Below, piece after piece: positions 1-64,000 of a stretch of DNA of 64,000 nt. The notes under the pieces were generated by a model. That model worked only from the letters and a program-made list of their open reading frames with translations. It did not search any database and was not told the DNA's origin. How positions within the stretch are numbered: the stretch's first letter is position 1; each line of letters starts with the position of its first letter. The stretch spans positions 25,841 through 89,840 of the forward strand of contig JAGWUP010000002.1 in assembly GCA_028868375.1 (NCBI GenBank), given 5' to 3'. Made by a program: the position numbers and the translations under genes. Source of the DNA: Elusimicrobiota bacterium. Its GTDB lineage: Bacteria > Elusimicrobiota > Elusimicrobia > UBA1565 > UBA9628.

Positions 1-2
1 TG

Positions 3-1067
3 ACGGAGGCGGAACTTGAGGGGTTGTGCCTGGCGCCTTTGGACGGCTACCGCCTGGTCTTCGACAACGGGAGGCTGGCCGCGGAGCTCTCGCGCCTGCC
101 GCAAGGCCTGCGCTGCGGCGGCCTGGCCGACGAGATCGACGAGGCGCTGCTGTTGGGCCCGGAGGAGGCCGGCTTCGGCGCTCTGGCGGCGGCGCGGTTT
201 TGCGACGGGCCCTACGTCGTCATTCCCAAGGGGATGAAGCTCGACGCGCCGCTGCACGTCGTCACCGTGGCCACCTCCGCGGAGGAGCAGCCGCGGGAGG
301 CGCATTACCGGGGCGTCGTGGTCCTGGAGCCGGGCGCCGAGGCCGTGATCGTCGAGGAGGCGGTCGGCCGCGGCGGCGGAGAGTTCTTCACCAATTCCGT
401 GACCCGCTGCGAGCTGGCGGAGGGCTCCAGGCTGGAGCTCTACAGGCTTATGCGCGAGACGGAGCCGCTGGTCAGCGTCCACGGCTTGCGCGCCCGGCTC
501 GGCCGCGACGCCGGACTGCGCAGCCATGTCGTGGGCCTGGGCGGCGCCTTGGCGCGCTGCGACGCCGACGTCGTCCTGGCCGGGGAAGGCTGCGAGGCCG
601 AGCTCAACGGCCTCTACCTGGCTTGCCGTCGGCAGCACCTTGATTTCCACACCCGCGTCGTCCACGCGGTGCCGCGCGGCAGGAGCCGCGAGCTCTACAA
701 GGGAGTCCTGGACGGCCAGGCGCGCAGCGTGTTCGACGGCTTGGTCGAGGTCCTGCCCGGCGCCCAGAAGACAGACGCCCACGTCTACAACAAGAACCTG
801 CTGCTCTCGGAGGGCGGGCTGGCCCACACCAAGCCGGAGTTCAAGATCCACGCCAACGACGTGCAATGCAGGCATGGCGCCACAGTCGGGCAGTTGAGCG
901 AGGACGCCCTGTTTTACCTGCGCTCGCGCGGCGTCGGTACGGCCCAGGCGCGCAGCCTCCTGGTCTACGCTTTCGCCAGCGAGATGCTGGGACGCATGGC
1001 GCTGACGAAGGTGCGCGAGGCGCTGGCTCGCCGCATCGAGGCCGCTTCGGGCCTGGAGGGGGCATGA
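3..1067 (+). CDS. sufD: Fe-S cluster assembly protein SufD (5' end outside window)
   Basis: Frame is open to the window edge. C-terminal KPEFKIHANDVQCRHGATVGQL..LFYLRSRG block is typical of the SufB/SufD family. ATGA overlap with sufS. Confidence 0.85.
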   Translation, partial: TEAELEGLCLAPLDGYRLVFDNGRLAAELSRLPQGLRCGGLADEIDEALLLGPEEAGFGALAAARFCDGPYVVIPKGMKLDAPLHVVTVATSAEEQPREAHYRGVVVLEPGAEAVIVEEAVGRGGGEFFTNSVTRCELAEGSRLELYRLMRETEPLVSVHGLRARLGRDAGLRSHVVGLGGALARCDADVVLAGEGCEAELNGLYLACRRQHLDFHTRVVHAVPRGRSRELYKGVLDGQARSVFDGLVEVLPGAQKTDAHVYNKNLLLSEGGLAHTKPEFKIHANDVQCRHGATVGQLSEDALFYLRSRGVGTAQARSLLVYAFASEMLGRMALTKVREALARRIEAASGLEGA

Positions 1068-2299
1068 TCGACCTGGACAAGGTCCGCGCCGATTTTCCGA
1101 TCCTCGCGCGCCGCGTGCGGGGCAAGCCCCTGGTCTATCTCGACAACGCGGCGACGAGCCAGAAGCCGCGCCAGGTGATCGCGGCCCTGGTGGACTTCTA
1201 CCAGAACCATAACGCCAACATCCACCGAGGGGTCCACACCCTCTCCGACGAAGCCACGGCGCTGGTGGAGGAGGCGCGCCGGAAGGTGGCCGCCTTCATC
1301 CGCGCTCCCAAGCCGGAGACGATCGTCTTCACGCGCAACGCCACGGAGTCGATCAACCTCGTCGCGCGCAGCTGGGCCGCGGCCAACGTCCGCGCGGGCG
1401 AGGAGATCGTGCTGACGGAGCTGGAGCATCACTCAAATCTCGTGCCCTGGCAGCAGCTCTCCGCCGAGCGCGGCGTCGTTTTAAAGTTCGTTCCCATCCT
1501 TGCCGACGGCACTCTGGACCTATCCGCGCTGCCCGCCCTCCTGGGCCGCAAGACCAAGCTGGTCTCCTTCACCGCCGCGTCCAACGCCCTCGGCACCTTG
1601 GTCCCCGTCGAGGCGATCATCCGGGCCGCGCGCGCCGTCGGGGCCCGCGTCCTGGTGGACGCCTCGCAGTGGGCCCCGCACCGGCAGCTCGACGCGCGGG
1701 CCTGGGACGCGGATTTCATCGTCTTCTCGGCCCACAAGATGCTGGGGCCCACCGGAATCGGGGTGCTCTACGGCCGCGAGGAGCTGCTGGCCGAGATGCC
1801 GCCGTTTCTGGGCGGCGGAGACATGATCTCGCGCGTGACGCTGCGGGGGTTTGCGCCGAACGTCCTGCCCCATAAGTTCGAGGCGGGAACGCCGAACATC
1901 GCCGGGGCGGCGGCGTTCGCGGCGGCGCTGGACTACCTGGGCGCGGTGGGGCTTTCGCGGATAGTCGAGCACGAGCGCGAGCTCACCCGCCGCGCGGTCA
2001 AGGCCCTCTCGGCCGAGCCCGGAGTGACGGTTTACGGCCCGGACGACCTGGCTCGACGCGGCGGCGTCGTCTCCTTCAACGTCGAGGGGCTGCATCCCCA
2101 CGACGTCGGGACGGCGCTGGACCTGGAGGGAGTGGCCGTGCGCGCTGGCCACCACTGCTGCCAGCCGCTGATGGCGCGGCTGGGGGTCGGCGGCACCGTG
2201 CGGGCCAGCTTCTACCTTTATAATAGCAGCGAGGAGGTCGATCTTCTCCTTGCGGCGCTGAGGAAGGCGATCTCCTTCTTCCGCCCGGCGGCGGCCTAG
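1064..2299 (+). CDS. sufS: cysteine desulfurase, SufS type
   Basis: MIDLDKVRADFPIL..YLDNAATSQKP..NIHRGVHTLS..FSAHKMLGPTGIGVLYG..RAGHHCCQPL motifs. The start was chosen at the ATG overlapping the sufD stop. Confidence 0.95.
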   Translation: MIDLDKVRADFPILARRVRGKPLVYLDNAATSQKPRQVIAALVDFYQNHNANIHRGVHTLSDEATALVEEARRKVAAFIRAPKPETIVFTRNATESINLVARSWAAANVRAGEEIVLTELEHHSNLVPWQQLSAERGVVLKFVPILADGTLDLSALPALLGRKTKLVSFTAASNALGTLVPVEAIIRAARAVGARVLVDASQWAPHRQLDARAWDADFIVFSAHKMLGPTGIGVLYGREELLAEMPPFLGGGDMISRVTLRGFAPNVLPHKFEAGTPNIAGAAAFAAALDYLGAVGLSRIVEHERELTRRAVKALSAEPGVTVYGPDDLARRGGVVSFNVEGLHPHDVGTALDLEGVAVRAGHHCCQPLMARLGVGGTVRASFYLYNSSEEVDLLLAALRKAISFFRPAAA

Positions 2300-2301
2300 C
2301 G

Positions 2302-2781
2302 ATGGAAGGCGATAGCGAGCTGCGGGAGCTCTATCGGGAGGCGTTGCTGGACTATTCCCGGGATCAGGCGCGCCGGGGAAGGCTGGAGCCCGCGGACATG
2401 CGCGCGCGCGGCCTCAATCCCGTCTGCGGCGACGAGATAGAGCTGACGATGAGGTCCGGCCCGGACGGCCGCATCGCCCAAATTCGCTTCACCGGGCACG
2501 GCTGCGTCATCAGCCAGGCCTCCTCGGCGATGATGGCCGAGGCTCTGGAGGGCCAAACCCCGGAGCGGGCCGCCTCGCTGCTCGAGGCTTTCAAGGGCAT
2601 GATGCTGCGCGGCGCGCCGGCGGCTTTACTGCCGCAGGAGCTGGAGGCGGTGGGCGCTTTGGAGGGGGTGCGCCGCTTTCCGACGCGCGTCAAATGCGCC
2701 ACGCTGGCTTGGAACACCCTCCAGCAGGGCTTGGCCCGGCGGAGCGGCGGAGCGCAGGCGGATTTCGAGGAGGTGGAATAG
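2302..2781 (+). CDS. sufU: SufU/IscU-like Fe-S scaffold (sulfur acceptor)
   Basis: LYREALLDYSR, NPVCGDEIEL, FTGHGCVISQASSAMM and KCATLAW motifs. Lies directly after sufS. Confidence 0.85.
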   Translation: MEGDSELRELYREALLDYSRDQARRGRLEPADMRARGLNPVCGDEIELTMRSGPDGRIAQIRFTGHGCVISQASSAMMAEALEGQTPERAASLLEAFKGMMLRGAPAALLPQELEAVGALEGVRRFPTRVKCATLAWNTLQQGLARRSGGAQADFEEVE

Positions 2782-2782
2782 A

Positions 2783-3103
2783 GTGGCGACGTTCAAGCAG
2801 ATCGGCGAGGCGCTGCAGCCGGTCTACGACCCGGAGATACGCATCAGCATCGTCGACTTAGGATTGATCTACGGGGCCGAGCTCAAGGACAGCGAAGCGG
2901 GGCCCGGGCAGTCCGTGCTCGTCAAGATGAGCCTGACCTCCCCGGCTTGCCCCTACGGGCCGATGCTCCTGGCCTCCGTCCACGGAGCCTTGGCGAAGGT
3001 CCCCGGCGTGCGCGACGTCGACGTCGATTTGTCGTTCTTCCCTCCCTGGGACCCGCGGACGATGGCCAGCGAGGAGGCGAAGGACCAGCTCGGGATCTAC
3101 TGA
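2783..3103 (+). CDS. DUF59/SufT-like Fe-S assembly protein
   Basis: VYDPEIRISIVDLGLIY and LTSPACPYGP motifs (MIP18/DUF59 family). GTG start. Confidence 0.8.
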   Translation: MATFKQIGEALQPVYDPEIRISIVDLGLIYGAELKDSEAGPGQSVLVKMSLTSPACPYGPMLLASVHGALAKVPGVRDVDVDLSFFPPWDPRTMASEEAKDQLGIY

Positions 3104-3564
3104 TGAAAATCACCAGCTCCATGGAGTACGCGGCGAGGTTGATGACGGGCTTGGCTCGCTGCGAGGGCCGCTCCGTGACCGCCGAGAGCCTTTCCGTCTC
3201 GGAGAACGTCCCCGCCAACTACGTCAACCAATTGCTGCTGCGCCTCAAGCGCGCGGGGCTGCTGCGCAGCCATCGTGGCAGCGGCGGCGGCTATGCCCTC
3301 AGCCGGCCGGCCGCGCAGATCACCCTGGGCCAGGTGCTGCGGGCCGTGGAGGGCGATCTCTTCGAGGACGTCTGCGGCAAGTACACGGGGCTTAAGAAGG
3401 ATTGCCGCCGCCAGGGCCGCTGCGGGCTGTCCCCGGTCTGGCAAGGGCTGGGAGAGCTCATCGAGGCGTATTTCGAAGGCATCACCCTGGCCCGCTTGCT
3501 CGAGGAAAGCGAGGGCTGCGCGCGGACGGCGTCGTTGATCGCGCTGGCGGCCCGGGAGAGCTGA
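3103..3564 (+). CDS. Rrf2-family transcriptional regulator (IscR/SufR-like, three-Cys cluster motif)
   Basis: MKITSSMEYAARLM..VPANYVNQLLLRLKRAGLLRSHRGSGGGYALSRP winged helix, plus VCGKYTGLKKDCRRQGRC. The internal ATG overlapping the upstream stop was chosen as start. Confidence 0.85.
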   Translation: MKITSSMEYAARLMTGLARCEGRSVTAESLSVSENVPANYVNQLLLRLKRAGLLRSHRGSGGGYALSRPAAQITLGQVLRAVEGDLFEDVCGKYTGLKKDCRRQGRCGLSPVWQGLGELIEAYFEGITLARLLEESEGCARTASLIALAARES

Positions 3565-3565
3565 T

Positions 3566-3796
3566 ATGTCGGTGAGAGAGAAGGTCGAGAAGGTGATCGA
3601 GAAGGTGCGCCCCTTCATCCAGTCGGACGGCGGCGACATCACGCTGGTCGATGTCCACGAGGAGACCGGGATCGTCGAGGTGCGCCTCTCGGGGGCCTGC
3701 CACGGCTGCCCCAGCGCAGCGGCCACGCTTAAGAGCGGCGTCGAGCGCATGGTCAAGCAGGACGTGCCGGAGATCAAGGAAGTCGTGACGGTTTAG
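3566..3796 (+). CDS. NifU C-terminal-domain (Nfu-type) Fe-S carrier
   Basis: IEKVRPFIQSDGGDITLVDV and LSGACHGCPSAAATLK (CxxC) motifs. Confidence 0.85.
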   Translation: MSVREKVEKVIEKVRPFIQSDGGDITLVDVHEETGIVEVRLSGACHGCPSAAATLKSGVERMVKQDVPEIKEVVTV

Positions 3797-3804
3797 GACC
3801 TGCG

Positions 3805-4620
3805 TTGCGCCTGGACTTGCACACTCATTCCCATTATTCGGACGGGACCTGCGCCCCGGCGGAGGTCGTGCGTCGAGCCAAGGCCTCCGGGGTGGAGCTG
3901 CTGGTCCTGACCGACCACGACAGCGTCTCCGGGTTCGGCGAGGCCCGGGAGGCCGCGCGGCGGCAAGGTATCACGACGCTCTGCGGCATAGAGATCAACA
4001 CCGCCCATCCGGGCGGCGTGCACATCCTGGGCTACGGGCTGCGCTGGCGAGACCCCGCTTTTCTGGAGCGGCTGGCGGCCTTTCGGGAGCGCCGCCGCGC
4101 CCGCGTGGAGCGCATCGTCGAGGCGCTGCGCCGGCTGGGGCTTTCGATCCGCCTGGAGGACGTCGTCGCTCAGGGGCGCGAGGCGCTGGGGCGCCCGCAC
4201 GTAGCCGATGCGTTGCGACGCGGGGGCTTCGTGGCGAGCCGGCAGGAGGCCTTCAACCGTTTCTTGGCTCGGGGCAAGCCCGGCTACGTCGGCTCCGCCG
4301 GGCCCAGCCCCGAGGAAGCCATCGCCTTGATCCGCGGGGCGGGGGGCTTCTGCAGCTTGGCCCACCCGGAGACCGTTTCCGAGGAGGGCTTGCTGGCCGG
4401 CTGGAAGGAGGCCGGTTTGGAGGGCCTGGAGGCCTACTACGGTTCGCATCGCGCCTCCCAGACGGCCCGCTACCTGCGGCTGGCCTCCGATTTGGGGCTG
4501 CTGGCCACCGGCGGCAGCGATTTCCACGGCCCCGGCAGCGGTCGGGACAAGCCGCTGGGGGTGGAGGTGCCCGACGAGGTTCACGGCCGCTTCATGGAGC
4601 GCTTGAGCCGATGCTGCTGA
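3805..4620 (+). CDS. PHP-domain phosphoesterase (TrpH/YciV-like)
   Basis: LDLHTHSHYSDG, LVLTDHDSVSG and GGSDFHG motifs. TTG start. Confidence 0.8.
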   Translation: MRLDLHTHSHYSDGTCAPAEVVRRAKASGVELLVLTDHDSVSGFGEAREAARRQGITTLCGIEINTAHPGGVHILGYGLRWRDPAFLERLAAFRERRRARVERIVEALRRLGLSIRLEDVVAQGREALGRPHVADALRRGGFVASRQEAFNRFLARGKPGYVGSAGPSPEEAIALIRGAGGFCSLAHPETVSEEGLLAGWKEAGLEGLEAYYGSHRASQTARYLRLASDLGLLATGGSDFHGPGSGRDKPLGVEVPDEVHGRFMERLSRCC

Positions 4621-5315
4621 TCGCACATCGCGGAGCCAGCGGCTACGCTCCCGAGAATACCCTGGCCGCCTTCCGCCTGGCCCTGGATTTGGGAGCGCGG
4701 GCCGTCGAGCTCGATATTCACCAGACGCGGGATGGAGAGCTGGTCGTCATTCATGACGACGACCTCAAGCGCGTGGGGCGGCTCAAAGCCCGGATCGCCG
4801 AGCTGAGCGCCGGGGAATTGGCAGCCGTCGACGTGGGCTCCTGGTTCTCGCCTCGCTTCGCGTCCGAGCGCGCGCCGACCCTCTCTCAAGCCATGGATCT
4901 CGTCGCGGGCCGCGCCGAGCTGCACGTGGAGCTCAAGCATGGAAGCCGCCGCTACCCGGGCATCGAGCGCAGGCTGGTCGAGTTGATCGAGCGCCGCGCG
5001 GCCTGGAAGGAGACGCTGATCTCCAGCTTCGATCATCCCGCCCTCTTCGCCGTGCGGGCGTTGGACAAGCGGGCGCGGATCGGCTATCTTCTGGGCTTGA
5101 CCGGCATGCGCAAGGCCTATCGCGAGATGAGGGCTCTCGGCGCCGAGAGCCTGAACTTAAGCCTGCGCCAGGCCGGCGCGGACTTGGCGCGGAAGCTCCA
5201 CGCGCGCGGCCTCAAGGGCCTGGTCTACACGGTCAACACGCGCGAGCAGCTCTCGCGCGTGGCGAGCCGGGGCTACGACGGGGCGTTCACGAATTTTCCG
5301 GATCTCAAGCCATGA
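4611..5315 (+). CDS. glycerophosphodiester phosphodiesterase
   Basis: IAHRGASGYAPENTLAAF, VELDIHQTRDGELVVIHDD and VYTVN motifs. Confidence 0.85.
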   Translation: MLLIAHRGASGYAPENTLAAFRLALDLGARAVELDIHQTRDGELVVIHDDDLKRVGRLKARIAELSAGELAAVDVGSWFSPRFASERAPTLSQAMDLVAGRAELHVELKHGSRRYPGIERRLVELIERRAAWKETLISSFDHPALFAVRALDKRARIGYLLGLTGMRKAYREMRALGAESLNLSLRQAGADLARKLHARGLKGLVYTVNTREQLSRVASRGYDGAFTNFPDLKP

Positions 5316-6352
5316 CGGAGAGCGTTCCCGAGCCGACGCCGCGGCAGCTGGAGGCCGAGGCGGATCGCCTGGCCGAGAAGGGCCTGGCGGATCTCGGCTA
5401 CGGCCAGCAGGAGCTGGAGCGCTGCGCCAGGCTGACCTGGAAGATCAACGCCCTAAAGAAGCTGCGGCGCGCGGTGATCCCGGCGCATGTCTACCAGCGG
5501 GCCGAGATCATCCACGGGGTCTCCGACTTCGTCGGCGACTCCTACGCCTTGTCCAAGCGCTGCGCCAAGACCTCCGCCAAGACGATCGTGTTCTGCGGGG
5601 TGCGCTTCATGGCCGAGACGGCCAAGATACTCAATCCCGGCAAGGAGGTGCTGCTGCCGGCTCCGGAGGCCGGCTGCTCCCTGTCGGAGAGCATCACCGC
5701 GGCCGACGTGCGGGCGCTCAAGGCCGAGCATCCCGGCCTGCCGGTCGTCACCTACATCAACACCTCCGCCGCGGTCAAGGCGGAGTCGGACGTCGTCGTC
5801 ACCTCCGCCAACGCGGCGACGATCCTGCGCGCTCTCTACGCGCGCCATCCCAGCCTGATCTTCATCCCGGACGAGTTGATGGCGACCAATCTCGCCAAGG
5901 AGCTCGGCAAGAGGCTCGGCGTCGAGATGATCCTGTGGAAGGGGCGCTGCATCGTCCACGAGAACTTCGACGCCTCCTCGGTGGCGCTCTACCGCAAGCT
6001 CTATCCCGGCGTGCAGATCCTGGCCCACGCCGAGTGCAGCCCCGCCCTGGCCTCCGCGGTCGATTTCGTGGGGGGAACCGGCGACATGATGCGCCTGGTG
6101 GAGCGCACGCGGGCGCGCTATTACATGCTGGTCACCGAGTGCGGCCTGGGGGATTTGGCGCGCTCGCGCTTCCCGCGCAAGGCCTTCGTGCCGATGTGCC
6201 GGCTGTGCCCCTACATGAAGTCCGTGGGCTTGGAGCAGGTGCTGCGCGCCTTGGAGAGGCCGTCGCCCGCCCAGCGCGTCGAGCTTCCGGCGGAGATCAT
6301 CGCGCGCGCGCGCAAGCCGATCGACGCGATGTTCGCCCTGGCCGAGGCCTAG
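5312..6352 (+). CDS. nadA: quinolinate synthase
   Basis: AHVYQRAEI..VSDFVGDSYALS..FCGVRFMAETAKILNP..YINTSA..HAECSP..CRLCPYM motifs. Confidence 0.9.
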   Translation: MTESVPEPTPRQLEAEADRLAEKGLADLGYGQQELERCARLTWKINALKKLRRAVIPAHVYQRAEIIHGVSDFVGDSYALSKRCAKTSAKTIVFCGVRFMAETAKILNPGKEVLLPAPEAGCSLSESITAADVRALKAEHPGLPVVTYINTSAAVKAESDVVVTSANAATILRALYARHPSLIFIPDELMATNLAKELGKRLGVEMILWKGRCIVHENFDASSVALYRKLYPGVQILAHAECSPALASAVDFVGGTGDMMRLVERTRARYYMLVTECGLGDLARSRFPRKAFVPMCRLCPYMKSVGLEQVLRALERPSPAQRVELPAEIIARARKPIDAMFALAEA

Positions 6353-6369
6353 AGGCTTGGCCTAGGCCT
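6345..6369. terminator. hairpin spanning the convergent nadA and htpX stop codons
   Basis: AGGCCTAG / CTAGGCCT 8-bp stem with a 9-nt loop. No U-tract on either side. Confidence 0.35.
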
Positions 6370-7264
6370 GTCGCTTGAGGGCCTCGATGCGGGCCTCCAG
6401 CGGAGGGTGCGTCGAGTAGATAAACTGGAGGATCCCGTGGCCGTGCCCGTCGATCTTGAAGGCGGAGACCGAGGGGGCGCGGTCGTCGCGCAGGCGCGGG
6501 CCGGCGCGCAATTGCTCCAGCGCGTGGATCATCGTCTCCCGCCCGGTCAGGCGGGCGGAGCCGGCGTCGGCGCCGTACTCGCGACGGCGCGAGTACCAAT
6601 AGATGATCGGGGAGGCCAGCAGCATCAGCACGCTTTCAAGCGCCATTACCAGGATGTACTGGGCGAAGAACCCCAGGCCGCCGCGCTCGTCGCTGTCGCT
6701 GCTCACGGCCTGCTCGATGAGGACCATGATGATGCGGGAGGCGAAGACGACGAAGGTGTTGACGACTCCCTGCAGCAGGGTCATCGTGACCATGTCGCCG
6801 TTGACGATGTGGGAGATCTCGTGGCCTAGCACTCCGTCGATGGCCTGGTCGTCCATGCGGTTGAGCAGGCCGCTCGAGATGGCCAGCAGGGCCCGGCGCC
6901 TGCTGGGGCCGGTGGCGAAGGCGTTGACCTCGGGGCTGTCGTAGACGCCGATCTCGGGCAGGGTCTCCAGGCCGGCGGCCTGGCAGAGGCGCTGCACGCG
7001 CGCCACCAGGCTGGCCTCGAAGTCGCCGCCCGGATTGTGAGGGTCGATCAGCCGCACGCCCAGCCCCCTCTTGGCCATCCAGCGCGACATCTGCAGGGAG
7101 ATGAAGGCGCCGGTAAATCCGACGATGGCCGAGAAGACCAGCAGGGCGTGGTAGTCGATGCCGCGCGCCGTCATGTAGGGGCGCGCGCCCAGCACGTCGA
7201 TGAGCACGGAGATTACGACGACGACCAGGATGTTGGTCAGCAGAAACAGCATGAATCGCTTCAT
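6362..7264 (-). CDS. htpX: zinc metalloprotease HtpX
   Basis: N-terminal TM helices and HEISHIVNGDM zincin motif. ATG at 7264 is preferred over the TTG at 7270. Confidence 0.9.
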   Translation of the reverse strand: MKRFMLFLLTNILVVVVISVLIDVLGARPYMTARGIDYHALLVFSAIVGFTGAFISLQMSRWMAKRGLGVRLIDPHNPGGDFEASLVARVQRLCQAAGLETLPEIGVYDSPEVNAFATGPSRRRALLAISSGLLNRMDDQAIDGVLGHEISHIVNGDMVTMTLLQGVVNTFVVFASRIIMVLIEQAVSSDSDERGGLGFFAQYILVMALESVLMLLASPIIYWYSRRREYGADAGSARLTGRETMIHALEQLRAGPRLRDDRAPSVSAFKIDGHGHGILQFIYSTHPPLEARIEALKRQA

Positions 7265-7287
7265 GGCCAATATTATACCATTGCCCC
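7265..7287. promoter_or_regulatory. 23-nt divergent htpX/pruA intergenic region with shared AT-rich -10 block
   Basis: Minus strand TATAAT (7277-7272) lies 7 nt before the htpX ATG. Plus strand TATTAT (7271-7276) lies 11 nt before the pruA ATG. Confidence 0.45.
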
Positions 7288-8946
<1,659 letters not shown>

Positions 8947-8975
8947 TTCCCGGGAGTGCTCCGCGCTCTCGAGCC

Positions 8976-9004
8976 TTGATAAAACACCCCTTCAGGGTTA
9001 GACT
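8976..9004 (+). promoter_or_regulatory. promoter TTGATA-N17-TAGACT
   Basis: Lies upstream of the 174-aa secreted protein gene. Confidence 0.5.
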
Positions 9005-9061
9005 TGTGAACAGGCGATCCGTGCTAAAGGAATACTGCCGTTACGACTGGAGCGGGCATTT

Positions 9062-9586
9062 ATGAATGCACCAAAAACGACGGCCTTCGCCCTCGCCGCG
9101 CTTTGCGCTGCCCTTGCCTGCGCAAGCGCGGCCCAGCCCAAACGCCCGAAACTCGCGCTGTGGGGCGTTGGCGCGCTGAGCGCGGACGCGCCGCGCGTGC
9201 AGGTCCAGCATTCCGTTCCCGGGATGCTGGATGCCAGCGGATCGATAAGCGTGCAGGCCGCGTTCGATCTTCCCGAGCGCAACGGCTACTCGGCCCATGT
9301 CTGGGTCGGCGGGCCGGCTCGTTTCGACGTGGCATATCTGGCACCGACAGACACCCTGGAATACAAGGCCGTCATCAAGGGCAACGCCAACGTGTTCAAG
9401 AACGGCAAGCTCGCCTGCCACCTCACGGAAGTCGGGGCTCTAGCCAGCATCAAACTCAAGTACCTGGGCGTCTCGGGCCGGCCCAGCCGCGAGGATTTCG
9501 AAAACATCCAAACCGCAGAGTTCGTCGCGGGCAAAGCGAAGATCTACTTCGTTCTTCCGCCAAATTGCCAGAGACCGGCCGACTGA
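9062..9586 (+). CDS. hypothetical secreted protein (174 aa)
   Basis: Signal-peptide-like N-terminus MNAPKTTAFALAALCAALACASAAQ. Upstream promoter TTGATA-N17-TAGACT. No family recognised. Confidence 0.6.
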   Translation: MNAPKTTAFALAALCAALACASAAQPKRPKLALWGVGALSADAPRVQVQHSVPGMLDASGSISVQAAFDLPERNGYSAHVWVGGPARFDVAYLAPTDTLEYKAVIKGNANVFKNGKLACHLTEVGALASIKLKYLGVSGRPSREDFENIQTAEFVAGKAKIYFVLPPNCQRPAD

Positions 9587-9670
9587 CCAGGACCGATAAA
9601 CAACGCCGACGATCCCAGCCGGTCTTTAAAGCTTAGGCGGAATCCGTGCGCCGGGGGCGGTGGTCTGAGG

Positions 9671-11812
9671 CTAGCGGCTGAAAAGCAGTACGCAGGTGTT
9701 GGCGTAGTCCGCGAAGCCGCAGGTGTAGCCCAACGGACTTCTGCCGCGACGCGCGAGCTCACGGTTGATCGGCGCGATGAACCGCTGTGGCACCGTATTG
9801 CGCATGTTGAAGCCGTAATAGAGGGCGAAGACCGCGAAGGGCACCCGCTGAAAAAACAGCTGTTGCAAGGTCGATCCCGTCGCTCTGGTCAATTGGGAGG
9901 TGACGACGGCGTAGACCCTCTCCACATTCCATCCTTGCCCCAACCGGGCCGCGGCTATGACGTTTCCTTTGCGCAGGGCTTCGCCGACCATGTCGATGAG
10001 CGCCTCGACCTTGTCGCCGAAGCGCCGGGCGCCGAGCGAGCCTTGGACGAGCCGGTTCAGCGGCGAGCCGGTCTCGACGGCCATCCGCTCGAGGGTGCGG
10101 TAATTGGCCCCGCTCTCGAGACGGGAAAGATAGATCGCGGCTTCCGTTTCCGACAGGCCTGAGTGCATCAGGACGACCCGCATCTGGACCGTATGGAAGA
10201 GATGCATGAACTCGTGCAGCGTCTCGGGGTCGGCGCGGTTCAGGTTGACGCCGACGATACGGAGCGAGCGCAATCCTTTGGGGTAAACCCCCATCGACTG
10301 CCCGCCTCCGGTGGTGATCTCGATGCCGTTGGCGGAAGCGTATTGCTTGATCTCTCCAAACAGCTTCTTGAGCTGCAGGGGCGTGACCTTGCCGTTCTCG
10401 GAGTAGCGAAAGGAATTCTCGATCATGTTCTTCAGTCTGGACATCGTGGCGTCCATGGCCCTGCGCATCCGCAACGCCGACTGCAACGAAACCCGGGCCG
10501 ATGCGACCTCATCGAAGGTCAGCGAGCGCAGGACACCGCCGGCATAGTCGACCTTGATGACGAATTGACCGCTTTTGCCCGCGACTTCATACGGGACGAT
10601 GAATTTTCCGCCGCGCCCCGCCCGGACGGCTTGCCGGATGGCTTTCGAGGCGGCCCTCGTCATGTTTTCCGTACCCGAGGCCGACAGCCGCACGCCCCGC
10701 CGCTCCAGCTCGGCCATCAGCTCCTCGAGCACCGATCGGCCGGGAACCCCCAGCGTGACCTCGCCGGAAAGATCGAGGCCGAAGAGGCTCAGGGGCAATC
10801 GCATCGGGGTCTTGGAGGCGATGGCAAGCTGGATGGCGTCGTCGAGCAGCATCGGCATCGCGACGACGCGCCCCGAGCCGCCATAGGCCACGACTTGGAC
10901 CAGCCCGCGCACCGGGGTGCGCCGCACGGAGAGGTCCAGCGTGGCGCGGAGGGCTTCCTCTTCAGATAAGCCTGCCGCTTGCTTGGCCGCGGCGCGCTCG
11001 AGCAGCCCGGCGACGCGGCGCACGATCATTCTGCGCGCCGTTCTGATCAGCAGTCCGCCGCCCAGGGCGGCCAACTCGAAGAGGCCCGGCACGGAGCTGA
11101 CCAATAAAATTCCGTCGACCCCGTTCTGAACTCCCTGCCAGGCGTTCCGCTCGCTGGCGTAGTCGATTTGCATGGCCGCGTCGAAGCGGCGGATCTTGTA
11201 CAGCTCCTTCTTGAACTTGCAGGCGGCGAAGAGGCGCACGCTGTCTGGATATCTGCCGGGGGGGATCGGCCTGCCGCCCAGAGTCACTGTGCCCAGCGCC
11301 AAGCCGGCCAGCTTGGCCATCCAGAGTTTCTGGAACTCGCCGTAGCGGACGTAAACGTATTTTTGGGTCAGGACGTCCTTGACCGGGACGACGAGGCCGG
11401 TGTCTCCGGGGTCGCGCGGCAGAGTGTCGCCCTTGAAATAGACCACCCTGGGCCGCGGGCTGTTGTCGACTCCGCTCGGCGCAGGATGCGGGACGTTGCG
11501 CTCATAGTGCTGATCCCATTCCTGGAACTGGGAGGACTCGGCGACCCAAGCGATCTCCAGCGAGGAATCATTCCAGAACATGGGCCAGAGGGCGGGCGCC
11601 CGCCAATTCCCGTAGGTGCAATTTGGCGTCGGCATGGAGCGGATGACGCGCACGTAGCCGTTGCGGGCGGGGTCCTGGAGGATTTCTTCCGCGCTTTGGC
11701 CCGGGATTTGCGGATTGTAGACCCTTAGGACCCCGCCAGCGCCGGCCTGGACGATGGTGGGACACAACAGCGCCGCGCAGACGAACAGCGAGATCGGTTT
11801 TTGCGCCCGCAT
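9671..11812 (-). CDS. hypothetical secreted 713-aa protein with HExxH motif
   Basis: Signal-peptide-like N-terminus. HEFMHLFH is encoded at 10193-10216. Consensus-like leaderless promoter upstream. No family recognised. Confidence 0.7.
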   Translation of the reverse strand: MRAQKPISLFVCAALLCPTIVQAGAGGVLRVYNPQIPGQSAEEILQDPARNGYVRVIRSMPTPNCTYGNWRAPALWPMFWNDSSLEIAWVAESSQFQEWDQHYERNVPHPAPSGVDNSPRPRVVYFKGDTLPRDPGDTGLVVPVKDVLTQKYVYVRYGEFQKLWMAKLAGLALGTVTLGGRPIPPGRYPDSVRLFAACKFKKELYKIRRFDAAMQIDYASERNAWQGVQNGVDGILLVSSVPGLFELAALGGGLLIRTARRMIVRRVAGLLERAAAKQAAGLSEEEALRATLDLSVRRTPVRGLVQVVAYGGSGRVVAMPMLLDDAIQLAIASKTPMRLPLSLFGLDLSGEVTLGVPGRSVLEELMAELERRGVRLSASGTENMTRAASKAIRQAVRAGRGGKFIVPYEVAGKSGQFVIKVDYAGGVLRSLTFDEVASARVSLQSALRMRRAMDATMSRLKNMIENSFRYSENGKVTPLQLKKLFGEIKQYASANGIEITTGGGQSMGVYPKGLRSLRIVGVNLNRADPETLHEFMHLFHTVQMRVVLMHSGLSETEAAIYLSRLESGANYRTLERMAVETGSPLNRLVQGSLGARRFGDKVEALIDMVGEALRKGNVIAAARLGQGWNVERVYAVVTSQLTRATGSTLQQLFFQRVPFAVFALYYGFNMRNTVPQRFIAPINRELARRGRSPLGYTCGFADYANTCVLLFSR

Positions 11813-11818
11813 AGACCA

Positions 11819-11847
11819 AGGATAGGCGGAAGATATTCGGCCGTCAA
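11819..11847 (-). promoter_or_regulatory. promoter TTGACG-N17-TATCCT, 6 nt before the ATG of the 713-aa gene
   Basis: Read on the minus strand: TTGACG (11847-11842), TATCCT (11824-11819), ATG at 11812. Confidence 0.55.
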
Positions 11848-11956
11848 GAGGTCGCTATACTCCAAGTTCCCGGACTTTTGAAACGCTAGAATAGCGATCG
11901 CTTGGGACGCCTGGCCTCGGTTTGCCGAGGATGACGTCGAAGGTCGATGCGAAGTC

Positions 11957-11985
11957 TTGACAAAAACGTGAAGGATGCCGATACT
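11957..11985 (+). promoter_or_regulatory. promoter TTGACA-N17-GATACT for the 259-aa gene
   Basis: TTGACA at 11957-11962 and GATACT at 11980-11985. Confidence 0.4.
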
Positions 11986-12017
11986 TAGGCAACTGGGCTT
12001 TCCTCCAAGGAGACATT

Positions 12018-12797
12018 ATGAAGAAAGCGATGCCTCTTCTAGCTGCCGCAATCTTACTCTTCACCTTATCCTCCAGTTGGGCGTCGGTGACGTATAGCGT
12101 GTATAAATCCGGCAGAGACGAGTATACACCGGGGTTACGCGTGTTCGTCGGCCCCGACGGGACTCAATTTTGGGGCGAGATATCAAGCAAGGTTCTCTTA
12201 CAGCAGTTTAACAGCGACTCAAACAGAATCGTAGCTTCACGCAATAGAACCACAGTGACAGTCTTTTGCAACGGCAGCTCGCGTGTGCTGCGAAGGCAAA
12301 CCGGCCCAGGCGTCCCCGATGGAGATGTCATAGCTCAGTGGATCCGAATCGATAATGACAGCGGTATAAACGCCATGAAGCTGATTTTCCAGGGCAATTC
12401 TCCCGAGGGGTGGGGAGTGTGGGTATTCGCCGATCCGGATCGCGACACTAGAACAGTGGCTGCCGGTAGCTACACATACTACTACAACCGAGCATTCAGG
12501 GTCGTCTTTCAGCCGGTCGAGGCCCACCCACCGTATTTGAACGCGGTTAAAACCGCTCAAGAATATCCGGTTCTGCTCGCGAAAAAAACCCCTGCCGGGG
12601 ATCTCTTCCTGGTGATACGCAGACCGGAGAAATCCACCGCAGAACTGCTTACAATAAAGGCTGATGGCAATAGTGCGGTTTGGCGCACGGTTAACGGCGA
12701 TAGTTCCCAAACCTACGGGAAGTCTGTTATATCAGACTTAAGTTTCCCGACTCCCAACGTACTATACAATCCGTGCGACACATGGTCCTCCCGGTAG
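12018..12797 (+). CDS. hypothetical secreted protein (259 aa) in a lower-GC segment
   Basis: AAGGAGA Shine-Dalgarno site 6 nt before the ATG. Signal-peptide-like MKKAMPLLAAAILLFTLSSSWA. Many A/T-ending codons, unlike its neighbours. Confidence 0.65.
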   Translation: MKKAMPLLAAAILLFTLSSSWASVTYSVYKSGRDEYTPGLRVFVGPDGTQFWGEISSKVLLQQFNSDSNRIVASRNRTTVTVFCNGSSRVLRRQTGPGVPDGDVIAQWIRIDNDSGINAMKLIFQGNSPEGWGVWVFADPDRDTRTVAAGSYTYYYNRAFRVVFQPVEAHPPYLNAVKTAQEYPVLLAKKTPAGDLFLVIRRPEKSTAELLTIKADGNSAVWRTVNGDSSQTYGKSVISDLSFPTPNVLYNPCDTWSSR

Positions 12798-13047
12798 CCT
12801 CAAGAGTTTTTCTACAGTCCTGACAGTCTGCTCGTCGGTGGCGCCCCGGTACGCGACTCCCGATGTCCATCGAGGATGGGCGGTTCAAGACCGGCCGATC
12901 CTTCCGGAGTTCCTCGCCTATAGAGCTACGGCTCTGCTCGCTCCTAGAGTTCGACTAGGGCCTTGAGCCGCCGAGGAGTGCAAGGGTTTTTATCACCCCG
13001 CTAGGCGACCGCGTACCGGCCGGCATTATTCGCGATACCAGCAGCGT

Positions 13048-13455
13048 TTAGGGCTTGCTTAAGGTTCCAGGTTCGAATTTCAGGGACGCCGAGTTGATGC
13101 AGTAGCGCAGGCCGGTCGGCCGCGGGCCGTCGTCGAAGACGTGGCCCAGGTGGCAGCCGCAGCGCCGGCAGTGGACCTCGACGCGGCGCATCCCGTGGGA
13201 ATCGTCCGTCTCGCGCTCGATCGGGGCGTCCTTGAGCGGGGCAAAGAAGCTGGGCCAGCCGCAGCCGGAGTCGAACTTCGCCGCCGATTCGAACAGCGGC
13301 GCGCCGCAGCCGACGCAGTCGTAGCGGCCGGCCTGCGCGTTGTCCCAGTAGGCTCCGGAGAAGGGAGCCTCGGTGCCTTTCCGGCGGGCGACGCGGTACT
13401 GCTCCGGCGTCAGCAGCCGGCGCCACTCCTGCTCGCTGCGCTCGATCTCGGCCAT
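13048..13455 (-). CDS. msrB: peptide-methionine (R)-S-oxide reductase
   Basis: Two CxxC pairs ([21 protein letters not shown]) and RYCINS catalytic motif. Confidence 0.95.
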
Positions 13456-14334
13456 TTAAGAATCTCGGCGAAGGCCTTGACGCGCCTCGGCCAGGGCGAC
13501 CGTGTTGGCCAGCAGCATCGCGTTGGTGACTGGGCCGACGCCCCCGGGCACCGGGGTAAGCCAGCCGGCGCGCTCAGCACAGGCGGGATCGACGTCGCCG
13601 ACCAGCCGGCCGTCGACCGCGTTGACGCCGGCGTCGATGACGACGGCGCCGGGCTTGATCCAGCCGGGCTTGACGAGTCCCGGGCGGCCCACGGCCGCCA
13701 CGACGATGTCCGCGGCGGCGGCGATTCGATCGAGCGCCGGAGTCTTGGAGTGGCAGAGGGTGACCGTCGCATCCAGGCAGGACAGGAGGTGGGCCGCCGG
13801 CCGGCCGACGATGCCGGAGCGCCCCAGGACTACCGCCGTCTTGCCGGAGAGCGGGGTCCCGGAGGAGATGGCCAGTTCGGCGATCGCCAGGGCGGTGCAG
13901 GGGGCCGTCAGCCGTCGCTTGGCGATGTCGTTAAAGGACTTGCTCTGGAAGAGTCGTCCATAGTTGGCGGGGGTGACGCCCTCGGCGTCGCGGCCGGCGG
14001 GCAGGCGCCGCAGAAGTTCCTCCGCGTCGACGCCGCCAGGCAGGGGGAGATCGAGGATCACGCCGTCGCAGTCCGCGGCGCCCTCGACGACGGCCAGCAC
14101 TGCACTGGCGTCGGCCCAGCGGCTCTCTTCCAGGCGCGCATGGATGCCGGCGGCGGTACAGGCGGCCAGTTGGGCGCGCCGATAAGCCTTGGCGGGGCGC
14201 TCTCCCAAATCGGAGGCGATGATCAGCAGGCCCGGGGCTCGGCCGCGAGTCTTCTTTAGGGCCTCGATGCGCGGCTTGAGGCCCGCGACGATCTGCGCGG
14301 CCAGGGCCCTGCCGTCCAAAAGCCGCGCGCTCAT
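13456..14334 (-). CDS. folD: bifunctional methylenetetrahydrofolate dehydrogenase/cyclohydrolase
   Basis: LLDGRALA, VVLGRSGIVGRP, TLCHSKT and TPVPGGVGPVT motifs. Confidence 0.95.
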   Translation of the reverse strand: MSARLLDGRALAAQIVAGLKPRIEALKKTRGRAPGLLIIASDLGERPAKAYRRAQLAACTAAGIHARLEESRWADASAVLAVVEGAADCDGVILDLPLPGGVDAEELLRRLPAGRDAEGVTPANYGRLFQSKSFNDIAKRRLTAPCTALAIAELAISSGTPLSGKTAVVLGRSGIVGRPAAHLLSCLDATVTLCHSKTPALDRIAAAADIVVAAVGRPGLVKPGWIKPGAVVIDAGVNAVDGRLVGDVDPACAERAGWLTPVPGGVGPVTNAMLLANTVALAEARQGLRRDS

Positions 14335-15248
14335 GGACGGCGCTCCAGCCGTTCCAGGAGACGGTTCAGCCTGGGCAGCAGGGAGAGCCGCAGGCCGCGC
14401 CGCTTGGCGGCGGAGAGGATGGGACCTAGGATGGCCGAATTCTCGGTGCGCCGCCCCGCGCTTAAATCCTGAAGCATGGAGTTACGCTGGCGCGAGCCGC
14501 GCGGGAAGGTCCTGCCCAAAGCGGAGGAGAGATCCTTGACGAGCAGTCGGTGGCCGTCGGCGCGCGCGGCGGCGGCGGCCTCCCGAGCGGCGGTTGCGAG
14601 CAGATTCCGCAGGCAGGGATCGCTGGAAAGCTGGCCGTTGGCGGCGTTGCTGAGCGCGCCCAAGGGGTTGCCGGCGGCGTTGAGGCAAAGCTTGGTCCAG
14701 AGCATGGCGTCCTCGTCCTCCAACAGGGATACCCTCCAGCCGCCGGCCCGCAGCCAGGCCGCGGCGCGGCGCGCGGCGCGGGCGTTGTCCGCGTCGGCGG
14801 CCAACTGGATGCTCCGGCCGCCGGCATGGAAGACGGAGAGGGGGGCGGTCCGGTCGGCCGCGACGTAGCAGACGCCGAGGACCACGCGCCGGCGTCCGTA
14901 GGCGCGGCGAAAGAGACGCTCGTGCCCGAGCCCGTTCTGCAGCCCCACGACGATGGTCTCCGGGCCGATCCAGGGGCGGGCCGTTTCGATGGCGCGGGCG
15001 GTTTGATGGTTCTTGACGCAGAAGAAGGCGGCCCGCGCCGGCGGCCGCGGCCCCCGGCGGCGCGCCGACTCGATTTTCCACGCGCGCCTGTAGCCGCCGT
15101 TGGCGGTAAACGACAAGCCCCGGCGCGAAAGCCGCGCCTCCCGCTCGGCGTGACTGGCCAGCGCCATGACCTGGCAGCCGGCCTCAAGCCAGCGGCAGGC
15201 CAACACGCCGCCGATAGCGCCCGGCCCCACGATCAGCAAATCCGCCAT
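14331..15248 (-). CDS. panE: 2-dehydropantoate 2-reductase (ApbA/PanE family)
   Basis: N-terminal IVGPGAIGG Rossmann motif, ~300 aa, and a C-terminal ApbA-like helical region. Confidence 0.75.
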   Translation of the reverse strand: MADLLIVGPGAIGGVLACRWLEAGCQVMALASHAEREARLSRRGLSFTANGGYRRAWKIESARRRGPRPPARAAFFCVKNHQTARAIETARPWIGPETIVVGLQNGLGHERLFRRAYGRRRVVLGVCYVAADRTAPLSVFHAGGRSIQLAADADNARAARRAAAWLRAGGWRVSLLEDEDAMLWTKLCLNAAGNPLGALSNAANGQLSSDPCLRNLLATAAREAAAAARADGHRLLVKDLSSALGRTFPRGSRQRNSMLQDLSAGRRTENSAILGPILSAAKRRGLRLSLLPRLNRLLERLERRP

Positions 15249-15264
15249 CGCGGCGGCAGTCTAC

Positions 15265-15297
15265 AAAAAAGAGGCCCCCGCCGTGGAGCGGGGGCCT
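15265..15297 (-). terminator. intrinsic terminator of the small repeat-protein gene
   Basis: 10-bp stem AGGCCCCCGC/GCGGGGGCCT with a 6-nt loop, followed on the minus strand by T6. Confidence 0.8.
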
Positions 15298-15319
15298 TGT
15301 GGATTGCGGATCGGCGCGC

Positions 15320-15541
15320 CTAGGCGTTGACCATCTTCGCCCGGGAGATGTCGCCCTTCTTGTCGAGGAAATACAGGAAGCCCTTCTCCTTCTTCAGGCC
15401 GGCCTTGTGGACCTTCTCCGGCTTGCCGCCCTTCTTGCCGCCGCGAGCCATCTTCGCTCGGGAGATATCGCCCTGCTTGTCGATATAATAAAGGAAACCA
15501 GCGGCCCGTCCGACGCCGCACTTCATCACCTTCTCAGCCAT
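15320..15541 (-). CDS. small Lys-rich protein with tandem GFLY[YF][IL]DK[QK]GDISRAKM repeat (73 aa)
   Basis: GGAGGA site 9 nt before the ATG. Intrinsic terminator immediately downstream. Internal duplication is visible at both protein and DNA level. Confidence 0.6.
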   Translation of the reverse strand: MAEKVMKCGVGRAAGFLYYIDKQGDISRAKMARGGKKGGKPEKVHKAGLKKEKGFLYFLDKKGDISRAKMVNA

Positions 15542-15674
15542 TGTTCTCGTATCCTCCGTTGAGTTCTTGGGACGGTCGATGCCTGTCCCTTCGTCAGGAC
15601 TATATGATATCACCGTCGACAATGCAAGGACCATCTCGTTGGAAGGCCGACGTAGGGCCGGCGCTCTCGCAACT

Positions 15675-15938
15675 CTAGCGGCCCGGTTTTTGAGGGAACA
15701 GCGGGAATTGCGGCTCCGGAGCCGGCATGATCAAGCGCTCCTTGAGCCAGGCGTCCACCAAGGTTTTCGAGAAGCGATATTGCCGGCCGATGCGGGAGGC
15801 CGGAACCTTCTTCTGGCGGATCAACCCGTAGATCTTCGAGCGGCCCATGCCGAGATACTGCGCCAGGGCCTTGATGTCCATGACCTCGGGGACTTCGCCG
15901 AGGAATGGTTTGCGCGCCGCCTTGCGTCTCTTTTTCAT
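15675..15938 (-). CDS. excisionase/MerR-type helix-turn-helix DNA-binding protein (87 aa)
   Basis: MDIKALAQYLGMGRSKIYGLIRQKKVPASRIGRQYRF matches the HTH_17 pattern. TTGACA-N17-TACTCT promoter upstream. Confidence 0.7.
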   Translation of the reverse strand: MKKRRKAARKPFLGEVPEVMDIKALAQYLGMGRSKIYGLIRQKKVPASRIGRQYRFSKTLVDAWLKERLIMPAPEPQFPLFPQKPGR

Positions 15939-15973
15939 CGTTCGCCAGGTCCGCTTTATCTTTGAATCGCTCT

Positions 15974-16002
15974 AGAGTACAAAAAGTGTCATCTATTGTC
16001 AA
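15974..16002 (-). promoter_or_regulatory. promoter TTGACA-N17-TACTCT for the HTH gene
   Basis: Read on the minus strand: TTGACA (16002-15997), TACTCT (15979-15974). Confidence 0.5.
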
Positions 16003-16081
16003 TGAAGGTGGCACGCGGCGGCCGCCGCGACCGGTGGAAACAGTAGACAGCTTCGGAGAGATTTGATAAACTGGCCGTTCC

Positions 16082-16432
16082 ATGGATATCTACGAGACCG
16101 TTTTGATTTTGAAGCCAGTCCTTTCCGATCCCGAGGTCGCCGAGTTCGTCGAGAAGACGAAGCAGGCCATCGCCGCGGACGGCGGCGAGCTCCTGGCCCA
16201 GGAGCTTTGGGGCCGGCGCAAGTTGACGCATATGATCGGCAAGAACCGCGAGGGCGTCTACGTGTTCTTCAAGTACAAGGCCGCCGCGGGCTTGCTCAAG
16301 AAGCTGTCCCACTCCTTCTCCATCTCCGGCAGCATCATGCGCGAGATGACGGTCCTGGCCCAGGACCGCAAGCTTCGCGAGAAGAAGAAAAAGCCGAAGC
16401 TCAAGGCCGCCGCCGCCGGCGCGCAGGTTTAG
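16082..16432 (+). CDS. rpsF: 30S ribosomal protein S6
   Basis: MDIYETVLILKP..WGRRKLTHMI..EGVYVFF motifs. Conserved rpsF-ssb-rpsR order. Confidence 0.95.
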   Translation: MDIYETVLILKPVLSDPEVAEFVEKTKQAIAADGGELLAQELWGRRKLTHMIGKNREGVYVFFKYKAAAGLLKKLSHSFSISGSIMREMTVLAQDRKLREKKKKPKLKAAAAGAQV

Positions 16433-16434
16433 CC

Positions 16435-16875
16435 ATGGCCGCCGGCGTCCGCCTGCCCGAGATCAATTTCGTGCTCCTGGCCGGCCGCGTGACCCGCGAC
16501 GCCGAGCTGTTCGTCACCCAGAGCGGCTTGGCCAAGCTGACGGTCCGCATCGCAGTCAATCGCCGGGTCAAGGACGCCAAGACCGGGGAATGGAAGGACG
16601 ATACCTTCTATATCGACTGCGTGGCCTGGAAGGAGATGGCCGAACGCGCCAAGGAGAAGGCCAAGAAGGGCGTGGCGGTCGTCGTCGAGGGGCGCTTGAC
16701 CGGCCGCGATTACGAGAAGGACGGCCAAAAGCGCACCGTCTTCGAGGTGATGGCCAACCGATTGCAGTTCTTGAGCAGCACCGAGTCGTCGTCTGAATCA
16801 GCCTCGCCGCGCGCCCGCGACGAGTCCAAGGGGCAGACGTCCGGCTCCGCTGAAATCGAGGAGGTTCCGTTCTAA
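16435..16875 (+). CDS. ssb: single-stranded DNA-binding protein
   Basis: INFVLLAGRVTRDAEL OB fold, acidic tail ending EIEEVPF. Internal ATG at 16435 is used; the longer ORF overlaps rpsF. Confidence 0.9.
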   Translation: MAAGVRLPEINFVLLAGRVTRDAELFVTQSGLAKLTVRIAVNRRVKDAKTGEWKDDTFYIDCVAWKEMAERAKEKAKKGVAVVVEGRLTGRDYEKDGQKRTVFEVMANRLQFLSSTESSSESASPRARDESKGQTSGSAEIEEVPF

Positions 16876-17205
16876 ATGTCCGCCGAAGAAACCGCCGCCC
16901 CGCAAGCCGCCCAAGCGTCCGCCGCGCCCGCCGCCTCCGCCGCGACCCATCGAGCGACGAGCAAGCGCCCGGATATGGGCCGCCGTCGCCCGTATCCGCT
17001 GCGCAGGAAGATCTGCCGTTTCTGCGCCGAGAAGGTTCGCGATATCGACTACAAGCAGATACAGATCCTGCGCACCTTCATCACCGATTCCGGCAAGATC
17101 CTATCCAGCCGCATCACCGGCAGTTGCGCCAAGCACCAGCGCCAGTTGGCGAAGGGCATCAAGAGGGCCCGCAACCTCGCGCTGCTGCCGTACGTGGTCA
17201 AGTAG
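16876..17205 (+). CDS. rpsR: 30S ribosomal protein S18 (with ~40-aa Ala-rich N-terminal extension)
   Basis: [50 protein letters not shown]. Confidence 0.9.
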
Positions 17206-17215
17206 CGAGGCTTTC

Positions 17216-17662
17216 ATGAAAGTCATCCTTAAGACCGATGTCGAAGCCCTCGGCCGCGCCGGGGACGTCAAGGACGTCGCCGACGGGTTCGGACGCAATT
17301 TCCTCTTGCCGCGCAAGCTGGCCCTGCCGGCCACGCTGGCGGCGCTGAAGGTTTGGGAGCGCGGCAAGCAGAAGCGCGCCAAGGAGCTGGCCGGCAAGCA
17401 GGAGCGGCTCAAGGAGCTGGCCGGCAAGATCAACGGCGTCAGCCTGTCCTTCTCCCGCCAAGCGGGAGCGGAGGGCAAGCTGTTCGGCTCGGTGGGGAAG
17501 TCGGACATCCTTAAGAGCCTCAAGAGCTGCGGCTACGCCGTGGCCAAGGACGCCCTGGTCCTCGAGCAGTCGATCAAGCAGGTCGGCGATCACGAGGTCG
17601 AGGTGCGCCTGCTGCCCGAGGTCGGCGCCAAGATCAAGGTCACCGTCGTCGCTCGGGAATAA
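17216..17662 (+). CDS. rplI: 50S ribosomal protein L9
   Basis: MKVILKTDVEALGRAGDVKDVADGFGRNFLLPRKLA. Confidence 0.95.
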   Translation: MKVILKTDVEALGRAGDVKDVADGFGRNFLLPRKLALPATLAALKVWERGKQKRAKELAGKQERLKELAGKINGVSLSFSRQAGAEGKLFGSVGKSDILKSLKSCGYAVAKDALVLEQSIKQVGDHEVEVRLLPEVGAKIKVTVVARE

Positions 17663-17688
17663 TCCCTCGGGCGGGGGAGCTCGCCGAT

Positions 17689-19095
17689 ATGCCGGATCAT
17701 CCGGTCCACGTGCCGCCGCAGTCGCAGGAGGCGGAGATGGCGGTGCTGGGCTCGATGCTCATCGAGCGCGACGCCGTCGAGAAGGCCGTCGACGTCCTCG
17801 ACGAGAGGGATTTCTACCAGGAAGGCCACCGAAAGATCTTTCGCTCGGCTAGGGAGCTGTTTTCGCGCGGCGGGGGGGTCGATCTCGTCACGGTCACGGA
17901 GGAGCTCAAGCGCCAGAAGCTGCTCGAGGACGTCGGCGGCCTGGCCTATCTGACCGAGCTGATCCACAAGGTCGCCACGGCCGCTCACGTCGACTATTAC
18001 GCGAGGATCGTGCGCGAGAAGGCCGTCCTGCGCGAGATGATCGGCTCGGCGACGGCGATCGTGACCAACTGCTACGAGCAGGTCAAGGAGCCGGGAGAGC
18101 TCCTGGACGAGGCGCAGGCCTCGATCATGCGCGTGGCGGAGCGGCAGCGCCGGCACTCCGTCGTCGAGGCCAAGGATCTCGCCCACGAGGTCATCGAGCA
18201 GATCGAGCTGGCGCACAACCGCAAGCAGGCCGTCACCGGAATCCCCTCCGGCCTCAAGGACATCGACCGGCTGACCTCCGGCTTTCAAAAATCGGACCTG
18301 GTGCTGATCGCGGCGCGCCCCTCCCAGGGCAAGACGGCGTTGGCGCTCAACATCGCCGCCAACATCGTCCTTTCCGAGCAGCCCCATCCCGTGCTTTTCT
18401 TCTCGCTGGAGATGAGCAAGCACGCCATCATGCAGCGCCTGATCGCCTCGGAGGCCAGGGTCAACTTGCAGCAGGTGCGAAACGGCTTTTTCCCCCGGGA
18501 TCGCTGGACCGATTTGACCAACTCGGCGGCGCGCTTCTCCGAGGCTCCGCTGGCGGTGGTCGACACCCCGGGGCTCTCCGTCTTGACGGTCCGCTCGATC
18601 GCCCGGCAATACGCCGCCGATCTGCGCCGCAGGGGCAGGGCGCTCGGGGTGGTCGTGGTCGACTACCTGCAGCTCATGCGCGGCTCCTCCAGCCGCTCCG
18701 AGAACCGCCAGCAGGAGGTCGCAGAGATCTCGCGCGGCCTCAAGTTCCTCGCGCGCGACCTGGAGGTGCCCGTGGTCGCCCTCTCGCAGCTTTCGCGCCG
18801 GACGGAGGACAAGGGCCGCTCCGACGCCAAGCCGCAGCTCTCCGACCTGCGCGAGTCCGGAGCGCTCGAGCAGGACGCCGACCTCGTGATGTTCATTTAT
18901 CGGGAGTCCTACTACAAGCGCAACGACCCGACGCTCGAGAACAAGGCGGACATCATCATCGCCAAGCAGCGCCAGGGGCCGACCGGGGACGTGCCCCTCG
19001 CCTTCAGGCGCGAATATACCCGCTTCGAGAACGCCGCGCCGGAGGGCGCCGAGGAGCCCGCGGGCGTCCAAGAGACGCAATCCTCCTTCAGTTGA
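17689..19095 (+). CDS. dnaB: replicative DNA helicase
   Basis: PPQSQEAEMAVLGSML, Walker A ARPSQGKTA, VVVDYLQLM and SQLSRRTE motifs. Confidence 0.95.
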   Translation: MPDHPVHVPPQSQEAEMAVLGSMLIERDAVEKAVDVLDERDFYQEGHRKIFRSARELFSRGGGVDLVTVTEELKRQKLLEDVGGLAYLTELIHKVATAAHVDYYARIVREKAVLREMIGSATAIVTNCYEQVKEPGELLDEAQASIMRVAERQRRHSVVEAKDLAHEVIEQIELAHNRKQAVTGIPSGLKDIDRLTSGFQKSDLVLIAARPSQGKTALALNIAANIVLSEQPHPVLFFSLEMSKHAIMQRLIASEARVNLQQVRNGFFPRDRWTDLTNSAARFSEAPLAVVDTPGLSVLTVRSIARQYAADLRRRGRALGVVVVDYLQLMRGSSSRSENRQQEVAEISRGLKFLARDLEVPVVALSQLSRRTEDKGRSDAKPQLSDLRESGALEQDADLVMFIYRESYYKRNDPTLENKADIIIAKQRQGPTGDVPLAFRREYTRFENAAPEGAEEPAGVQETQSSFS

Positions 19096-20216
19096 GTCCC
19101 CGCGCCGCGACGGTCCGGCGTTTTTTCAGGCCTACCTGGGCCGAGATCGACCTCTCGCTATTGCGCGACAACCTTACGCGCTTGCGCGCGCGCGTCGGGC
19201 GCGGGGTCAAGCTGATGTTCGTCGTCAAGGCCAACGCCTACGGCCACGGCTCGGCGGCCTGCGCCAAGACCGCCGAGCAGGGCGGCCTGGCCGACTGGCT
19301 GGGGGTTTCCTCCGTCGAGGAAGGCGTGGCCCTGCGCGAGGCCGGCCTGAAGCTGCCCATACTCGTGCTGGGCTCCCTCTATCCTTTCGAGTCGTTTTTG
19401 GCCGCCGCGGATTACGGCTTGACGCCGACCGTCGCCAGCTCTGAGTCCGCAAAGCGCCTGCTCGAGGCGGCGCGCACGCTGCGCCGCAGAGTCTCCTGCC
19501 ACCTCAAGGTCGAGACCGGCATGGGCCGCATCGGCGTCAGCCCTCCCGCCGCGCTGGCCGCGGCACGTCTGCTCAAGTCCGAGTCCTTGGTCCGCGTCCA
19601 AGGCGTCTACACCCATCTGTCCTGCGCCGACGGCGATGCGGCCTTCACGCGCCGGCAGCTGCGGGTCTTCGGCCTCGCCCTCGAGGGCTTGCGGCGCCTC
19701 GGAATCTCGCCCTTGCTGCGCCACGCGGCCAACTCCGCGGCGGCCCTGAGATACCCCCGCGCGAGATTCGACATGGTCCGTCCCGGGTTGGCGCTTTACG
19801 GCCTTTGGCCGGGTTTTTCTCCGATCCTCTCGCTTAAGACCAAGTTGGTCTTCCTTAAAACCGTGGCCAGGGGGACTCCGATCAGCTACGGCGCCGCCTT
19901 CCGGGCCAAGCGCCGCACGCGCGTCGCAACGCTTGCGATCGGCTACGCCGACGGCTGGTCGCGCGCCAACTCCGACAACGGCTGCGTCCTGGTAAGGGGC
20001 CGGCGTTGCCCGATCATCGGTCGCGTCACGATGGACATGACGATGATCGACGTCACGGCGGTCGACGGCTCGCGCGTGGGCGACGAAGCCGTGCTCATCG
20101 GAGAGCAGGGGCGCGAGCGAGTCAGCGCTGGCGAAGTGGCCCGCCGCTTAGCTACGATACCCTACGAAGTGACGACAGCGATTTCCGCCAGGGTTCCGCG
20201 GGTGTATCTACCGTGA
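19092..20216 (+). CDS. alr: alanine racemase
   Basis: RPTWAEIDL, VVKANAYGHG (PLP lysine) and YGLWP motifs. Start is approximate (TTG overlapping the dnaB stop). Confidence 0.9.
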   Translation: MSPRAATVRRFFRPTWAEIDLSLLRDNLTRLRARVGRGVKLMFVVKANAYGHGSAACAKTAEQGGLADWLGVSSVEEGVALREAGLKLPILVLGSLYPFESFLAAADYGLTPTVASSESAKRLLEAARTLRRRVSCHLKVETGMGRIGVSPPAALAAARLLKSESLVRVQGVYTHLSCADGDAAFTRRQLRVFGLALEGLRRLGISPLLRHAANSAAALRYPRARFDMVRPGLALYGLWPGFSPILSLKTKLVFLKTVARGTPISYGAAFRAKRRTRVATLAIGYADGWSRANSDNGCVLVRGRRCPIIGRVTMDMTMIDVTAVDGSRVGDEAVLIGEQGRERVSAGEVARRLATIPYEVTTAISARVPRVYLP

Positions 20217-21001
20217 CCGCAGTCTTTTCTTGGGTCGGCCGCTTTCTTTTCGACCTGTTCGAGGAGGTCGGCGAGCTGGCCTTCTTGGTGCGTTCCTCGG
20301 CGCGCTGGGCCGTGCGCTCGCCTATCGAGTGGCGGCAGACCCTGGTCCAGATGCAGCGCATCGGAGTCGAGTCGCTGCCGGTCAGCGCCATGACTTCTTT
20401 CTTCACCGGGATGGTGCTGGCCCTGCAGTCAGGGGCGACATCGAAGCATTTCTTCAACGAGCCGCTGTTCGTGGGCACGGTGGTCTCCTTCGCCGTCGTC
20501 ATGGAGCTGTCTCCCGTGATGACGTCCCTGGTGGTCAGCGGCCGCGCCGGGGCGGCGATCGCCGCGGAACTCGGCACCATGAAGGTGACGGAGCAGATCG
20601 ACGCCCTCTACACCCTGGGCACGGATCCGGTGCGCTACCTGGTGATCCCGCGGGTGCTGGCCTTCGTCCTGGTCCTGCCCTTTCTGGTGGTGATCTCGGA
20701 CTTCACCGGCGTCCTCGGCGGCTTCGTCGTGGCTTCCGTCAAGCTGCGGGTGGCGGCCAACGTCTATTGGCACGACATCATCGACAACATGCGCGTGCGC
20801 CACTTCGTCCACGGCTACATCAAGGCCTACGTCTTCGCCCTGGTGATCGCCTTCATCTGCTGCTATAAAGGCATCACCACCCGCGACGGGGCCGAAGGGG
20901 TGGGCAAATCGACGACGACCGCCGTGGTGCTGTCCATGGTTTCCGTGCTCGTCCTCGATTATTTCGTCACGGCCGTCCTGGTGGCGCTGGGGATCACCTA
21001 G
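20213..21001 (+). CDS. mlaE: MlaE-type ABC transporter permease
   Basis: IGVESLPVSAMTSFFTGMVLALQ, EQIDALYTLG and multiple TM helices. GTG overlaps the alr stop. Confidence 0.85.
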   Translation: MTAVFSWVGRFLFDLFEEVGELAFLVRSSARWAVRSPIEWRQTLVQMQRIGVESLPVSAMTSFFTGMVLALQSGATSKHFFNEPLFVGTVVSFAVVMELSPVMTSLVVSGRAGAAIAAELGTMKVTEQIDALYTLGTDPVRYLVIPRVLAFVLVLPFLVVISDFTGVLGGFVVASVKLRVAANVYWHDIIDNMRVRHFVHGYIKAYVFALVIAFICCYKGITTRDGAEGVGKSTTTAVVLSMVSVLVLDYFVTAVLVALGIT

Positions 21002-21006
21002 GCGGC

Positions 21007-21813
21007 ATGATCGAGGCGAAAGGGATCTTCAAGAGCTTCGGCTCGCGGCCGGTCCTGTGCGGCGTGGACATCGCCGTGCAGGACGGCGAGACCCTCTGCA
21101 TCATCGGCGGCTCCGGCTGCGGCAAGTCGACGTTCTTGAAATGCGTCATCGGGCTGGTGCGCCCGGACCAGGGCTCCATTTCCGTCGACGGCATGGACAT
21201 CGCCGGGCTTTCCGCGGAGCTCGACGTCGCCCGCTACCGCAGGCGCTTCGGCTACCTCTTCCAGGAGGCCGCTCTCTTCGACTCGCTGACCGTCTGGGAA
21301 AACGTGTCCTTCGGGCTGCGCTACCTGACGGACGTCCCCCAGGCCAAGTTTCGCCAAATCGCCAGGGACAAGCTGGCCTTGGTGGGCCTCAAGGACATCG
21401 AGGACTTCAAGCCCGCGGAGCTGTCCGGCGGCATGAAAAAGCGGGTGGGCCTGGCGCGGGCGATCGCCGCCGAGCCGGGCTATATATTGTATGATGAGCC
21501 CACGACGGGCCTCGATCCGATCATGTCCGACGTCATAAACGATCTGATCATCGACCTGCAGAAGAAGCTCAAGGTCACGTCGATCGTCGTCACGCATGAC
21601 ATGAAGTCGGCCTATAAGATCGCCAGCCGCATCGCCATGCTGCACGAAGGCCAGGTGCAGGCGGTCGATCGTCCGGAGGCGATCAAGGCGTCTTCGGACC
21701 CGGTCATCCGCCAGTTCGTCGAGGGCCGAAGCGAGGGGCCGATCAAGATGAAGCTGCGCGACTTCGAGCCGGGCGCCCCGGCGCCGCGCCGGAAGGCGGG
21801 TTCCGGCGCTTGA
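21007..21813 (+). CDS. mlaF: MlaF-type ABC transporter ATP-binding protein
   Basis: Walker A GGSGCGKST, signature LSGGMKKRVGLA, Walker B ILYDEPT. Confidence 0.9.
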   Translation: MIEAKGIFKSFGSRPVLCGVDIAVQDGETLCIIGGSGCGKSTFLKCVIGLVRPDQGSISVDGMDIAGLSAELDVARYRRRFGYLFQEAALFDSLTVWENVSFGLRYLTDVPQAKFRQIARDKLALVGLKDIEDFKPAELSGGMKKRVGLARAIAAEPGYILYDEPTTGLDPIMSDVINDLIIDLQKKLKVTSIVVTHDMKSAYKIASRIAMLHEGQVQAVDRPEAIKASSDPVIRQFVEGRSEGPIKMKLRDFEPGAPAPRRKAGSGA

Positions 21814-23141
21814 ACCTGGAGACCAAGGTCGGCGCGTTCGTCGTCTCCGGGCTTCTGCTCATCGGCACGGCGATCTTCTTGCTGGGAGACTACACCCTCG
21901 AGAAGCGCTACGTCGTCAACGTCCTGTTTCACGACGTCTCCAACTTGAACAAGAACGCTCCGGTCAAGCTCTCCGGAGTCGAGGTGGGCCAGGTCAAGGA
22001 CATCGTCCTGGTCGACAGCAGCGCGAAGGTCGTCCTGTCGGTCCGTCAAGGGGTCCATCTTTACAAGGACGCCGTCTTCGAGATCGGCTCCACCGGCATC
22101 ATCGGCTCGAAATATCTGCAGATCACGCAGGGGCATCGCGCCGCCGGCGTGATCTCCCCTGATTCCACCGTCGTCGGGATCGATCCGACGGACATCCAGC
22201 AGGCCTTGTCGAAGACGCTGGCCAGCCTGCAGACGATGCTGGACCAGCTCAACGCGCCCGGCCCGCGGGGCACCCTGGTCGGCAATTTGCGGGACACCGT
22301 GGCCAACGTCCGGGAGCTGACGGCCAATCTCAACGACTTGATCGCGCAGACCAAGCCGCGCATGACCAGCACCCTCGACCGCGTCGACGACATCACCGCC
22401 AAGCTCGACAAGATCATGGCGAAGGCGGACAAGATGATGACCGCCCTCTCCACCGACAAGGGCACCGTCGGGGCCCTGCTGCACGACCAGAAGATGAAGA
22501 AGGACGTCGAGCAAACGGTGGCCTCGGTGCGCAAGGCCGCCGACACGGCCCAGGACATGCTCAGCCGCATCAATCAGTTCAAGGTCTATTGGAACTACGA
22601 CTGGCGCTATGAGAGCGCGATCCGGACCTCCCGCTCGGACATCGGCCTCTACATCTACCCGCGTGACCACCGCTATTACTACATCGGCGGCTCGAATTTG
22701 GCCAACGTCAGCGACGCCAAGCGGGGCGGCGACTTCGTGCAGCCAAACCGGGTCGACGCGCTGCTCGGCTTCGACCACGGGCCCTTCGATCTGGCCTTCG
22801 GGATACTGCGCTCCGCCGGCGGCGGCCGCTTGACGGTCACGCCGTTCTACGCCGATCCGTTCTGGAAGCGCTTCAGCGTCGTCGCCCAAGCCTACGATTT
22901 CGGCCGCGATCGCGTGGTCAACGGCCGCCTCTTCGACAAGCCGGCTTACGACGTGGGCGTCCTCGCTCGGGTCACGAAGTGGCTCGGCCTCGGGGCCCGC
23001 GTGGAGGATTTGGCCGAGACCAAGCGCGGCCAGATTTGGGCCAACATCAAGTTCGAGGACCAGGACATCTCCTACCTCTTCGGCCTGGCCTCGTTCGGGG
23101 CGGCCGGCACGAGGGGCCGCTCGAAGTCCTCCAGTCCCTGA
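21810..23141 (+). CDS. mlaD: MCE/MlaD-domain protein (long, 443 aa)
   Basis: N-terminal TM helix, MCE-like VKLSGVEVGQVKDI, and position after mlaEF. The long C-terminal extension is unassigned. Confidence 0.75.
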   Translation: MNLETKVGAFVVSGLLLIGTAIFLLGDYTLEKRYVVNVLFHDVSNLNKNAPVKLSGVEVGQVKDIVLVDSSAKVVLSVRQGVHLYKDAVFEIGSTGIIGSKYLQITQGHRAAGVISPDSTVVGIDPTDIQQALSKTLASLQTMLDQLNAPGPRGTLVGNLRDTVANVRELTANLNDLIAQTKPRMTSTLDRVDDITAKLDKIMAKADKMMTALSTDKGTVGALLHDQKMKKDVEQTVASVRKAADTAQDMLSRINQFKVYWNYDWRYESAIRTSRSDIGLYIYPRDHRYYYIGGSNLANVSDAKRGGDFVQPNRVDALLGFDHGPFDLAFGILRSAGGGRLTVTPFYADPFWKRFSVVAQAYDFGRDRVVNGRLFDKPAYDVGVLARVTKWLGLGARVEDLAETKRGQIWANIKFEDQDISYLFGLASFGAAGTRGRSKSSSP

Positions 23142-24520
23142 TGGCCCGCGCGCGGTCGGTCTACCGCTGCCAGAGCTGCGGCTACGCGGCGCCCAAGCCG
23201 ATGGGCCAGTGCCCCGGCTGCGAGGCCTGGAACGCCATGATCGAGGAGGTCGAGTCGCGCGCTCCCGCCGCCTCCGGAGCCCCGGCGCGGATGATGACCG
23301 ATTTCTCCTCGGAGGTGGTCGCGCTGGGCGAGGTCCAGCGGCAGCCGGAGGCCCGCGTTTCGACCAGGATCGGCGAGCTGGACCGCCTGCTGGGCGGCGG
23401 AGCCGTCCCCGGAGAGATCATCCTCTTGGCCGGGCCTCCCGGCATCGGCAAGTCGACCTTGATGCTGCAGGCGGCGGCCAACCTCGCCGGCGGCGGCAAG
23501 GTGCTCTATGCCTCCGGCGAGGAATCCCTCAAGCAGATCTCTTCCCGGGCCAGGCGCCTGGGGGTGGAGGGGAAGAATCTCTTTCTCGTTTCCGAGACCA
23601 ATCTGGCCAAGATCGTCGAGGCGGCCTCGGCCCTCAAGCCGCTCGGGCTCGTCTTGGACTCCGTTCAGACCTGCTACCATCCTGAGCTCTCCTCTAGCCC
23701 CGGCTCGGTGGCGCAGGTGCGGGAATGCGCCGCGGAGCTGTTGAGGCTGGCCAAGAAGAGCGAGCTCATCGTCTTCGTTTTGGGGCACGTCACCAAGGAC
23801 GGCACGCTGGCCGGCCCCAAGGTCCTGGAGCACATCGTCGACGCCGTCTTGTATTTCGACGCCGAGCGGCACGACCAGGTCCGCGCCTTGCGCGCCCAGA
23901 AGAACCGCTTCGGGCCCACCGACGAGGTCGGCCTCTTCGAGATGACGGAGCGCGGCTTAAGCGAGGTCCGGGATGCCTCCCGTTTCTTCGTCGCCGACCG
24001 GGACGAAAGCCCGCGTCCGGGCCGCGCCGTGTCGGTCAGCCTGGAGGGCTCGCGGCCGATGCTGGTCGAGGCGCAGTCCTTGGTCGTCCACACCAAGTAC
24101 CCGCTGCCGCGGCGGATGGCGACGGGGCTCGACCTCAACCGCGTGCTGGTGCTGCTGGCCGCGATGGAGAAGCACCTGGGATTGCGCCTGGAGGACCGCG
24201 ACGCCTATGTCAGCCTGGCCGGCGGCGTGCGCCTGAAGGACCCCGCCCTGGACCTTGCCGCCTGCATGGCGGTGGCCAGCTCCTGGCGCGACCGCGCGCT
24301 GCCGCGCGGCCTCGTGCTCATTGGGGAGGTCGGCTTGTTGGGCGAGGTCAGCCGGGTCCCCTGCCTGGAGAGCCGGCTCAAGGAGGCGGCCAAGGCGGGC
24401 TTTTCGCGAGCCCTGGTGAGCGCCAAGGCCGTCGGCGATCTGCCGGCCCTGGGCTTGAAGGTCTCCGGGGTTTCCGACCTGCGAGAGGCCGCCGCCGCGC
24501 TCTTCGACGAAGCAAAATAG
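23141..24520 (+). CDS. radA: DNA repair protein RadA
   Basis: Zinc ribbon YRCQSCGY..CPGCEAWN, Walker A GPPGIGKST, KNRFG, Lon-like C-terminus. ATG overlaps the mlaD stop. Confidence 0.95.
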   Translation: MARARSVYRCQSCGYAAPKPMGQCPGCEAWNAMIEEVESRAPAASGAPARMMTDFSSEVVALGEVQRQPEARVSTRIGELDRLLGGGAVPGEIILLAGPPGIGKSTLMLQAAANLAGGGKVLYASGEESLKQISSRARRLGVEGKNLFLVSETNLAKIVEAASALKPLGLVLDSVQTCYHPELSSSPGSVAQVRECAAELLRLAKKSELIVFVLGHVTKDGTLAGPKVLEHIVDAVLYFDAERHDQVRALRAQKNRFGPTDEVGLFEMTERGLSEVRDASRFFVADRDESPRPGRAVSVSLEGSRPMLVEAQSLVVHTKYPLPRRMATGLDLNRVLVLLAAMEKHLGLRLEDRDAYVSLAGGVRLKDPALDLAACMAVASSWRDRALPRGLVLIGEVGLLGEVSRVPCLESRLKEAAKAGFSRALVSAKAVGDLPALGLKVSGVSDLREAAAALFDEAK

Positions 24521-24612
24521 ATGGCTCGGCCGGCGCAGAACAAGTAAACTTTCCTATATATTCATAGATCAATCGCCCGCCGGCCGCGCTGGGCGGGCAG
24601 GGAGTCCTTTAT

Positions 24613-25602
24613 ATGAGCATCTGGATTTTCAGGACGTTCGTCATCGCGACGTGCCCCGCGATCGTCTATTTCTACACGACGAAGTCTCTCATGGGCGCGC
24701 TTCTGGGGCTGCTGGTCGGAGTCTTGATCGTCGCCGTCGAGATGGTCATCTCCCGGGTCAGCCTGCTGACGATGATCTCCGGAGTCCTCGGGGCGGCCTC
24801 AGGCTTGATCGTGGCCAAGCTCCTCGACTACACGGTCTTTCAGATGGGCAACGACAGCCTGTACCTGGCCTGGGATCGCTACGCGGCGCTGCGCTATTTC
24901 GCGCTGGGCGTGCTCGGGCTGATCATCGCGATCCGTAAGTTCCCGGAGTTCGACGATCTGGACAAGGACCTCTTCAAGATGGGGCGCAAGCGCGGCGCGG
25001 AATTGAAGGTGCTTGACACCAGCGCCATCATCGACGGCCGGGTCATCGACATCTGCGACACGAAGTTCCTCTCCGGGACGCTGATCGTGCCGCGCTTCAT
25101 CCTCCAGGAGCTCCACACGCTGGCCGACTCGGCGGATTCCCTCAAGCGCGCCCGCGGCCGCCGGGGTCTGGACATCCTGGCGCGCTTGCAGGAGAATCCG
25201 GACATCCCCGTCAAGATCCTGGACAAGGACGTTCCCGACGTCTCCGACGTGGACGGCAAGGTCGTGCGCTTGGGCAAGGACCTCGGCGCCAAGGTCATCA
25301 CGACCGACTTCAACTTGAACAAGATCGCGGCCCTGGAGGGAGTGACCTGCCTCAACGTCAACGACCTGGGCATGGCCCTCAAGCCGATCGTCCTGCCCGG
25401 CGAGGCGATGGCGCTGTTCGTGATGAAGGAGGGCAAGGAGCGCGATCAGGGGGTGGGCTATCTCGATGACGGGACCATGGTCGTCATCGAGGACGGCCGC
25501 CGCTTCATCGGCAAGAGGCTGGAGGTCGGCGTGACCTCCATCCTGCAGACCTCCGCCGGGCGCATGATCTTCGCCCGCGCCAAGGGCGAGAAGGCCGCCT
25601 AG
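24613..25602 (+). CDS. membrane-anchored PIN/TRAM-domain protein (YacL-like)
   Basis: N-terminal TM helices, VLDTSAIIDGRV PIN motif, C-terminal TRAM-like barrel. Conserved position before ispD. Confidence 0.8.
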   Translation: MSIWIFRTFVIATCPAIVYFYTTKSLMGALLGLLVGVLIVAVEMVISRVSLLTMISGVLGAASGLIVAKLLDYTVFQMGNDSLYLAWDRYAALRYFALGVLGLIIAIRKFPEFDDLDKDLFKMGRKRGAELKVLDTSAIIDGRVIDICDTKFLSGTLIVPRFILQELHTLADSADSLKRARGRRGLDILARLQENPDIPVKILDKDVPDVSDVDGKVVRLGKDLGAKVITTDFNLNKIAALEGVTCLNVNDLGMALKPIVLPGEAMALFVMKEGKERDQGVGYLDDGTMVVIEDGRRFIGKRLEVGVTSILQTSAGRMIFARAKGEKAA

Positions 25603-25604
25603 CG

Positions 25605-26768
25605 ATGAGGGGCGCGGCGATCATCGTCGCGGCCGGAAGCGGGACGCGAATGGGGCGGCCGAAGCAATTCCTGCCCCTGTCCGGCAAGGCGGTCTGCGAG
25701 TGGGCCCTGGACACCTTCCGGGGGCTGGCCGAGATCGACCCCATCGTGCTGGTGCTTTCCGCGGAGGACGTCGAGCGGCACGGTCCGCGCCTTGCCTCGG
25801 AGCGGGTCAGGGTCGTCGCCGGCGGCGAGACCCGCATGGGCAGCGTGCGCAACGGCTTCAAGCTCATCCCGGAAGAGGTGGAGGTCGTCGCCGTCCATGA
25901 CGGGGCCAGGCCCCTGGTCACCGAGCGGATCATCCGCGAGACGCTGGAGGAGGCCTACGAATCCGGGGCCGCCCTGCCCGCCGTGCCGGTCAAGGACACC
26001 CTCAAGAAGGTCACCAGCAAGCAGCTCTGGATCTCGGCGACGCCGGTGCGCTCCTCCTTCTGGGCCGCGCAGACCCCGCAGTGCTACCGGCGCGAGATCC
26101 TGGAGGAGGCGCTGGCGAAGTTCTCCCACGAGCGCGGCGCCACCGACGAGAGCCAGCTCGTCGAGAAGGCCGGGCACAGGGTCAAGATCGTGCCGTCCAG
26201 CTACGAGAATCTCAAGATCACGACCCCGGAGGATTTGACGATGGCGCAAGCCTTGCTCGAGGAGAGGCGCGGCGGCCTGCGCCGCATGGCGGTGGGCCTG
26301 GGCTTCGACATCCACAGGCTGGTGGCCGGCCGGCCCCTCTGGCTGGCGGGGCTGCGGCTGGAGCACGACAAGGGGCTGCTCGGCCACTCCGACGGCGACG
26401 CCGTGCTCCATGCCGCCGCCGACGCCGTCTTGGGCGCGCTGGGGGCCGGGGAGATCGGGGAGATGTTCCCTCCGGAGGACCCGAAGATCAAGGGCATTCC
26501 CAGCGCCGAGATCGTCGCGGCGGTCATGGCCAAGCTCGCCGCGTCCGGGGCCGTCCTCGTCCACCTCGACGTGGCGCTGCTGGCCGAGGAGCCGAAGCTC
26601 AAGCCCCATTACGGCAGGCTCAGGGAGTCCCTGGCGGCGCTCTTCGCCCTCGATGCCGGGCGCGTCAATCTGAAGGCGAAGAGCCACGAGGGGCTGGACT
26701 CGATCGGCCGCGGCGAGGCGATCGCCTGCCACGCGGTGGCCACCTTGGAGCTTTCGGCAAGCCGGTGA
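25605..26768 (+). CDS. ispDF: bifunctional MEP cytidylyltransferase / MEcPP synthase
   Basis: IIVAAGSGTRMG..PKQFL (IspD half) and GFDIHRL..GHSDGDAVLHA (IspF half) in one ORF. Confidence 0.95.
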   Translation: MRGAAIIVAAGSGTRMGRPKQFLPLSGKAVCEWALDTFRGLAEIDPIVLVLSAEDVERHGPRLASERVRVVAGGETRMGSVRNGFKLIPEEVEVVAVHDGARPLVTERIIRETLEEAYESGAALPAVPVKDTLKKVTSKQLWISATPVRSSFWAAQTPQCYRREILEEALAKFSHERGATDESQLVEKAGHRVKIVPSSYENLKITTPEDLTMAQALLEERRGGLRRMAVGLGFDIHRLVAGRPLWLAGLRLEHDKGLLGHSDGDAVLHAAADAVLGALGAGEIGEMFPPEDPKIKGIPSAEIVAAVMAKLAASGAVLVHLDVALLAEEPKLKPHYGRLRESLAALFALDAGRVNLKAKSHEGLDSIGRGEAIACHAVATLELSASR

Positions 26769-28132
26769 GGCTTTACAACACGCTGACGCGCCGCAAGGAA
26801 GAGATTAAGCCCATGCGGCCGCCGCGCGTGGGGGTCTATACCTGCGGGCCGACGGTCTACAATTACCAGCACGTCGGCAATTACCGGACCTACATCTTCG
26901 AGGACATCTTGGTGCGGACCTTGGGCCTGGCCGGCTACGAGGTCCAGCGCGAGATGAACGTCACCGACGTGGGCCATCTGACGAGCCAGGCCGACGAGGG
27001 CGAGGACAAGATGGAGGTCGGCTCGGCCCGCGAGGGCAAGAGCGCCTGGGAGATCGCGCGCTTCTACACCGAGAGCTTCGTCTCGGATTGCGGCGAGCTC
27101 AACATCCTCCTGCCGCGCCAGCTGCGCCGCGCCACCGACCATATCCAGGAGCAGATCGAGCTGGTCCGGCGGCTGGAGCGCAAGGGCATGCTCTATCGCG
27201 CCTGCGACGGCCTTTATTTCGACACCTCCAGGTTTCCGGCCTACGACCGGTTGGCGGGCAAGGAACACGTCGCCGGCATCCAAGCGGGCGCGCGCGTCGA
27301 CGCCAAGGCCGAGAAAAAACACCCGGCCGATTTCGCGGTCTGGAAGTTCTCGCCGCCGGATCGCCGGCGGCAGATGGAGTGGGATTCGCCCTGGGGCAAG
27401 GGCTTCCCCGGCTGGCATATCGAGTGCTCGGCGATGGCGATGAAGTATCTGGGAGAGAGCTTCGACATCCACTGCGGCGGAGTCGATCACATCCCCATCC
27501 ACCATACCAACGAGATCGCGCAGGCGGAGGCCGCCACCGGCCAGCCCTTCGTCAAGCTCTGGATGCACGGCGAGTTTCTTCTCATGAACAGCGCCAAGAT
27601 GGCCAAGTCTGAGGGCGGCTTCGTCACCCTGGGTGAGGTCAAGCGGCGCGGCTTCGACCCTCTGGACTACCGCTACCACTGCCTGACCGCGCATTACCGC
27701 AAGCAGCTTGATTTCACGTGGGAGGCCCTGGAAGCCGCGCGGGTGGCGCGCCGCCGGCTGCAGGCGGCGGCCGCGGCCCTGGGGCAAGAGAGCGCGCCTC
27801 CCCGTGCCGAGGACGAGCGGGCCTTCCGCGAGGCCCTGTTCGACGACCTGAACGTTCCCCTGGCGCTGGGCGTGGCGCACGACTGCCTGAGAGCCGCTTG
27901 CTCCCCCGCGGCCAAGAGGGGCCTGCTCGAGCGGGCCGAGGCGATTCTCGCCGTCGGGCTGCTCGCTCAAGAGAGGGAGCTTGAGCCTCCCTTGCGCGAG
28001 CTGCTCAAGCGGCGCGAGGAGGCCCGCCGGAACAAGGATTTCGCCCTTTCCGACGACCTGCGCAGGCGCCTGGACGAGGCGGGCGTCCTGGTCGAGGACA
28101 CCAAGACCGGGCAGAAGTGGAGGAGGAAATAA
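26765..28132 (+). CDS. cysS: cysteine--tRNA ligase
   Basis: VYTCGPTVYNYQHVGN (HIGH class), GWHIECSAM, KMAKSEG (KMSKS). GTG overlaps the ispDF stop; the longer 683-aa ORF was rejected. Confidence 0.95.
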   Translation: MRLYNTLTRRKEEIKPMRPPRVGVYTCGPTVYNYQHVGNYRTYIFEDILVRTLGLAGYEVQREMNVTDVGHLTSQADEGEDKMEVGSAREGKSAWEIARFYTESFVSDCGELNILLPRQLRRATDHIQEQIELVRRLERKGMLYRACDGLYFDTSRFPAYDRLAGKEHVAGIQAGARVDAKAEKKHPADFAVWKFSPPDRRRQMEWDSPWGKGFPGWHIECSAMAMKYLGESFDIHCGGVDHIPIHHTNEIAQAEAATGQPFVKLWMHGEFLLMNSAKMAKSEGGFVTLGEVKRRGFDPLDYRYHCLTAHYRKQLDFTWEALEAARVARRRLQAAAAALGQESAPPRAEDERAFREALFDDLNVPLALGVAHDCLRAACSPAAKRGLLERAEAILAVGLLAQERELEPPLRELLKRREEARRNKDFALSDDLRRRLDEAGVLVEDTKTGQKWRRK

Positions 28133-28136
28133 CCCG

Positions 28137-28922
28137 GTGAGCCGTCGTCGCCGGCCCGCCGCAGCGGGACCGCGCTGGCTGGGCGGCATCCACGCCGCGC
28201 AAGAGACCCTGCGCGCCAACCCGGGCGCCGCGCGCGAGCTTTGGATCGAACACGAGCAGAACAGCCCCGCCATCAAGGAGATCATCGGCCTGGCCCGCCG
28301 ATTAGGCTTGCCGGTGCGCTTCATGGCGCGCCGGGAGTTGGACCGCGCCACGGGCGGACTTCGCCATCAGGGCGTGGCGCTGAAAGCCGGCCTCCAGCCG
28401 ACCCTCGGACTGGAGGCCGCTCTCGAGCGGTTGGGCGAGGAGGACAAGAAAAACCTGGTCTTGGTCGCCCTCGACCAAATCCAGGACCCGCACAACCTCG
28501 GGGCGATCGCCCGCTCGGCCGTCAACCTCGGCGCCCGGGGCCTGATCCTGCCGGAGCGCCACAGCGCCGCCGCGAGCCCGGCGGCGGTGCAGGTCTCCGC
28601 CGGGGCGCTCCAGCGCATCGCGCTGCATTACGTCGTCAACCTGGCCGAGGCGCTGCGCCGCTGTCGCGAGCGGGGCTTCTGGATCTACGGCGCGGACGCT
28701 TCGGGACGGCCGGTCTGGGAAGCGCGCATCAACGCCCCGCTGGTGCTGGTGATCGGCTCCGAGGGTTCCGGTCTGCGGCCGTTGACGCGCTCCCTCTGCG
28801 ATGAATTGGTCTCGATTCCGCAGGCGCCGGGCGGGGTCGACAGCCTCAACGCCTCCTGCGCGGCCTCCGTGCTGCTCTACGAGATCGCCCGCCAGCTCGG
28901 CCGGCCCCCGGCGGGGCGATGA
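28137..28922 (+). CDS. rlmB: 23S rRNA Gm2251 2'-O-methyltransferase (SpoU/TrmH family)
   Basis: LDQIQDPHNLGAIARSA, VIGSEGSGLRP and SLNASCAASVLLYE motifs. GTG start after GGAGGAGG. Confidence 0.85.
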   Translation: MSRRRRPAAAGPRWLGGIHAAQETLRANPGAARELWIEHEQNSPAIKEIIGLARRLGLPVRFMARRELDRATGGLRHQGVALKAGLQPTLGLEAALERLGEEDKKNLVLVALDQIQDPHNLGAIARSAVNLGARGLILPERHSAAASPAAVQVSAGALQRIALHYVVNLAEALRRCRERGFWIYGADASGRPVWEARINAPLVLVIGSEGSGLRPLTRSLCDELVSIPQAPGGVDSLNASCAASVLLYEIARQLGRPPAGR

Positions 28923-29803
28923 AAAACCCCGCTGGCATGGAGGCCTGTTCCTGCCGCGACGAAGAGGCGCCGCCGCTGCGTCCGCTGGCCCTGGCGCTTT
29001 CGCTGACGGCGACCGTCTTCGCCGTCGAGCTTGCCGGGGGCTGGTGGACCGGCAGCCTGGCCCTTTTGGCCGACGCCGCGCACGTCGCCATCGACCTGAT
29101 CGCGCTGGCCATGGCCTTGTTCGCCGCCCTGCTGGGCCGCCGGCCGCCGGATTCCAGGCGGACCTTCGGCTACAGGCGCGTCGAGGTGCTGGCCGCGCTG
29201 GGCAACGCGGTCGCGCTTTGGGTGGCCACGGGGATCATCCTGCGCGAGGCCTATTTCCGCTTCTTCTCGCCCACGCCGGTGGCGGCGAAGTCCATGATCG
29301 CTTTGGCCGGCGTCGGCTTGGCCTGCAACCTCGCCAGCGGGCTGATCCTCGCGCGTTCCAGCCGCCGCAACATCAACCTGCGCGGCGCGTTCCTGCACGT
29401 GGCGACGGACGCCCTGGGAGCCTTGGGGGCGATGCTCGCCGGCGCCGTGATCCTTGAGACCGGCTGGTACCAGGCCGATGCCGTGGCCTCCGGACTCATC
29501 TGCGTCGGCATCATCGCGACCTCCTATTGGCTGCTGAGAGACTCCATCCGCATCCTTCTGGAGGGCGCGCCTGCCCGCCTGGACATCGAGGAGGTGCGCT
29601 CCGCTCTCGCCGCCCTGGACGGCGTCAAGGAGGTCCACGACCTGCATCTCTGGTCGCTGACCGAGGGCAGCGAGTCGATGAGCGGGCATCTCGTCATCGA
29701 GCCCGGCCGCGACTCTCATGCCGTGCTCGGGGCGGGGCGCGCGCTGCTCAAGGAGCGCTTCCGGCTGGGGCACGTCACGCTCCAGGTGGAGAAGCAAGAT
29801 TGA
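28919..29803 (+). CDS. cation diffusion facilitator (Zn/Co/Cd efflux) transporter
   Basis: Six TM helices, LLADAAHVAIDL and HVATDALGA motifs, C-terminal VHDLHLWSL domain. Confidence 0.85.
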   Translation: MKNPAGMEACSCRDEEAPPLRPLALALSLTATVFAVELAGGWWTGSLALLADAAHVAIDLIALAMALFAALLGRRPPDSRRTFGYRRVEVLAALGNAVALWVATGIILREAYFRFFSPTPVAAKSMIALAGVGLACNLASGLILARSSRRNINLRGAFLHVATDALGALGAMLAGAVILETGWYQADAVASGLICVGIIATSYWLLRDSIRILLEGAPARLDIEEVRSALAALDGVKEVHDLHLWSLTEGSESMSGHLVIEPGRDSHAVLGAGRALLKERFRLGHVTLQVEKQD

Positions 29804-30432
29804 CCACGGCGCGCCGAAGAGCGGCGTTGATCCTGCTCAACGGAGAAATCCCCGAGCCGGCCTTGGTGCGCGCGGCCGCCAAGGCCTGCCGGGGCATAAT
29901 CTGCGCCGACGGAGGGCTGCGCCACGCCGTACGGCTGGGGCTGCGGCCGGACTTCGTGGCGGGCGACATGGACTCGCTGCCGCGGCGCCTGCCGCCAGCT
30001 CCCGCCCTCGTCTACTGGTGCGATTTCGACGAGAACCGTTCTGATTTCGACAAGGCCCTGGCCCTGGCCGCGAGGCTGGGCTGCCGTCGCGCCTACGTGG
30101 CCGGGGCGCTGGGCGGACGCGCCGACCATGCCCTCGTCAATCTCGGGGTCTTCGAGCGCTATCGCGGTCCCTTGGAGCTGCTGCTGCTCGATCGGGGGCT
30201 GGCGCGGCTGCTGGGGCCGGGGCGGCATTCCTTGCCGCTGAGGCGCGGGCGCTTCTCCCTGCTGGCGGCGCCTTCCGCGGTGCTGACCCTCGGCGGCGCC
30301 CGCTACCCGCTGCGGCGTTTTGCCCTGCATAGCCCAAGCCGGGGCCTGGGCAACTCGGCGCGGGGCCGTCCGCTGCTGACGGTGCACCGCGGGCGCGTTT
30401 GGCTCATCGTCGACAAGCCGGCCGCGGCTTGA
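29800..30432 (+). CDS. thiamine pyrophosphokinase
   Basis: ILLNGE, ICADGG, VAGDMDS, DFDKAL and GALGGRADHALVN motifs. TTG overlaps the upstream stop. Confidence 0.7.
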   Translation: MTTARRRAALILLNGEIPEPALVRAAAKACRGIICADGGLRHAVRLGLRPDFVAGDMDSLPRRLPPAPALVYWCDFDENRSDFDKALALAARLGCRRAYVAGALGGRADHALVNLGVFERYRGPLELLLLDRGLARLLGPGRHSLPLRRGRFSLLAAPSAVLTLGGARYPLRRFALHSPSRGLGNSARGRPLLTVHRGRVWLIVDKPAAA

Positions 30433-30458
30433 CATCGAACGCCAGTTCGATTTATACT
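30429..30458 (+). promoter_or_regulatory. lexA promoter TTGACA-N18-TATACT, start codon 6 nt downstream
   Basis: TTGACA at 30429-30434, TATACT at 30453-30458, ATG at 30465. Confidence 0.7.
30436..30449. promoter_or_regulatory. SOS (Cheo-type) LexA operator CGAAC-N4-GTTCG
   Basis: Perfect palindrome CGAACGCCAGTTCG between the -35 and -10 elements of lexA. Confidence 0.75.
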
Positions 30459-30464
30459 GGGCCA

Positions 30465-31061
30465 ATGAACGAGAACGCCTTGACGCCGCAGCAGCAGTCC
30501 ATCTTGGGGCTGGTCCGCAAGTTCCTGGCCGAGCACGGCTACGCGCCGACGGTGCGGGAGCTCTGCCGGCTGGCCGGCTTGAAGTCCCCGGACACCGTGC
30601 AATACCACCTCGACAATCTCCGCGCCAAGGGCCTGCTGGCCTCCCTCAGCGGCAAGTCTCGCACCCTGGCCCTGGCCGGCTGCGAGCGAGTGGCCCTCAT
30701 CCCGATTTTGGGGCGCGTTCCCGCGGGGCCGGCGGAAGGGGCCAGCGCGCAGGCCGAGGGGCACGTCGCCGCCGTCGTCGAGGGAGAGTCCATCGAGTCG
30801 TTGTTCGCCTTGCGCGTCAAGGGAGACAGCATGGAGCCGACCTTGATGGACCGGGATACCGTGCTGGTGCGCTGGCAGCAGCGGGCAAGCTCCGGGGACA
30901 TCATCGTCGCCCGATTCGAGGAGGACGAATCCACCGTCAAGCGCCTGAAGCTGGCGCAGAAGGGGGCCATCCTGGTGCCCGACAATCCCCGCTACCCGCC
31001 GTTCCCTTTGGGCGACGGCCAGATCGCCGGCAAGGTGGTCTCTCTGATCCGAAGGCTTTAG
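30465..31061 (+). CDS. lexA: LexA repressor
   Basis: LTPQQQSIL..GYAPTVRELC winged helix, VKGDSMEP serine, VKRLK lysine. SOS box lies in its own promoter. Confidence 0.9.
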   Translation: MNENALTPQQQSILGLVRKFLAEHGYAPTVRELCRLAGLKSPDTVQYHLDNLRAKGLLASLSGKSRTLALAGCERVALIPILGRVPAGPAEGASAQAEGHVAAVVEGESIESLFALRVKGDSMEPTLMDRDTVLVRWQQRASSGDIIVARFEEDESTVKRLKLAQKGAILVPDNPRYPPFPLGDGQIAGKVVSLIRRL

Positions 31062-31076
31062 CGAGGTCCCGGCGCC

Positions 31077-32318
31077 TCAGCGGTAGAGCAGGTAGCGCCG
31101 GCGCCGAAGACGGAAGGCCGCATCCTCGCGGCGCCATGCCCGCAAGAGCTTGGAGACGGGCTTTCCTGCCTCCAGCCATTGCCGGGTCTGCGGCCCGCCC
31201 AGCACGCGGTCGAACGCGGCCCTGCCTTCGGCGGACGCCTCCGCGAAGAGAGGATGCGCGGGATAGAGCCGGCGCAGGATCTCGATGGCGTAGAACTGAA
31301 TCGCGGTCCAAGGGGCCCGGTCGGGGCGCAGCAGGTGGATCTGCACGCCGCCGCACAGCTTTCCTTTATAAGTGCCGTAAAACGGCTTGTAGCGCAGCGG
31401 GCGAAAGCGGACTCCGGCAAGCCCCAGGGCGTTGAGTTTCGCCGCGAAGACATCGGGGTCGATCCACGGGGCTCCGAGCAATTCAAAGGGCAGCGGATAG
31501 CCCACGCCCTCGTTGACCACGCGCAGCTCGCCCAAGATGCCGGTGGCCGCGTAGAAAAAGCTGGTCTCGGCGCGCGGGATGTGGGGCGAGGTCGGCACCC
31601 AGGGGCGTCCGGTGCCGGCGAAGGCCATGCTCCGCCTCCAGCCTTCCATGCGCACGACGGTCAGCTTGCATTTGCGGCCGCCGGGCAGCCAGCCTTCCCC
31701 GTTGATCATCCTCGCCAGCTCGCCGGGGGTCATGCCGTAGACGTAGGGGATCGGCAGCCAGTCGACGAAGGAGCGCTTCCAGCCTTGGGGCGGGACGTTG
31801 CCCTCCACGCGCAGGCCCCCGTCCGGATCGGGGCGGTCGAGCACGACGAAGGGGATGTTCGCCTTCGCGGCGGCGTCCATCGCCAGGGCCAGCGTCGAGA
31901 TGAAGGTGTAGGAGCGCGCCCCGATGTCCTGCACGTCGTAGACCAGGACGTCGACGCCCTGAAGCATCCCGGGCGTGGGCTCGGCGGTCTTGCCGTAGAG
32001 AGAATAGACCGGCAGGCCGGTTTCCGGATCGCGCTGGTCGGCCACCCGCTCTCCCGCGTAGGCGGCGCCGCGGATGCCGTGCTCGGGGCCCATCAGCGCC
32101 ACCAGCCGCACCCCCGGAGTCCTAAACAGGGCGTCCGCCGTGGGCACCAGGCCCTTGGTCACGGCGGCCGGATGGGTGATCAGCGCCACCCGCTTGCCGC
32201 GCAAAAGCTCCGCGCCGTTGGAGAGCAGCACGTCGATGCCGGCTTGGTAGGGTTGCCTGGCCGGCGCGGCGCTGGCGCCGGCCAGCCACAACCAGGAGAA
32301 GGCCAGAAGCGCCCTCAT
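31077..32318 (-). CDS. DUF1343-family protein (NamZ-like exo-beta-N-acetylmuramidase), secreted
   Basis: Signal peptide, then GIDVLL..LLRGKRVALITHPAAV..LMGPEHGIRG..VYDVQDIGARSYTFISTL. Confidence 0.85.
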   Translation of the reverse strand: MRALLAFSWLWLAGASAAPARQPYQAGIDVLLSNGAELLRGKRVALITHPAAVTKGLVPTADALFRTPGVRLVALMGPEHGIRGAAYAGERVADQRDPETGLPVYSLYGKTAEPTPGMLQGVDVLVYDVQDIGARSYTFISTLALAMDAAAKANIPFVVLDRPDPDGGLRVEGNVPPQGWKRSFVDWLPIPYVYGMTPGELARMINGEGWLPGGRKCKLTVVRMEGWRRSMAFAGTGRPWVPTSPHIPRAETSFFYAATGILGELRVVNEGVGYPLPFELLGAPWIDPDVFAAKLNALGLAGVRFRPLRYKPFYGTYKGKLCGGVQIHLLRPDRAPWTAIQFYAIEILRRLYPAHPLFAEASAEGRAAFDRVLGGPQTRQWLEAGKPVSKLLRAWRREDAAFRLRRRRYLLYR

Positions 32319-32454
32319 GGGCGGGACAGTTCCAGCTTTGCCGGCAGCCTAATCTCCATTTCCGCAGTATCGCGCATGTTCCCGCCGGGAGTCAAGCGTC
32401 GCCGGCGTTATTGGGTAGGACCAATGCTCGTCGTGAACTGGGCCCGGCGCCCCG

Positions 32455-32482
32455 TTGACAAGCCGCGGCATTCTGATATAAT
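32455..32482 (+). promoter_or_regulatory. promoter TTGACA-N16-TATAAT upstream of smc
   Basis: TTGACA at 32455-32460 and TATAAT at 32477-32482. A second TATAAT lies at 32513-32518. Confidence 0.55.
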
Positions 32483-32566
32483 GAGGCGCTCGAAGGGGAA
32501 TCCTGATACAGCTATAATATATCACAGAATGATAAAATATGGACTGATTTGGATTCGCGAGGCCCC

Positions 32567-35500
32567 ATGTACCTGAAATCGATCGATATCGTCGGCTACA
32601 AGTCCTTCGCGCTGAAGACCCACCTTGATTTGGAGCCGGGCATCACCGGAATCATCGGCCCGAACGGCTGCGGCAAGTCCAACATCATGGAGTCGGTGCG
32701 CTGGTGCTTGGGAGAGATGTCCTGGAAAAGCCTGCGCGCCGACGCGATGATCGACGTGATCTTTTCCGGGACGGCCAAGCGCCAGCCGCTGTCGATGACG
32801 GAGGTCACCCTGACCTTCGATAACGCCTCGCAGCTCCTGCCCGTGCAGTTCTCAGAGGTGACCGTCACCCGGCGCATCTACCGCTCCGGGGAGTCCGCTT
32901 ATTTTCTCAACCGCACCCAATGCCGCCTGCGCGATATTCGCGAAATGTTCCTCGACACCGGCCTGGGCGGCGACGGCTACGCCATCATCGACCAGGGCGG
33001 GGTCGACGCGATGATCAGCGCCAAGCCGGAGGAGCGGCGGGCCTTTTTCGACGAGGCCGCCGGGGTTGCCAAGTACAACGCCAAGCGCGAGGAGGCCCTG
33101 CGCAAGCTGGAGCGAGTCGAGATGGACATGGGCCGCCTGCAGGATTCCGTCTCCCTCATCGACGAGCAGGTCAAGAAGCTGGATTCCGACGCGAGAAAGG
33201 CGAAGCTGTTCCAAAAATACAAGGAGGAGCTGGCGGCCGCCGAGGCGGCGCATATCCTCCAGCAGATCGCAGAGAGCGAGGCCGAGCTGTCCAGGCTCGA
33301 CGGCGAGTCCAAGCCGTTGGCCGAGGCTCTCGGGGCTCGCCGCGCCGAGTTGAGCGCCGAAGGGGCCACGCTGGCGGCTCACGCTCTCGACAAGGCCAAT
33401 CAGCAGAACCAGCTTATCGAGAGCAACCAGCGCCTCGCGGAGGTCAAGGCCGAGGCCGGCCGCCTGGAGGAGCGCCTGCATAGCGCGGAGGAGGCGATCA
33501 CCCAAGCCGAGCAGAGAGCCCTTCAATGCGAGGACGAATTGCGCCAGCTCTCCCAGCGCGCGACGGCCGTGGCTCCGGAGATCAAGCGTTCCAGCGAGGA
33601 GGCGGCGGCGGCCGAAGCGGCTAAGACGGCGGCGGAGGCCGAGGCGGCGGGGTGGCACGAGCAGTTGGCCGCCGTGCGCGGCCGGCTGTCCGAGGCCGAG
33701 GCGGGCCTCGAGCGCTTGCGTCGGGAGGCGCTGCAGGCCGCCGAGCAGGGCCTGGCCCAACGCCGCAAGCTGTCTGAATCCGAGAGCGCCTGGGCCAGGC
33801 AGGAGATGGGCGCGCGCGCTGCTTTGCGCGAGCTGGAGAAAGGCTTGGCCCAGCGCGCTTCCTGCGATGCCGAGCTGGCTGCGGCGCGCGCCGAGCTGGA
33901 TTTGCGGCGCCGGCGGGTGGAGTCCGCGCGCTCCGAGCTCGATCGCGCCGAGGCGGAGGCGTCCGGGCTGCGCTCCCGGCATGCCGAGCTCGGCGAGGAG
34001 ACGCTGCGCCTGCACACCGATTTGGCCCGCGGCAAGGCCCAGGCCGAGTCCTTGGAGGCCCAGGGCGGGCAGAATCCCTATTGGATCGGCGCCCAAGCCT
34101 GCTTGGAGGCGGGCATCCCCGGAGTGCGGGGGACCGTCCGCCAGCTTTTCATGCTCGAGGAGGAGACGTACAAGCCGTATCTGGAGGACCTGCTCGGAGA
34201 GCGGCTCTACGCGGTCGTTTGCGAGGACTCCACGGCGGCGCGCCGCTGCGTCGAGCTGCTCGAGGACTCCGGCCGCGGACGCGGACGTTTCCTGGTGCTG
34301 AGCGCCCTCCCGGAGCTTCCCGCCGACAGGGGCTATCCGGATGAGGCCAAGCCGCTGCTGGCGCGGATTCGTTGGGACGCGCGCGACGAGCGGGCGGTGC
34401 GGTTTCTTTTGGGCGAAAGCTATGCCTTGGGCAGGACCTTGTTCACCGATCACTGGGTCTATGGCGGCGGCAGCGACCATGAAAGCCTGAAGTTGTCCCT
34501 CTCCGACGTCCAAGAGGTCCGCGCCAAGGTCGCGGCGGCCGAGGCGCGCGCGGCCGAGGTGGCCGCGCTGCGCGTTCGATGCGGCTCGGATCTGGAGGTC
34601 GCGGAGTCGCGCACGCGCGCCGCGCAGCAGGCCCTGACGGAGGAAAGCGGCACGGAACGCTCCCTGGCGGCCCAGATCGCCGAGAAGGAATCCAGCCTGG
34701 CGCTCTACGCCGGCGACGCGGAGCTCTCGCTTGCCGAGGCGGCGCGCGCGCTGGCGGAGATGGCCCTTATTAAGGAAGAGATCGGCCGGCTGCGCGCCAG
34801 CGCGGCCGAAGGCGAGCAGGCTGAGGCGCTCTTGCGCCAAAGGGAGGCGGAAGCCGCCCAAGGCATGGGGACGTTGCGCGAGGAGTTGGCGCGCGGCGAG
34901 GCGACCCAGGGGCATTTGCGCTCGCGTCTGGAGAGCGCGCGCCAGCATGTGGCCTTGCTGGAGAGCTCGCGGCAGCGGCTGTTGGCGGAGCAAGCCAGCC
35001 TGGAGGCCTCCTCGGCGCGGCGCGGCGTCGAATTGGGCGAGTTGACGAGCCAGAAACAGCAGGCCCAGGCGGTCATCGCCGAATCCCGCCAGCGCCTCGC
35101 GGAGCTGGCCGTCGATCTGGCCGCCCGCGAGAACGAGGCCAAGGCCGTCATGGAGCGCCTGCGCGATTTGGAGTTCCGGATCTCGGAGCGGGAGGCCAAG
35201 GCGCGGGAGCTCTCCCAGCAGGCGGAGCAGGCCCAGGGGCAGCTGCACGCCTTGGAGCTTAAGGCCAGCGGCCAGCGCTCGGCGCAGGACCTGCTCAAGA
35301 AGCGGCTGTGGGACGAGTGGCAGTTGACGTCCGAGGAGGCTGCCGGCAAGTACAAGGGCGTCGAGGTCGACGTCGAGCGCATCGAGTTCTTGCGCAAGCG
35401 CATCGTCAACCTCGGCAACGTCAACATGGCCGCTCCGGAGGAGTACTTGGCGCTGTCCGAGAAGCAGGTCTTTCTCGCCAACCAGATCGAGGACCTGCGC

Positions 35501-36088
35501 AAGGCCAAGGAGGACCTGCTCGCGGCCGTCTCCAAGATCAACAGCGCCACGCGGGAGAATTTCCGCGACACCTTCACCACGGTGCGGGAGCATTTCCGCC
35601 GGCTATACGGCGTGCTTTTCGAGGGAGGGGAGGCGGACCTGATCCTGACCGACCCGGAGAACTTCCTGGAGACAGGCGTCGAGATCGTCGCCCAGCCTCC
35701 CGGCAAGCGCCTGCAGAGCATTTCCCTGCTCTCCGGAGGGGAAAAGACCCTGACCTCCATCGCCCTGCTGTTCTCCTTCTTCTTGGTCAAGCCCTCGCCC
35801 TTCTGCATGCTTGACGAGGCGGACGCTGCGCTCGACGACGCCAACGTCGAGCGCTTCGTCTCGCTGCTGCGCGAGTTCCAGCAGCGCTCCCAGTTCATCA
35901 TCGTCTCCCACAACAAGCGCACCATGGAGGCCGCCGATATCATCTACGGCGTCACGATGGAGGAGATGGGCGTCTCGCAGTTGGTCAGCGTCGACTTCCG
36001 CAAGAAGGGCAAGGCGCCGCCGGAGGGCCAGCCCGGCTCAGGGCCGCTGACCCACGGTCCCTTCGAGCGCGCCCCCCAGGGCGCCTGA
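32567..36088 (+). CDS. smc: chromosome segregation protein SMC
   Basis: MYLKSIDIVGYKSF..GPNGCGKSN Walker A, long coiled coils, hinge, LSGGEKTLTSIAL signature, MLDEADAALD Walker B. Confidence 0.95.
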   Translation: MYLKSIDIVGYKSFALKTHLDLEPGITGIIGPNGCGKSNIMESVRWCLGEMSWKSLRADAMIDVIFSGTAKRQPLSMTEVTLTFDNASQLLPVQFSEVTVTRRIYRSGESAYFLNRTQCRLRDIREMFLDTGLGGDGYAIIDQGGVDAMISAKPEERRAFFDEAAGVAKYNAKREEALRKLERVEMDMGRLQDSVSLIDEQVKKLDSDARKAKLFQKYKEELAAAEAAHILQQIAESEAELSRLDGESKPLAEALGARRAELSAEGATLAAHALDKANQQNQLIESNQRLAEVKAEAGRLEERLHSAEEAITQAEQRALQCEDELRQLSQRATAVAPEIKRSSEEAAAAEAAKTAAEAEAAGWHEQLAAVRGRLSEAEAGLERLRREALQAAEQGLAQRRKLSESESAWARQEMGARAALRELEKGLAQRASCDAELAAARAELDLRRRRVESARSELDRAEAEASGLRSRHAELGEETLRLHTDLARGKAQAESLEAQGGQNPYWIGAQACLEAGIPGVRGTVRQLFMLEEETYKPYLEDLLGERLYAVVCEDSTAARRCVELLEDSGRGRGRFLVLSALPELPADRGYPDEAKPLLARIRWDARDERAVRFLLGESYALGRTLFTDHWVYGGGSDHESLKLSLSDVQEVRAKVAAAEARAAEVAALRVRCGSDLEVAESRTRAAQQALTEESGTERSLAAQIAEKESSLALYAGDAELSLAEAARALAEMALIKEEIGRLRASAAEGEQAEALLRQREAEAAQGMGTLREELARGEATQGHLRSRLESARQHVALLESSRQRLLAEQASLEASSARRGVELGELTSQKQQAQAVIAESRQRLAELAVDLAARENEAKAVMERLRDLEFRISEREAKARELSQQAEQAQGQLHALELKASGQRSAQDLLKKRLWDEWQLTSEEAAGKYKGVEVDVERIEFLRKRIVNLGNVNMAAPEEYLALSEKQVFLANQIEDLRKAKEDLLAAVSKINSATRENFRDTFTTVREHFRRLYGVLFEGGEADLILTDPENFLETGVEIVAQPPGKRLQSISLLSGGEKTLTSIALLFSFFLVKPSPFCMLDEADAALDDANVERFVSLLREFQQRSQFIIVSHNKRTMEAADIIYGVTMEEMGVSQLVSVDFRKKGKAPPEGQPGSGPLTHGPFERAPQGA

Positions 36089-36092
36089 GTCC

Positions 36093-36851
36093 TTGATCTA
36101 CGGAGTCTTCTCGGACGTCCATTCCAATGTCGAGGCCTTCGACGTCGTTCTGGATTATTTCAAGGATCTCGGCGTAGACGGCTACATCTGCTGCGGAGAC
36201 CTTGTGGGCTACGGCCCCCAGCCCAACGAGGTGGTCGAGCGGGTGCGCGCTCTTAGCAACGCCTACGTCATCTGCGGCAACCATGACCTCGCCGCCATCG
36301 GGCGCCTCGAGGTCGAGTGGTTCAATCCCTACGCGCGCGCCGCCGCCCTCTGGACCCGGGAGCGCCTCTCCGAGGCCTCGCGGGGCTATTTGGGGGGGCT
36401 GGCCGCCAAGTTGGAGGCGGATGGCTTCACGCTCGCTCACGGCACGCCCCGGCGGCCGCCGGAGGAATATCTCCTCAGCTCGGCCCAGTTTCGCGCCAAC
36501 ATCGAGCTGGTCCGGCGCTGGCCGCTGTTCGTCGGCCACAGCCATATGCCGCTCTGCTTTCGCGTTCGAAAGGACGCGAAAGGCGGCGTAGAGTCGCTTT
36601 TGCTGGAGGCCAGCCAGACCGTGGAGGCGGCGCGCGGCCCGGACGGCGGGCGCGCCCCGACCGCATTCAACCCGGGCTCCGTGGGCCAGCCCCGCGACCA
36701 GGACAGCCGCGCCTGCTGCGCCGTCTTCGACAGCGAGGAGCTGACCTTCCGTATCGCCAGGCTCGAATACGACGTGGCCGCCGTCCAAAGCAAGATCCGA
36801 GAGGCGGGCCTGCCCGAGTTCCTGGCGCTGCGGCTGGCTTTCGGGCAATAA
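36093..36851 (+). CDS. metallophosphoesterase (YfcE/MJ0936-like)
   Basis: GVFSDVHSN, CCGDLVGYG, CGNHD and GHSH motifs. TTG start. Confidence 0.8.
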   Translation: MIYGVFSDVHSNVEAFDVVLDYFKDLGVDGYICCGDLVGYGPQPNEVVERVRALSNAYVICGNHDLAAIGRLEVEWFNPYARAAALWTRERLSEASRGYLGGLAAKLEADGFTLAHGTPRRPPEEYLLSSAQFRANIELVRRWPLFVGHSHMPLCFRVRKDAKGGVESLLLEASQTVEAARGPDGGRAPTAFNPGSVGQPRDQDSRACCAVFDSEELTFRIARLEYDVAAVQSKIREAGLPEFLALRLAFGQ

Positions 36852-36929
36852 TGGGCCCTTTGCCGGGAGGGCTTGGGTCCTACGACCCATGAAGCTCGCC
36901 GTGGGCTCTGGTATCATCGCAATAAGGCC

Positions 36930-37112
36930 ATGAAGACAACGCGACCGACGTCCCGCAAGCACAACTGTAAGGCCCGCCTTCAGATCCTCCCCCGGGAGGT
37001 CTTCGAGACGTCCGCTCGTCCCAGGCTGAAGACGAGCCTGACCTTCGAGAGCGACTGCCAGTCTTATCTTTGGGTCACCGATCGCGGCCGCTCTCGCCTG
37101 ATCAAACATTAG
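36930..37112 (+). CDS. possible small basic protein (60 aa)
   Basis: G/C-dominated third positions in this frame. TATCAT lies 12 nt upstream. Stop abuts the next gene's start. No homology recognised. Confidence 0.35.
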   Translation: MKTTRPTSRKHNCKARLQILPREVFETSARPRLKTSLTFESDCQSYLWVTDRGRSRLIKH

Positions 37113-37113
37113 A

Positions 37114-38154
37114 GTGAGGGGCCATCCCCGGGCTCGGTTGGCCGCGGCCCTCCTGGCGGCCCTTCTCCTCCAAGCGGCGCCGGCCCTCGCCAACCCCAGC
37201 TTGTCGGCGGATTTCCAGTCCATGATGGACTGGTTGAGCGGCCAAATCGCGCAGGGCTTGGCCTTCAACGCCGGCTCGACCTTCGACCCTCCGCATGAGA
37301 TCCACGACCGCCGCCTGGCGCCGGACGTCAGCATCGGCGTCGGCCGCATGGTCTTAAACAAGAACTCCTTTCCGGCGATCCAGACTCCGGCTCTGCAGGA
37401 TTACCACCCGGCGGGGATATTCCCCTCGGCGGTGTTGTTTCCCAACGTCGCCATGCACCTGCGCGCCGGCCTGCCCGGCCGCTGCGATTTCGCGCTGCGC
37501 TTGGCCGACATGACCACGCCTCCGGGCTACAAGCTTTCCTCCAATGCGACCGCCAGCGGGCAGTCCAACTCGATCGGCCTGTCTTTGCGCAAGCACTTTC
37601 TGGGCGGCGAGGACGAGCCGCTGCTGACCTTCGGCCTTCATTACAACCACGTCTACGGCCGCTTTGAATATCGGACCGGCTTCGATATCCAGGAGCAGGG
37701 CTATTCGGCCACATCCGTGGTCAATGGCGGCGTTTTCTGGAACGTCAACAGCTACGGGATCAACGCCGTGCTCAGCCAGAATTACGGGAGCTGGACCCCC
37801 TTCGTCGGGACCGGGGCCAACTACGTCACCGGCTCGGTGCGCGCGCATCTGGAGGCGGATACCGACACCTTCACGATCGCTCCGGCCATCGGAGAGTCCA
37901 GCGTCAGGCCGGAGCGCTTCTCGGGGCGCGCGATCCTGGGGTTCCAGTGGAACCGCTCCTGGGCGCGCCTGTTCGTCAACGGGGAGATCAAGGCCTTGAG
38001 CGTCGCGGCCGGCAAGACCTGGATCGCCCAGGCCGGGATCTCCCTGCCGTTTCATATCGGCCTGCATCGCCGCCCCCGGCGCCCGGCCACCGAGTTTTCA
38101 CGGCCGGCCAAGGAGCAGAGTGGCGGCGAACCGGAGATGATCCTCCTGCGCTGA
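37114..38154 (+). CDS. hypothetical secreted protein, beta-barrel-OMP-like
   Basis: Signal peptide ending ALA-NPS and alternating beta-strand-like pattern. The OMP beta-signal-like AQAGISLPF is followed by a 33-aa basic tail. Confidence 0.6.
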   Translation: MRGHPRARLAAALLAALLLQAAPALANPSLSADFQSMMDWLSGQIAQGLAFNAGSTFDPPHEIHDRRLAPDVSIGVGRMVLNKNSFPAIQTPALQDYHPAGIFPSAVLFPNVAMHLRAGLPGRCDFALRLADMTTPPGYKLSSNATASGQSNSIGLSLRKHFLGGEDEPLLTFGLHYNHVYGRFEYRTGFDIQEQGYSATSVVNGGVFWNVNSYGINAVLSQNYGSWTPFVGTGANYVTGSVRAHLEADTDTFTIAPAIGESSVRPERFSGRAILGFQWNRSWARLFVNGEIKALSVAAGKTWIAQAGISLPFHIGLHRRPRRPATEFSRPAKEQSGGEPEMILLR

Positions 38155-38169
38155 GCCGGCCTGATCCTC

Positions 38170-38282
38170 AGCGAAGAAGCGCAGGCGGCGGGTCCTGACA
38201 GCTCCGGACGCGGCTTCGCTGCGCCCCGGAAGTGCTCGCTCGCCGCGTTCCTCGCCGTCACCCGCCGCAGCGCTTCTTCGCT
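38170..38282. repeat. long imperfect inverted repeat (13 + 9 bp arms, ~66-nt interior)
   Basis: AGCGAAGAAGCGC..GCGGCGGGT (38170-38193) pairs with ACCCGCCGC.GCGCTTCTTCGCT (38260-38282). Confidence 0.6.
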
Positions 38283-38390
38283 TAAAGCCCCGGCCGTGTC
38301 GGCTTTTCACCGGAGAGGTGCAATCATGGCGGCAAGCCGGGGCGGAGCGGAGGCACCACAGCTTGACTGAGGATTGCGCTGAGCCGGCCT

Positions 38391-38417
38391 TGACAGGGGC
38401 CGGCGCCCCGCTACACT
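38391..38417 (+). promoter_or_regulatory. promoter TTGACA-N15-TACACT, GTG start 6 nt downstream
   Basis: TTGACA at 38391-38396, TACACT at 38412-38417, GTG at 38424. The spacer is short. Confidence 0.45.
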
Positions 38418-38423
38418 GGGGGC

Positions 38424-39815
38424 GTGAAAATCACGTTTTACGGCGGGGTCGGCGAGGTGACGGGATCGCGGCATCTGCTGGAGGCCGGGGGACGGAAGAT
38501 GCTGCTTGACTGCGGACTATTCCAGGGCCATCGCGCCGAGGCCATCGCCAAGAATAAGACGATCCCGTTCGATCCGGCGGGGATGGACGCGACGGTGCTC
38601 TCGCATGCCCACATCGACCACAGCGGCGGCCTGCCGATCCTGACTCAGCGCGGCTACCGCGGGGCCATCCATTGCACCCTGGCCACGCGGGAACTCTGCG
38701 CCATCATGCTGATGGACTCGGCCCACCTGCAGCAGCATGACGCCTTGTTCTTCAACAAGAAGCACGCCAAGAGCGGCCGGGCGCCGATCGAGCCGCTCTA
38801 CACCGAGGAGCAAGCCGAAAGCTGCCTACGCTCGTTTCAAACCCTCCCCTACCATAGTCCCTTGGCCCTGGGCGGGACAGTGGAGGTCACGCTCTACAAC
38901 GCCGCGCACGTCCTGGGCTCGGCGATGATACAGGTCCGGGCGGACGGGCGCAGGCTGCTGTTTACCGGAGACCTCGGCCGCCGGCGCGCCATCCTGATGG
39001 AGCCGCCGGAGCTGCCGAAGGGCGTCGACACCCTCGTCATCGAGAGCACCTACGGCAATCGCGTCCACGAGCCCATCGGCTTGGTCGAGGGGCAGTTGCG
39101 CGCCGTCATCGAGCGCGCCGTCGCAGAAAAAGGCAAGATACTGATCCCGAGCTTCGCCTTGGAGCGCACGCAGGAGATTCTCTTCGTCATCGAGAAGCTT
39201 TCGCGCCACGGCGAGATTCCCGCCGTCCCGCTCTACGTCGACAGCCCCATGGCCGTCAACATCACCGAGGTCTTCAACCGCCACATGGACGGCTTCTCCT
39301 TCTCGCCGGAGTTCCTGGACTACGTGGCCCGCGAGGGCAATCCCTTCCAGTTCCGCAGCGTCCACTACGTGCGCTCCCCGCAGGAGTCGATGAGCCTCAA
39401 CGATCTGCCGGGGCCGATGATCGTCCTGTCGGCTTCCGGCATGTGCGAGGGCGGGCGCATCCTCCATCATTTGCGCAACAACCTGGACAAGCCGACGACC
39501 ACCGTGCTGCTGGTCGGCTACCAAGCGGAGGGCACCCTCGGCCGCAGGCTGCAGCGCGGCGATCGGGAGGTCCCCATCTACGGCTTCCCGCAGAAGGTGG
39601 AAGCGCGGGTGGAGACGATGCACACCTTCTCCGCCCACGCCGACAAGGACGATCTGCTCTGGTTCGTCGGCCGCCTGGGCCCGACGCTCAAGCGCATCTT
39701 CCTCGTCCACGGCGATCCAGCCCAGCGAACGGCCTTCCAAGGACGGCTGCTCGAAGCGGGCTACCGCGACGTGCAGTGCCCCCAGTTCGGCCAGGCCTTC
39801 GAGTTGGGCGCTTGA
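38424..39815 (+). CDS. MBL-fold / beta-CASP RNA-metabolising hydrolase
   Basis: LLDCGLFQG, SHAHIDHSGGLP, beta-CASP and C-terminal RMMBL-like FSAHAD motifs. GTG start 6 nt after TACACT. Confidence 0.85.
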   Translation: MKITFYGGVGEVTGSRHLLEAGGRKMLLDCGLFQGHRAEAIAKNKTIPFDPAGMDATVLSHAHIDHSGGLPILTQRGYRGAIHCTLATRELCAIMLMDSAHLQQHDALFFNKKHAKSGRAPIEPLYTEEQAESCLRSFQTLPYHSPLALGGTVEVTLYNAAHVLGSAMIQVRADGRRLLFTGDLGRRRAILMEPPELPKGVDTLVIESTYGNRVHEPIGLVEGQLRAVIERAVAEKGKILIPSFALERTQEILFVIEKLSRHGEIPAVPLYVDSPMAVNITEVFNRHMDGFSFSPEFLDYVAREGNPFQFRSVHYVRSPQESMSLNDLPGPMIVLSASGMCEGGRILHHLRNNLDKPTTTVLLVGYQAEGTLGRRLQRGDREVPIYGFPQKVEARVETMHTFSAHADKDDLLWFVGRLGPTLKRIFLVHGDPAQRTAFQGRLLEAGYRDVQCPQFGQAFELGA

Positions 39816-39821
39816 CGGCGT

Positions 39822-39832
39822 CAAAGGTCCTA
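39822..39832 (-). repeat. intergenic motif TAGGNCCWWWG instance
   Basis: TAGGACCTTTG on the minus strand. Confidence 0.5.
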
Positions 39833-39878
39833 TCCCTGGATGAGCCGTTAGCTCCAGGCGCGCGCGGCCGCAATCTGC

Positions 39879-39884
39879 GATAAT
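39879..39884 (+). promoter_or_regulatory. -10-like GATAAT 10 nt before the ATP-grasp gene ATG
   Basis: GATAAT at 39879-39884, ATG at 39895. No convincing -35. Confidence 0.3.
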
Positions 39885-39894
39885 CGGCGGGTCG

Positions 39895-41628
39895 ATGAAA
39901 GCCCTCATCGCCGGCGGCTTGTCGGCGGCGCTGCTCTTGGCGGCGCCGGGACTGCCTCGCCCGGTTTGCGCCGGTTCCCTCGACGCCATCGCAAGCGACG
40001 AAAGCCTGCCGCGGGGCGTTCCCGAGGCGCTAATCCAGACGCCGCCGGTTCAAGCGACGCAGAGTGTTCTCGACCGCCCTGTCTCTCCCATGCCTGGCTT
40101 GGCTGCCGCCCCCGCACCCGCGGCTGCCGACGTCCAGCCTGCCACGCGGCCTGTCGCGGCCTCCCCTCGGAGTTTCGGCGTTCTCCAGGGGCTGGCTTCG
40201 CGCGTCTTTTTGGGAAGGAGCGGCGGGAACGTTCAGTCGCGGGGACTAGGGTCATGGCGCCGATTGTTCGACGGGGGATGGGCAGGACCCGGCGCTGCCC
40301 CAGCCGTCAACTCGGCGTCGATGGAGATGCGCGGCAAACGCATCGTCATCGTGGGGGCCGGAACGCCGGCCAAGCGGCCGTTCCTGGAAAAGGCCCGGCA
40401 GCTCGGCGTCCGGGTCATACTGGTCGACAAGGGCTTATCCGGTTTGCCGCGGCTCTTTGATTGGGCGCGGGTTCATCTGCTGGGCCTGCCCTCGCGCGAC
40501 CATTGGGCGCGCGGCCTCGTTTCCGAGCTCGTCGACGTCGATCTCAGCGCCGGCTCGCCGGAAGCCGACGAGCGCGCTGCCGCGGCCCTGCGGCGCTCGG
40601 CCCGAAAGCGCGGGCCCTTGGACGGCCTCACCGCGTATTGGGAAGACGATCTCATCGACGCGGCCAGGATCGCCCAGGCATTGGGGCTGAGGTATCATTC
40701 CGTCGAGGCGGTCGAGACGGCGCGCAGCAAGCACCGGACCATCGAGCGCTTGAGCGCCGCGGGCGTGCTCCCGCGGCGAGTGAGCTTCAAGATCGAGTCG
40801 AGGCGGGATCTGGAGGGCTTGATTGGCGGGGGGCGGGTCCCGCAGCGCTGGTTTCTCAAGCCGGACGGCGGCGCCGAGGCCCAATTCGACGCCAGCTATA
40901 AGGACGGTCGGGATTTGCTGGCGGCCTATGACGCGCTGGCCGCGCGGCTGGCGGCATCCGACGACACCGTATTCAAGAGCAACCGCACCTTCACGCTGAC
41001 CAACGCCTTGGAGGGTCCGGAGTGGGATTACAACGTCGTTCTCCAGGGCGGGCGCTTCATCGACGGCCGCTTCACCGACAACTGGCCGACGCGGCCGGGC
41101 AGCCGCAAGGCCACCGGCTACTCGCTGCCTTCCCGCGTCCTGACCGAGCCGCTGAAGGGGTCGATCCACCAAATGGTGGTCGACAGCCTCGAAGCCATCG
41201 GCGCGCGCGACGGGGTGTTCCACGTCGAGGGCATCGGCGAGGATTTAGTCGAGATCAACATGCGCCCCGGCGGCAGCTACACCCTGCAGGCCAACGAGGC
41301 CGTCTACGGCGTCAACGAGGCGGAGCTGCTGCTGCGCTTGGCCGCCGGCTTGCCGGTTTCGGTGCCGCGGCTTGAACGCCCGCTGGCCTACCAGGAGGGG
41401 GCTTTCGTCTTCGCCTCGGAGCGCGGGACCATCAAGATGATCGCGTTGACCGCGGCCGCTCGCGCGGCCGGCTTGCATCTGCGAGTCGAGATGACGCCGG
41501 GAAGCGTCATCACCGATCAGAAAAACCGCGTGGCGCTGGTCTACGCCCAGGCCTCCTCGGCCGTTGAGGCCCTGGCCTTGTTGGGCGACGACGCGCGTTC
41601 CCTGCTGGATCTTACGATCATCCCCTAG
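39895..41628 (+). CDS. ATP-grasp-domain protein with signal-like, low-complexity N-terminus (577 aa)
   Basis: KRIVIVGAG..VILVD pre-ATP-grasp region, ARSKHRT, WFLKPDGG and VEINMRPGG motifs. N-terminal MKALIAGGLSAALLLAAPGL plus a Pro/Ala-rich ~140 aa. Confidence 0.7.
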   Translation: MKALIAGGLSAALLLAAPGLPRPVCAGSLDAIASDESLPRGVPEALIQTPPVQATQSVLDRPVSPMPGLAAAPAPAAADVQPATRPVAASPRSFGVLQGLASRVFLGRSGGNVQSRGLGSWRRLFDGGWAGPGAAPAVNSASMEMRGKRIVIVGAGTPAKRPFLEKARQLGVRVILVDKGLSGLPRLFDWARVHLLGLPSRDHWARGLVSELVDVDLSAGSPEADERAAAALRRSARKRGPLDGLTAYWEDDLIDAARIAQALGLRYHSVEAVETARSKHRTIERLSAAGVLPRRVSFKIESRRDLEGLIGGGRVPQRWFLKPDGGAEAQFDASYKDGRDLLAAYDALAARLAASDDTVFKSNRTFTLTNALEGPEWDYNVVLQGGRFIDGRFTDNWPTRPGSRKATGYSLPSRVLTEPLKGSIHQMVVDSLEAIGARDGVFHVEGIGEDLVEINMRPGGSYTLQANEAVYGVNEAELLLRLAAGLPVSVPRLERPLAYQEGAFVFASERGTIKMIALTAAARAAGLHLRVEMTPGSVITDQKNRVALVYAQASSAVEALALLGDDARSLLDLTIIP

Positions 41629-41653
41629 CCGATCCATCGGACCTAGTTCAGCC

Positions 41654-41664
41654 TAGGTCTTTTG
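41654..41664 (+). repeat. intergenic motif TAGGNCCWWWG instance
   Basis: TAGGTCTTTTG. Confidence 0.5.
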
Positions 41665-41676
41665 CCGGAGTATTTT

Positions 41677-41699
41677 TAGGCCCTTCGTTCCTCTTGCGC
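41677..41699 (+). repeat. intergenic motif instance plus CCTCTTGCGC module
   Basis: TAGGCCCTTCG, then CCTCTTGCGC at 41690-41699. Confidence 0.5.
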
Positions 41700-41747
41700 C
41701 GACGCGTCGAGTTATAGCATGCGGCCATGAGAGCGGCGCGGCATGGC

Positions 41748-41776
41748 GGAGGGCGGGTTTCGCCCTCCCTTTTTTT
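41748..41776 (+). terminator. intrinsic terminator
   Basis: GGAGGGCG-GGTTT-CGCCCTCC hairpin (8 bp), followed by C and T7. Lies 120 nt after the ATP-grasp stop. Confidence 0.8.
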
Positions 41777-41805
41777 CGCCTCGCGCCCCTTTCCCGCCGG
41801 AATCG

Positions 41806-41860
41806 CAAAAGATAATAAAATAAGACAATTTACATCTAAATATAATACCTATAGTACTAT
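41806..41860. other. extremely AT-rich tract in a GC-rich genome
   Basis: CAAAAGATAATAAAATAAGACAATTTACATCTAAATATAATACCTATAGTACTAT. Contains GATAAT (41811) and TATAAT (41841). Confidence 0.7.
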
Positions 41861-41973
41861 GGGTCCTAGGCCGGCTTGGGCCCATTGCCGCCTCTCGCGG
41901 GACCAAAGGGACCAGCAAGGCCAGCGCGGGACATTCGCTAGAATCCAGCCGACGCTTGGACAACGAGGCCACC

Positions 41974-44310
41974 ATGAACCGAACATCGAGACTTTGCGCC
42001 GCCGCGATCCTGCTGCTTTCCGCCTCCTTGGCCGCGGCCCAAGGCGCGGCCTTCCGGCCGGCCCCCCTTGCGCCGGCCGTTGAGCGGGCAGGCTTCGAGC
42101 GGATAAACCTTCCGCCGCTTCCGTCCGCCGATAGTTCGCTAGGCTCCACCCGCCTGCCGCCGGGCTTGCCGCAACTGGCGCCTCTGGGACCCAGCGCCAT
42201 CGTCAATGAAGGCTTGCCGCAGCGGCTGCCGGCGCTAAGCGCGGCCGGACAGGGCGCAGCGCGCGCGGGCGCCACGCTCGAGGCGTTGGGCGCCTCGCTG
42301 TCGCTGCCGCGGCCGCAGGCAGCGGCGCCGCAAGCGGAGGCGGATCCCGCCATCCGGGCGATGGACTCCGCTTTCGACGGTGAAGGGACCGGCGGGCAGG
42401 TTCCCGCGGCGGGGGGTTTCGACGGCGGCGGGCTGTCGCGCGGCGATGGCGGCGGCTTTGGCGGCGGAGGGCGCGACCGGGGCGGCTCGGACGGGCCGGG
42501 GGGCTACCACGACGATGGAGACATCGGCGGCATGCACCCCAGGGTCATCGTCATTTTGGACACTCTCAACGAACCCGCCTCCGACGTTCTCGTGGCGCGC
42601 CTGGAGAAGCTTCTTGACAAGGGCGCGCGGGTGCTGTTCGTGACGGCCCGGCCCGACAAGGGCGAGAACTCGGCGGACTCGGTGCTGGTCTCCAAGCTCC
42701 GCGTCCGCCAGAATAATCCAATCGTCGTCGTCAGCTACAACGGGGCGCGCGTCACCGCCCGCAGCTCCCATGCCGACCATCCCCGGCCCTTGCTCAAGGA
42801 CAGCGAAGGCTTTTCGCCGCAGGTGCTCGCCCTATTTCGCAAGACCAATGAGGACTTGAAGAAACGGTTCAAGCTCGATGAGGTGAGGGAGTTCGGCCTG
42901 CCGGAGGTGGAGAGAGCGCAGATCTACGGCATCGAGCTTCCGCAGGATGCCAATTTGGGGCGGGTCGTTTCCTCTTATAATGCGCGGCTTCGAAAGTCTG
43001 AATATCACTATTACCGATTCGAGGGCCAGGAGGTCGGCGGCCGCAAATTCCTGTTCACGCAGGCGACGGCCCTGAGGCTTAACGCCGGGCGAGTCGCGCA
43101 GGGCCTTTTCTCCCAGAATCCTGACTTGCAAGACAGCCTCAAGCGCGAGCAGGTGCTGGTCCTGGGCGACACGGCCAGGGGACGCCGCTTCCTGGACGCC
43201 CTGGCCGAGCAGGAGATCCCGGGCAAGGCCTACTTCGTCCACAACGTCGAGAACGGCGCGCAGCTTGAGGATGCCCTGGGCAAGATCCTCGACAAGGACG
43301 CGCAGCAGACGATCAAGGTGACGCGCCATCAATTGCGCGCCTACGTCGAGTGGCGGCAGCGGCAGGTCTTCGGCCCGCGCCCGGTCTCCGACGGGCGCCC
43401 CGGCGCCGGCAAGCGCGCGAAAGCCCCGGCGGGATTCGGCCGGACCATCCGCGACCTGGCCTTCTTTCGCGGCATCGTCCATTACAACGTGATGATGCGC
43501 ATGAAGAAATTGATGCACAACCATCAGTGGGAGGAGGCTTCGGTTCATGCGGCGGTGGACCTGGCGCGCCGGATGTGGCGCGAGCCCCTGCAGAACGGCC
43601 TGAGGCTGCGGCGCTCCTTGCTGGAGGCGCGCCGCGCGCCGGAATGGAAAGCGTTGGAGGACGGCTTCCTGGAGGCCGAGATCGCCGCGGTCGAGAACTA
43701 TTACGGCCGCAATTTCCCGGGCCAGTGGCCGACGGGCGCCGCGGAGCGCGCGAGAGGCTTGGCCAATATCGCCACGGACGGCAAGAACGGCATCAAGGCC
43801 GAATATCTCTCGCCGGTGGCGCGCTACCAGGTCAACATGCTGCCGGCCGAGGTCCATAGCTATCAGGGCGAGGGCCATTGGATTCTCGAGGCCCACGCCT
43901 ATCGCTCCGGCAAATCGATGCGCCAGGACGAGTTCGACGAATCCATCGAGAGGAATCTCCTGGCCCATGCCTTGCTTCTGGGCTACGCCAAGCAGCAGCC
44001 GGACGGCTCCTGGAAGGTCAATGACCAGCCGGTGCGCCTGCGCGTGATCTTCCATTACGGGACGCAGGATTACGGGACGACGGATCTGCTGACTCCCGGG
44101 CAGGTCGTAGACCAGGCGGCTCAGGTGACCACCCTGATCACCAACATGCTGGCCGATCGTGAGTTCCTGGCTTTCTGGGAGGAGGAACAACGCCTCAATC
44201 GGAGGCTGGACGCCGAGGCCGATCTCAAGGCCGAGAGGGCCAAGGCGCAAGCCCAGCGCCGCAGGCGGGAGCGCTCAAGAAGAAAGCTTCAACCCAAGAA
44301 AACGAAATAG
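41974..44310 (+). CDS. exported 778-aa protein: low-complexity linker + HAD-like module (degenerate motif I) + degenerate PD-(D/E)xK-like module
   Basis: GAGG site 5 nt before the ATG. Signal MNRTSRLCAAAILLLSASLAAAQG. VIVILDTLNE, FVTARP and VLVLGDT motifs. C-terminal region is paralogous to the next gene but lacks its D/D/K residues. Confidence 0.7.
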   Translation: MNRTSRLCAAAILLLSASLAAAQGAAFRPAPLAPAVERAGFERINLPPLPSADSSLGSTRLPPGLPQLAPLGPSAIVNEGLPQRLPALSAAGQGAARAGATLEALGASLSLPRPQAAAPQAEADPAIRAMDSAFDGEGTGGQVPAAGGFDGGGLSRGDGGGFGGGGRDRGGSDGPGGYHDDGDIGGMHPRVIVILDTLNEPASDVLVARLEKLLDKGARVLFVTARPDKGENSADSVLVSKLRVRQNNPIVVVSYNGARVTARSSHADHPRPLLKDSEGFSPQVLALFRKTNEDLKKRFKLDEVREFGLPEVERAQIYGIELPQDANLGRVVSSYNARLRKSEYHYYRFEGQEVGGRKFLFTQATALRLNAGRVAQGLFSQNPDLQDSLKREQVLVLGDTARGRRFLDALAEQEIPGKAYFVHNVENGAQLEDALGKILDKDAQQTIKVTRHQLRAYVEWRQRQVFGPRPVSDGRPGAGKRAKAPAGFGRTIRDLAFFRGIVHYNVMMRMKKLMHNHQWEEASVHAAVDLARRMWREPLQNGLRLRRSLLEARRAPEWKALEDGFLEAEIAAVENYYGRNFPGQWPTGAAERARGLANIATDGKNGIKAEYLSPVARYQVNMLPAEVHSYQGEGHWILEAHAYRSGKSMRQDEFDESIERNLLAHALLLGYAKQQPDGSWKVNDQPVRLRVIFHYGTQDYGTTDLLTPGQVVDQAAQVTTLITNMLADREFLAFWEEEQRLNRRLDAEADLKAERAKAQAQRRRRERSRRKLQPKKTK

Positions 44311-44311
44311 G

Positions 44312-47300
44312 ATGAGCATGAGATCCTGCCTCTTGCTGTTGGCGGCTGTCCTGTCCGGTCCGGCTTGGTCCGCTCCCCTGGTCCGTCCGGAGGTTCCCGC
44401 TGCCGTGGAGGCCGGGACGGCGGTCTTGCCTCGCTTGGCTCCGCTTACCGCCATTCTTGCGCCATCGGCATTGACTGAGGCGGCGCTGACCGGCGGACGG
44501 GCATGGCCGGGGATGGCGGGCTTTGGGCCGGCCGCGGCCATATCTCACGCGGCCAAGCCTTCCGCCGCCCTGCCGGCCTTGCGGATGATGACTTATCCGG
44601 CCGACGCGGGAGAGAGCCTCGGGGAAAGCCCCGAAGCGCGCCCCTTGGCCGCCTCCGGCTTCGACGGCTCCATCTCCCACGGCGGCCTGGAGGCCGGCGG
44701 TTTCCCGGTCAATTTGGGCTTCGAGCCGCCCCATGCCCGCCCGCCGCGAGGCGGCGGCGGCGGGGGGGACGATTCTGGTGCGCCCCGAAACGATGGGGGC
44801 GAGGACGGCCAGCGCTTGTCTTTGGGCTTCTCCACTCCCGCCCAGGTGCGGATGCTCAAGTCCTTCGACAAGAGCGAGGCCTTGTCCGGGGTGGTCAAGT
44901 ACGTCAAGCCCACCGCGCCGGGCTGGAAACCGAGGCCCGCGGAGGTCCAGCCGGACGGCACCGTCAAGCGTTGGCTGACCAGCCGGCAATGGTGGGAGCA
45001 GTACCGGCCCGGCGTCGAGATCGACATCCGCTCCAAGACCGAGAACGTCTTCGGCGAGCCGACGGTGGTGACCAGCAACGTCATCAAGAAGATCCGCGAG
45101 GTCCAGAAAAAGGATCTGGCCGGCATCATACCGGCCAAGGAGCTGAAAGCCCCGATCAGGGAGATTCGCAAGGCCCTCGCTCGAGAATTGGAGGCTCATC
45201 GCAGGTCCTGGGAAAAGAACCCGCGCCGCGCCGCCTCCAGCCAGTACGCGGTGACGCTGGACTCGGAGGTCTGCCTGATCCGCTTCAAGTCCTTCGCCGA
45301 GCTTTACCGCGAGAAGCACGGCGACGTCGCCATGCCCCCGCCGGCGCAGGCGCGCGCTCGTCTGCCGCTCAAGATACGCGCCGAGGGCGCTCTCAGTCCC
45401 CTGGGCCGCTTCCTGCCCAAGGCGATCTTTTTCGACGTCGACGCGCTGGACGGACCGCTTGACGAGGACCAGCTCACCGACATGACCGAGTTGCAGCACT
45501 CCGGCGTGCAGTTCGTGGCCTTCTCGCGCAAGCCCTACGACGCTCCGGGCGGCTTGAAGGAGCGCCTGATCGATCGCATGTCGGTCTATCAATTGAACAT
45601 CCAACTGCCGCAGCATTTCATGGCCGTCACCGACGGGGGCGCGGTGATCTCGGATTTCCCGGAAGGGGGAACGAGGCGCGCCCTGGAGGTGGTTGGCTTT
45701 ACTTCAAACCAGCTCGAGATATTAAGCGACGCCGCCCGCAGGGCCGCCGAGGCGACGGGAATACCAGGGAGGGACCTTCACCCCGTCGCGGCCGGCCTGG
45801 ATGAGGAGCCGGGAAGTCAATCGCTGGCGGTCTCCTTTCAGCTCGATGCCGCCGGCGTCTCCGAGGAGCAAGCGCGGGATTGGTTGTCCCGTTTTAAGCA
45901 GCGCTTGACCGAGCAAGGCTTGCAGGTTCAAATCGAGCTGGGCCGGCAGGCCGACGGCTGGCGCCTGAGCGCTCGCCGCCGCGGCCTGAGCGAGGCGGCG
46001 CGCCGCGCGGTCCAATTGTTGGGCGAGCGCGCGGATTCATTCGTTCCGCCCTCGGCCGTGCTCGATCTCACCGACGATTTGCATGCCAACCCCAACCTCG
46101 ACTTCGCCGCGGCCAGCGGTCTTAAAGGAAGCGAGCGCTTCGAGAACGCCCTGGGCTTGCTGCTGCGCCAGTCGCGATTGAGGCCGCCCTACCGCCTCTC
46201 CGGCTCCGCCACGCGCGTGTCCAGCTTCCGCAGGGACCGCACCCGCTACTGGACCCAGTGGTTGATCCAGGAAGACCAGCTGGAGCAGAACGTCAATTTC
46301 TTCTCCGGGCACATCGTGCACGGCTCCCTGGACTGGGCGATCGCCCGATTGCAGGAGGGCCGGCGGCCCAGCGAGGAGGAGTTTTCGAACTATTTCCGCC
46401 GTATCTGGAAGCAGCGCATGGAGGAGAAGCCGGTGGCGCTCAAGCCCGGCGACGACATGCTGGGCTGGCAGGAGTCGCGCCTGGATGTGGCGCTGGGCAT
46501 GTACCGGGAGGCGCTGGCCGCCCACGACCGCGGCGAGCTCTTCGTCGGCACCGAGATACCGAACTTCATGATCCTGAAGGAGTATGAGCGGCGCACGCAA
46601 AAGTTGAAGGGGGAATACCTGTTCCGGACGATCTTCGACTGGGTGGCCCTGCGCCCCGATCCGGACCACCCCGGCCATGCCAGGCTGGTCGTCTACGACT
46701 TTAAGAGCGGCCCCATGCAGACGGCGCAGAATCTGGCCAAGGACGTCCAGGCATTGACCTACGCCCTGTTCGTCCGCGACCACTGGGTGGGCAGGCCCTT
46801 CCCCTACCCGTATTTCTCCGGCGACCGGGAGTTCTTCATCGACGGCGTCGACGTCGAGTTCGTCTACGGCCCGCAGCGCCAGCCGGCCCTGCTGACCGAT
46901 TGGTCCATCGATCTGGTCCGCGGCATCCTGGTCCGCACCCTCAAGCGCATGGACCATGAGGAAAAGCAGCTCCTGGGCTTGCTGCCGCGAAAAAAGCCCA
47001 AGAATAAGGCCGCCGCCCAGCCCACTGCCGCCGGCCAGGCGCCCGCCGCGCGCAAGCCGCGCCGCCGCGCGCCGCTCTCGCCGGAGCAGCGCCTTGAGCG
47101 CCGGGTGCAAGCCGCCATCGCCAGGGCCCAGGCCCTGGAGCTTCCCGCCGCGCCGGTCTTGCGGCTGAACGGCGCCGAAACCGCGCAGGAGGCCGTGGCC
47201 AAGCTCTCCGACGGCAACGCCGCCGCCACGAGCCTGCTGGAGTTCCTAGCCCGGAAGGATACGAACAACCTGCGCCTGCTCGACTCCGTCCGGCTCTACG

Positions 47301-47422
47301 GCGCGGACCTCGTCTCCGCTTTCGAGCTCTGCCGCGGCAACATCCAGAAGCTGCTCAAGCGCCTGCACGAGGACGCTACGCTTCTGGCCTCCGACGCCCT
47401 CAGGCGTGCGCGAACCAAGTAG
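44312..47422 (+). CDS. exported 1036-aa protein: low-complexity linker + HAD-like module + intact RecB/Cas4-like PD-(D/E)xK module
   Basis: Signal MSMRSCLLLLAAVLSGPAWSAP. FFDVDALDG (45428-45454). GHIVHG (46307-46324), IFDW (Asp 46637), VVYDFKSG (Asp 46697, Lys 46703), QALTY (46748-46762). Confidence 0.7.
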   Translation: MSMRSCLLLLAAVLSGPAWSAPLVRPEVPAAVEAGTAVLPRLAPLTAILAPSALTEAALTGGRAWPGMAGFGPAAAISHAAKPSAALPALRMMTYPADAGESLGESPEARPLAASGFDGSISHGGLEAGGFPVNLGFEPPHARPPRGGGGGGDDSGAPRNDGGEDGQRLSLGFSTPAQVRMLKSFDKSEALSGVVKYVKPTAPGWKPRPAEVQPDGTVKRWLTSRQWWEQYRPGVEIDIRSKTENVFGEPTVVTSNVIKKIREVQKKDLAGIIPAKELKAPIREIRKALARELEAHRRSWEKNPRRAASSQYAVTLDSEVCLIRFKSFAELYREKHGDVAMPPPAQARARLPLKIRAEGALSPLGRFLPKAIFFDVDALDGPLDEDQLTDMTELQHSGVQFVAFSRKPYDAPGGLKERLIDRMSVYQLNIQLPQHFMAVTDGGAVISDFPEGGTRRALEVVGFTSNQLEILSDAARRAAEATGIPGRDLHPVAAGLDEEPGSQSLAVSFQLDAAGVSEEQARDWLSRFKQRLTEQGLQVQIELGRQADGWRLSARRRGLSEAARRAVQLLGERADSFVPPSAVLDLTDDLHANPNLDFAAASGLKGSERFENALGLLLRQSRLRPPYRLSGSATRVSSFRRDRTRYWTQWLIQEDQLEQNVNFFSGHIVHGSLDWAIARLQEGRRPSEEEFSNYFRRIWKQRMEEKPVALKPGDDMLGWQESRLDVALGMYREALAAHDRGELFVGTEIPNFMILKEYERRTQKLKGEYLFRTIFDWVALRPDPDHPGHARLVVYDFKSGPMQTAQNLAKDVQALTYALFVRDHWVGRPFPYPYFSGDREFFIDGVDVEFVYGPQRQPALLTDWSIDLVRGILVRTLKRMDHEEKQLLGLLPRKKPKNKAAAQPTAAGQAPAARKPRRRAPLSPEQRLERRVQAAIARAQALELPAAPVLRLNGAETAQEAVAKLSDGNAAATSLLEFLARKDTNNLRLLDSVRLYGADLVSAFELCRGNIQKLLKRLHEDATLLASDALRRARTK

Positions 47423-47434
47423 GGCGGTCCTTAC

Positions 47435-47445
47435 TAGGTCCAAAG
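47435..47445 (+). repeat. intergenic motif TAGGNCCWWWG instance
   Basis: TAGGTCCAAAG, identical to 53558-53568. Confidence 0.55.
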
Positions 47446-47494
47446 CCTAGCACCCGCGACCCCAAGGGCCTAAGGCAACGGCTTCGGCATTCCA

Positions 47495-47500
47495 TAGAAT
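47495..47500 (+). promoter_or_regulatory. -10 TAGAAT 8 nt before the MFS-like gene ATG
   Basis: TAGAAT at 47495-47500, ATG at 47509. Confidence 0.4.
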
Positions 47501-47508
47501 TGCGCAAC

Positions 47509-49848
47509 ATGAAACCCTCCCCTTTGCGCACTCTCGCATCCACTCTGCTGGCAGCCGCGCTGATCCTGGTCTCGCCCGGCCTGGGCTGCTACCGCGCCGC
47601 GGCCGCCGCGTTGGAGCCCGGCGAGTCCGGAGCGCAGCGGCCACTGCCGATTCATGCGCTTGGCGGAGGCTTGGCATTATCTCAAGCCGCCGCGTTCGCG
47701 GCGATTTCCGGGCCCTCTTCTCTTGGCGGCGCGCTCCAGCTTCCGGGGCTTGCGGCCGGCGCCCTGCTTGGGCCGTCAGCTTTGCCTCGCGCGGCCTCTG
47801 AAGCCGCGCCGATTGCTACGGCGCTCGGCGCCGGGGAGGTCGCGCCCGAAGAGCGAGCTTCTGCGCAAGCGGCCCAAGCCCGTCCGGAAGCTGGGCCGGC
47901 GGCGTTGCAACGGGCGCCGGCAGCCGCGGTCGGAAAGATCGAGAAGGGCGTTGAGGCCGTCCAGGGGCAGGCTGCCGATCCGACGGCCTCCGGCGAGGCG
48001 GTGGCCGGCCAGGGCGAGACTCTCCAAGAAATTTTGCAGGGAGAAGAGGGCGCTTCGGCTTCAGGCGCCGTTAAGGCGCCGCCTGCCGGAGCCTCCGGCA
48101 TCACCGAGGCCGACGCTCTGACGGCGGCGGGCGCAAGCGCGCAGCCTCTCCCGCCGCCCAGAGTCGGGCGGTTCAATGCCGCCGGCGGCCTTATAGACCC
48201 GAAAGATCAGGAGCGCGGGATATGGGGCATGGCCGGCAACAGATTGTTTTCGATGATCGCCCAGCAGATCGGAACGATCGCCGTGTCCGTGATGATCATC
48301 GGGGCGATCGGCCCCGGCAACTTTTTGACTCAGGCCGCGATCGGCGCCGGGGCCAACATCGCCATGGCGCTGCTGGCCGGCAAGGTCGCCGCGAACGTGA
48401 CGCTGAAGAACTATGTTTTAGGCAACATCGCCCTGCGCTCCGCGATCTACGTGGCCAACGGGGTGTTCTGGAAGCTTGGTTGGGTGACCTATGGCCCGCT
48501 GTTGGCATTGACGATACTGAGTTCCTGGCAGTTTCAGTCGATGTTCGTCCTCGACCCCTCCCTTCAAACCGCCATCGTAGGCACCGATAAGGGCAAGCTG
48601 CGCTCGACCGAGGCCCTGATCCGGATGACGACGATCTTGGTGACCGTCGTCGCGGGGCTGGTCGTTGGCCCCGCGATGGTCAAGGACCTCGGATATTTCT
48701 GGACGTTCATTCTGATGGCAGCGATCCAGGCCTTGTCGATTCCTGTCATGAACCGCGCCTTGCCCGACGGCATCGGCGAGACCGGGCCCAGGCCCGGCCT
48801 GGGCAGGGTGTTCAGCGAGTCGGCGGCCTCGTTGGCGGGCTGGCTCTCGCGCCTGAATTGGCGTCAAGCCCCGCTGGCCGCGGCCTTCGCCCTTTCGCTG
48901 GCGACTTTCCTGATTCCGCTGCCCTGGGCGCCGTTTCTGTACTTCTGCCCGGTTCCTCTGATGCTGGTGAGCGGTTTCGCGTTGCTGCGCTCGCGAGGCT
49001 TCCGGGAACTGATCGTTCCCCATCCCATGCTGCGCGCCAGCCTGGCTTTCATCGTGCTCGGCGCCATTATCGAGCTGCCGCTGCGCAATTCCGTGTTCGG
49101 CGTGCTGGCCAAGGATGTCTTCTCCAATAAGGACGCGGCGGCGGCCTATCTGGGCAGCCTGATGGCCGCGTTCTATCTGGGCCAGTTGCCGTCCGGCACC
49201 GGAATCCTCGATCCCAAGCTGAAGGTGTCCTTGGGCCGTTTCAGCGTCTCCTTGCGCGAGATGATGAAATGGGTCGGCGCCGCCAGCGTGGCGGCTTGGA
49301 CGACGTTCGTGCTGATCCCGAAGCCGGCTTTGGCGATGCTCGTTTCCTGGCTCCAGCCCTGGGCCGGGATCGATCTGCTGGTGGCCGCGACCGTGGGGCT
49401 CTATCTGGTGCTGCATCACCTGACGCCGAGGCTCTCGGACTCGACCTGGATGAAGGTGGAGGCCGGAGCCTTGCTATTGATCGGATTGCCGCTGTTTTTC
49501 TGGGGGAGTCCGTGGGCGCTGTATCTGAGCGTGGCCGTCCTGGGTTTCGCGTTAAACGGCTCGCAGCGGATGATCAGCGCCACGTTCTGGTCCGCCTCCA
49601 AGCAGGTCTTGCAAGGCGATCAGTTCGAATACGTCAACGGCATCCGCCAGGCCTTCTTTAATATAGCCATGTCTTTGGGCGTGGCCCTCTACGCCGTGGC
49701 GCAGGCCGTGCCGGCGCTGTTCTCCGGCAATCCCCATGCCCATGCCTTCCCGTTCACGTGGTACGTGCTCGCCGGGCTCTTCGCTCTCTGCGCCGCGCTG
49801 TTCGTGCGGGGCAGCAAGCTTTTCGCCGTCGAGAAGGACAAGAAATAA
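47509..49848 (+). CDS. MFS-like (EntS/MFS_3-like) 12-TM membrane protein with ~240-aa low-complexity N-terminal extension
   Basis: Signal-like MKPSPLRTLASTLLAAALILVSPG, Ala/Gly/Pro-rich region, then about 12 hydrophobic helices starting at NRLFSMIAQQIGTIAV. Confidence 0.7.
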   Translation: MKPSPLRTLASTLLAAALILVSPGLGCYRAAAAALEPGESGAQRPLPIHALGGGLALSQAAAFAAISGPSSLGGALQLPGLAAGALLGPSALPRAASEAAPIATALGAGEVAPEERASAQAAQARPEAGPAALQRAPAAAVGKIEKGVEAVQGQAADPTASGEAVAGQGETLQEILQGEEGASASGAVKAPPAGASGITEADALTAAGASAQPLPPPRVGRFNAAGGLIDPKDQERGIWGMAGNRLFSMIAQQIGTIAVSVMIIGAIGPGNFLTQAAIGAGANIAMALLAGKVAANVTLKNYVLGNIALRSAIYVANGVFWKLGWVTYGPLLALTILSSWQFQSMFVLDPSLQTAIVGTDKGKLRSTEALIRMTTILVTVVAGLVVGPAMVKDLGYFWTFILMAAIQALSIPVMNRALPDGIGETGPRPGLGRVFSESAASLAGWLSRLNWRQAPLAAAFALSLATFLIPLPWAPFLYFCPVPLMLVSGFALLRSRGFRELIVPHPMLRASLAFIVLGAIIELPLRNSVFGVLAKDVFSNKDAAAAYLGSLMAAFYLGQLPSGTGILDPKLKVSLGRFSVSLREMMKWVGAASVAAWTTFVLIPKPALAMLVSWLQPWAGIDLLVAATVGLYLVLHHLTPRLSDSTWMKVEAGALLLIGLPLFFWGSPWALYLSVAVLGFALNGSQRMISATFWSASKQVLQGDQFEYVNGIRQAFFNIAMSLGVALYAVAQAVPALFSGNPHAHAFPFTWYVLAGLFALCAALFVRGSKLFAVEKDKK

Positions 49849-49886
49849 TACAGGCAGATTGCCCATCATGAAATCATTGATCCTTT

Positions 49887-49907
49887 CGCAGCCGTCCGAC
49901 TGGACGG
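49887..49907 (+). repeat. 21-nt perfect direct repeat, copy 1
   Basis: CGCAGCCGTCCGACTGGACGG, identical to 51656-51676. Confidence 0.95.
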
Positions 49908-49954
49908 ATGCCCGGCTTGGCTCGATCCTCGTACCAAAAATCAGGAAAACGGCG

Positions 49955-51571
49955 ATGAGACGCGCGAACTTGCCGATCCAAAGTCTCTTGCTTGCGCTGC
50001 TGCTGGCGATTCCCGCCGGTCGGTCGCGGGCGGCCAACGAAGGCGAATTGCCCGATGTCCCGCGACTGCCGCCGGCAGCCGCCCCCCAGGTGGGGTTCGA
50101 GGGATCGGCGCTCGTCGGCCAGCCGAGCGATGTCGCGCGGGCTCTCGCCGCGCCGCTGAAAGCGGCGCTGGACGTCAAGGCCGCTCCGGCCGCCTCCGCC
50201 CAGTCGGGAGAAGAGCTGCAGCGGGCGTTGCAGCGTCCATTGGCCCCGGTCGATGGACGCTTGCCCTACGCGTCGGTGCGCGCCGGCTTGGGCCTGGTCT
50301 CCTTGCTGAGCGGCGCCGTCTACAGCCAGCCGCCGGCCGGGCCGCGGCTGCTCCATCGGCTGATCGAAGGGCTGCCCTCCGTGCAGACCGTCGTCTCGGA
50401 TTACGACGACACGCTGGCTTTCACCCATGCCCCGCTATCCGAAGAGGCAGTCGATGCGATCCTCGGCGTGCTGCGCGCCGGCAAGTCCTTCGTCATCGCC
50501 AGCAATCGCCAAGCAAGGGTCGAGCCGGGAGACAAGCTGCCGGCGGTGCTGGAAAGCCTCAAGCCGTTGCGCGAACGTTTGTCAGAGTTGACGGACGAGC
50601 AGGTCCGGCGCTTGGTCGTCGTCACCGACGGGGGAGGGGAGATTGATCGCTTCGACCGGAGCGGCGAGCCTCGATCGGTCTACGAGGAGCTTGCGTTCAC
50701 GCCGCAACAGAAAGAGGCGATTGAACGAGCGGGAGGAGTCGTCGTATCCCGATTAAAACGGCTTGGCGCTGAATTGAATGCCCCTCCTAGATTGGCGGAC
50801 TACAACTATAGTTTGGTCTTTAAGGTGGGAACTCCACCGGATGTCGTCCAGAAGGCGGCCGCCATGGAGCAACGGCTGCTGGAGCAGCAGGGCCTGCGCT
50901 TCGAGGTGGAGGCGAGGATGGCCAAGGACCCGAGAAACCCTCCCTATACGACGTTGCGCAAGAACAACAAGGGGCTAGCGGTGCAAATGGCTCTCGGAAT
51001 GCTGGCTGCTGAGGGAGCGGTCGCTCGCGGCAGAAGGGTGCTGGTGCTGGGCGACAGTTTCTACAAGCCTAGAGCGGCGGCGCGGTTGCGCTGGGCTTTT
51101 CCCATCCTGGACCGTTGGGCTCGGCGCTTGAGCGGCCAGCCGCTGCCGCCGATCGGCAACGAGAGCGACAGGAAGATGGCGCTGGGGGTTCCTCGGGCCA
51201 GAGTCGTCAGCGTCGCGCTGACCGCCGATCCCAGGAGCAATGCCCTCGTGGCCGGCCTTTCCGGAGTTGAAAATGCTGATTTGCAAAGAGTGCCGCAGAG
51301 CGGGGATTGGGCCCGGTTCGCCGAGACGGTGAAAGTGTCGCGGTACGGTCCCGCGACCGCGCTGCGCCTGCTGCGGGCCGTCGGCTCCGAATCGGCGCGA
51401 AAGACGGGCGGTTTTTGGGGCCGGCTGGCGCGGGTCCTTTTGACGTTGGCGCTGCTGTTGGGGGCCGCCGTCGTCCTGGCTTTGTTGCTGGGCGCGGCGT
51501 CCCATTGGTTCGGCTTGGGCGGGGCGGGGGCGTCGCTGCCGCCGTTTAATCAGTGGCCGTTCTGGTTGTAA
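49955..51571 (+). CDS. HAD-superfamily phosphatase-like protein with signal peptide and C-terminal TM anchor
   Basis: MRRANLPIQSLLLALLLAIPAG signal. Canonical DxDxT in VVSDYDDTLAF (50399-50413). FVIASNRQ and VLVLGDS motifs. C-terminal LLTLALLLGAAVVLALLLGAA helix. An alternative start at 49868 is possible. Confidence 0.7.
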   Translation: MRRANLPIQSLLLALLLAIPAGRSRAANEGELPDVPRLPPAAAPQVGFEGSALVGQPSDVARALAAPLKAALDVKAAPAASAQSGEELQRALQRPLAPVDGRLPYASVRAGLGLVSLLSGAVYSQPPAGPRLLHRLIEGLPSVQTVVSDYDDTLAFTHAPLSEEAVDAILGVLRAGKSFVIASNRQARVEPGDKLPAVLESLKPLRERLSELTDEQVRRLVVVTDGGGEIDRFDRSGEPRSVYEELAFTPQQKEAIERAGGVVVSRLKRLGAELNAPPRLADYNYSLVFKVGTPPDVVQKAAAMEQRLLEQQGLRFEVEARMAKDPRNPPYTTLRKNNKGLAVQMALGMLAAEGAVARGRRVLVLGDSFYKPRAAARLRWAFPILDRWARRLSGQPLPPIGNESDRKMALGVPRARVVSVALTADPRSNALVAGLSGVENADLQRVPQSGDWARFAETVKVSRYGPATALRLLRAVGSESARKTGGFWGRLARVLLTLALLLGAAVVLALLLGAASHWFGLGGAGASLPPFNQWPFWL

Positions 51572-51603
51572 ATTTCTGGTTGTAAATTCACCGGGAGGAA
51601 GAG

Positions 51604-52305
51604 ATGAAAAGGTTGATCGCATTGGCGCTGATGGGAGCGTGCGCGGCGGCTTCCGCGCAGCCGTCCGACTGGACGGGGGGGACGGGGCGTGAGCTGGCGA
51701 AGCTCGGCGATGGCACGGGGCGGCAGATCGCCGAGCATCAATTGCGCCAGAAGGCGCTCGAGGTTGCGCTGGAGGGAATGGGCGACAGCGCCGGGGTCGG
51801 CGATCAGATCGCTACTTATCTTAAAGAGCACGACGTGGCGGTCGGCTTCGCCGAGCAATCGGAGCTGTCGAAGACCTCCAACGGCACGATCACGCTGAGC
51901 TGGAAGCTTCCCGCCTCGCCGCAGGCCATCGGCCTGCGCGTGGCCTGGGAGGCGTCGGCGATGATGCTTTCGGACATGCCGGTGTGCGCCGAGAGGGCGT
52001 ACATGCGCCGCAGCCTGACCGCGCGGGCGTTTGCCGAGATCGGCGGCGATCTGCAATCGCTGCTCGATCCCCAGTCCGCCTCCGGAGTCCGCGACGAGGA
52101 GCTGGCCGGGCAGCTGAAGATGTGGTTCGGGGCTCCTTACTCCAGCCCGTTGGATCCGTTCGCCACGCGTTTCAAATCCTTGCTGGTCCTAAGAGAAGAG
52201 GCGCGAGGAAACCAGGCGCTGATCAAGGCTTGCCAGCGGGCCGAGGCTCGCTTCCTGCAGTTCCGCAAGGACGAGCTCATCTGGCTGGCGACCTACCCGC
52301 GCTGA
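51604..52305 (+). CDS. hypothetical secreted protein (233 aa)
   Basis: GGGAGGAAG Shine-Dalgarno site. Signal MKRLIALALMGACAAASA. No family recognised. Confidence 0.6.
   Translation: MKRLIALALMGACAAASAQPSDWTGGTGRELAKLGDGTGRQIAEHQLRQKALEVALEGMGDSAGVGDQIATYLKEHDVAVGFAEQSELSKTSNGTITLSWKLPASPQAIGLRVAWEASAMMLSDMPVCAERAYMRRSLTARAFAEIGGDLQSLLDPQSASGVRDEELAGQLKMWFGAPYSSPLDPFATRFKSLLVLREEARGNQALIKACQRAEARFLQFRKDELIWLATYPR
51656..51676 (+). repeat. 21-nt perfect direct repeat, copy 2
   Basis: CGCAGCCGTCCGACTGGACGG. Encodes AQPSDWT at the signal-peptide cleavage region of the 233-aa protein. Confidence 0.95.
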
Positions 52306-52317
52306 CGGTCGGGCTGC

Positions 52318-52346
52318 TTGGCCGCGCCCGCGGCGATTGCTAGAAT
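52318..52346 (+). promoter_or_regulatory. promoter TTGGCC-N17-TAGAAT, ATG 6 nt downstream
   Basis: TTGGCC at 52318-52323, TAGAAT at 52341-52346, ATG at 52353. Confidence 0.5.
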
Positions 52347-52352
52347 CGCTGC

Positions 52353-53045
52353 ATGCCAATCGCCAGGATCGCATCCCTGGCCTTCTTGCCCGAAGGCCCC
52401 GCCGTCGCGCGCGATCCAGCCAGCGGCAGCGCGGCCTTGCGCGCGCAATTGGAGGACGGCAAGCGCTCGACCTTCCTCGTCGCCACCCCCGACCAGCCGG
52501 CGTCTTGGGCGGCCAAGGAGGGCTGGAGCTTCGGGCCGCCGGTACTGTTCGTGCGGCGGCTTGACGAGGAGACGGTGGCCCAAGCGGCTCAGGCGATGGC
52601 CGCCGAGATGGGCGGCTATTGGCTGCGCTACTACAACTTCCCCGGAGCGGGCCTGCCGCAGGCGAGGGCCGCGCGCTCGCGCCGGCCGACCGGGCTGGAG
52701 ATCGTCTCGACCACGGTGACGGAGGCCTATCCTCCGCGCTCCCTGGACGGCTGCGCCGTGGCGCAGGCGGCCGTGGCCGACGGCCGGGAGTTCTCCCTCT
52801 TGTGCGCCACCCCGGCCTGGTTTGCGAGGAGCTTCGAGCAGCTGCGGCTGGATTATTTTTTCGGGCCTTCCGTGCTCTTCGTCTCCAGGCTCAAGCCGAA
52901 GCTCGCGCGGCAGGCCGTCTCGGCCCTGGCCGCGGAGGGCGACCGCTGGCTGTGCCGCTACGACACCCCGCGCCGCACCCTGCCGGAATTGCTCGCCGAT
53001 TTCGCCGCCCGCCACGCCCGTCCCGAAGGGACTAATCGGGCCTAG
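52353..53045 (+). CDS. hypothetical protein with internal two-fold domain duplication (230 aa)
   Basis: TTGGCC-N17-TAGAAT-N6-ATG promoter. Repeats are FLVATP..FGPPVLFVRRL..WLRYYNFP and SLLCATP..FGPSVLFVSRL..WLCRYDTP. Confidence 0.55.
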   Translation: MPIARIASLAFLPEGPAVARDPASGSAALRAQLEDGKRSTFLVATPDQPASWAAKEGWSFGPPVLFVRRLDEETVAQAAQAMAAEMGGYWLRYYNFPGAGLPQARAARSRRPTGLEIVSTTVTEAYPPRSLDGCAVAQAAVADGREFSLLCATPAWFARSFEQLRLDYFFGPSVLFVSRLKPKLARQAVSALAAEGDRWLCRYDTPRRTLPELLADFAARHARPEGTNRA

Positions 53046-53056
53046 GTCCTTTAACG
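53043..53056 (+). repeat. intergenic motif instance
   Basis: TAGGTCCTTTAACG. Confidence 0.45.
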
Positions 53057-53147
53057 TTTTGCGGGCGCCAAATGCCCTCTTTTTGAGGGGCCTCTTGTTG
53101 GGCCCGCCTTGGGTCCTTCGACCCGTTCCCAACGCCGCCGCGACCGC

Positions 53148-53153
53148 TATAAT
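53148..53153 (+). promoter_or_regulatory. -10 TATAAT 6 nt before the receiver-1 GTG
   Basis: TATAAT at 53148-53153, GTG at 53160. Weak -35 TTCCCA at 53126-53131. Confidence 0.45.
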
Positions 53154-53159
53154 CATGGC

Positions 53160-53537
53160 GTGACGAACCGATCCCTCTTCATCGTCGAGGACGACCCGGC
53201 CTTCCGGGAGACCTTCGTCGACGCCATGTCCCTGCGCGGCGTCGAGGTCCGTTGCGCCGGCTCCGGCTACGAGGGCCTGCGCGCCCTGCAGACCCTGCGC
53301 CCGAGCGCCATCATCCTCGACGTGCGCCTGCCCGACCTGCACGGCTTCGAGCTGTGCCGGCGCCTCAAGCGCATGGAGGGCCTGCGCAAGACCCCCATCG
53401 TCCTCATCTCCGCCTCGCCCGCCTACAACGATCCGCGCGACCGCACCGAGGGCTACCTTTGCGGGGCCGCGGCCTTCCTCGCCAAGCCCGTCTCCGTCGA
53501 CGCGCTCTGGTCCGAGGTCGGGGCCCTCCTGGCATAG
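53160..53537 (+). CDS. single-domain response regulator (CheY-like receiver) 1
   Basis: FIVEDD acidic pair, ILDVRLPDLHG phospho-Asp, ISAS, LAKP lysine. GTG start 6 nt after TATAAT. Confidence 0.85.
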   Translation: MTNRSLFIVEDDPAFRETFVDAMSLRGVEVRCAGSGYEGLRALQTLRPSAIILDVRLPDLHGFELCRRLKRMEGLRKTPIVLISASPAYNDPRDRTEGYLCGAAAFLAKPVSVDALWSEVGALLA

Positions 53538-53545
53538 GTCTAAAG
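53535..53545 (+). repeat. intergenic motif TAGGNCCWWWG instance
   Basis: TAGGTCTAAAG. Confidence 0.5.
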
Positions 53546-53557
53546 TCCCTTCCTTTA

Positions 53558-53568
53558 TAGGTCCAAAG
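53558..53568 (+). repeat. intergenic motif TAGGNCCWWWG instance
   Basis: TAGGTCCAAAG. Confidence 0.55.
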
Positions 53569-53623
53569 AAAGCTTCGGCATAGGACTCTAGGCCCGCCAT
53601 GGTTCGGGCAACGGAGCTATAAT

Positions 53624-53761
53624 CGTCCCGCGTTTCGAAAGAGGCGCACTCTGTAGCTCGGGGGATTGGCCCCGGGGTATCCACGATCCGGCCATAACCG
53701 GATGCGAGCCAGGGGGAAGAGCGTTCACGCGCTCTTCCCCTGTTTCGTTATAGAGGAACCT
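53624..53761 (+). ncRNA. candidate structured 5' leader or small RNA upstream of receiver 2
   Basis: TATAAT at 53618-53623, then a GAAA-tetraloop hairpin (53630-53647), GGGG/CCCC hairpin (53661-53673), ATCCGG/CCGGAT hairpin (53686-53703) and the terminator hairpin at 53713-53740. Confidence 0.35.
53713..53750 (+). terminator. terminator/attenuator-like hairpin just upstream of receiver 2
   Basis: 11-bp stem GGGGAAGAGCG/CGCTCTTCCCC with a 6-nt loop, then TGTTTCGTTA. Confidence 0.55.
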
Positions 53762-54148
53762 ATGAAAACAGCGGAATTGTCGATGTTCATCGTCGAGGAC
53801 GACGCGGCCTTCCGCGAGACGTTCATGGACATCATGGCCTTGCGCGGTGTCGATGTCCAGGGCGCCGGCACGGGCGCGGAGGGCTTGCGCCAGCTGCAGG
53901 GCGGCCTGCGGCCGTCCGTGATCGTCTTGGACGTGCAGCTTCCGGACGTCCACGGCTTCGAGCTCTGCCGCCGCCTCAAGCGCATGGAGGCCTTCAAGCG
54001 CACCCCGATCATCCTGCTTTCCGCCTCGGCCCAGTACAGCGACGCGCGCGACCGCGCCGAGGGGCTGCTGGCGGGGGCCTCGCTGTTCTTGGCCAAGCCG
54101 ATCACGATGGATCGGCTGTGGACCGAGATCGGCAGGCTGCTTTCTTGA
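53762..54148 (+). CDS. single-domain response regulator (CheY-like receiver) 2
   Basis: FIVEDD, VLDVQLPDVHG, LSAS and LAKP motifs. About two-thirds identical to receiver 1 by manual alignment. GAGGA Shine-Dalgarno site. Confidence 0.85.
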   Translation: MKTAELSMFIVEDDAAFRETFMDIMALRGVDVQGAGTGAEGLRQLQGGLRPSVIVLDVQLPDVHGFELCRRLKRMEAFKRTPIILLSASAQYSDARDRAEGLLAGASLFLAKPITMDRLWTEIGRLLS

Positions 54149-54173
54149 CAGCCGCTTACGCGCCTGCTATCAT
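54145..54173 (+). promoter_or_regulatory. trxA promoter TTGACA-N17-TATCAT
   Basis: TTGACA at 54145-54150 (overlaps the receiver-2 stop) and TATCAT at 54168-54173. Confidence 0.6.
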
Positions 54174-54226
54174 GGGACTTGCCGCGATCCTCGAGACGAC
54201 CTCCGTTCGGACCCCAAGGAGACATC

Positions 54227-54556
54227 ATGGACGAGATTCAGTTGACCGATGACAGCTTCGACCAGGAGGTCGTGCGCAGCGCCGCCCCGGTCCTTGTCGA
54301 TTTTTGGGCGCCCTGGTGCGGGCCCTGCCGGATGCTGGCGCCGGTCATCGAGGAGCTTTCCAAGGAATACGCGGGCCGTGTGAAGGTGGCCAAGATCAAC
54401 ACCGACGAGCATCCGAACGCGGCCAGCCGCTTCAAGATTTCCGCGATCCCCACGCTGCTTTTCTTCAAGGGCGGCAAGGTCGTCGAGCAGCTGGTGGGCG
54501 TGCATTCCAAGTCTGAGATCAAGAAAACCCTCGATTCCCTGGTCGCAGCCGTCTAG
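54227..54556 (+). CDS. trxA: thioredoxin
   Basis: VLVDFWAPWCGPCRMLAP active site. AAGGAGA Shine-Dalgarno site. TTGACA-N17-TATCAT promoter. Confidence 0.95.
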   Translation: MDEIQLTDDSFDQEVVRSAAPVLVDFWAPWCGPCRMLAPVIEELSKEYAGRVKVAKINTDEHPNAASRFKISAIPTLLFFKGGKVVEQLVGVHSKSEIKKTLDSLVAAV

Positions 54557-54564
54557 CAGAGTCT

Positions 54565-54584
54565 CGCGCCGCCATCGCGGCGCG
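54565..54584 (+). terminator. GC hairpin after trxA (no U-tract)
   Basis: CGCGCCGC-CATC-GCGGCGCG. Confidence 0.3.
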
Positions 54585-54607
54585 GCCGTCGCCGTGCGCC
54601 GCATCCG

Positions 54608-57193
54608 ATGAAGCCCCGTCTCTACCTCATCGACGCCCACGCCTACCTCCATCGCGCCTATCACGCCCTGCCGCCGCTCAACAACTCGCGGGGCGAGCCG
54701 GTGGGGGCGCTCTACGGCTTCGCGCGCACGCTGCTGCAATTGCTGCGCCGCGAGAAACCCGAGCTGGTGGCGGTCTGCTTCGACCACCCCGAGCCGACCT
54801 TCCGGCACAAGGCCTTCGCGCCCTACAAGGCCACGCGCAAGGAGCTGGACGCGGACCTGGTCGGCCAGCTTAAGAGCGCGGCGCCCTTGGCCCGCGCGAT
54901 GGGCCTGGCCTGCGTGGAGCAGCCCGGCTACGAGGCCGACGACCTGATGGCGACTTTGGCGCGCCGGGCCGTGGAGGAGGGCCTGGAGGCCGTGCTGGTC
55001 ACCGCCGACAAGGACGCCCTGCAGTTGGTCGGCCCGGGCGTGCGCGTGCTGCGCGACGTGACGAACTCGGTCTGGATGGAAAGCGAGCAGGTCGAGGCCA
55101 AGCTCGGCGTGCCGCCCTCCCTGGTCGTCGACTACCTTTCCCTGGTCGGAGACGCCAGCGACAACGTCCCCGGAGTCAAGGGCGTCGGCCCGGTGGGCGC
55201 CAGCAAGCTGCTCAAGCGCTTCGGCGGGTTGGACGGCGTCCTGGCGGCCGCGCGGCGCGCCGACCCGGAGGTGCCGGCGAAGACCGCCAAGGCCCTGCTC
55301 GCCGCGGAGGGGGACATTCCGCTCTATCGCCGGCTGATCGCCCTGCGCGCCGACGTCCCGCTCTCGCTTAAGCCCTCGCAATGCGCCCCCGCCAAGCCAG
55401 AGGAGGCGACGCTGCGTCCGCTCTTCGAGGGCTTGGAGTTCGGCTCGCTGCTCAAGGAGCTGCTGCCCGCCTCCTTCTCTGCGGCGCCGCTTCATTCCGA
55501 ATCAGCGAAGACGGCGCCGGATTGGAAGGATGTGGAGCCGGAGGAGTGGCTGCGCGGCCTGGACCGGAGCACCCCGCTGCTGCTCTCCTGCCTGCGCAGC
55601 GCCCCCAGCTTGGTCGACGCCTCGCCGGTCCATCTGGCCCTGGCCCTGGAGGACGGGCGCTCGGCCGTCTTCGATCGGGCCGCCTGCGGCCGCTGGCGGA
55701 GCCAGCTTTCCGCCCTCCTGACCGGCGGGGCGCTCAAGAGCGTTTACGGCCTTAAGGAGCTGTTGTGGGCGCTGGACGAGGTCGGCCTGCCCGCGCCGGC
55801 GCCGGTCTTCGACGCACAGCTTGCCCGCTACTGCCTCAATCCCGCCCGGCCGAAGGCGGAGGCCTTCGCCGGCGGGGACTGGAAGGGCCCCCTGCTCTCT
55901 CGCCTGGGCAAGGCCGCAGGCCAGCGGGAGCTGTCGCAAGAGCTCAAGAACGAAGGGGTGCTCGCTCTCTACGAAATGGTCGAGCGCCCGTTGGTCGAGA
56001 TCCTCTACGAGATGGAGCGGCTCGGCGTCAGCGTCGACGCGGCGTATCTCTCCCGCCTGGGCGCGGAGTTCGATTCCGAATTGGAGCGGCTGCAGGGCGA
56101 GCTGGACGGCCTGGCGGGGCTTAAAATCAACGTCAACTCCCCCAAGCAGCTGGCCGGCCTGCTCTACGACACCCTCGCCTTGCCGGTGCCGCACAAGACG
56201 GCCAAGGGCGGGCGCTCCACCGACGAGGAAAGCCTGCGTTTTCTCTGCGGCCTGCATCCCATCCCGGCCAAGGTCCTGGATTACCGCGAGCTCTCCAAGC
56301 TCAAGAGCACCTACATCGACGGCCTGCTTTCCCGGCTCGACGCGCGCAGCGGCCGCGTGCATACGACCTTCGATCAGACCGGAACCGAGACCGGCCGCTT
56401 GTCCTCGGTCAATCCGAACCTCCAGAACATCCCCATCCGCAGCGCCGCCGGCCAGCGCATCCGCCGCGCGTTCGTGGCGCCGCCGGGTTGCGTCCTGCTC
56501 TCCGCCGACTATTCCCAGATCGACCTGCGCGTGCTGGCCCATCTCTGCGGCGATCCGCTGCTCGTCGACTCCTTCAAGAAGGGCGAGGACATCCATACCA
56601 GGACGGCCAGCGAGGTCTTCAAGGTGGCTCCGGAGGCGGTCGACAAGGAGATGCGCCGGCGCGCCAAGGCCGTGAACTTCGGCATCGTCTACGGGCAGAC
56701 CCCGTTCGGCTTGGCCATCGAGCTGGGGATTTCCCAACACGAGGCCGCCGGCATCATCCGCTCCTACTTCGAGCGCTACGGCGCAATCCAGCGCTGGGCT
56801 GAGGCCAATCTCGAGGAGGCCCGGCGGACGGGAGCGGTCAGGACCTTCTTGGGCCGCCTGCGCCGCCTGCCGGAGCTCTCCGCCCAGAACACCGCCCAGC
56901 GCCAGGCCGGCGAGCGCGCCGCGCGCAACACGCCCGTCCAGGGCGGCTCCGCCGACGTCATCAAGCTGGCGATGCTGAAGGTCCGCGCGGGATTGGAGGG
57001 CAAGCGCTTCAAGTCCCGGCTGGCGCTGCAGATCCACGACGAGCTGCTCTTCGAGACCCCCCGCTCCGAGGTCGCGGCGTTCTCCAAATGGGTTCGCGCG
57101 ACGATGGAGGGGGCGGTCGAGCTATCCGTCCCGCTCGTCGTCGACGTCAAGGCCGGGGCGAACTGGCGGGACATGGAGGTCGTCGCGCGATGA
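54608..57193 (+). CDS. polA: DNA polymerase I
   Basis: 5' nuclease YLIDAHAYLHRAYHA..GYEADD, polymerase motif A LLSADYSQIDLRVLAH, motif B RRRAKAVNFGIVYG, motif C QIHDELLFE. Confidence 0.95.
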   Translation: MKPRLYLIDAHAYLHRAYHALPPLNNSRGEPVGALYGFARTLLQLLRREKPELVAVCFDHPEPTFRHKAFAPYKATRKELDADLVGQLKSAAPLARAMGLACVEQPGYEADDLMATLARRAVEEGLEAVLVTADKDALQLVGPGVRVLRDVTNSVWMESEQVEAKLGVPPSLVVDYLSLVGDASDNVPGVKGVGPVGASKLLKRFGGLDGVLAAARRADPEVPAKTAKALLAAEGDIPLYRRLIALRADVPLSLKPSQCAPAKPEEATLRPLFEGLEFGSLLKELLPASFSAAPLHSESAKTAPDWKDVEPEEWLRGLDRSTPLLLSCLRSAPSLVDASPVHLALALEDGRSAVFDRAACGRWRSQLSALLTGGALKSVYGLKELLWALDEVGLPAPAPVFDAQLARYCLNPARPKAEAFAGGDWKGPLLSRLGKAAGQRELSQELKNEGVLALYEMVERPLVEILYEMERLGVSVDAAYLSRLGAEFDSELERLQGELDGLAGLKINVNSPKQLAGLLYDTLALPVPHKTAKGGRSTDEESLRFLCGLHPIPAKVLDYRELSKLKSTYIDGLLSRLDARSGRVHTTFDQTGTETGRLSSVNPNLQNIPIRSAAGQRIRRAFVAPPGCVLLSADYSQIDLRVLAHLCGDPLLVDSFKKGEDIHTRTASEVFKVAPEAVDKEMRRRAKAVNFGIVYGQTPFGLAIELGISQHEAAGIIRSYFERYGAIQRWAEANLEEARRTGAVRTFLGRLRRLPELSAQNTAQRQAGERAARNTPVQGGSADVIKLAMLKVRAGLEGKRFKSRLALQIHDELLFETPRSEVAAFSKWVRATMEGAVELSVPLVVDVKAGANWRDMEVVAR

Positions 57194-58026
57194 GCGAGGT
57201 CTTCTCGCATGAGCCGATGAGCTTGCGCAGGATGCCGCCCGCGGTCAAGGCCTTGATCGTCGCCAACGTGGCGGTTTTTGCGCTGAGCTACCTGGCCGGC
57301 AACGGCTTCTACGACACCTTCGGCCTGGTGCCGCGCGACGTGCTGGGCAGGTGGTGGCTCTGGCAGCCGGCGACCTACCTGTTCATCCACGGCGGGTTCA
57401 TGCACCTGCTCTTCAACATGTTCGCCCTTTGGATGTTCGGAACGCCCGTGGAGGCGCAGTGGGGCGCCAGGGATTTCCTGAAGTACTATTTTCTCTGCGG
57501 CCTGGGCGCCGCGGCGGCGTCGGTGGCGATGTCGCCGCATTCCGGCATCCCCGTCATCGGCGCCTCCGGCTCTATCTACGGCCTGCTGGTGGCCTTCGCG
57601 ATGCTCTATCCGGACGCCGTCATCTACCTTTACTTCTTCATCCCGGTCCGGGCCGCCCACGTCGCCATCCTCTTCGGCTTCATCGAGTTTTTCGCGGGGA
57701 CCTCCGGCGCCACTCCCGGAATCGCGCGCTTCGCCCATCTGGGGGGCATGGTGACGGGCTATCTCTACCTGCGCTGGTGGTGGGTCGTCAAGATCAGGGC
57801 CGCGGCCTCCCTGCGCGGCATGGGGGCTCGACGGAGCCCGTCTTTTCCCTCGCCGTCGCGCTGGCGCAGGCCCGCGCGCTCGCGGCCCAAGCCCGAGGAG
57901 GGGGAGCAGCCTCAAATGGCGGAGATCGACCGCATCCTCGACAAGATCCTCGCCAACGGCCTGGATTCCCTGACCGAGGAGGAGAAGGAAATCATGCGCA
58001 AGTACTCCGACAAGAGGCTGCAATGA
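57190..58026 (+). CDS. rhomboid-family intramembrane serine protease
   Basis: FIHGGFMHLLFNM, GASGSIYGL catalytic Ser, FAHLGG His. C-terminal LDKILANGLDSLTEEEKEIM tail. Confidence 0.85.
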   Translation: MSEVFSHEPMSLRRMPPAVKALIVANVAVFALSYLAGNGFYDTFGLVPRDVLGRWWLWQPATYLFIHGGFMHLLFNMFALWMFGTPVEAQWGARDFLKYYFLCGLGAAAASVAMSPHSGIPVIGASGSIYGLLVAFAMLYPDAVIYLYFFIPVRAAHVAILFGFIEFFAGTSGATPGIARFAHLGGMVTGYLYLRWWWVVKIRAAASLRGMGARRSPSFPSPSRWRRPARSRPKPEEGEQPQMAEIDRILDKILANGLDSLTEEEKEIMRKYSDKRLQ

Positions 58027-58634
58027 GGGCCCTGCGAATCGGCTTGACGGGGGGCCTCGGCGCCGGCAAGTCCCTGGCTTTGCGGGCGCTTTCGGGCTGG
58101 GGGGCGGCGACCATCGACGCCGACCAGATCGCCCGCGAGCAGGCCGCGCCGGGCGGGCCGGCCTATCGGCGGATCGTGGCGGCCTTCGGGCCATCCATCG
58201 TAGGCCGCGGCGGCGCCCTCGACCGGGCTAAGCTGGCCCGGCTCGCCTTCGGCTCGGCGCGGCAGAGGCGCAAGCTTGAGGCCATCGCGCATCCCTTGAT
58301 CGTCAAAGAGCTCCTGCGCCGCCTGCGCGCGGCCAAGAAAGGACTCGTTTTCGCCGCCGTCCCCCTGCTCTTCGAGGCCGGCCTCGAAGAGCATTTCGAC
58401 CTGACGATGACGATCGAGGCGCCGGCATCGACGCGGCGCAGGCGCGCCCGCCGCCGCGGCCTAAGCGAAGAAGAGGCGCGCTCGCGCATGCGCGCGCAAT
58501 TGCCGGATCGGGAGCGCGCGCGGCGCGCCGACGTCGCCTTGAGCAATCGAGGCTCCCGGCGCCGCTTCGTCGCGGCGCTGCGCTCGTATTATAAAGGCTT
58601 GGAGCTGCTGCGGCTGGGGGCCGCGGCGAGGTGA
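58023..58634 (+). CDS. coaE: dephospho-CoA kinase
   Basis: [13 protein letters not shown]-loop, [22 protein letters not shown] overlaps the rhomboid stop. Confidence 0.85.
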
Positions 58635-58636
58635 TC

Positions 58637-60019
58637 ATGGAGGAAAGCAAAATGGAAAGCACGACCCAACCGAAGGAGACGGCCCAGGCGCCGTCCGGGG
58701 CGGCCGCCCCCGTCCCAGCCGCGGCGCCGGCCCCGGCCCCGCAGCCGCCGGTCAAGCAGATGGACGCGACGCAGCTGGCCAAGATGACCGTCGCCGAGTT
58801 GACCGGCATCGCCAAGGAGCTCAAGCTGGAGGGAGTCAGCGGGCTGCGCAAGCAGGAGATGATCGCCCGCATCCTCGAGGGCCAGCTCAAGGCGCACGGG
58901 ATGATCTACGACGAGGGCGTGCTGGAGGTCTTGCCGGACGGCTTCGGCTTTTTGCGCTCGCAAAGCTACAACTACCTGCCCGGCCCGGACGACATCTACA
59001 TCTCCCCGTCGCAGATCAAGAGGTTCGGGCTGCGCAAGGGCGACACGGTGGCGGGCTTCGTGCGCCCGCCCAAGGACGGCGAGCGCTTCTTCGCCCTCCT
59101 GCAGGTCAAGAAGGTCAACGGCATCGAGACGGAGCAGATCAAGGAGCGCGCCTTCTTCGACAATCTGACCCCGCTGCATCCGGACAAGCGCTACAACCTG
59201 GAGACCTCCCGCGAGGAATTGACGACGCGTTTGATGGACCTGATCGCGCCGATCGGCCGGGGCCAGCGCGGATTGATCGTCGCTCCGCCAAAGACCGGCA
59301 AGACCGTGATCCTGCAGAAGATCGCCAACGGCGTCGCGAAGAACTATCCGCAGGTCGTGGTCCTGGTCCTGCTCATCGACGAGCGGCCGGAGGAGGTCAC
59401 CGACATGCAGCGCACGGTCAAGGGAGAGGTCGTGGCCTCCACATTCGACGAGCCCGCGGAGCGCCACGTGCAGGTGGCCGAGATGGTCCTGGAGAAGGCC
59501 AAGCGCCAGACGGAGCTGGGCAAGGACGTCATCATCCTCCTGGACTCGATCACGCGCCTGGCGCGCGCCTACAACACGGTCACGCCCTCCTCCGGCCGCG
59601 TCTTGTCCGGAGGCCTCGAGGCCACCTCCCTGCAGCGGCCCAAGCGCTTCCTGGGGGCCGCGCGCAACATCGAGGAGGGGGGCAGCCTGACCATCATCGG
59701 GACCACCCTGGTCGACACCGGCAGCCGTATGGACGAGGTCATCTACGAGGAGTTCAAGGGCACCGGCAACAGCGAGGTCTACCTGGACCGCAAGCTCGCC
59801 GACCGCCGCATGTTCCCGGCTTTCGAGATCAACCGCTCCGGCACCCGCAAGGAGGAGCTGCTGCTCTCGGAGGACGAGATCAACAAGATGTGGATCCTGC
59901 GCAAGGTCCTGGCCCCGCTGGGCTCCGTCGAGTCGATGGAGCTGATGCGGGACAAGCTCTTGGCCACCAAGAGCAACAAGGACTTCCTCAAGTCGATGGA
60001 GCTGTCCAACCTCGAGTAG
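58637..60019 (+). CDS. rho: transcription termination factor Rho (Ala/Pro-rich N-terminal leader)
   Basis: Rho_[20 protein letters not shown]-binding GFGFLR, Walker [22 protein letters not shown]. Confidence 0.95.
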
Positions 60020-60025
60020 GGCGGC

Positions 60026-60484
60026 GTGGCGCTGCACGTCGTCTTGGTCGAGCCGGAGATTCCCTGGAACACCGGCAACGTGGGGCGCACCTGCGTGGCC
60101 GCGGGCGCGACCTTGCATTTGGTGGGGCCTCTGGGCTTCTCCCTGTCCGAGCGCCGGCTCAAGCGCGCCGGAATGGACTACTGGCCGAAGCTCTCTCTGG
60201 CCAGGCACGAGAATCTCGGAGCGTTCCTGGCCGCGCTGCCCGGGGCAGCCCGTCTGCTGGCCTTCAGCGCGCAGGGCGAGCGGACGCTGTGGCAGGCTCC
60301 GCTCCAAGACGGCGATTACCTGCTTTTCGGCAGCGAGTCGCGCGGCCTCGGCCGAGCGGCCCTGGCCGCTTGCGGGCGCGGCGTCTACCGCATCCCGATG
60401 CGCCCGCACGCGCGTTCCCTCAACCTCTCGACCTCCGTCGCCGTGGTCCTCTACGAGGCCCTGCGGCGCGGCCAAAAGGCCTAA
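60026..60484 (+). CDS. trmL: tRNA (cytidine/uridine34-2'-O)-methyltransferase
   Basis: HVVLVEPEIPWNTGNVGRTC, LKRAGMDYW, FGSESRGL and SLNLSTSVAVVLYE motifs. Confidence 0.9.
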   Translation: MALHVVLVEPEIPWNTGNVGRTCVAAGATLHLVGPLGFSLSERRLKRAGMDYWPKLSLARHENLGAFLAALPGAARLLAFSAQGERTLWQAPLQDGDYLLFGSESRGLGRAALAACGRGVYRIPMRPHARSLNLSTSVAVVLYEALRRGQKA

Positions 60485-60491
60485 TTTTATA

Positions 60492-60502
60492 TAGGCCCTT
60501 TG
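60492..60502 (+). repeat. intergenic motif TAGGNCCWWWG instance
   Basis: TAGGCCCTTTG. Confidence 0.5.
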
Positions 60503-60512
60503 CTGTAAAAAT

Positions 60513-60536
60513 TAGGACCAAAGGTCCCTCTTGCGC
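60513..60536 (+). repeat. intergenic motif instance plus CCTCTTGCGC module
   Basis: TAGGACCAAAG (GGACC-AAA-GGTCC palindrome), then CCTCTTGCGC at 60527-60536. Confidence 0.5.
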
Positions 60537-60589
60537 TTTTCCCCGCTCTCCTATCATCCCGCAACGCTAGCCTTATTAAAGGAGACATC

Positions 60590-63040
60590 ATGACAGCGTC
60601 CCCGGCGCATCGCGGTTTAGCCCTTCTCGTTTCCATAGCCTTGCTGTGCCCCGGGCCTTCCTGGGGCGCGGGTTTCGAGGGCGAGGCGGCGGGAGAGTCT
60701 TTCTCGGCTCTGCGGATACCCCCGTCGGCATGGACGCTGGAGCGCGTCGATCCTGGGCAGCTTGATCCTCGCCTGGCCGGCTGGGCGCGCGCCCGATCCC
60801 TGCCGTTGCGCTCGGCGCCGGCCGCCTCGGCGCTTCCTATTTCTTCTTTCGAGCTCGGCGCCCTGCGCGCGCCGCAAGCCCGGCGCTCGCGCCCCCGCCT
60901 CTCGGCCTTGAGCATGGAGCGCTTGGGGCGGGCCCTGTCGTCCTCCGGCCTTTCTCGGCGCTCGGCCGTCTTGGGCCGGCTCTTCGACAAGCTGCAATTG
61001 AGGTCCTCCGGCGAGGCATCCGGCGGCGCCGCGCAGCCGGAGTCGGAGGGAGCCTCCAGCTCGCAGGAGGCCGCGGCGCTTCACGAGGCTTGGGAGCGCT
61101 CCGCTCGTGAGGCCGAGGAGGAGTTCCAGGGCCGGGTCGCGGCGTTCCGGGAAGGCCGCTTCGGCCTGAGGATGGGCACGGCCCAGAGGGGCCAGCGGCT
61201 GATGCTCGTCGGCTCCTACACCCTGGACGGCGAGCCGTTCGATCCGCAAGCGCTGGCCGGAGAGCCCGCCCGGCAGTGGGAGGCGGCCAAGCCAAAGCTC
61301 GAGCGGGCGATGGAGAGCTTCGCCAAGGAATACAAGGAGCTGCTGGAGAATCGGGAGGCGGAGCATCGCGCGGTCCATCGCCGGATGGCGGCGCTGGAGC
61401 GCAAGGCCGCGGAGAGGCGGGCGCGGGCTCTGCTGCGCGCGGGCTCGGATCTGCAGGCATGGGGCTTGCCCAACCTCATCTCGATCAACCAGAAGACGAG
61501 GCTGCGCTACACGCGCCTCTACCGCCTCAACGGGGCGCCCACGGACCTGGGCCTGGCGCTGCACGAGGTGCTGCTTCCCCTCGTGGAGGCCGATCCGGGC
61601 TTCTTGGGCGGGGTTTCCCAGGGCCAGCTGCACCGGGCCGTCCAGGCGGTCTACGACAGCCTGAAATACAGGCGCGACGACCAGTCCCTGGACTTGCAGA
61701 AGCTGATCCGCCTGGGCCTTCCGTTCGATGAAGGCTACGATCATCCGCGAGAAAGGCAGGCGCTTCTGGGGGACGCGCGCAAGATCTTGACCAACCCGGA
61801 GCAAATCCCCTCGGCTTCCGCCGGGCTGGGGGAGGTCCCGCCGGAGCTTCGTCCGGCCGCGGTGATGATGGAGACGCTGCAGTCGACCTACAAGACGCTG
61901 TCGGAAAAAATGGAGGCCGGCGCCTCCCAAGAGGAGCTGGAGCCCTTAGGCGAGCTGCTGCGGGCGCTGCATGCGGCCACCGGCGTTCCGATTGACGAGG
62001 GCTACGTTCCGCTGCGGCACGCCTATCTGCGCCCCATCCTCGCGGAATTGCGGCGCCGTAACGCTCCCGAGGAAGTCGTCTCCGCAGTCATCCGCTCCTT
62101 CCCATTGGGAGAGAGCCTGCTCAGGCTGGGCGTCCACAAGGCCTGGGAGCGGGGCTTCACCGGCAAGGGCGTCAAGATCGCCGTCGTCGACAACGGGGTC
62201 GATTTTAGGCATCCGGACCTCTCTGACGTCCCCAACGCGAGCAAGGTCAATCTGACGCGCGACGACGGCGACGAGGAAAACGGCGGGCACGCCACGCCGA
62301 TGGCCTCCATCCTCCACGCCATCGCTCCCGAGGCGGAACTGCAGTCCTACCAGGTGCTCTCGAACTCCTCTCTGCCCGGCGTGGCGCTGAGCGCGGCGGA
62401 GACCGACCAAGCCCTGGAGCGGGCGCTGGATCTGGCCGCGGAGAACGGCGCCAACATCGTCAGCATGAGCTTGGGCGCGGCGATGGGCTATTCCAACGAC
62501 CGCCTGGCCAAGAAGATCGAGGAGCTGGCCTCCCGCGGCATCGTCGTCGTCGTCGCCGCGGGCAACGAGGGCGACCGCATGCCGCCGGATTTCCAACTGA
62601 GCACGCCGGGAACGGCTCCCTTGGCGATCACGGTGGGCGCCGTCGACTACCATGGCCGCAAGGCGGATTTCTCCTCCGAGGGGCGGGTCTGGAATCCGGA
62701 CGCGGGTTCTTTCGCGCGCAAGCCGGACCTCGCCAGTTTCGGCGGCAACATCAAGGCCGCGATGCAGCTGCCGCTGGCCGGCTACCAGAGCGAGCCGGTG
62801 CCCTTCGAGTACGGCTCCGGCACCTCGCCGGCGACGCCCCATGTGGCCGCCGTCATCGCGTTGATGCTGCAGGCCGCGGCCTCCGCGGGTTGCGCCTCGG
62901 CCGGGGCCGAGACGACGGCCGAGGCCTTGGAGGCGCTGCTGGCGGCTTGCCGCCTGGAGCCGTTGGCCGACGGAGAGGCGATGCCGGTGCTAGACGACGC
63001 GGTCAAGGCCGTCGAGGCGTTCGTGGCGCGGTTGAGATAG
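60590..63040 (+). CDS. secreted S8 (subtilisin-like) serine peptidase with ~510-aa unassigned N-terminal region
   Basis: Signal peptide. Triad motifs VVDNGVD (Asp codon 62189), GGHATPMA, GSGTSPATPHVAA. AAAGGAGA Shine-Dalgarno site. Confidence 0.85.
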   Translation: MTASPAHRGLALLVSIALLCPGPSWGAGFEGEAAGESFSALRIPPSAWTLERVDPGQLDPRLAGWARARSLPLRSAPAASALPISSFELGALRAPQARRSRPRLSALSMERLGRALSSSGLSRRSAVLGRLFDKLQLRSSGEASGGAAQPESEGASSSQEAAALHEAWERSAREAEEEFQGRVAAFREGRFGLRMGTAQRGQRLMLVGSYTLDGEPFDPQALAGEPARQWEAAKPKLERAMESFAKEYKELLENREAEHRAVHRRMAALERKAAERRARALLRAGSDLQAWGLPNLISINQKTRLRYTRLYRLNGAPTDLGLALHEVLLPLVEADPGFLGGVSQGQLHRAVQAVYDSLKYRRDDQSLDLQKLIRLGLPFDEGYDHPRERQALLGDARKILTNPEQIPSASAGLGEVPPELRPAAVMMETLQSTYKTLSEKMEAGASQEELEPLGELLRALHAATGVPIDEGYVPLRHAYLRPILAELRRRNAPEEVVSAVIRSFPLGESLLRLGVHKAWERGFTGKGVKIAVVDNGVDFRHPDLSDVPNASKVNLTRDDGDEENGGHATPMASILHAIAPEAELQSYQVLSNSSLPGVALSAAETDQALERALDLAAENGANIVSMSLGAAMGYSNDRLAKKIEELASRGIVVVVAAGNEGDRMPPDFQLSTPGTAPLAITVGAVDYHGRKADFSSEGRVWNPDAGSFARKPDLASFGGNIKAAMQLPLAGYQSEPVPFEYGSGTSPATPHVAAVIALMLQAAASAGCASAGAETTAEALEALLAACRLEPLADGEAMPVLDDAVKAVEAFVARLR

Positions 63041-63044
63041 GCTC

Positions 63045-63563
63045 TTAGTAAACGGCGTTCCAGTCGCGGCTCGTCATGTGGAACTCGACGCGGCGGTTGA
63101 GGGCGCGGCCCTCAGGCGTGGCGTTGGTGGCGATGGGTTTGGAGAACCCGTAGCCGCGGTAGCGGATCGAGGGCGGGGGCACGCCCCGCTGGACCAGGTA
63201 GGCCTTCACCGACTTGGCCCGCCGCAGCGACAGGTCCAGGTTGTAGGGCTCGCTGCCGATGTTGTCGGTGTGGGCCCACACCATCATGTGCGCCTTGGGG
63301 TAGTTCAGCATGAGGTCAGCGATGGCGTCCAGCGTCGGGTAGGAGGACAATTGCAGCTTGTCCGAATCGAACCGGAACTGGATGCGGGGCAGCTCGCCCC
63401 GCTTGATGCGCGCGATGATGAGGGCAAGCTCCTCCTGGGGCGAGCGCAATCCGATCGGCTGCCCCGGCTTCTCCTTGGTTCCGACGTAGATGACCTTGCC
63501 GTGTCCCCAGCCCCAGGCCGCCGCCGTCGCGGCCAGGATGAGTGGCAGCAGTCTTGCGAGCAT
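63045..63563 (-). CDS. OmpA-family peptidoglycan-associated protein
   Basis: Signal MLARLLPLILAATAAAWG. OmpA_C motifs IQFRFDSDKL..HTDNIGSEPYNLDLSLRRA..NRRVEF. The longer ORF start was rejected because it overlaps the tRNA. Confidence 0.85.
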   Translation of the reverse strand: MLARLLPLILAATAAAWGWGHGKVIYVGTKEKPGQPIGLRSPQEELALIIARIKRGELPRIQFRFDSDKLQLSSYPTLDAIADLMLNYPKAHMMVWAHTDNIGSEPYNLDLSLRRAKSVKAYLVQRGVPPPSIRYRGYGFSKPIATNATPEGRALNRRVEFHMTSRDWNAVY

Positions 63564-63628
63564 GAAACTAGTGTAGCCCCTCTCGCGGGGAGGGCGCAAG
63601 CGCGGCGGCGGACCTGGCGGGGAATTGT

Positions 63629-63636
63629 TATAAAAT
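63629..63636 (+). promoter_or_regulatory. AT-rich -10 (TATAAAAT) 8 nt before the tRNA-Pro 5' end
   Basis: TATAAAAT at 63629-63636. Confidence 0.35.
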
Positions 63637-63644
63637 GCCCCTGT

Positions 63645-63717
63645 CGGGGCATAGCTCAATTGGCAGAGCGCCTGCTTTGGGAGCAGGAGGTTCCCGGTTC
63701 GAGACCGGGTGCCCCGA
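63645..63717 (+). tRNA. tRNA-Pro (anticodon UGG)
   Basis: Manual cloverleaf: acceptor CGGGGCA/TGCCCCG, D stem GCTC/GAGC, anticodon stem CCTGC/GCAGG with loop TTTGGGA (TGG at 63678-63680), T arm CCCGG-TTCGAGA-CCGGG. No encoded CCA. Confidence 0.9.
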
Positions 63718-64000
63718 TGCCCGAGCGCCGTCGGCGCCGCGCCTTGCGGCGGCGCAGGCGCTCGATCGAGCGCCTGCGCTGCGAGGTTTGCGGCGACAGG
63801 CGCATCTCGACGCGGTCGATCAACTCCCGCAGGGCGAGGAAGCGGTTGACGGTGCGCCGGCGCTCCCGCCGGCAGGCGACGCGCAGCTCGAGCGGGGGAT
63901 AGTAGAGCTGGACTCGGTTGGAGGTCTTGTTGACTTTCTGCCCGCCCTTGCCGCCCCCGCGCGAGAAGGTCTCCTCGATGGCCGCCGCCTCTACGCCCAA
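63656..64000 (-). CDS. RF-1-domain (GGQ) protein, ArfB-like ribosome rescue/peptidyl-tRNA hydrolase (5' end outside window)
   Basis: GGGKGGQKVNKTSN GGQ motif, followed by an Arg-rich tail. The reading frame runs antisense into tRNA-Pro. Confidence 0.7.
   Translation of the reverse strand: MGVEAAAIEETFSRGGGKGGQKVNKTSNRVQLYYPPLELRVACRRERRRTVNRFLALRELIDRVEMRLSPQTSQRRRSIERLRRRKARRRRRSGIGAPGLEPGTSCSQSRRSAN

Follow-up and report, generated by a model that had tools for sequence, protein, structure and literature searches.

What process could unite six consecutive genes of an Elusimicrobiota bacterium that encode nuclease-like, phosphatase-like, ligase and transporter proteins? All six open reading frames (g1 to g6) were found on the + strand at the coordinates predicted beforehand in the window, that is, the whole 64,000-nucleotide stretch of DNA analysed here, with GC3 values of 0.8-0.97 in the folded parts versus 0.67-0.8 in the low-complexity N-termini. 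The domains and motifs assigned in the original prediction were upheld by Pfam, hhalign, AF2 and Foldseek. It had also held that the genes fit no known pathway, and indeed no characterised pathway could be assigned to g1-g6 by Pfam, NCBIfam, PADLOC, PDB comparison by sequence, structure search or literature search. The cluster has no characterised relative, and its function can only be inferred.

The cluster is real and conserved, and is found only in Elusimicrobiota, a little-studied phylum. The g3 family gave 51 matches among 1.84 billion representative proteins, every named one of them from Elusimicrobia, and the co-occurrence of homologues in other genomes, a check set beforehand, was found. 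An M28 peptidase gene together with g2 and g3 forms a constant core seen in nine related loci, which g4-g5-g6 and an ATP-grasp gene join in roughly five of the eight loci that are informative. g4 (or its HAD-MFS counterpart), g5 and g6 adjoin in the window and in L001, L010 and L012, and they lie within 6 kb in L008. A distant genome keeps the same neighbourhood, comprising g3, the duplicated-domain protein, a receiver, thioredoxin, polA and a rhomboid gene. In lineages distant from one another, the core is found close to polA, and therefore vertical inheritance of this Elusimicrobiota-restricted cluster, the proteins of which share a lineage-specific N-terminal leader, is well supported.

The six genes do not form one unit: g1 stands apart, and M28-g2-g3 and g4-g5(-g6) are separable modules. 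L002, L007 and L016 contain M28-g2-g3 without g4-g6, L014 the g4-g5 pair alone and L015 g4 alone, and in L016 leader-bearing M48 and S8 peptidase genes take the place downstream of g3. Together with a strong terminator between g1 and g2, these loci speak for a possible, if doubtful, reading in which there is no single system, but two or three independent modules (ATP-grasp; M28-g2-g3; MFS-HAD-g6) with unrelated membrane roles that are clustered only since leader-bearing genes tend to do so. It is countered by the identical, adjacent module order in five of the eight loci with enough flank, at protein identities of only 40-50%, by the close spacing of g2 to g6 with no convincing terminator found among them, and by the HAD domains present in both modules.

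The cluster is reduced in the window: g1 corresponds to no more than the final module of a giant protein, g4 is without a HAD domain and the M28 gene of related loci is missing. The g1 gene (39895..41628, +) encodes a class-A leader (residues 1-~142, LLLAAPGLPRPVCAG ... RRLFDGG) and an L-amino-acid-ligase-type ATP-grasp module, which matches Pfam ATPgrasp_N with an E-value of 1.9e-6, and ATP-grasp_4 and LAL_C2 weakly. In relatives, the giant proteins (1662-1707 aa; L008, L010 and L012) consist of an MFS-like domain, a middle region of ~500 aa and a C-terminal ATP-grasp ligase module, the last of which matches ATP-grasp_4 at 5e-20 and LAL_C2 at 4e-6 and shares 40-42% identity with g1. g1 also keeps the ATP-grasp residues common to all four sequences (K-P, E-W-D and E-x-N-x-R-x-G-G). 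It looks like the truncated remainder of a longer protein in which MFS and ligase parts were fused. As predicted, terminator and promoter-like signals are present in the locus: between g1 and g2 lies a strong intrinsic-terminator-like hairpin with a T-run after it (41748..41768, +), and downstream of the hairpin an AT-rich promoter-like stretch (41800-41870). Because this terminator cuts g1 off from g2, g1 is counted as a transcription unit of its own.

The g2 (41974..44310, +) and g3 (44312..47422, +) proteins are paralogues, each with a HAD-IIB phosphatase domain and a RecB-type PD-(D/E)xK nuclease domain; hhalign matched g2 to the g3 family with a probability of 97% and an E-value of 6e-11 over 460 columns across both parts. 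g2 consists of a signal-like leader with low complexity and FDG (to 42531), a degenerate HAD-like and PD-(D/E)xK-like core (42532-44193, +) and a Lys/Arg-rich tail. The leader of g3 (44312..44809, +) has a signal-peptide-like start, Ala/Pro-rich low complexity, GFDG, FEPP and a Gly/Asp-rich run, and is followed by an N-terminal α/β domain delimited from the AF2 secondary structure (44810..45346, +), the HAD-IIB phosphatase (45404..46147, +; motif I FFDVDALDG, II FVAFSRKP, IV LDLTDD), the RecB-family nuclease (46205..46882, +), and a Lys/Pro-rich tail with a helical C-terminal extension of ~145 aa (46981..47422, +) that is found in this genome only. The N-terminal α/β domain is absent from g2 and has no Pfam match; compared with the ASCH protein YqfB, it showed no significant similarity. 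Both proteins end in basic Lys-rich tails in all loci.

In the AF2 model of g3 (pLDDT 82, pTM 0.71), the HAD domain matches the HAD-IIB enzymes ISN1, Cof and T6PP (Foldseek, E 2e-8), with IMP 5'-nucleotidases as the best structural matches. The nuclease domain matches Pfam PDDEXK_1 (PF12705, E 7.4e-10) and RecB/Cas4-type phage nucleases (BFVD Foldseek, E 7e-10, TM 0.65). Its residues E748, D776, D796-F-K798 and Q813..Y817 are invariant in 10/10 loci (D796-x-K798 in the family pattern) and hold in the most distant member too, in contrast to the variable HAD motifs. DNA exonucleases share the Q..Y motif of the domain and are its structural neighbours. All catalytic residues are retained in g3. 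g2 is degenerate, having DTL as motif I, with the second Asp missing, and H-x-Y-R in place of D-x-K. Because its catalytic residues are lost, g2, which has orthologues in seven loci at 43-48% identity, is probably a non-catalytic partner in a heterodimer.

The g4 gene (47509..49848, +) encodes a class-A leader (LVSPGLGCYRAAAA ... LQEILQG; to 48225) and an MFS transporter (48226-49848), the fold of which, by AF2 and Foldseek, gave 176 PDB matches at E<=1e-3, with TM-scores up to 0.72. It matches the membrane part of HAD-MFS fusions (E 7e-8) and has four orthologues at 41-51% identity; most of its relatives are fused to a HAD domain of their own, which g4 has lost. g5 (49955..51571, +) consists of a signal-like leader with low complexity, a HAD-IIB phosphatase domain (~50321-51250, +) with a canonical DYDDTL motif, and a C-terminal membrane helix (51434-51490, +). 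One g5 orthologue matches Hydrolase_3 (5e-7), and the best sequence match of the family profile is YidA (1e-3). g6 (51604..52305, +), kept downstream of g5 in L001 and L010, encodes a small exported protein with a plain signal peptide and without a known domain. Of the shared intergenic motifs proposed earlier, only one clear case was recovered: an exact 21-nt copy (49887..49907, +) of a stretch of g6 (51656-51676) in the g4-g5 spacer, which is left over from a g6-like N-terminus. The duplicated-domain protein and two receiver genes expected downstream are present as described; the former (52353..53045, +), of 230 aa and without a signal peptide, has a homologue of 44% identity directly after the g3-like gene of L016.

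Five of the six proteins had been described as beginning with a signal-like segment and 100-240 aa rich in Ala/Pro/Gly, which holds for g1-g5, the top five for such an N-terminus among the ~50 coding ORFs of the window. Orthologues retain this architecture although their identity is only 40-50%, and it is not a product of chance. A signal-peptide-like start is followed by a linker of 100-240 aa rich in Ala/Pro/Val/Gly, a short helix terminating in a conserved [FY]DG or related motif, and a Gly/Asn/Asp-rich run. In class-A leaders, K/R and 10-14 hydrophobic residues precede Ser/Ala-Pro-Gly. An A-x-A resembling a signal-peptidase site is conserved after the hydrophobic core of the leader. Because S8, M48 and M28 peptidases carry the same leader, it is lineage-wide rather than specific to this locus.

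The leaders of g2, g3 and g5 resemble true Sec signals. However, the claim that all the proteins are targeted beyond the cytoplasm is doubtful, because the leader also precedes an ATP-dependent ligase and stands directly before TM1 of canonical N-in MFS proteins, namely g4 and the HAD-MFS and MFS-ATP-grasp fusions of relatives (51 K/R on cytoplasmic-side loops versus 1 on the other side; motif A between TM2 and TM3). ATP-grasp ligases require cytoplasmic ATP. A signal-bearing one would be accounted for if the nuclease, phosphatases, ligase and peptidases were effectors secreted into a host or prey cell that supplies ATP. PD-(D/E)xK domains are known in exported toxins, and one related genome region contains ankyrin-repeat genes and faint ATP/ADP-translocase-like genes. 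Such a role is very unlikely, being inapplicable to polytopic MFS proteins with the same leader and at odds with a cluster that is inherited vertically and keeps its synteny near polA; secretion-system and immunity genes are absent nearby, and PADLOC found no match on the locus.

Our tentative reading, at a probability of about 0.3, is that nucleic acid or a different phosphoester polyanion is broken down in association with the membrane, and that dephosphorylation and transport are coupled to this breakdown. The leader would keep the g2/g3 pair at the cell membrane or envelope, where the basic tails of the pair would bind the polyanion, most likely nucleic acid, for cleavage of phosphodiester bonds. 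g3 and g5, through their HAD domains, would remove the terminal or monoester phosphates thus released, and g4 would carry the product across the cytoplasmic membrane, with the salvage of nucleosides or phosphate as the net outcome. g1 would probably serve an associated peptide or amino-acid ligation that is dispensable for the nuclease and phosphatase chemistry. Fold and motif evidence establishes the nuclease, HAD, MFS and ATP-grasp domains. The likeness of the modelled HAD domain to IMP 5'-nucleotidases is suggestive, as is a 2'-deoxyguanosine riboswitch 1.3 kb downstream of g6, the position of which may be coincidence because it was not found in 11 related loci. Against salvage, HAD-IIB enzymes are mostly sugar-phosphate phosphatases, and g5 is closest to YidA in sequence; the kind of leader seen in g2, g3 and g5 also precedes a cytoplasmic N-terminus in MFS proteins; and the two modules are found apart in some genomes. 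Salvage also leaves the M28 peptidase, the ATP-grasp ligase, g6 and the leader unexplained. To our knowledge, the secreted scavenging nucleases known so far have other folds.

The basic tails could bind any polyanion, and the HAD-IIB domains are sugar-phosphatase-like. With the exported-looking leaders, Pro/Ala-rich linkers of an envelope-spanning type and a housekeeping-like, vertically inherited location, this would also suit turnover or remodelling of an envelope polymer with phosphodiester links, for instance a teichoic-acid-like polymer or phosphoglycan. The PD-(D/E)xK domain would then be a phosphodiesterase and the HAD domains phosphomonoesterases, the MFS protein would recycle units, and the ligase and M28 peptidase would add and remove amino-acid decorations. 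We consider this improbable, as the nuclease motif and structural neighbours point to DNA exonucleases and genes for a glycosyltransferase, polymerase or flippase acting on such a polymer are absent from all the loci.

One further, rather unlikely function would be the production and export of a small molecule or peptide-conjugated metabolite by an assembly line at the cytoplasmic face. The leader would be a re-entrant membrane anchor with a flexible tether and all catalytic domains would face the cytoplasm; HAD-IIB enzymes would dephosphorylate a precursor, and fused or neighbouring MFS proteins would export the products. The N-in topology indeed makes the C-terminal end of the leader, the fused HAD domain and the giant proteins' ATP-grasp module cytoplasmic, and g5 comes nearest to the sugar-phosphate phosphatases Cof/YidA. 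Yet an assembly line leaves a RecB-type nuclease, which has basic tails and the catalytic residues of which are invariant, without a role, the A-x-A looks like a signal-peptidase site, leader-bearing M28 and S8 peptidases are usually secreted enzymes, and secondary metabolism is rarely inherited vertically beside polA. The LAL-type architecture is present, and the ATP-grasp ligase would join amino acids as BacD does. [quoted passage not shown]

All six (+)-strand ORFs of the original prediction are present in the window: the ATP-grasp gene g1 (39895-41628), the paralogues g2 (41974-44310) and g3 (44312-47422), the MFS gene g4 (47509-49848), the HAD gene g5 (49955-51571) and g6 (51604-52305). 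Its motif assignments are also right, in agreement with the domain calls by Pfam, hhalign and AF2/Foldseek, and no characterised pathway was assigned to the genes by searches of Pfam, NCBIfam, PADLOC and PDB sequences. A literature search found nothing relevant on these proteins or on Elusimicrobia with such features. The window has an even G+C content of ~67% and looks like an ordinary chromosome. The GC3 of g1-g6 is 0.8-0.97 in the folded parts but drops to 0.67-0.8 in the low-complexity N-termini, whose Ala, Pro and Gly codons push up codon positions 1 and 2. A strong terminator and an AT-rich stretch lie between g1 and g2, and no convincing terminator was found inside g2 to g6. An exact 21-nt repeat occurs at 49887-49907 in the g4-g5 spacer and at 51656-51676 in g6; the spacer copy, which reads MKSLILSQPSDWT in frame, mirrors the N-terminus of g6 (…ASAQPSDWTGG) and is probably the leftover of a second, deleted g6-like gene.

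A genome scan with the single full-length g3 sequence gave no matches, and a protein search with it found two relatives only, as candidates matching the low-complexity leader crowded out the rest. The core alone, used as a profile in a word-indexed search of 5.8 billion clusters, found 17 proteins, and 51 matches at E<=1e-3, 35 of them at E<=1e-30, came from an exhaustive HMMER search over 1.84 billion representatives. All matches bearing a name come from Elusimicrobia or Elusimicrobiota MAGs. The constant core of the related loci is M28-g2-g3, in which M28 is a peptidase gene, and of the cluster, L002, L006 and L007 contain only these three genes. In L001, the core is followed by HAD-MFS (a relative of g4 carrying its own HAD domain), g5 and g6; L010 has the same order, with a giant protein gene ahead of M28 and one gene between g3 and HAD-MFS. 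L012 runs PrcB_C, giant, M28, g2, g3 and HAD-MFS, and L008 is identical apart from a 5.7 kb insertion ahead of HAD-MFS, whereas L013 runs PGM1-type ATP-grasp, a 1237-aa membrane protein, OPT, M28, g2 and g3. L014 contains g4-g5 alone and L015 g4 alone. Two companions are frequent, each found in about five of the eight informative loci: the g4/HAD-MFS, g5 and g6 genes, and a gene for an ATP-grasp protein. Compared to these loci, the window version is reduced: M28 and PrcB are missing, as is the giant protein's N-terminal part, and tblastn found none of the three elsewhere in the window.

In the distant genome L016, the order is M28, g2, g3, the duplicated-domain protein, M48, S8, receiver, thioredoxin, polA and rhomboid. 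Both there and in the window, the core occupies the same chromosomal place, with the duplicated-domain protein, receiver, thioredoxin and polA following, which points to vertical inheritance rather than a mobile island. An anti-phage defence system was rejected, given this vertical inheritance, the even GC and the conserved polA synteny, and the PADLOC-DB models gave no match to g1-g6 or the duplicated-domain protein at E<=0.01. A few kb from M28-g2-g3, L016 also encodes a protein of 12 helices (56-1318) that faintly matches the ATP/ADP translocase (TLC) family, and an ankyrin-repeat protein (2367-3359), a hint of a host-associated or nucleotide-scavenging lifestyle.

The six genes are preceded by genes for an SMC protein, a metallophosphoesterase, an outer-membrane-like protein with a signal peptide (37114-38154) and a beta-CASP RNase. 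They are followed by the duplicated-domain protein (52353-53045, + strand), which has 230 aa in two similar halves, no signal peptide and no Pfam match. Its homologue in L016 (12540-13199), 44% identical, directly follows the g3-like gene, so this protein may belong to the conserved neighbourhood. Further downstream are two receiver genes, thioredoxin, polA, rhomboid, coaE, rho, an S8 peptidase and tRNA-Pro. The receivers (53109-53537 and ~53760-54148, + strand) are tandem paralogous single-domain response-regulator proteins without an output domain and with no kinase close by; L016 has one receiver at the equivalent place ahead of thioredoxin-polA. The gene for the rhomboid intramembrane protease (~57190-58026, + strand) directly follows polA and overlaps coaE, an arrangement kept in L016, and the enzyme is a candidate for processing the leaders described below. 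Between the two receiver genes, upstream of thioredoxin and polA and 1.3 kb downstream of g6, sits a 2'-dG-II purine riboswitch aptamer (53646-53741, + strand; 73.5 bits to Rfam RF03165, whose gathering score is 60), with a 13-bp terminator-like hairpin immediately 3' of it. It is unusual to find a deoxyguanosine sensor ahead of a string of receiver, thioredoxin and DNA polymerase I genes. The riboswitch was not found in 11 related loci, and as a link to the function of g1-g6 it is only a hint.

The protein g3 matches the Pfam family PDDEXK_1 (PF12705) with an E-value of 7.4e-10. An AF2 model of its core, built with 16 homologues in a 17-sequence alignment, has a pLDDT of 82 and a pTM of 0.71. 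Foldseek comparison against the PDB revealed HAD-IIB enzymes with E-values of 2e-8 to 1e-5, of which the top matches are the IMP 5'-nucleotidases ISN1 of Plasmodium and yeast, followed by Cof-type hydrolases, trehalose-6-phosphate phosphatases and a phosphomannomutase-like enzyme. Against predicted viral structures, the model matches RecB-family/Cas4-like exonucleases (E-value 7e-10, TM-score 0.65 over ~270 columns). Thus g3 is predicted to combine a HAD domain of Rossmannoid fold with a C2B cap (HAD-IIB) and a restriction-endonuclease-like fold of the RecB/Cas4 branch. The nuclease residues E748, D776, D796-F-K798 and Q813..Y817 are invariant in 10/10 loci, and the catalytic D...(D/E)xK and QxxxY motifs are likewise invariant in the 17-sequence alignment. 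The HAD domain has DVDAL as motif I, S405 as motif II and TDD as motif IV; the DxD of motif I is kept in 9/10 loci (DMR in L016), as is the motif IV Asp, D589 (the exception being L008). The same alignment has no invariant or near-invariant Cys, which rules out a Cas4/AddB-type Fe-S nuclease. Ahead of the HAD domain, g3 carries a domain of ~175 aa that g2 lacks. An ASCH/PUA-like fold for this domain was not supported at the sequence level: there was no Pfam match in 10 orthologues, and hhalign gave a probability of 0.5% against the E. coli ASCH protein YqfB. After its basic tail, g3 ends in a helical extension of ~145 aa (46981-47422, residues 890-1036) unique to this genome, with none among the 16+ homologues.

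The protein g2 has no Pfam match, yet it is paralogous to g3 over both domains (hhalign probability 97%, E-value 6e-11, 460 columns). PDB searches with sequence profiles of either protein gave nothing useful. Motif I of g2 is D-T-L, without the acid/base Asp. An invariant H-x-Y-R replaces (D/E)xK, the first nuclease Asp is aligned with Ala, and the neighbouring Glu is not conserved; with the catalytic acidic residues and Lys missing, g2 is predicted to be inactive as a nuclease. The intact and the degenerate paralogue are always adjacent, and the stop codon of g2 abuts the start codon of g3 (44310/44312), which suggests that they dimerise with each other and share one set of active sites. Both proteins end in a basic Lys/Ala/Pro-rich tail in all loci, and Lys-rich basic tails are typical of polyanion binding. 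In the groundwater contig L006 (744-2984), the g2-like gene is split mid-HAD into two ORFs of 337 and 408 aa, a break that reflects a frameshift, misassembly or pseudogenisation.

The AF2 model of g4, with a pLDDT of 63, has 176 PDB matches at E<=1e-3 with TM-scores up to 0.72, and all of the 50 matches listed are MFS transporters, although g4 has no Pfam match. The model has six helices in the N-terminal half and predicts an MFS fold of two six-helix bundles. Five orthologues possess a motif A-like G-K-V-G-D-x-x-P-L-K-K loop between TM2 and TM3, and five sequences of the family place 51 Lys/Arg residues on the predicted cytoplasmic loops and tail, against one on the opposite side; both the position of motif A and the charges predict cytoplasmic N- and C-termini. 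In addition, g4 is a diverged, colinear orthologue of the membrane part of HAD-MFS (E-value 7e-8), from which the HAD is missing. In g5, the canonical DYDDTL motif is present; an orthologue matches Hydrolase_3 in Pfam (E-value 5e-7), and among PDB sequences, a four-sequence profile matches Cof-type phosphatases such as YidA at ~1e-3, and 3niw over positions 22-234. Accordingly classed by its profile, g5 is a putative HAD-IIB enzyme with a C2B cap. The protein g6 starts with a plain signal peptide, and neither Pfam nor NCBIfam recognises a domain in it.

We propose, at a probability of about 0.3, that the locus encodes a membrane- or envelope-associated machine degrading a phosphodiester polyanion, most likely nucleic acid. 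The g2/g3 pair would bind the polyanion via the basic tails and cleave it, the HAD domains of g3 and g5 would remove phosphates, and the MFS protein would move the product. In favour of this model are the invariant RecB-type site, the three HAD domains, the recurrent HAD-MFS fusion and the nucleotidase-like structural neighbours, and weakly the riboswitch downstream. Against it, Cof-type HADs usually act on sugar phosphates. Turnover of an envelope polymer would fit the sugar-phosphate preference of such HADs and fits the RecB-type nuclease site poorly; we consider it improbable. The degradation model accounts for neither M28, the ligase, g6 nor the leader.

The sole match of g1 above the Pfam threshold is ATPgrasp_N (E-value 1.9e-6), ATP-grasp_4 and LAL_C2 being weak, and a PDB sequence search gave nothing useful. 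An annotation as argininosuccinate lyase (NCBIfam PRK02186) was discarded, as the match to its ATP-grasp region is sub-threshold, at 42.6 bits compared to a cut-off of 625. However, g1 shares 40-42% identity with the final module of the giant proteins of related loci. These proteins of 1662-1707 aa comprise a leader, an MFS-like 12-helix domain, a middle part of ~500 aa without assignment and an ATP-grasp ligase, whereas g1 has the leader joined directly to the last module. The orthologous module of L012 matches ATP-grasp_4 (5e-20), ATPgrasp_N (3e-9) and LAL_C2 (4e-6) in Pfam, an order, ATPgrasp_N/ATP-grasp/LAL_C2, that corresponds to the L-amino-acid ligase architecture. The ATP-site K-P and the Mg-site E-x-N-x-R-x-G-G, invariant across four ligase sequences, are kept in g1, which therefore looks functional.

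The leader consists of a signal-peptide-like start, an Ala/Pro/Gly-rich linker of 100-240 aa, an [FY]DG-type motif and a Gly/Asn/Asp-rich run. Scored for a hydrophobic start followed by 80 aa rich in Ala/Pro/Gly/Ser/Val/Thr/Leu, g1-g5 are the top five of ~50 coding ORFs in the window (0.71-0.80), followed by the S8 peptidase (0.66). The architecture is kept in orthologues at 40-50% core identity, while the leader sequence drifts. The [FY]DG motif occurs once per leader, 90-185 aa from the start, in 26/29 leaders of the g3, g2 and M28 families, compared to 0.03 per leader expected from leader composition. Related forms (W-L-F-D-R-I-K-R-R, L-Y-G-E-K, I-L-Q-G and R-L-F-D-K-L) are present in the membrane proteins, g1, g5 and S8. 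Leaders of class A start with K/R, 10-14 hydrophobic residues and S/A-P-G-L-x-x-Y-x-A-x-A, and are found in the cluster on g4, the HAD-MFS fusions, the giant proteins and g1. Class B leaders (g2, g3, g5 and M28) resemble ordinary signal peptides. Outside the cluster, class A leaders are found on the M48 and S8 peptidases of L016 (13301-18548), in the stretch directly after the g3-like gene, and a looser form is found on the S8 peptidase of the window (60590-63040, + strand; LLCPGPSWGAG … VLGRLFDKL), 8 kb downstream, where ~500 aa precede the catalytic domain. A tentative alternative to the degradation model is that the genes form independent modules which merely share the leader, as M28-g2-g3 and g4-g5 occur apart in some loci; against it, the modules are neighbours in about five of the eight informative loci.

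Read from the sequences of all orthologues, the leaders of g1-g5 have a basic n-region, a hydrophobic core of 7-15 residues, a helix breaker and small residues at -3/-1, as in Sec signals, and are indistinguishable from the signal of the outer-membrane-like protein at 37114-38154. Thus, the N-terminal end of the leader looks exported. Secreted effectors would agree with such signals, and far less with the MFS topology described next, and are very improbable. In all three polytopic families (g4, HAD-MFS and giant), the leader runs directly into TM1 of a canonical MFS; HAD-MFS and the giant proteins share the layout of the g4 family, and the ATP-grasp modules follow an even number of helices. 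No hydrophobic segment was found between the leader start and TM1 in these families, so a TM segment hidden in the low-complexity region, which would reconcile export with MFS topology, was rejected. Untranslated leaders owing to internal starts were also rejected, as no conserved Met precedes the MFS core. Judged by this topology, the leader would have to end on the cytoplasmic side, where the ATP-grasp modules and the HAD of HAD-MFS would also have to lie. Translocation of the polypeptide after the g1 and g4 leaders is accordingly contradicted by the predicted MFS topology and by g1 being an ATP-dependent ligase, and the original proposal that the proteins all seem to be exported is not safe. 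A biosynthesis and export line on the cytoplasmic face would suit these placements and the MFS-ligase fusion, and suits the RecB-type site of g3 less; it is unlikely.

One possibility is that the leader forms a re-entrant anchor like that of PglC, in which an N-terminal Lys-Arg and a Ser-Pro break hold both ends of the helix in the cytoplasm, and the second hydrophobic half returns to the same face (PMC6133551). Class A leaders possess the K/R, the 10-14 hydrophobic residues and the S/A-P-G-L, whereas xxYxAxA after the Pro is weakly hydrophobic. The fit would thus be partial, as the post-Pro stretch is hardly hydrophobic and the conserved A-x-A resembles the site of a peptidase. Alternatively, export may be driven by class B leaders only and not by those of class A. 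A doubtful, broader reading is that the leader represents an undescribed Elusimicrobiota targeting or tethering system, whose topology breaks the rule that a signal peptide means export; it would gather unlike enzymes (the nuclease/phosphatase pair, HADs, MFS, ATP-grasp and M28/M48/S8) at one envelope site, with g2/g3 as the first membrane-organised RecB-type nuclease-phosphatase machine.

The catalytic domains all belong to well-known superfamilies, and it is their combination that is undescribed: the HAD-RecB-nuclease fusion as an active/degenerate pair with a fixed M28 peptidase partnership, the HAD-MFS and MFS-ligase fusions, and the shared leader with its [FY]DG motif. These novel architectures are confined to Elusimicrobiota, a poorly studied phylum, where they are kept as core-genome genes. 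If the degradation model, with salvage of its products, is true, it would provide small-genome uncultured bacteria with a new route to feed on nucleic acids. The more unusual point is the leader, which looks like a textbook cleavable signal but precedes an ATP-dependent ligase and an MFS N-terminus predicted to be cytoplasmic, with a short motif conserved over unrelated enzyme families. Solving this paradox, the part most likely to yield something really new, could uncover a new membrane-anchoring or sorting mechanism, and it bears on the trust placed in signal-peptide predictions for candidate phyla.

Compared to the RecB-family/Cas4-like PD-(D/E)xK nucleases (PF12705; AddB, RecB domains and phage exonucleases), g3 has the same fold and the signature E...D...(D/E)xK...QxxxY. 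Unlike them, it lacks the Fe-S cysteine cluster, is fused to HAD-IIB, an N-terminal domain of no assigned fold, a basic tail and a signal-like low-complexity leader, and is paired with a degenerate paralogue outside any helicase or CRISPR context. With the Cof/YidA HAD-IIB phosphatases and ISN1, the HAD domains share the Rossmannoid core with a C2B-type cap and, apart from exceptions in g2, L016 and L008, the DxD nucleophile motif, the Ser/Thr motif II and the acidic motif IV. However, identity is merely 10-15%, g2 lacks the acid/base Asp, and the HAD is fused to a nuclease or MFS, or anchored by a C-terminal helix. Polynucleotide kinase-phosphatase, in which a HAD-type 3'-phosphatase acts on nucleic-acid ends beside another nucleic-acid enzyme, is a functional analogue. 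AphA (class B) and e(P4) (class C) are exported HAD-superfamily acid phosphatases feeding nucleoside or NR uptake; we propose a similar arrangement for g5 and g4, with a signal-bearing HAD phosphatase that dephosphorylates nucleotides outside the cytoplasm and an importer of the product. Nevertheless, they belong to another HAD subfamily (DDDD type, without a C2B cap), are not known to be fused to an MFS or to have a nuclease partner, and export of g5 is putative.

For the leader, ZipA combines an N-terminal membrane anchor with a flexible Pro/Gln-rich tether, and shares the long Pro-rich linker ending at a globular domain. Both ZipA and PglC (PMC6133551) share the N-terminal basic residues and the short hydrophobic helix broken by Ser/Ala-Pro; unlike in PglC, the segment beyond the Pro is not hydrophobic, and it contains a conserved A-x-A similar to a signal-peptidase site. 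Neither protein is known to have a counterpart of the [FY]DG motif. The pair BacD/BacE of bacilysin biosynthesis consists of an L-amino-acid ligase and an MFS exporter. Unlike this pair, g1 has no warhead-synthesis genes beside it and is a mere ligase module behind a leader in the window. Nevertheless, the g1 family has the same ATPgrasp_N, ATP-grasp and LAL_C2 ligase, which is similarly associated with an MFS protein and, in relatives, even fused to it.

What the first reader, a model, noticed from the sequence alone, without database searches (positions are those of the whole stretch)
44312..47422. Signal-peptide-bearing 1036-aa protein with a complete RecB/Cas4-type PD-(D/E)xK motif set
The C-terminal third contains, in the canonical order:
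- the helix motif GHIVHG (46307-46324)
- a strand Asp in TIFDWVAL (46637)
- the D-x-K strand in RLVVYDFKSG (Asp 46697, Lys 46703), resembling the DYKTG signature
- QALTY (Gln 46748, Tyr 46760), resembling QLxxY

This pattern is characteristic of RecB/AddB/Cas4-family nucleases, which are cytoplasmic DNA-processing enzymes. Here it sits behind a Sec-like signal, a Gly/Asp-rich linker (PPRGGGGGGDDSG), an unassigned ~250-aa domain and a HAD-like module. A Lys/Arg-rich tail and a helical C-terminus follow it. I have not seen an exported multi-domain protein of this composition described.
Basis: partly seen in the sequence, partly recalled or inferred. Interest (0 to 1): 0.7.

Follow-up and report, generated by a model that had tools for sequence, protein, structure and literature searches.

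The report
Signal-bearing RecB-type nuclease–HAD fusion protein
This gene encodes a rare multi-domain protein that joins a normally intracellular type of DNA-cutting enzyme and a phosphatase-like module to an export-type leader, and it always sits next to a catalytically dead copy of itself in a conserved envelope gene cluster of unknown function.

Summary
ORF 44312-47422 encodes 1036 aa, and every quoted motif sits at the stated coordinates. Pfam PDDEXK_1 matches aa 632-857 (E 7e-10, above the curated cut-off). A confident AlphaFold model (pLDDT 91) matches phage RecB/Cas4-family exonucleases, AddB and Cas4, and its middle domain matches HAD-IIB phosphatases. His667, His670, Asp776, Asp796, Lys798, Gln813 and Tyr817 are conserved in about 35 relatives down to about 22% identity.

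The family is very rare: 46 hits among 1.84 billion representatives. The only named relative is an Elusimicrobia MAG.

New findings:
- The upstream, abutting gene is a distant paralogue (hhalign 98%) that has lost all nuclease residues and the HAD nucleophile.
- The pair is adjacent in 8 of 8 loci and is usually followed by an MFS permease, a canonical HAD protein and a small protein. An M28 peptidase or ATP-grasp gene lies upstream.
- All these proteins share a signal-like N-terminus, an Ala/Pro spacer and often an F(D/T)G motif. All are almost cysteine-free.

Export of this soluble member is plausible, since many soluble members show AxA|Q cleavage-type sites. It is not shown. HAD–MFS and MFS–ATP-grasp fusions in relatives argue that the leader's end is cytoplasmic there.

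Best guess: an envelope-located, metal-dependent DNase paired with a pseudo-enzyme partner.

The parts
44312..44371 (+). Signal-peptide-like N-terminus (aa 1-20, MSMRSCLLLLAAVLSGPAWS|AP).
   Evidence: It has a positive n-region, a hydrophobic core, and Gly-Pro followed by A-W-S. A heuristic test scores it SP-like, as it does 22 of 25 full-length family members. No dedicated predictor was available.
44372..44812 (+). Low-complexity Ala/Pro/Gly-rich spacer (aa 21-167). It contains the conserved FDG motif (aa 117-119, 44660-44668), FEPP, and the Gly/Asp run RGGGGGGDDSG.
   Evidence: FDG and FEPP are invariant in the orthologues. An F(D/T)G motif occurs at a similar distance in most partner, M28 and MFS proteins of related loci, in one HAD4 protein, and in the window's ATP-grasp protein. 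GC3 of 0.78 supports translation.
44813..45346 (+). Unassigned alpha/beta domain (aa 168-345).
   Evidence: It is confidently modelled, with most 10-residue blocks at pLDDT 82-98. It is conserved from profile position ~51 in distant relatives. There is no Pfam, NCBIfam or PDB sequence match. Fold searches were dominated by the other domains. The partner paralogue lacks this domain.
45401..46171 (+). HAD-IIB (Cof-type) fold module (aa ~364-620). It carries D375-V-D377 at the end of strand 1, S405 at the end of strand 2, and D588/D589 after strand 4.
   Evidence: Foldseek against the PDB finds IMP-nucleotidase ISN1 (6rn1) at E 2.4e-8, plus PH1421 and trehalose-6-P phosphatases. Weak BLASTP similarity to the operon's canonical HAD protein, E 5e-4. 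Motif conservation is shown. No sequence-profile hit.
46190..46978 (+). RecB/AddB/Cas4-type PD-(D/E)xK nuclease domain (aa 627-889). Catalytic set: H667, H670, D776, D796, K798, Q813, Y817. No cysteines.
   Evidence: Pfam PDDEXK_1, E 7.4e-10. Foldseek finds phage RecB-family/PD-(D/E)XK exonucleases at E 1.8e-9 with TM 0.67, AddB 3u4q_B at E 3e-4 and Cas4 8d3l_I at E 0.028. Residue conservation is shown. There are 0 Cys in the domain.
46979..47086 (+). Lys/Arg/Ala/Pro-rich basic tail (aa 890-925).
   Evidence: A basic tail follows the nuclease domain in most family members that reach the C-terminus, and in the partner family. A polyanion or DNA-binding role is inferred.
47087..47422 (+). Helical C-terminal extension (aa 926-1036) plus the stop codon. 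It is specific to this genome.
   Evidence: It is absent from P0001, P0002 and the L003 orthologue. GC3 of 0.90 supports coding. Function unknown.
41974..44310 (+). Upstream partner gene: a distant paralogue (leader + HAD-like + PD-(D/E)xK-like + basic tail) that has lost the catalytic residues of both modules.
   Evidence: hhalign of the two families gives probability 98.1%, E 1.3e-13, over 463 columns. H667/H670 become I/Y, D776 becomes A, D796 becomes A, K798 becomes R, and the first Asp of motif I is absent. The stop codon lies 1 nt before the target ATG. The two genes are adjacent in 8 of 8 related loci.
47509..49848 (+). MFS-type polytopic membrane protein with an N-terminal anchor-like helix and an Ala/Pro-rich extension.
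   Evidence: Orthologues hit Pfam MFS_1 (E 8.7e-13 in L001) and TIGR00900. It is aligned with orthologues. The gene holds the same position in L001, L004, L005 and L010; L012 has an uncharacterised multi-TM protein there.
49955..51571 (+). Fourth operon gene: leader + HAD domain with canonical DYDDTL motif I + C-terminal TM helix.
   Evidence: Sequence. Weak Hydrolase_3/HAD-IIB hits in this protein and its orthologues. BLASTP to the target's HAD module gives E 5e-4. In L005 the equivalent gene is a double HAD fused to an MFS-like domain.
51604..52305 (+). Fifth operon gene: a small protein (233 aa) with a signal peptide (ASA|Q).
   Evidence: A protein of similar size, also with a signal-like N-terminus, holds the same position in L001; homology was not tested. 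No family match.
39895..41628 (+). ATP-grasp-like protein carrying the same type of leader (signal-like N-terminus, Ala/Pro spacer, LFDG motif). It probably belongs to the same functional set.
   Evidence: ATPgrasp_N at E 1.9e-6 and PRK02186 at E 2.5e-11. Leader and motif are shown. An ATP-grasp gene also precedes the cluster in L010.
41748..41768 (+). Terminator-like hairpin that separates the ATP-grasp gene from the partner–nuclease operon.
   Evidence: GGAGGGCGGGTTTCGCCCTCC followed by a T run. Only weaker, short-stemmed consensus matches lie inside 41974-52305.

Best explanation
**What it is**

The gene encodes the catalytically competent subunit of a lineage-specific, two-paralogue nuclease module that works at the cell envelope. 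After Sec-type targeting through its N-terminal signal, the mature protein has these parts:
- a long flexible Ala/Pro spacer
- an unassigned domain
- a Cof-type HAD domain that still has its nucleophile Asp
- a RecB-type PD-(D/E)xK domain

The PD-(D/E)xK domain would bind one or two divalent metal ions through His667/His670, Asp776 and Asp796. It would use Lys798 to activate water and cleave phosphodiester bonds of DNA. The Lys-rich tail would hold the DNA.

**How it probably works**
- It most likely acts as a heterodimer with the upstream paralogue. That paralogue keeps the fold but has lost every catalytic residue, so it would be a pseudo-enzyme scaffold or regulator.
- The co-transcribed membrane-anchored HAD phosphatase and MFS permease would then dephosphorylate and move the breakdown products. 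The whole would be a DNA or nucleotide scavenging or turnover pathway.

**Shown here**: fold, catalytic residues, their conservation, paralogy, loss of residues in the partner, gene order.

**Inferred**: export, DNA as substrate, heterodimer formation, and the salvage role of the HAD and MFS proteins.
For: **Nuclease fold and motifs**
- Pfam PDDEXK_1 in the target and in 27 of 37 relatives.
- AlphaFold model with pLDDT 91 and pTM 0.87; motif residues sit on the canonical helix/strand/strand/helix elements.
- Foldseek hits to phage RecB-family exonucleases (E 1.8e-9), AddB and Cas4.
- Motif residues are conserved down to ~22% identity.

**HAD fold**
- Foldseek E 2.4e-8 to an IMP-nucleotidase and other HAD-IIB enzymes.
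- D375, S405 and D589 are kept. DxD is present in this subfamily.

**Partner**
- hhalign 98%, with all catalytic positions substituted.
- The genes abut and are adjacent in 8 of 8 loci.

**Operon**
- Five same-strand genes with short gaps follow a terminator.
- MFS and HAD genes recur in the cluster.
- M28 peptidases, normally extracytoplasmic, carry the same leader.

**Export cues**
- Signal-like N-termini in 22 of 25 full-length relatives.
- AxA|Q in 17 of 40 soluble members.
- No Fe-S cysteines.

**Basic tails** occur in most family members, which fits DNA binding.

**Chromosomal, vertically inherited locus**: the order operon – receiver – thioredoxin – PolA is shared with L012 at 46% PolA identity.
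Against: - No predictor or experiment supports export.
- In L001 and L005 a canonical HAD domain with the same kind of leader is fused directly upstream of an MFS core. That core's motif A loop, TM4-5 loop, central loop and C-tail are Lys/Arg-rich, which indicates an N-terminus-inside topology.
- The window's own fourth-gene HAD has Lys/Arg on the HAD side of its C-terminal TM helix.
- In L010 the same kind of leader precedes a 12-TM MFS followed by an ATP-grasp domain, which must be cytoplasmic.
- ATP-grasp, HAD and RecB-type enzymes are typically cytoplasmic.
- Cysteine avoidance extends to the TM domains and to the ATP-grasp fusion, so it does not mark a compartment.
- The second Asp of HAD motif I is lost in distant members, and no HAD profile matches. 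HAD activity is therefore uncertain.
- Nothing links the MFS to nucleosides; only generic or weak DHA3-like hits were found.
- The neighbouring 2'-dG riboswitch is not conserved with the operon.
Confidence: 0.4

Rival explanations
1. The protein is a membrane-tethered cytoplasmic nuclease. On this reading the N-terminal hydrophobic helix is an anchor, not a cleaved export signal, and the Ala/Pro spacer is a long leash. The HAD and PD-(D/E)xK domains would then face the cytoplasm. They would act on DNA close to the membrane, for example incoming or damaged DNA. The HAD–MFS proteins would dephosphorylate the products and export them.
For: - HAD–MFS fusions (L001, L005) and the leader–MFS–ATP-grasp fusion (L010) place the end of the same type of leader on the Lys/Arg-rich side of canonical N-in MFS cores.
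- The window's HAD4 C-terminal TM helix has its positive flank on the HAD side.
- All the catalytic families involved are normally cytoplasmic, and ATP-grasp enzymes need ATP.
- The window's ATP-grasp protein carries the same leader.
Against: - A positive n-region, a short (9-15 aa) hydrophobic core and AxA|Q motifs in soluble members are the pattern of cleaved Sec signals oriented N-in/C-out.
- Membrane members carry a different N-terminal motif, (S/A/T)PGLxx[YW][EQR]A, in 6 of 11 cases against 0 of 40 soluble members. Their topology therefore need not transfer to soluble members.
- M28 peptidases with the same leader are normally extracytoplasmic.
- No orientation that puts the domains inside fits the charge distribution around the N-terminal helix.
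Confidence: 0.3
2. The protein is a secreted DNase toxin or effector used against competitors, prey or a host. The dead paralogue would serve as its chaperone, carrier or inhibitor.
For: - A signal-like leader is combined with a DNase and a basic tail.
- Pairing of an active enzyme with an inactive look-alike resembles toxin–antidote logic.
- From my own knowledge: PD-(D/E)xK toxin domains exist in polymorphic toxin systems (CdiA-CT, PoNe).
Against: - No secretion-system, toxin-delivery or immunity-type genes are present in any locus.
- The locus is chromosomal and syntenic across deep divergence, next to polA. It is not polymorphic or island-like.
- The partner carries the same leader, so it would not protect the cytoplasm.
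- There are no PADLOC hits.
Confidence: 0.1
3. The PD-(D/E)xK domain does not act on DNA. It would cleave another phosphodiester polymer of the envelope, RNA or cyclic nucleotides, or it would serve only as a binding module. The operon would then serve envelope polymer turnover or a small-molecule pathway involving ATP-grasp ligase, M28 peptidase, HAD phosphatase and an MFS exporter.
For: - The accessory genes (ATP-grasp/L-amino-acid-ligase-like, M28 peptidase, HAD, DHA3-like MFS) resemble small-molecule or peptide pathways more than DNA metabolism.
- No DNA-specific domain other than the basic tail is present.
Against: - From my own knowledge: the members of PDDEXK_1 that have been characterised act on nucleic acids.
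- The full catalytic set, including Q..Y, is under strong conservation.
- The closest folds are DNA exonucleases.
- Lys/Ala/Pro tails are typical of DNA binders.
Confidence: 0.1
4. The pair is an envelope-associated anti-phage defence that degrades injected DNA.
For: It combines a nuclease with a membrane association and a pseudo-enzyme partner.
Against: - No PADLOC match for any of the five proteins.
- The neighbourhood is housekeeping (SMC, PolA, RecA, ClpB), not a defence island.
- The chromosomal position is stable across distant relatives.
Confidence: 0.05

Closest known systems
RecB-family / Cas4-like PD-(D/E)xK exonucleases (Pfam PF12705), including stand-alone phage RecB-family exonucleases
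   Same: - Same fold and same ordered motif set: G-H-x-x-H helix, strand Asp, D-x-K strand, Q-x-x-x-Y helix.
- These are the best structural matches (E 1.8e-9, TM 0.67).
- The Pfam match is above the cut-off.
   Different: - Those enzymes are cytoplasmic or phage-encoded, are about 250-300 aa long, or are fused to helicases.
- This one sits behind a signal-like leader, a 150-aa spacer, an unknown domain and a HAD domain, and is followed by a basic tail.
- No NCBIfam model for Cas4, AddB or RecB matches.
Cas4 and AddB nuclease domains
   Same: Structural matches to AddB (3u4q_B, E 3e-4) and Cas4 (8d3l_I, E 0.028).
   Different: - Cas4 and AddB carry a four-cysteine Fe-S cluster. This domain has no cysteine at all, in any family member bar two.
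- There is no CRISPR-cas context and no helicase-like domain.
AddAB / AdnAB-type heterodimers of paralogous subunits (own knowledge)
   Same: Two adjacent, co-transcribed paralogues share a RecB-type nuclease fold, and one copy has lost a catalytic function.
   Different: - There are no helicase or ATPase modules.
- Here the whole nuclease site and the HAD nucleophile are dead in one paralogue.
- Interaction between the two was not tested.
HAD-IIB (Cof-type) phosphatases, e.g. IMP-specific 5'-nucleotidase ISN1 and trehalose-6-phosphate phosphatase
   Same: - Rossmann-like core with an alpha/beta cap.
- The nucleophile Asp lies at the end of strand 1, Ser at the end of strand 2 and acidic residues after strand 4.
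   Different: - No HAD sequence profile matches.
- Motif I is DVDAL rather than DxDx(T/V).
- The second Asp is replaced by Arg or Lys in distant relatives.
- The domain is fused to a nuclease.
Extracytoplasmic bacterial DNases used for DNA scavenging (Vibrio Xds/Dns, Shewanella ExeM/ExeS, endonuclease I, NucB; own knowledge)
   Same: A proposed logic of signal-bearing nuclease plus phosphatases plus transporter to use DNA as a nutrient.
   Different: - Those enzymes have beta-beta-alpha-Me, EEP or SNase folds, not the RecB-type PD-(D/E)xK fold.
- None is fused to a HAD domain or paired with a dead paralogue.
PD-(D/E)xK toxin domains of polymorphic toxin systems (CdiA-CT, PoNe; own knowledge; PMC3482391 surveys such systems)
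   Same: They are PD-(D/E)xK nucleases that leave the producing cell.
   Different: - Those are C-terminal cassettes delivered by CDI, T6SS or T7SS with cognate immunity genes.
- No such genes are present here, and the locus is conserved rather than polymorphic.

Membership tests
PD-(D/E)xK nuclease superfamily, RecB-like branch (Pfam PDDEXK_1, PF12705) | Significant match to the family profile above the curated threshold. | tested here: met
   E 7.4e-10, 39.6 bits against a cut-off of 22, aa 632-857. 27 of 37 relatives also match.
PD-(D/E)xK nuclease superfamily, RecB-like branch (Pfam PDDEXK_1, PF12705) | Core alpha-beta-beta-beta-alpha-beta fold, with Asp on strand 2, (D/E)xK on strand 3 and QxxxY on the following helix. 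| tested here: met
   In the model of pLDDT 91, D776 lies in strand E598-615, D796/K798 in E622-631, Q813/Y817 in H645-657 and GHxxH in H494-514 (model numbering = aa minus 167). Foldseek matches RecB-family exonucleases, AddB and Cas4.
PD-(D/E)xK nuclease superfamily, RecB-like branch (Pfam PDDEXK_1, PF12705) | Catalytic residues conserved among homologues. | tested here: met
   They are invariant in 4 orthologues. G666 and H670 are invariant, and D776, D796, K798, Q813 and Y817 are at least 90% conserved in 37 sequences. Per-sequence motifs are listed.
PD-(D/E)xK nuclease superfamily, RecB-like branch (Pfam PDDEXK_1, PF12705) | Divalent-metal-dependent nuclease activity. | not testable with these tools
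   Needs a biochemical assay.
Cas4 | Four conserved cysteines that ligate an Fe-S cluster. | tested here: not met
   0 Cys in aa 625-889 of the target. The count is 0 in all but two family members.
Cas4 | CRISPR-cas neighbourhood and a match to Cas4 family models. | tested here: not met
   No NCBIfam hit. Neighbours are the paralogue, MFS and HAD genes.
AddB / RecB subunits of helicase-nucleases | Nuclease domain fused to SF1 helicase or helicase-like domains. | tested here: not met
   No helicase or ATPase domain by Pfam, NCBIfam or fold search.
HAD superfamily, subfamily IIB (Cof-type) | Rossmannoid core with a C2B alpha/beta cap. | tested here: met
   Foldseek E 2.4e-8 to 1e-4 against ISN1, PH1421, T6P phosphatases, YedP and phosphomannomutases. 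The same hits came from the independent low-confidence model.
HAD superfamily, subfamily IIB (Cof-type) | Motif I DxDx(T/V) with a nucleophile Asp, motif II S/T, and motif IV acidic residues. | tested here: inconclusive
   The target has D375-V-D377-A-L, S405 and D588-D589. D375 and the S/T are widely conserved. D377 is Arg or Lys in many distant members, and Thr/Val is replaced by Leu/Phe.
HAD superfamily, subfamily IIB (Cof-type) | Match to HAD sequence profiles. | tested here: not met
   No Pfam or NCBIfam HAD hit for the target or for any of the 37 relatives. The only sequence link is BLASTP E 5e-4 to the operon's canonical HAD protein.
Sec (SPase I) signal-peptide proteins | Positive n-region, 7-15-residue hydrophobic core, and small residues at -3 and -1 of a cleavage site. 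| tested here: met
   Tested by inspection and a home-made heuristic only: MSMR / CLLLLAAVL / SGPAWS|A. AxA|Q occurs in 17 of 40 soluble members of the locus families. No SignalP-type predictor was available.
Sec (SPase I) signal-peptide proteins | Actual translocation of the mature part across the cytoplasmic membrane. | not testable with these tools
   Indirect evidence conflicts. The topology of HAD–MFS and MFS–ATP-grasp fusions in relatives argues that the leader's end is cytoplasmic in those proteins.

The most novel reading that the evidence does not exclude
The locus may define a previously unrecognised envelope system of an Elusimicrobia-like lineage. In it, a set of enzymes that are cytoplasmic elsewhere share a dedicated N-terminal leader. 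The enzymes are a RecB-type nuclease with its dead paralogue, HAD phosphatases, an ATP-grasp ligase and an M28 peptidase. The leader consists of a hydrophobic helix, an Ala/Pro spacer and often an F(D/T)G motif.

The proteins are kept cysteine-free and work together with HAD-fused MFS permeases. This would be a new sorting or tethering module, and an extracytoplasmic or membrane-proximal DNA-processing machine built on a nuclease/pseudo-nuclease heterodimer.
Probability: 0.25. Interest if true: 0.8.

Novelty: new variant of a known kind. Interest (0 to 1): 0.6.

Why it matters
RecB/Cas4-type PD-(D/E)xK nucleases are textbook intracellular DNA-repair and CRISPR enzymes. A conserved version with an export-type leader would extend where and how this fold is used. 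It is fused to a HAD module, paired with a fully inactivated paralogue, and embedded in an operon with MFS and HAD membrane proteins.

If the protein is exported, it would be a new class of extracytoplasmic DNase. It might be linked to the use of environmental DNA by uncultured groundwater or soil bacteria.

If it is tethered inside, it would point to a membrane-proximal DNA-processing system.

The shared leader, the F(D/T)G motif and the near-total cysteine avoidance across unrelated enzymes in the locus are testable hints of a dedicated sorting or tethering mechanism.

Tried and rejected
- **First AlphaFold run.** A 3-sequence alignment gave pLDDT 52 and was unusable. I replaced it with a 37-sequence alignment.
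- **PDB sequence searches.** Searches with the protein and with the family profile found nothing.
- **NCBIfam and PADLOC.** No hits for the target or its operon neighbours. I therefore gave the defence-system reading a low weight.
- **N-domain (aa 168-345).** I ran a fold search on the poor first model, hoping its better-folded N-terminal part would dominate. It again returned only HAD hits. My impression that this domain resembles an ASCH/PUA-like fold rests on memory and was not testable, so I dropped it.
- **2'-dG-II riboswitch.** It lies 1.3 kb downstream of the operon. If conserved with the operon, it would have supported a deoxynucleoside-salvage link. It is absent from the nine related loci I scanned, including the syntenic L012. 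I treat it as incidental.
- **Cysteine avoidance.** I first read it as a marker of export. I rejected that because it extends to TM domains and to an MFS–ATP-grasp fusion.
- **Lipoprotein status of the small fifth gene.** Considered and rejected: the lipobox is non-canonical and ASA|Q follows.
- **Metagenome and genome scans.** They added only one locus each. An attempt with the broad alignment failed for lack of conserved stretches.
- **Literature searches.** Searches for signal-bearing PDDEXK nucleases or Elusimicrobia nucleases found nothing relevant.

Full report
**1. The observation**

The ORF 44312-47422 (+) translates to 1036 aa. It starts one base after the TAG stop of the upstream gene. 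A second ATG lies two codons further on.
- GHIVHG = aa 666-671
- D776, D796, K798, Q813, Y817 at the stated bases

Third-position GC is 0.78 in the low-complexity leader, 0.87 in the core and 0.90 in the tail. The reading frame upstream of 44312 does not look coding in this frame. The whole ORF is therefore translated as read. The long antisense ORFs are the usual high-GC artefacts (window GC about 67%).

**2. The nuclease module is real**

- Pfam PDDEXK_1 matches aa 632-857 at E 7.4e-10, 39.6 bits against a cut-off of 22.
- A word-indexed search of 5.8 billion proteins found only two homologues.
- An exhaustive HMMER scan of 1.84 billion representatives found 46, of which 34 were below 1e-30. 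The family is real but very rare.
- 27 of 37 members hit PDDEXK_1 on their own.
- In four orthologues H667, H670, D776, D796, K798, Q813 and Y817 are invariant.
- In a 37-sequence alignment reaching 21-28% identity, G666 and H670 are invariant. D776, D796, K798, Q813 and Y817 are at least 90% conserved.

A first AlphaFold run with three sequences failed (pLDDT 52). With 37 sequences the model reached pLDDT 91 and pTM 0.87. In that model:
- GHxxH lies in a helix.
- D776 lies in one strand and D796-x-K798 in the next.
- Q813/Y817 lie in the helix after that.

This is the canonical RecB-family arrangement.

Foldseek found phage PD-(D/E)XK and RecB-family exonucleases at E 1.8e-9 and TM 0.67. It also found AddB (3u4q_B, E 3e-4) and Cas4 (8d3l_I, E 0.028).

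The domain has no cysteine. It therefore lacks the Fe-S cluster of Cas4 and AddB. No NCBIfam model for Cas4, AddB or RecB matches. It is a RecB-type PD-(D/E)xK domain, not a Cas4 or AddB orthologue.

**3. The HAD-like module**

No sequence profile detects it. The top PDB fold matches of the confident model are all HAD-IIB enzymes:
- IMP-nucleotidase ISN1, E 2.4e-8
- PH1421
- trehalose-6-phosphate phosphatases
- YedP
- phosphomannomutases

The poor first model gave the same hits.

In the model D375 ends strand 1, S405 ends strand 2 and D588/D589 follow strand 4. These are the positions of HAD motifs I, II and IV.

D375 and the S/T are widely conserved. The second Asp (D377) is present in the target's subfamily but is Arg or Lys in many distant members. 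The usual Thr/Val is Leu or Phe. Phosphatase activity is possible in this protein but uncertain for the family.

The module is weakly similar (BLASTP E 5e-4) to the fourth operon protein. That protein has a canonical DYDDTL motif.

**4. A dead paralogue upstream**

BLASTP sees nothing between the target and the upstream 778-aa protein. Profile-profile comparison of the two four-member families gives probability 98.1% and E 1.3e-13 over 463 columns. It aligns target aa 364-868 with partner aa 190-719.

In the partner family:
- H667/H670 become I/Y.
- D776 becomes A, D796 becomes A and K798 becomes R.
- QxxxY is gone.
- The first Asp of HAD motif I is missing.

The partner keeps the leader and the basic tail but lacks the aa 168-345 domain. 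The two genes abut. They are adjacent in all eight related loci with enough flank: L001, L002, L003, L004, L005, L010, L011 and L012.

An active enzyme next to a fold-preserving pseudo-enzyme suggests a heteromeric complex. That is an inference.

**5. The operon**

After a terminator-like hairpin at 41748-41768, five same-strand genes follow with short gaps:
- the partner
- the target
- an MFS-type membrane protein
- a HAD protein with a C-terminal TM helix
- a 233-aa signal-bearing protein

Orthologous clusters repeat this order even at about 27% identity of the nuclease. An M28 peptidase lies upstream in L001-L004 and L010. An ATP-grasp gene lies upstream in the window and in L010.

In L001 and L005 the MFS gene carries a canonical HAD domain before TM1. 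In L005 the fourth gene is a double HAD fused to an MFS-like domain.

The locus is chromosomal and old. The order operon – receiver domain – thioredoxin – PolA is shared with L012, whose PolA is only 46% identical. The only relative with an organism name is an uncultured Elusimicrobia MAG. Another relative comes from a sample labelled Hain-H43, which I take to be Hainich groundwater.

**6. A shared leader**

The following all begin with a positive N-terminus and a hydrophobic helix, followed by 100-250 residues rich in Ala, Pro, Gly and Ser:
- almost every full-length nuclease homologue
- every partner, M28, MFS and HAD4 protein
- most small proteins
- the window's ATP-grasp protein

An hxxF(D/T)G motif about 115-195 residues from the start occurs in 20 of 27 of these proteins. 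Within the window, the leader-plus-FDG combination is confined to this locus.

A simple heuristic scores 22 of 25 full-length family members as signal-peptide-like.

- Soluble members often show AxA|Q directly after the hydrophobic core (17 of 40).
- Membrane members instead share (S/A/T)PGLxx[YW][EQR]A (6 of 11, against 0 of 40 soluble members).

The proteins are almost free of cysteine. There are 2 Cys in about 6,500 residues of soluble operon domains, and 3 in the aligned cores (aa 168-889) of about 35 family members. Eleven other proteins of the window and L005 average 0.77%.

**7. Is it exported?**

For this soluble member the N-terminus (MSMR-CLLLLAAVL-SGPAWS|AP) has the anatomy of a cleaved Sec signal.

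Three independent observations point the other way for the leader in membrane members:
- The MFS cores have TM1 and TM2 followed by a motif-A-like loop (GPLNGLIAD[KR]). Their TM4-5 loop, central loop and C-tail are Lys/Arg-rich. This indicates the canonical N-in topology, which puts the preceding HAD domain in the cytoplasm.
- The window's HAD4 C-terminal TM helix resembles that TM1 in its flanking pattern (my reading of the sequences, not a computed alignment). It has its positive flank on the HAD side.
- In L010 the leader is followed by a 12-TM MFS and an ATP-grasp domain, which must be cytoplasmic.

No extra TM segment that would reconcile these facts was found. Cysteine avoidance also covers TM domains and the ATP-grasp fusion. 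It therefore does not indicate a compartment.

I leave this as an unexplained conflict. I put export of the target's catalytic domains at roughly 0.6.

**8. Mechanism**

Best-supported: a metal-dependent DNase of RecB type. The metal would be held by His667/His670, Asp776 and Asp796, with Lys798 as the general base. The Lys-rich tail would hold the enzyme on its substrate. It would work with its dead paralogue at the cell envelope. The HAD phosphatases and the MFS permease would process and move the products. Overall confidence is 0.4.

Rivals:
- a cytoplasm-facing, membrane-tethered nuclease (0.3)
- a secreted toxin with the partner as chaperone or inhibitor (0.1)
- a non-DNA phosphodiesterase or a small-molecule pathway (0.1)
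- anti-phage defence (0.05; no PADLOC hits)

**9. Comparison and novelty**

The domain is a member of the RecB-like PD-(D/E)xK superfamily. It fails the defining features of Cas4 (Fe-S cysteines, cas context) and of AddB/RecB (helicase modules). I found no description of this architecture, of a signal-bearing PDDEXK_1 nuclease, or of the operon. I rate it a new variant of a known kind, with a rare, lineage-restricted and internally consistent genomic context.

**10. Seen in passing**

A 2'-dG-II riboswitch aptamer lies at 53646-53717 (73.5 bits, cut-off 60). This class had only 12 known members, all metagenomic, in 2017 (PMC5473149).

- Its P1 3' strand overlaps the 5' arm of a terminator hairpin at 53712-53741. 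This suggests an ON switch.
- The downstream gene is a CheY-like receiver. [quoted passage not shown]
- The riboswitch is absent from the nine related loci I scanned, including the syntenic L012. I do not use it as evidence for the operon's function.

Noticed in passing
window 53646-53741 (+), gene 53762-54148: A 2'-dG-II purine riboswitch aptamer (RF03165, 73.5 bits against a cut-off of 60) lies here. This class had only 12 known members, all metagenomic, in 2017 (PMC5473149). Its P1 3' strand overlaps the 5' arm of a strong terminator hairpin, so it is probably an ON switch. The downstream gene is a stand-alone CheY-like receiver, one of the gene types reported for this class (PMC8872408). 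The riboswitch was not found in related loci L001-L005, L007 or L010-L012.
   Followed up: partly
window 53109-53537 and 53762-54148 (+); 54179-54556 (+); L012:16333-19999: Two paralogous single-domain response-regulator receivers lie in tandem, followed by thioredoxin and PolA. The order operon – receiver – thioredoxin – PolA is shared with L012 (NCBI GCA_016206405.1), although PolA is only 46% identical. The locus is therefore old and vertically inherited.
   Followed up: partly
window 39895-52305; L001, L004, L005, L010, L012: All proteins of the locus are almost cysteine-free. This includes TM domains and a 1748-aa MFS–ATP-grasp fusion with 0 Cys. The background in other proteins is 0.77% Cys. 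The cause is unknown; possibilities include oxidative or thiol-reactive conditions, or sulfur economy.
   Followed up: partly
window 39895-41628 (aa ~125), 41974-44310 (aa ~134), 44660-44668, 49955-51571 (aa ~48, as FEG); L001-L005, L010, L011: A short hxxF(D/T)G motif sits inside the disordered Ala/Pro spacer about 115-195 residues from the N-terminus. It recurs in unrelated enzymes of the locus: nuclease, partner, M28, MFS, HAD and ATP-grasp. It may be a processing, docking or sorting motif.
   Followed up: partly
L001:7098-10310, L005:13328-17128, L005:17329-21741, L010:904-6150: These loci encode HAD–MFS and MFS–ATP-grasp fusion proteins. Each has an N-terminal anchor-like helix carrying a conserved (S/A/T)PGLxx[YW][EQR]A motif. 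Their predicted N-in MFS topology conflicts with a translocated leader. This is unresolved.
   Followed up: partly
window 47087-47419: A helical C-terminal extension of about 110 aa follows the basic tail. It is present only in this genome's copy. A few distant relatives (P0007, P0019, P0036) carry a different extra C-terminal domain after the tail.
   Followed up: no
L011:8513-9508 (-): A signal peptidase I (Peptidase_S26) gene lies next to the partner–nuclease cluster in one related locus.
   Followed up: no
window 60590-63040 (+) and 9671-11812 (-): Two other large ORFs in the window have signal-like N-termini. The first also has an Ala/Pro/Gly/Ser-rich region, but no F(D/T)G motif turned up in its first 260 residues. 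They were not characterised.
   Followed up: no
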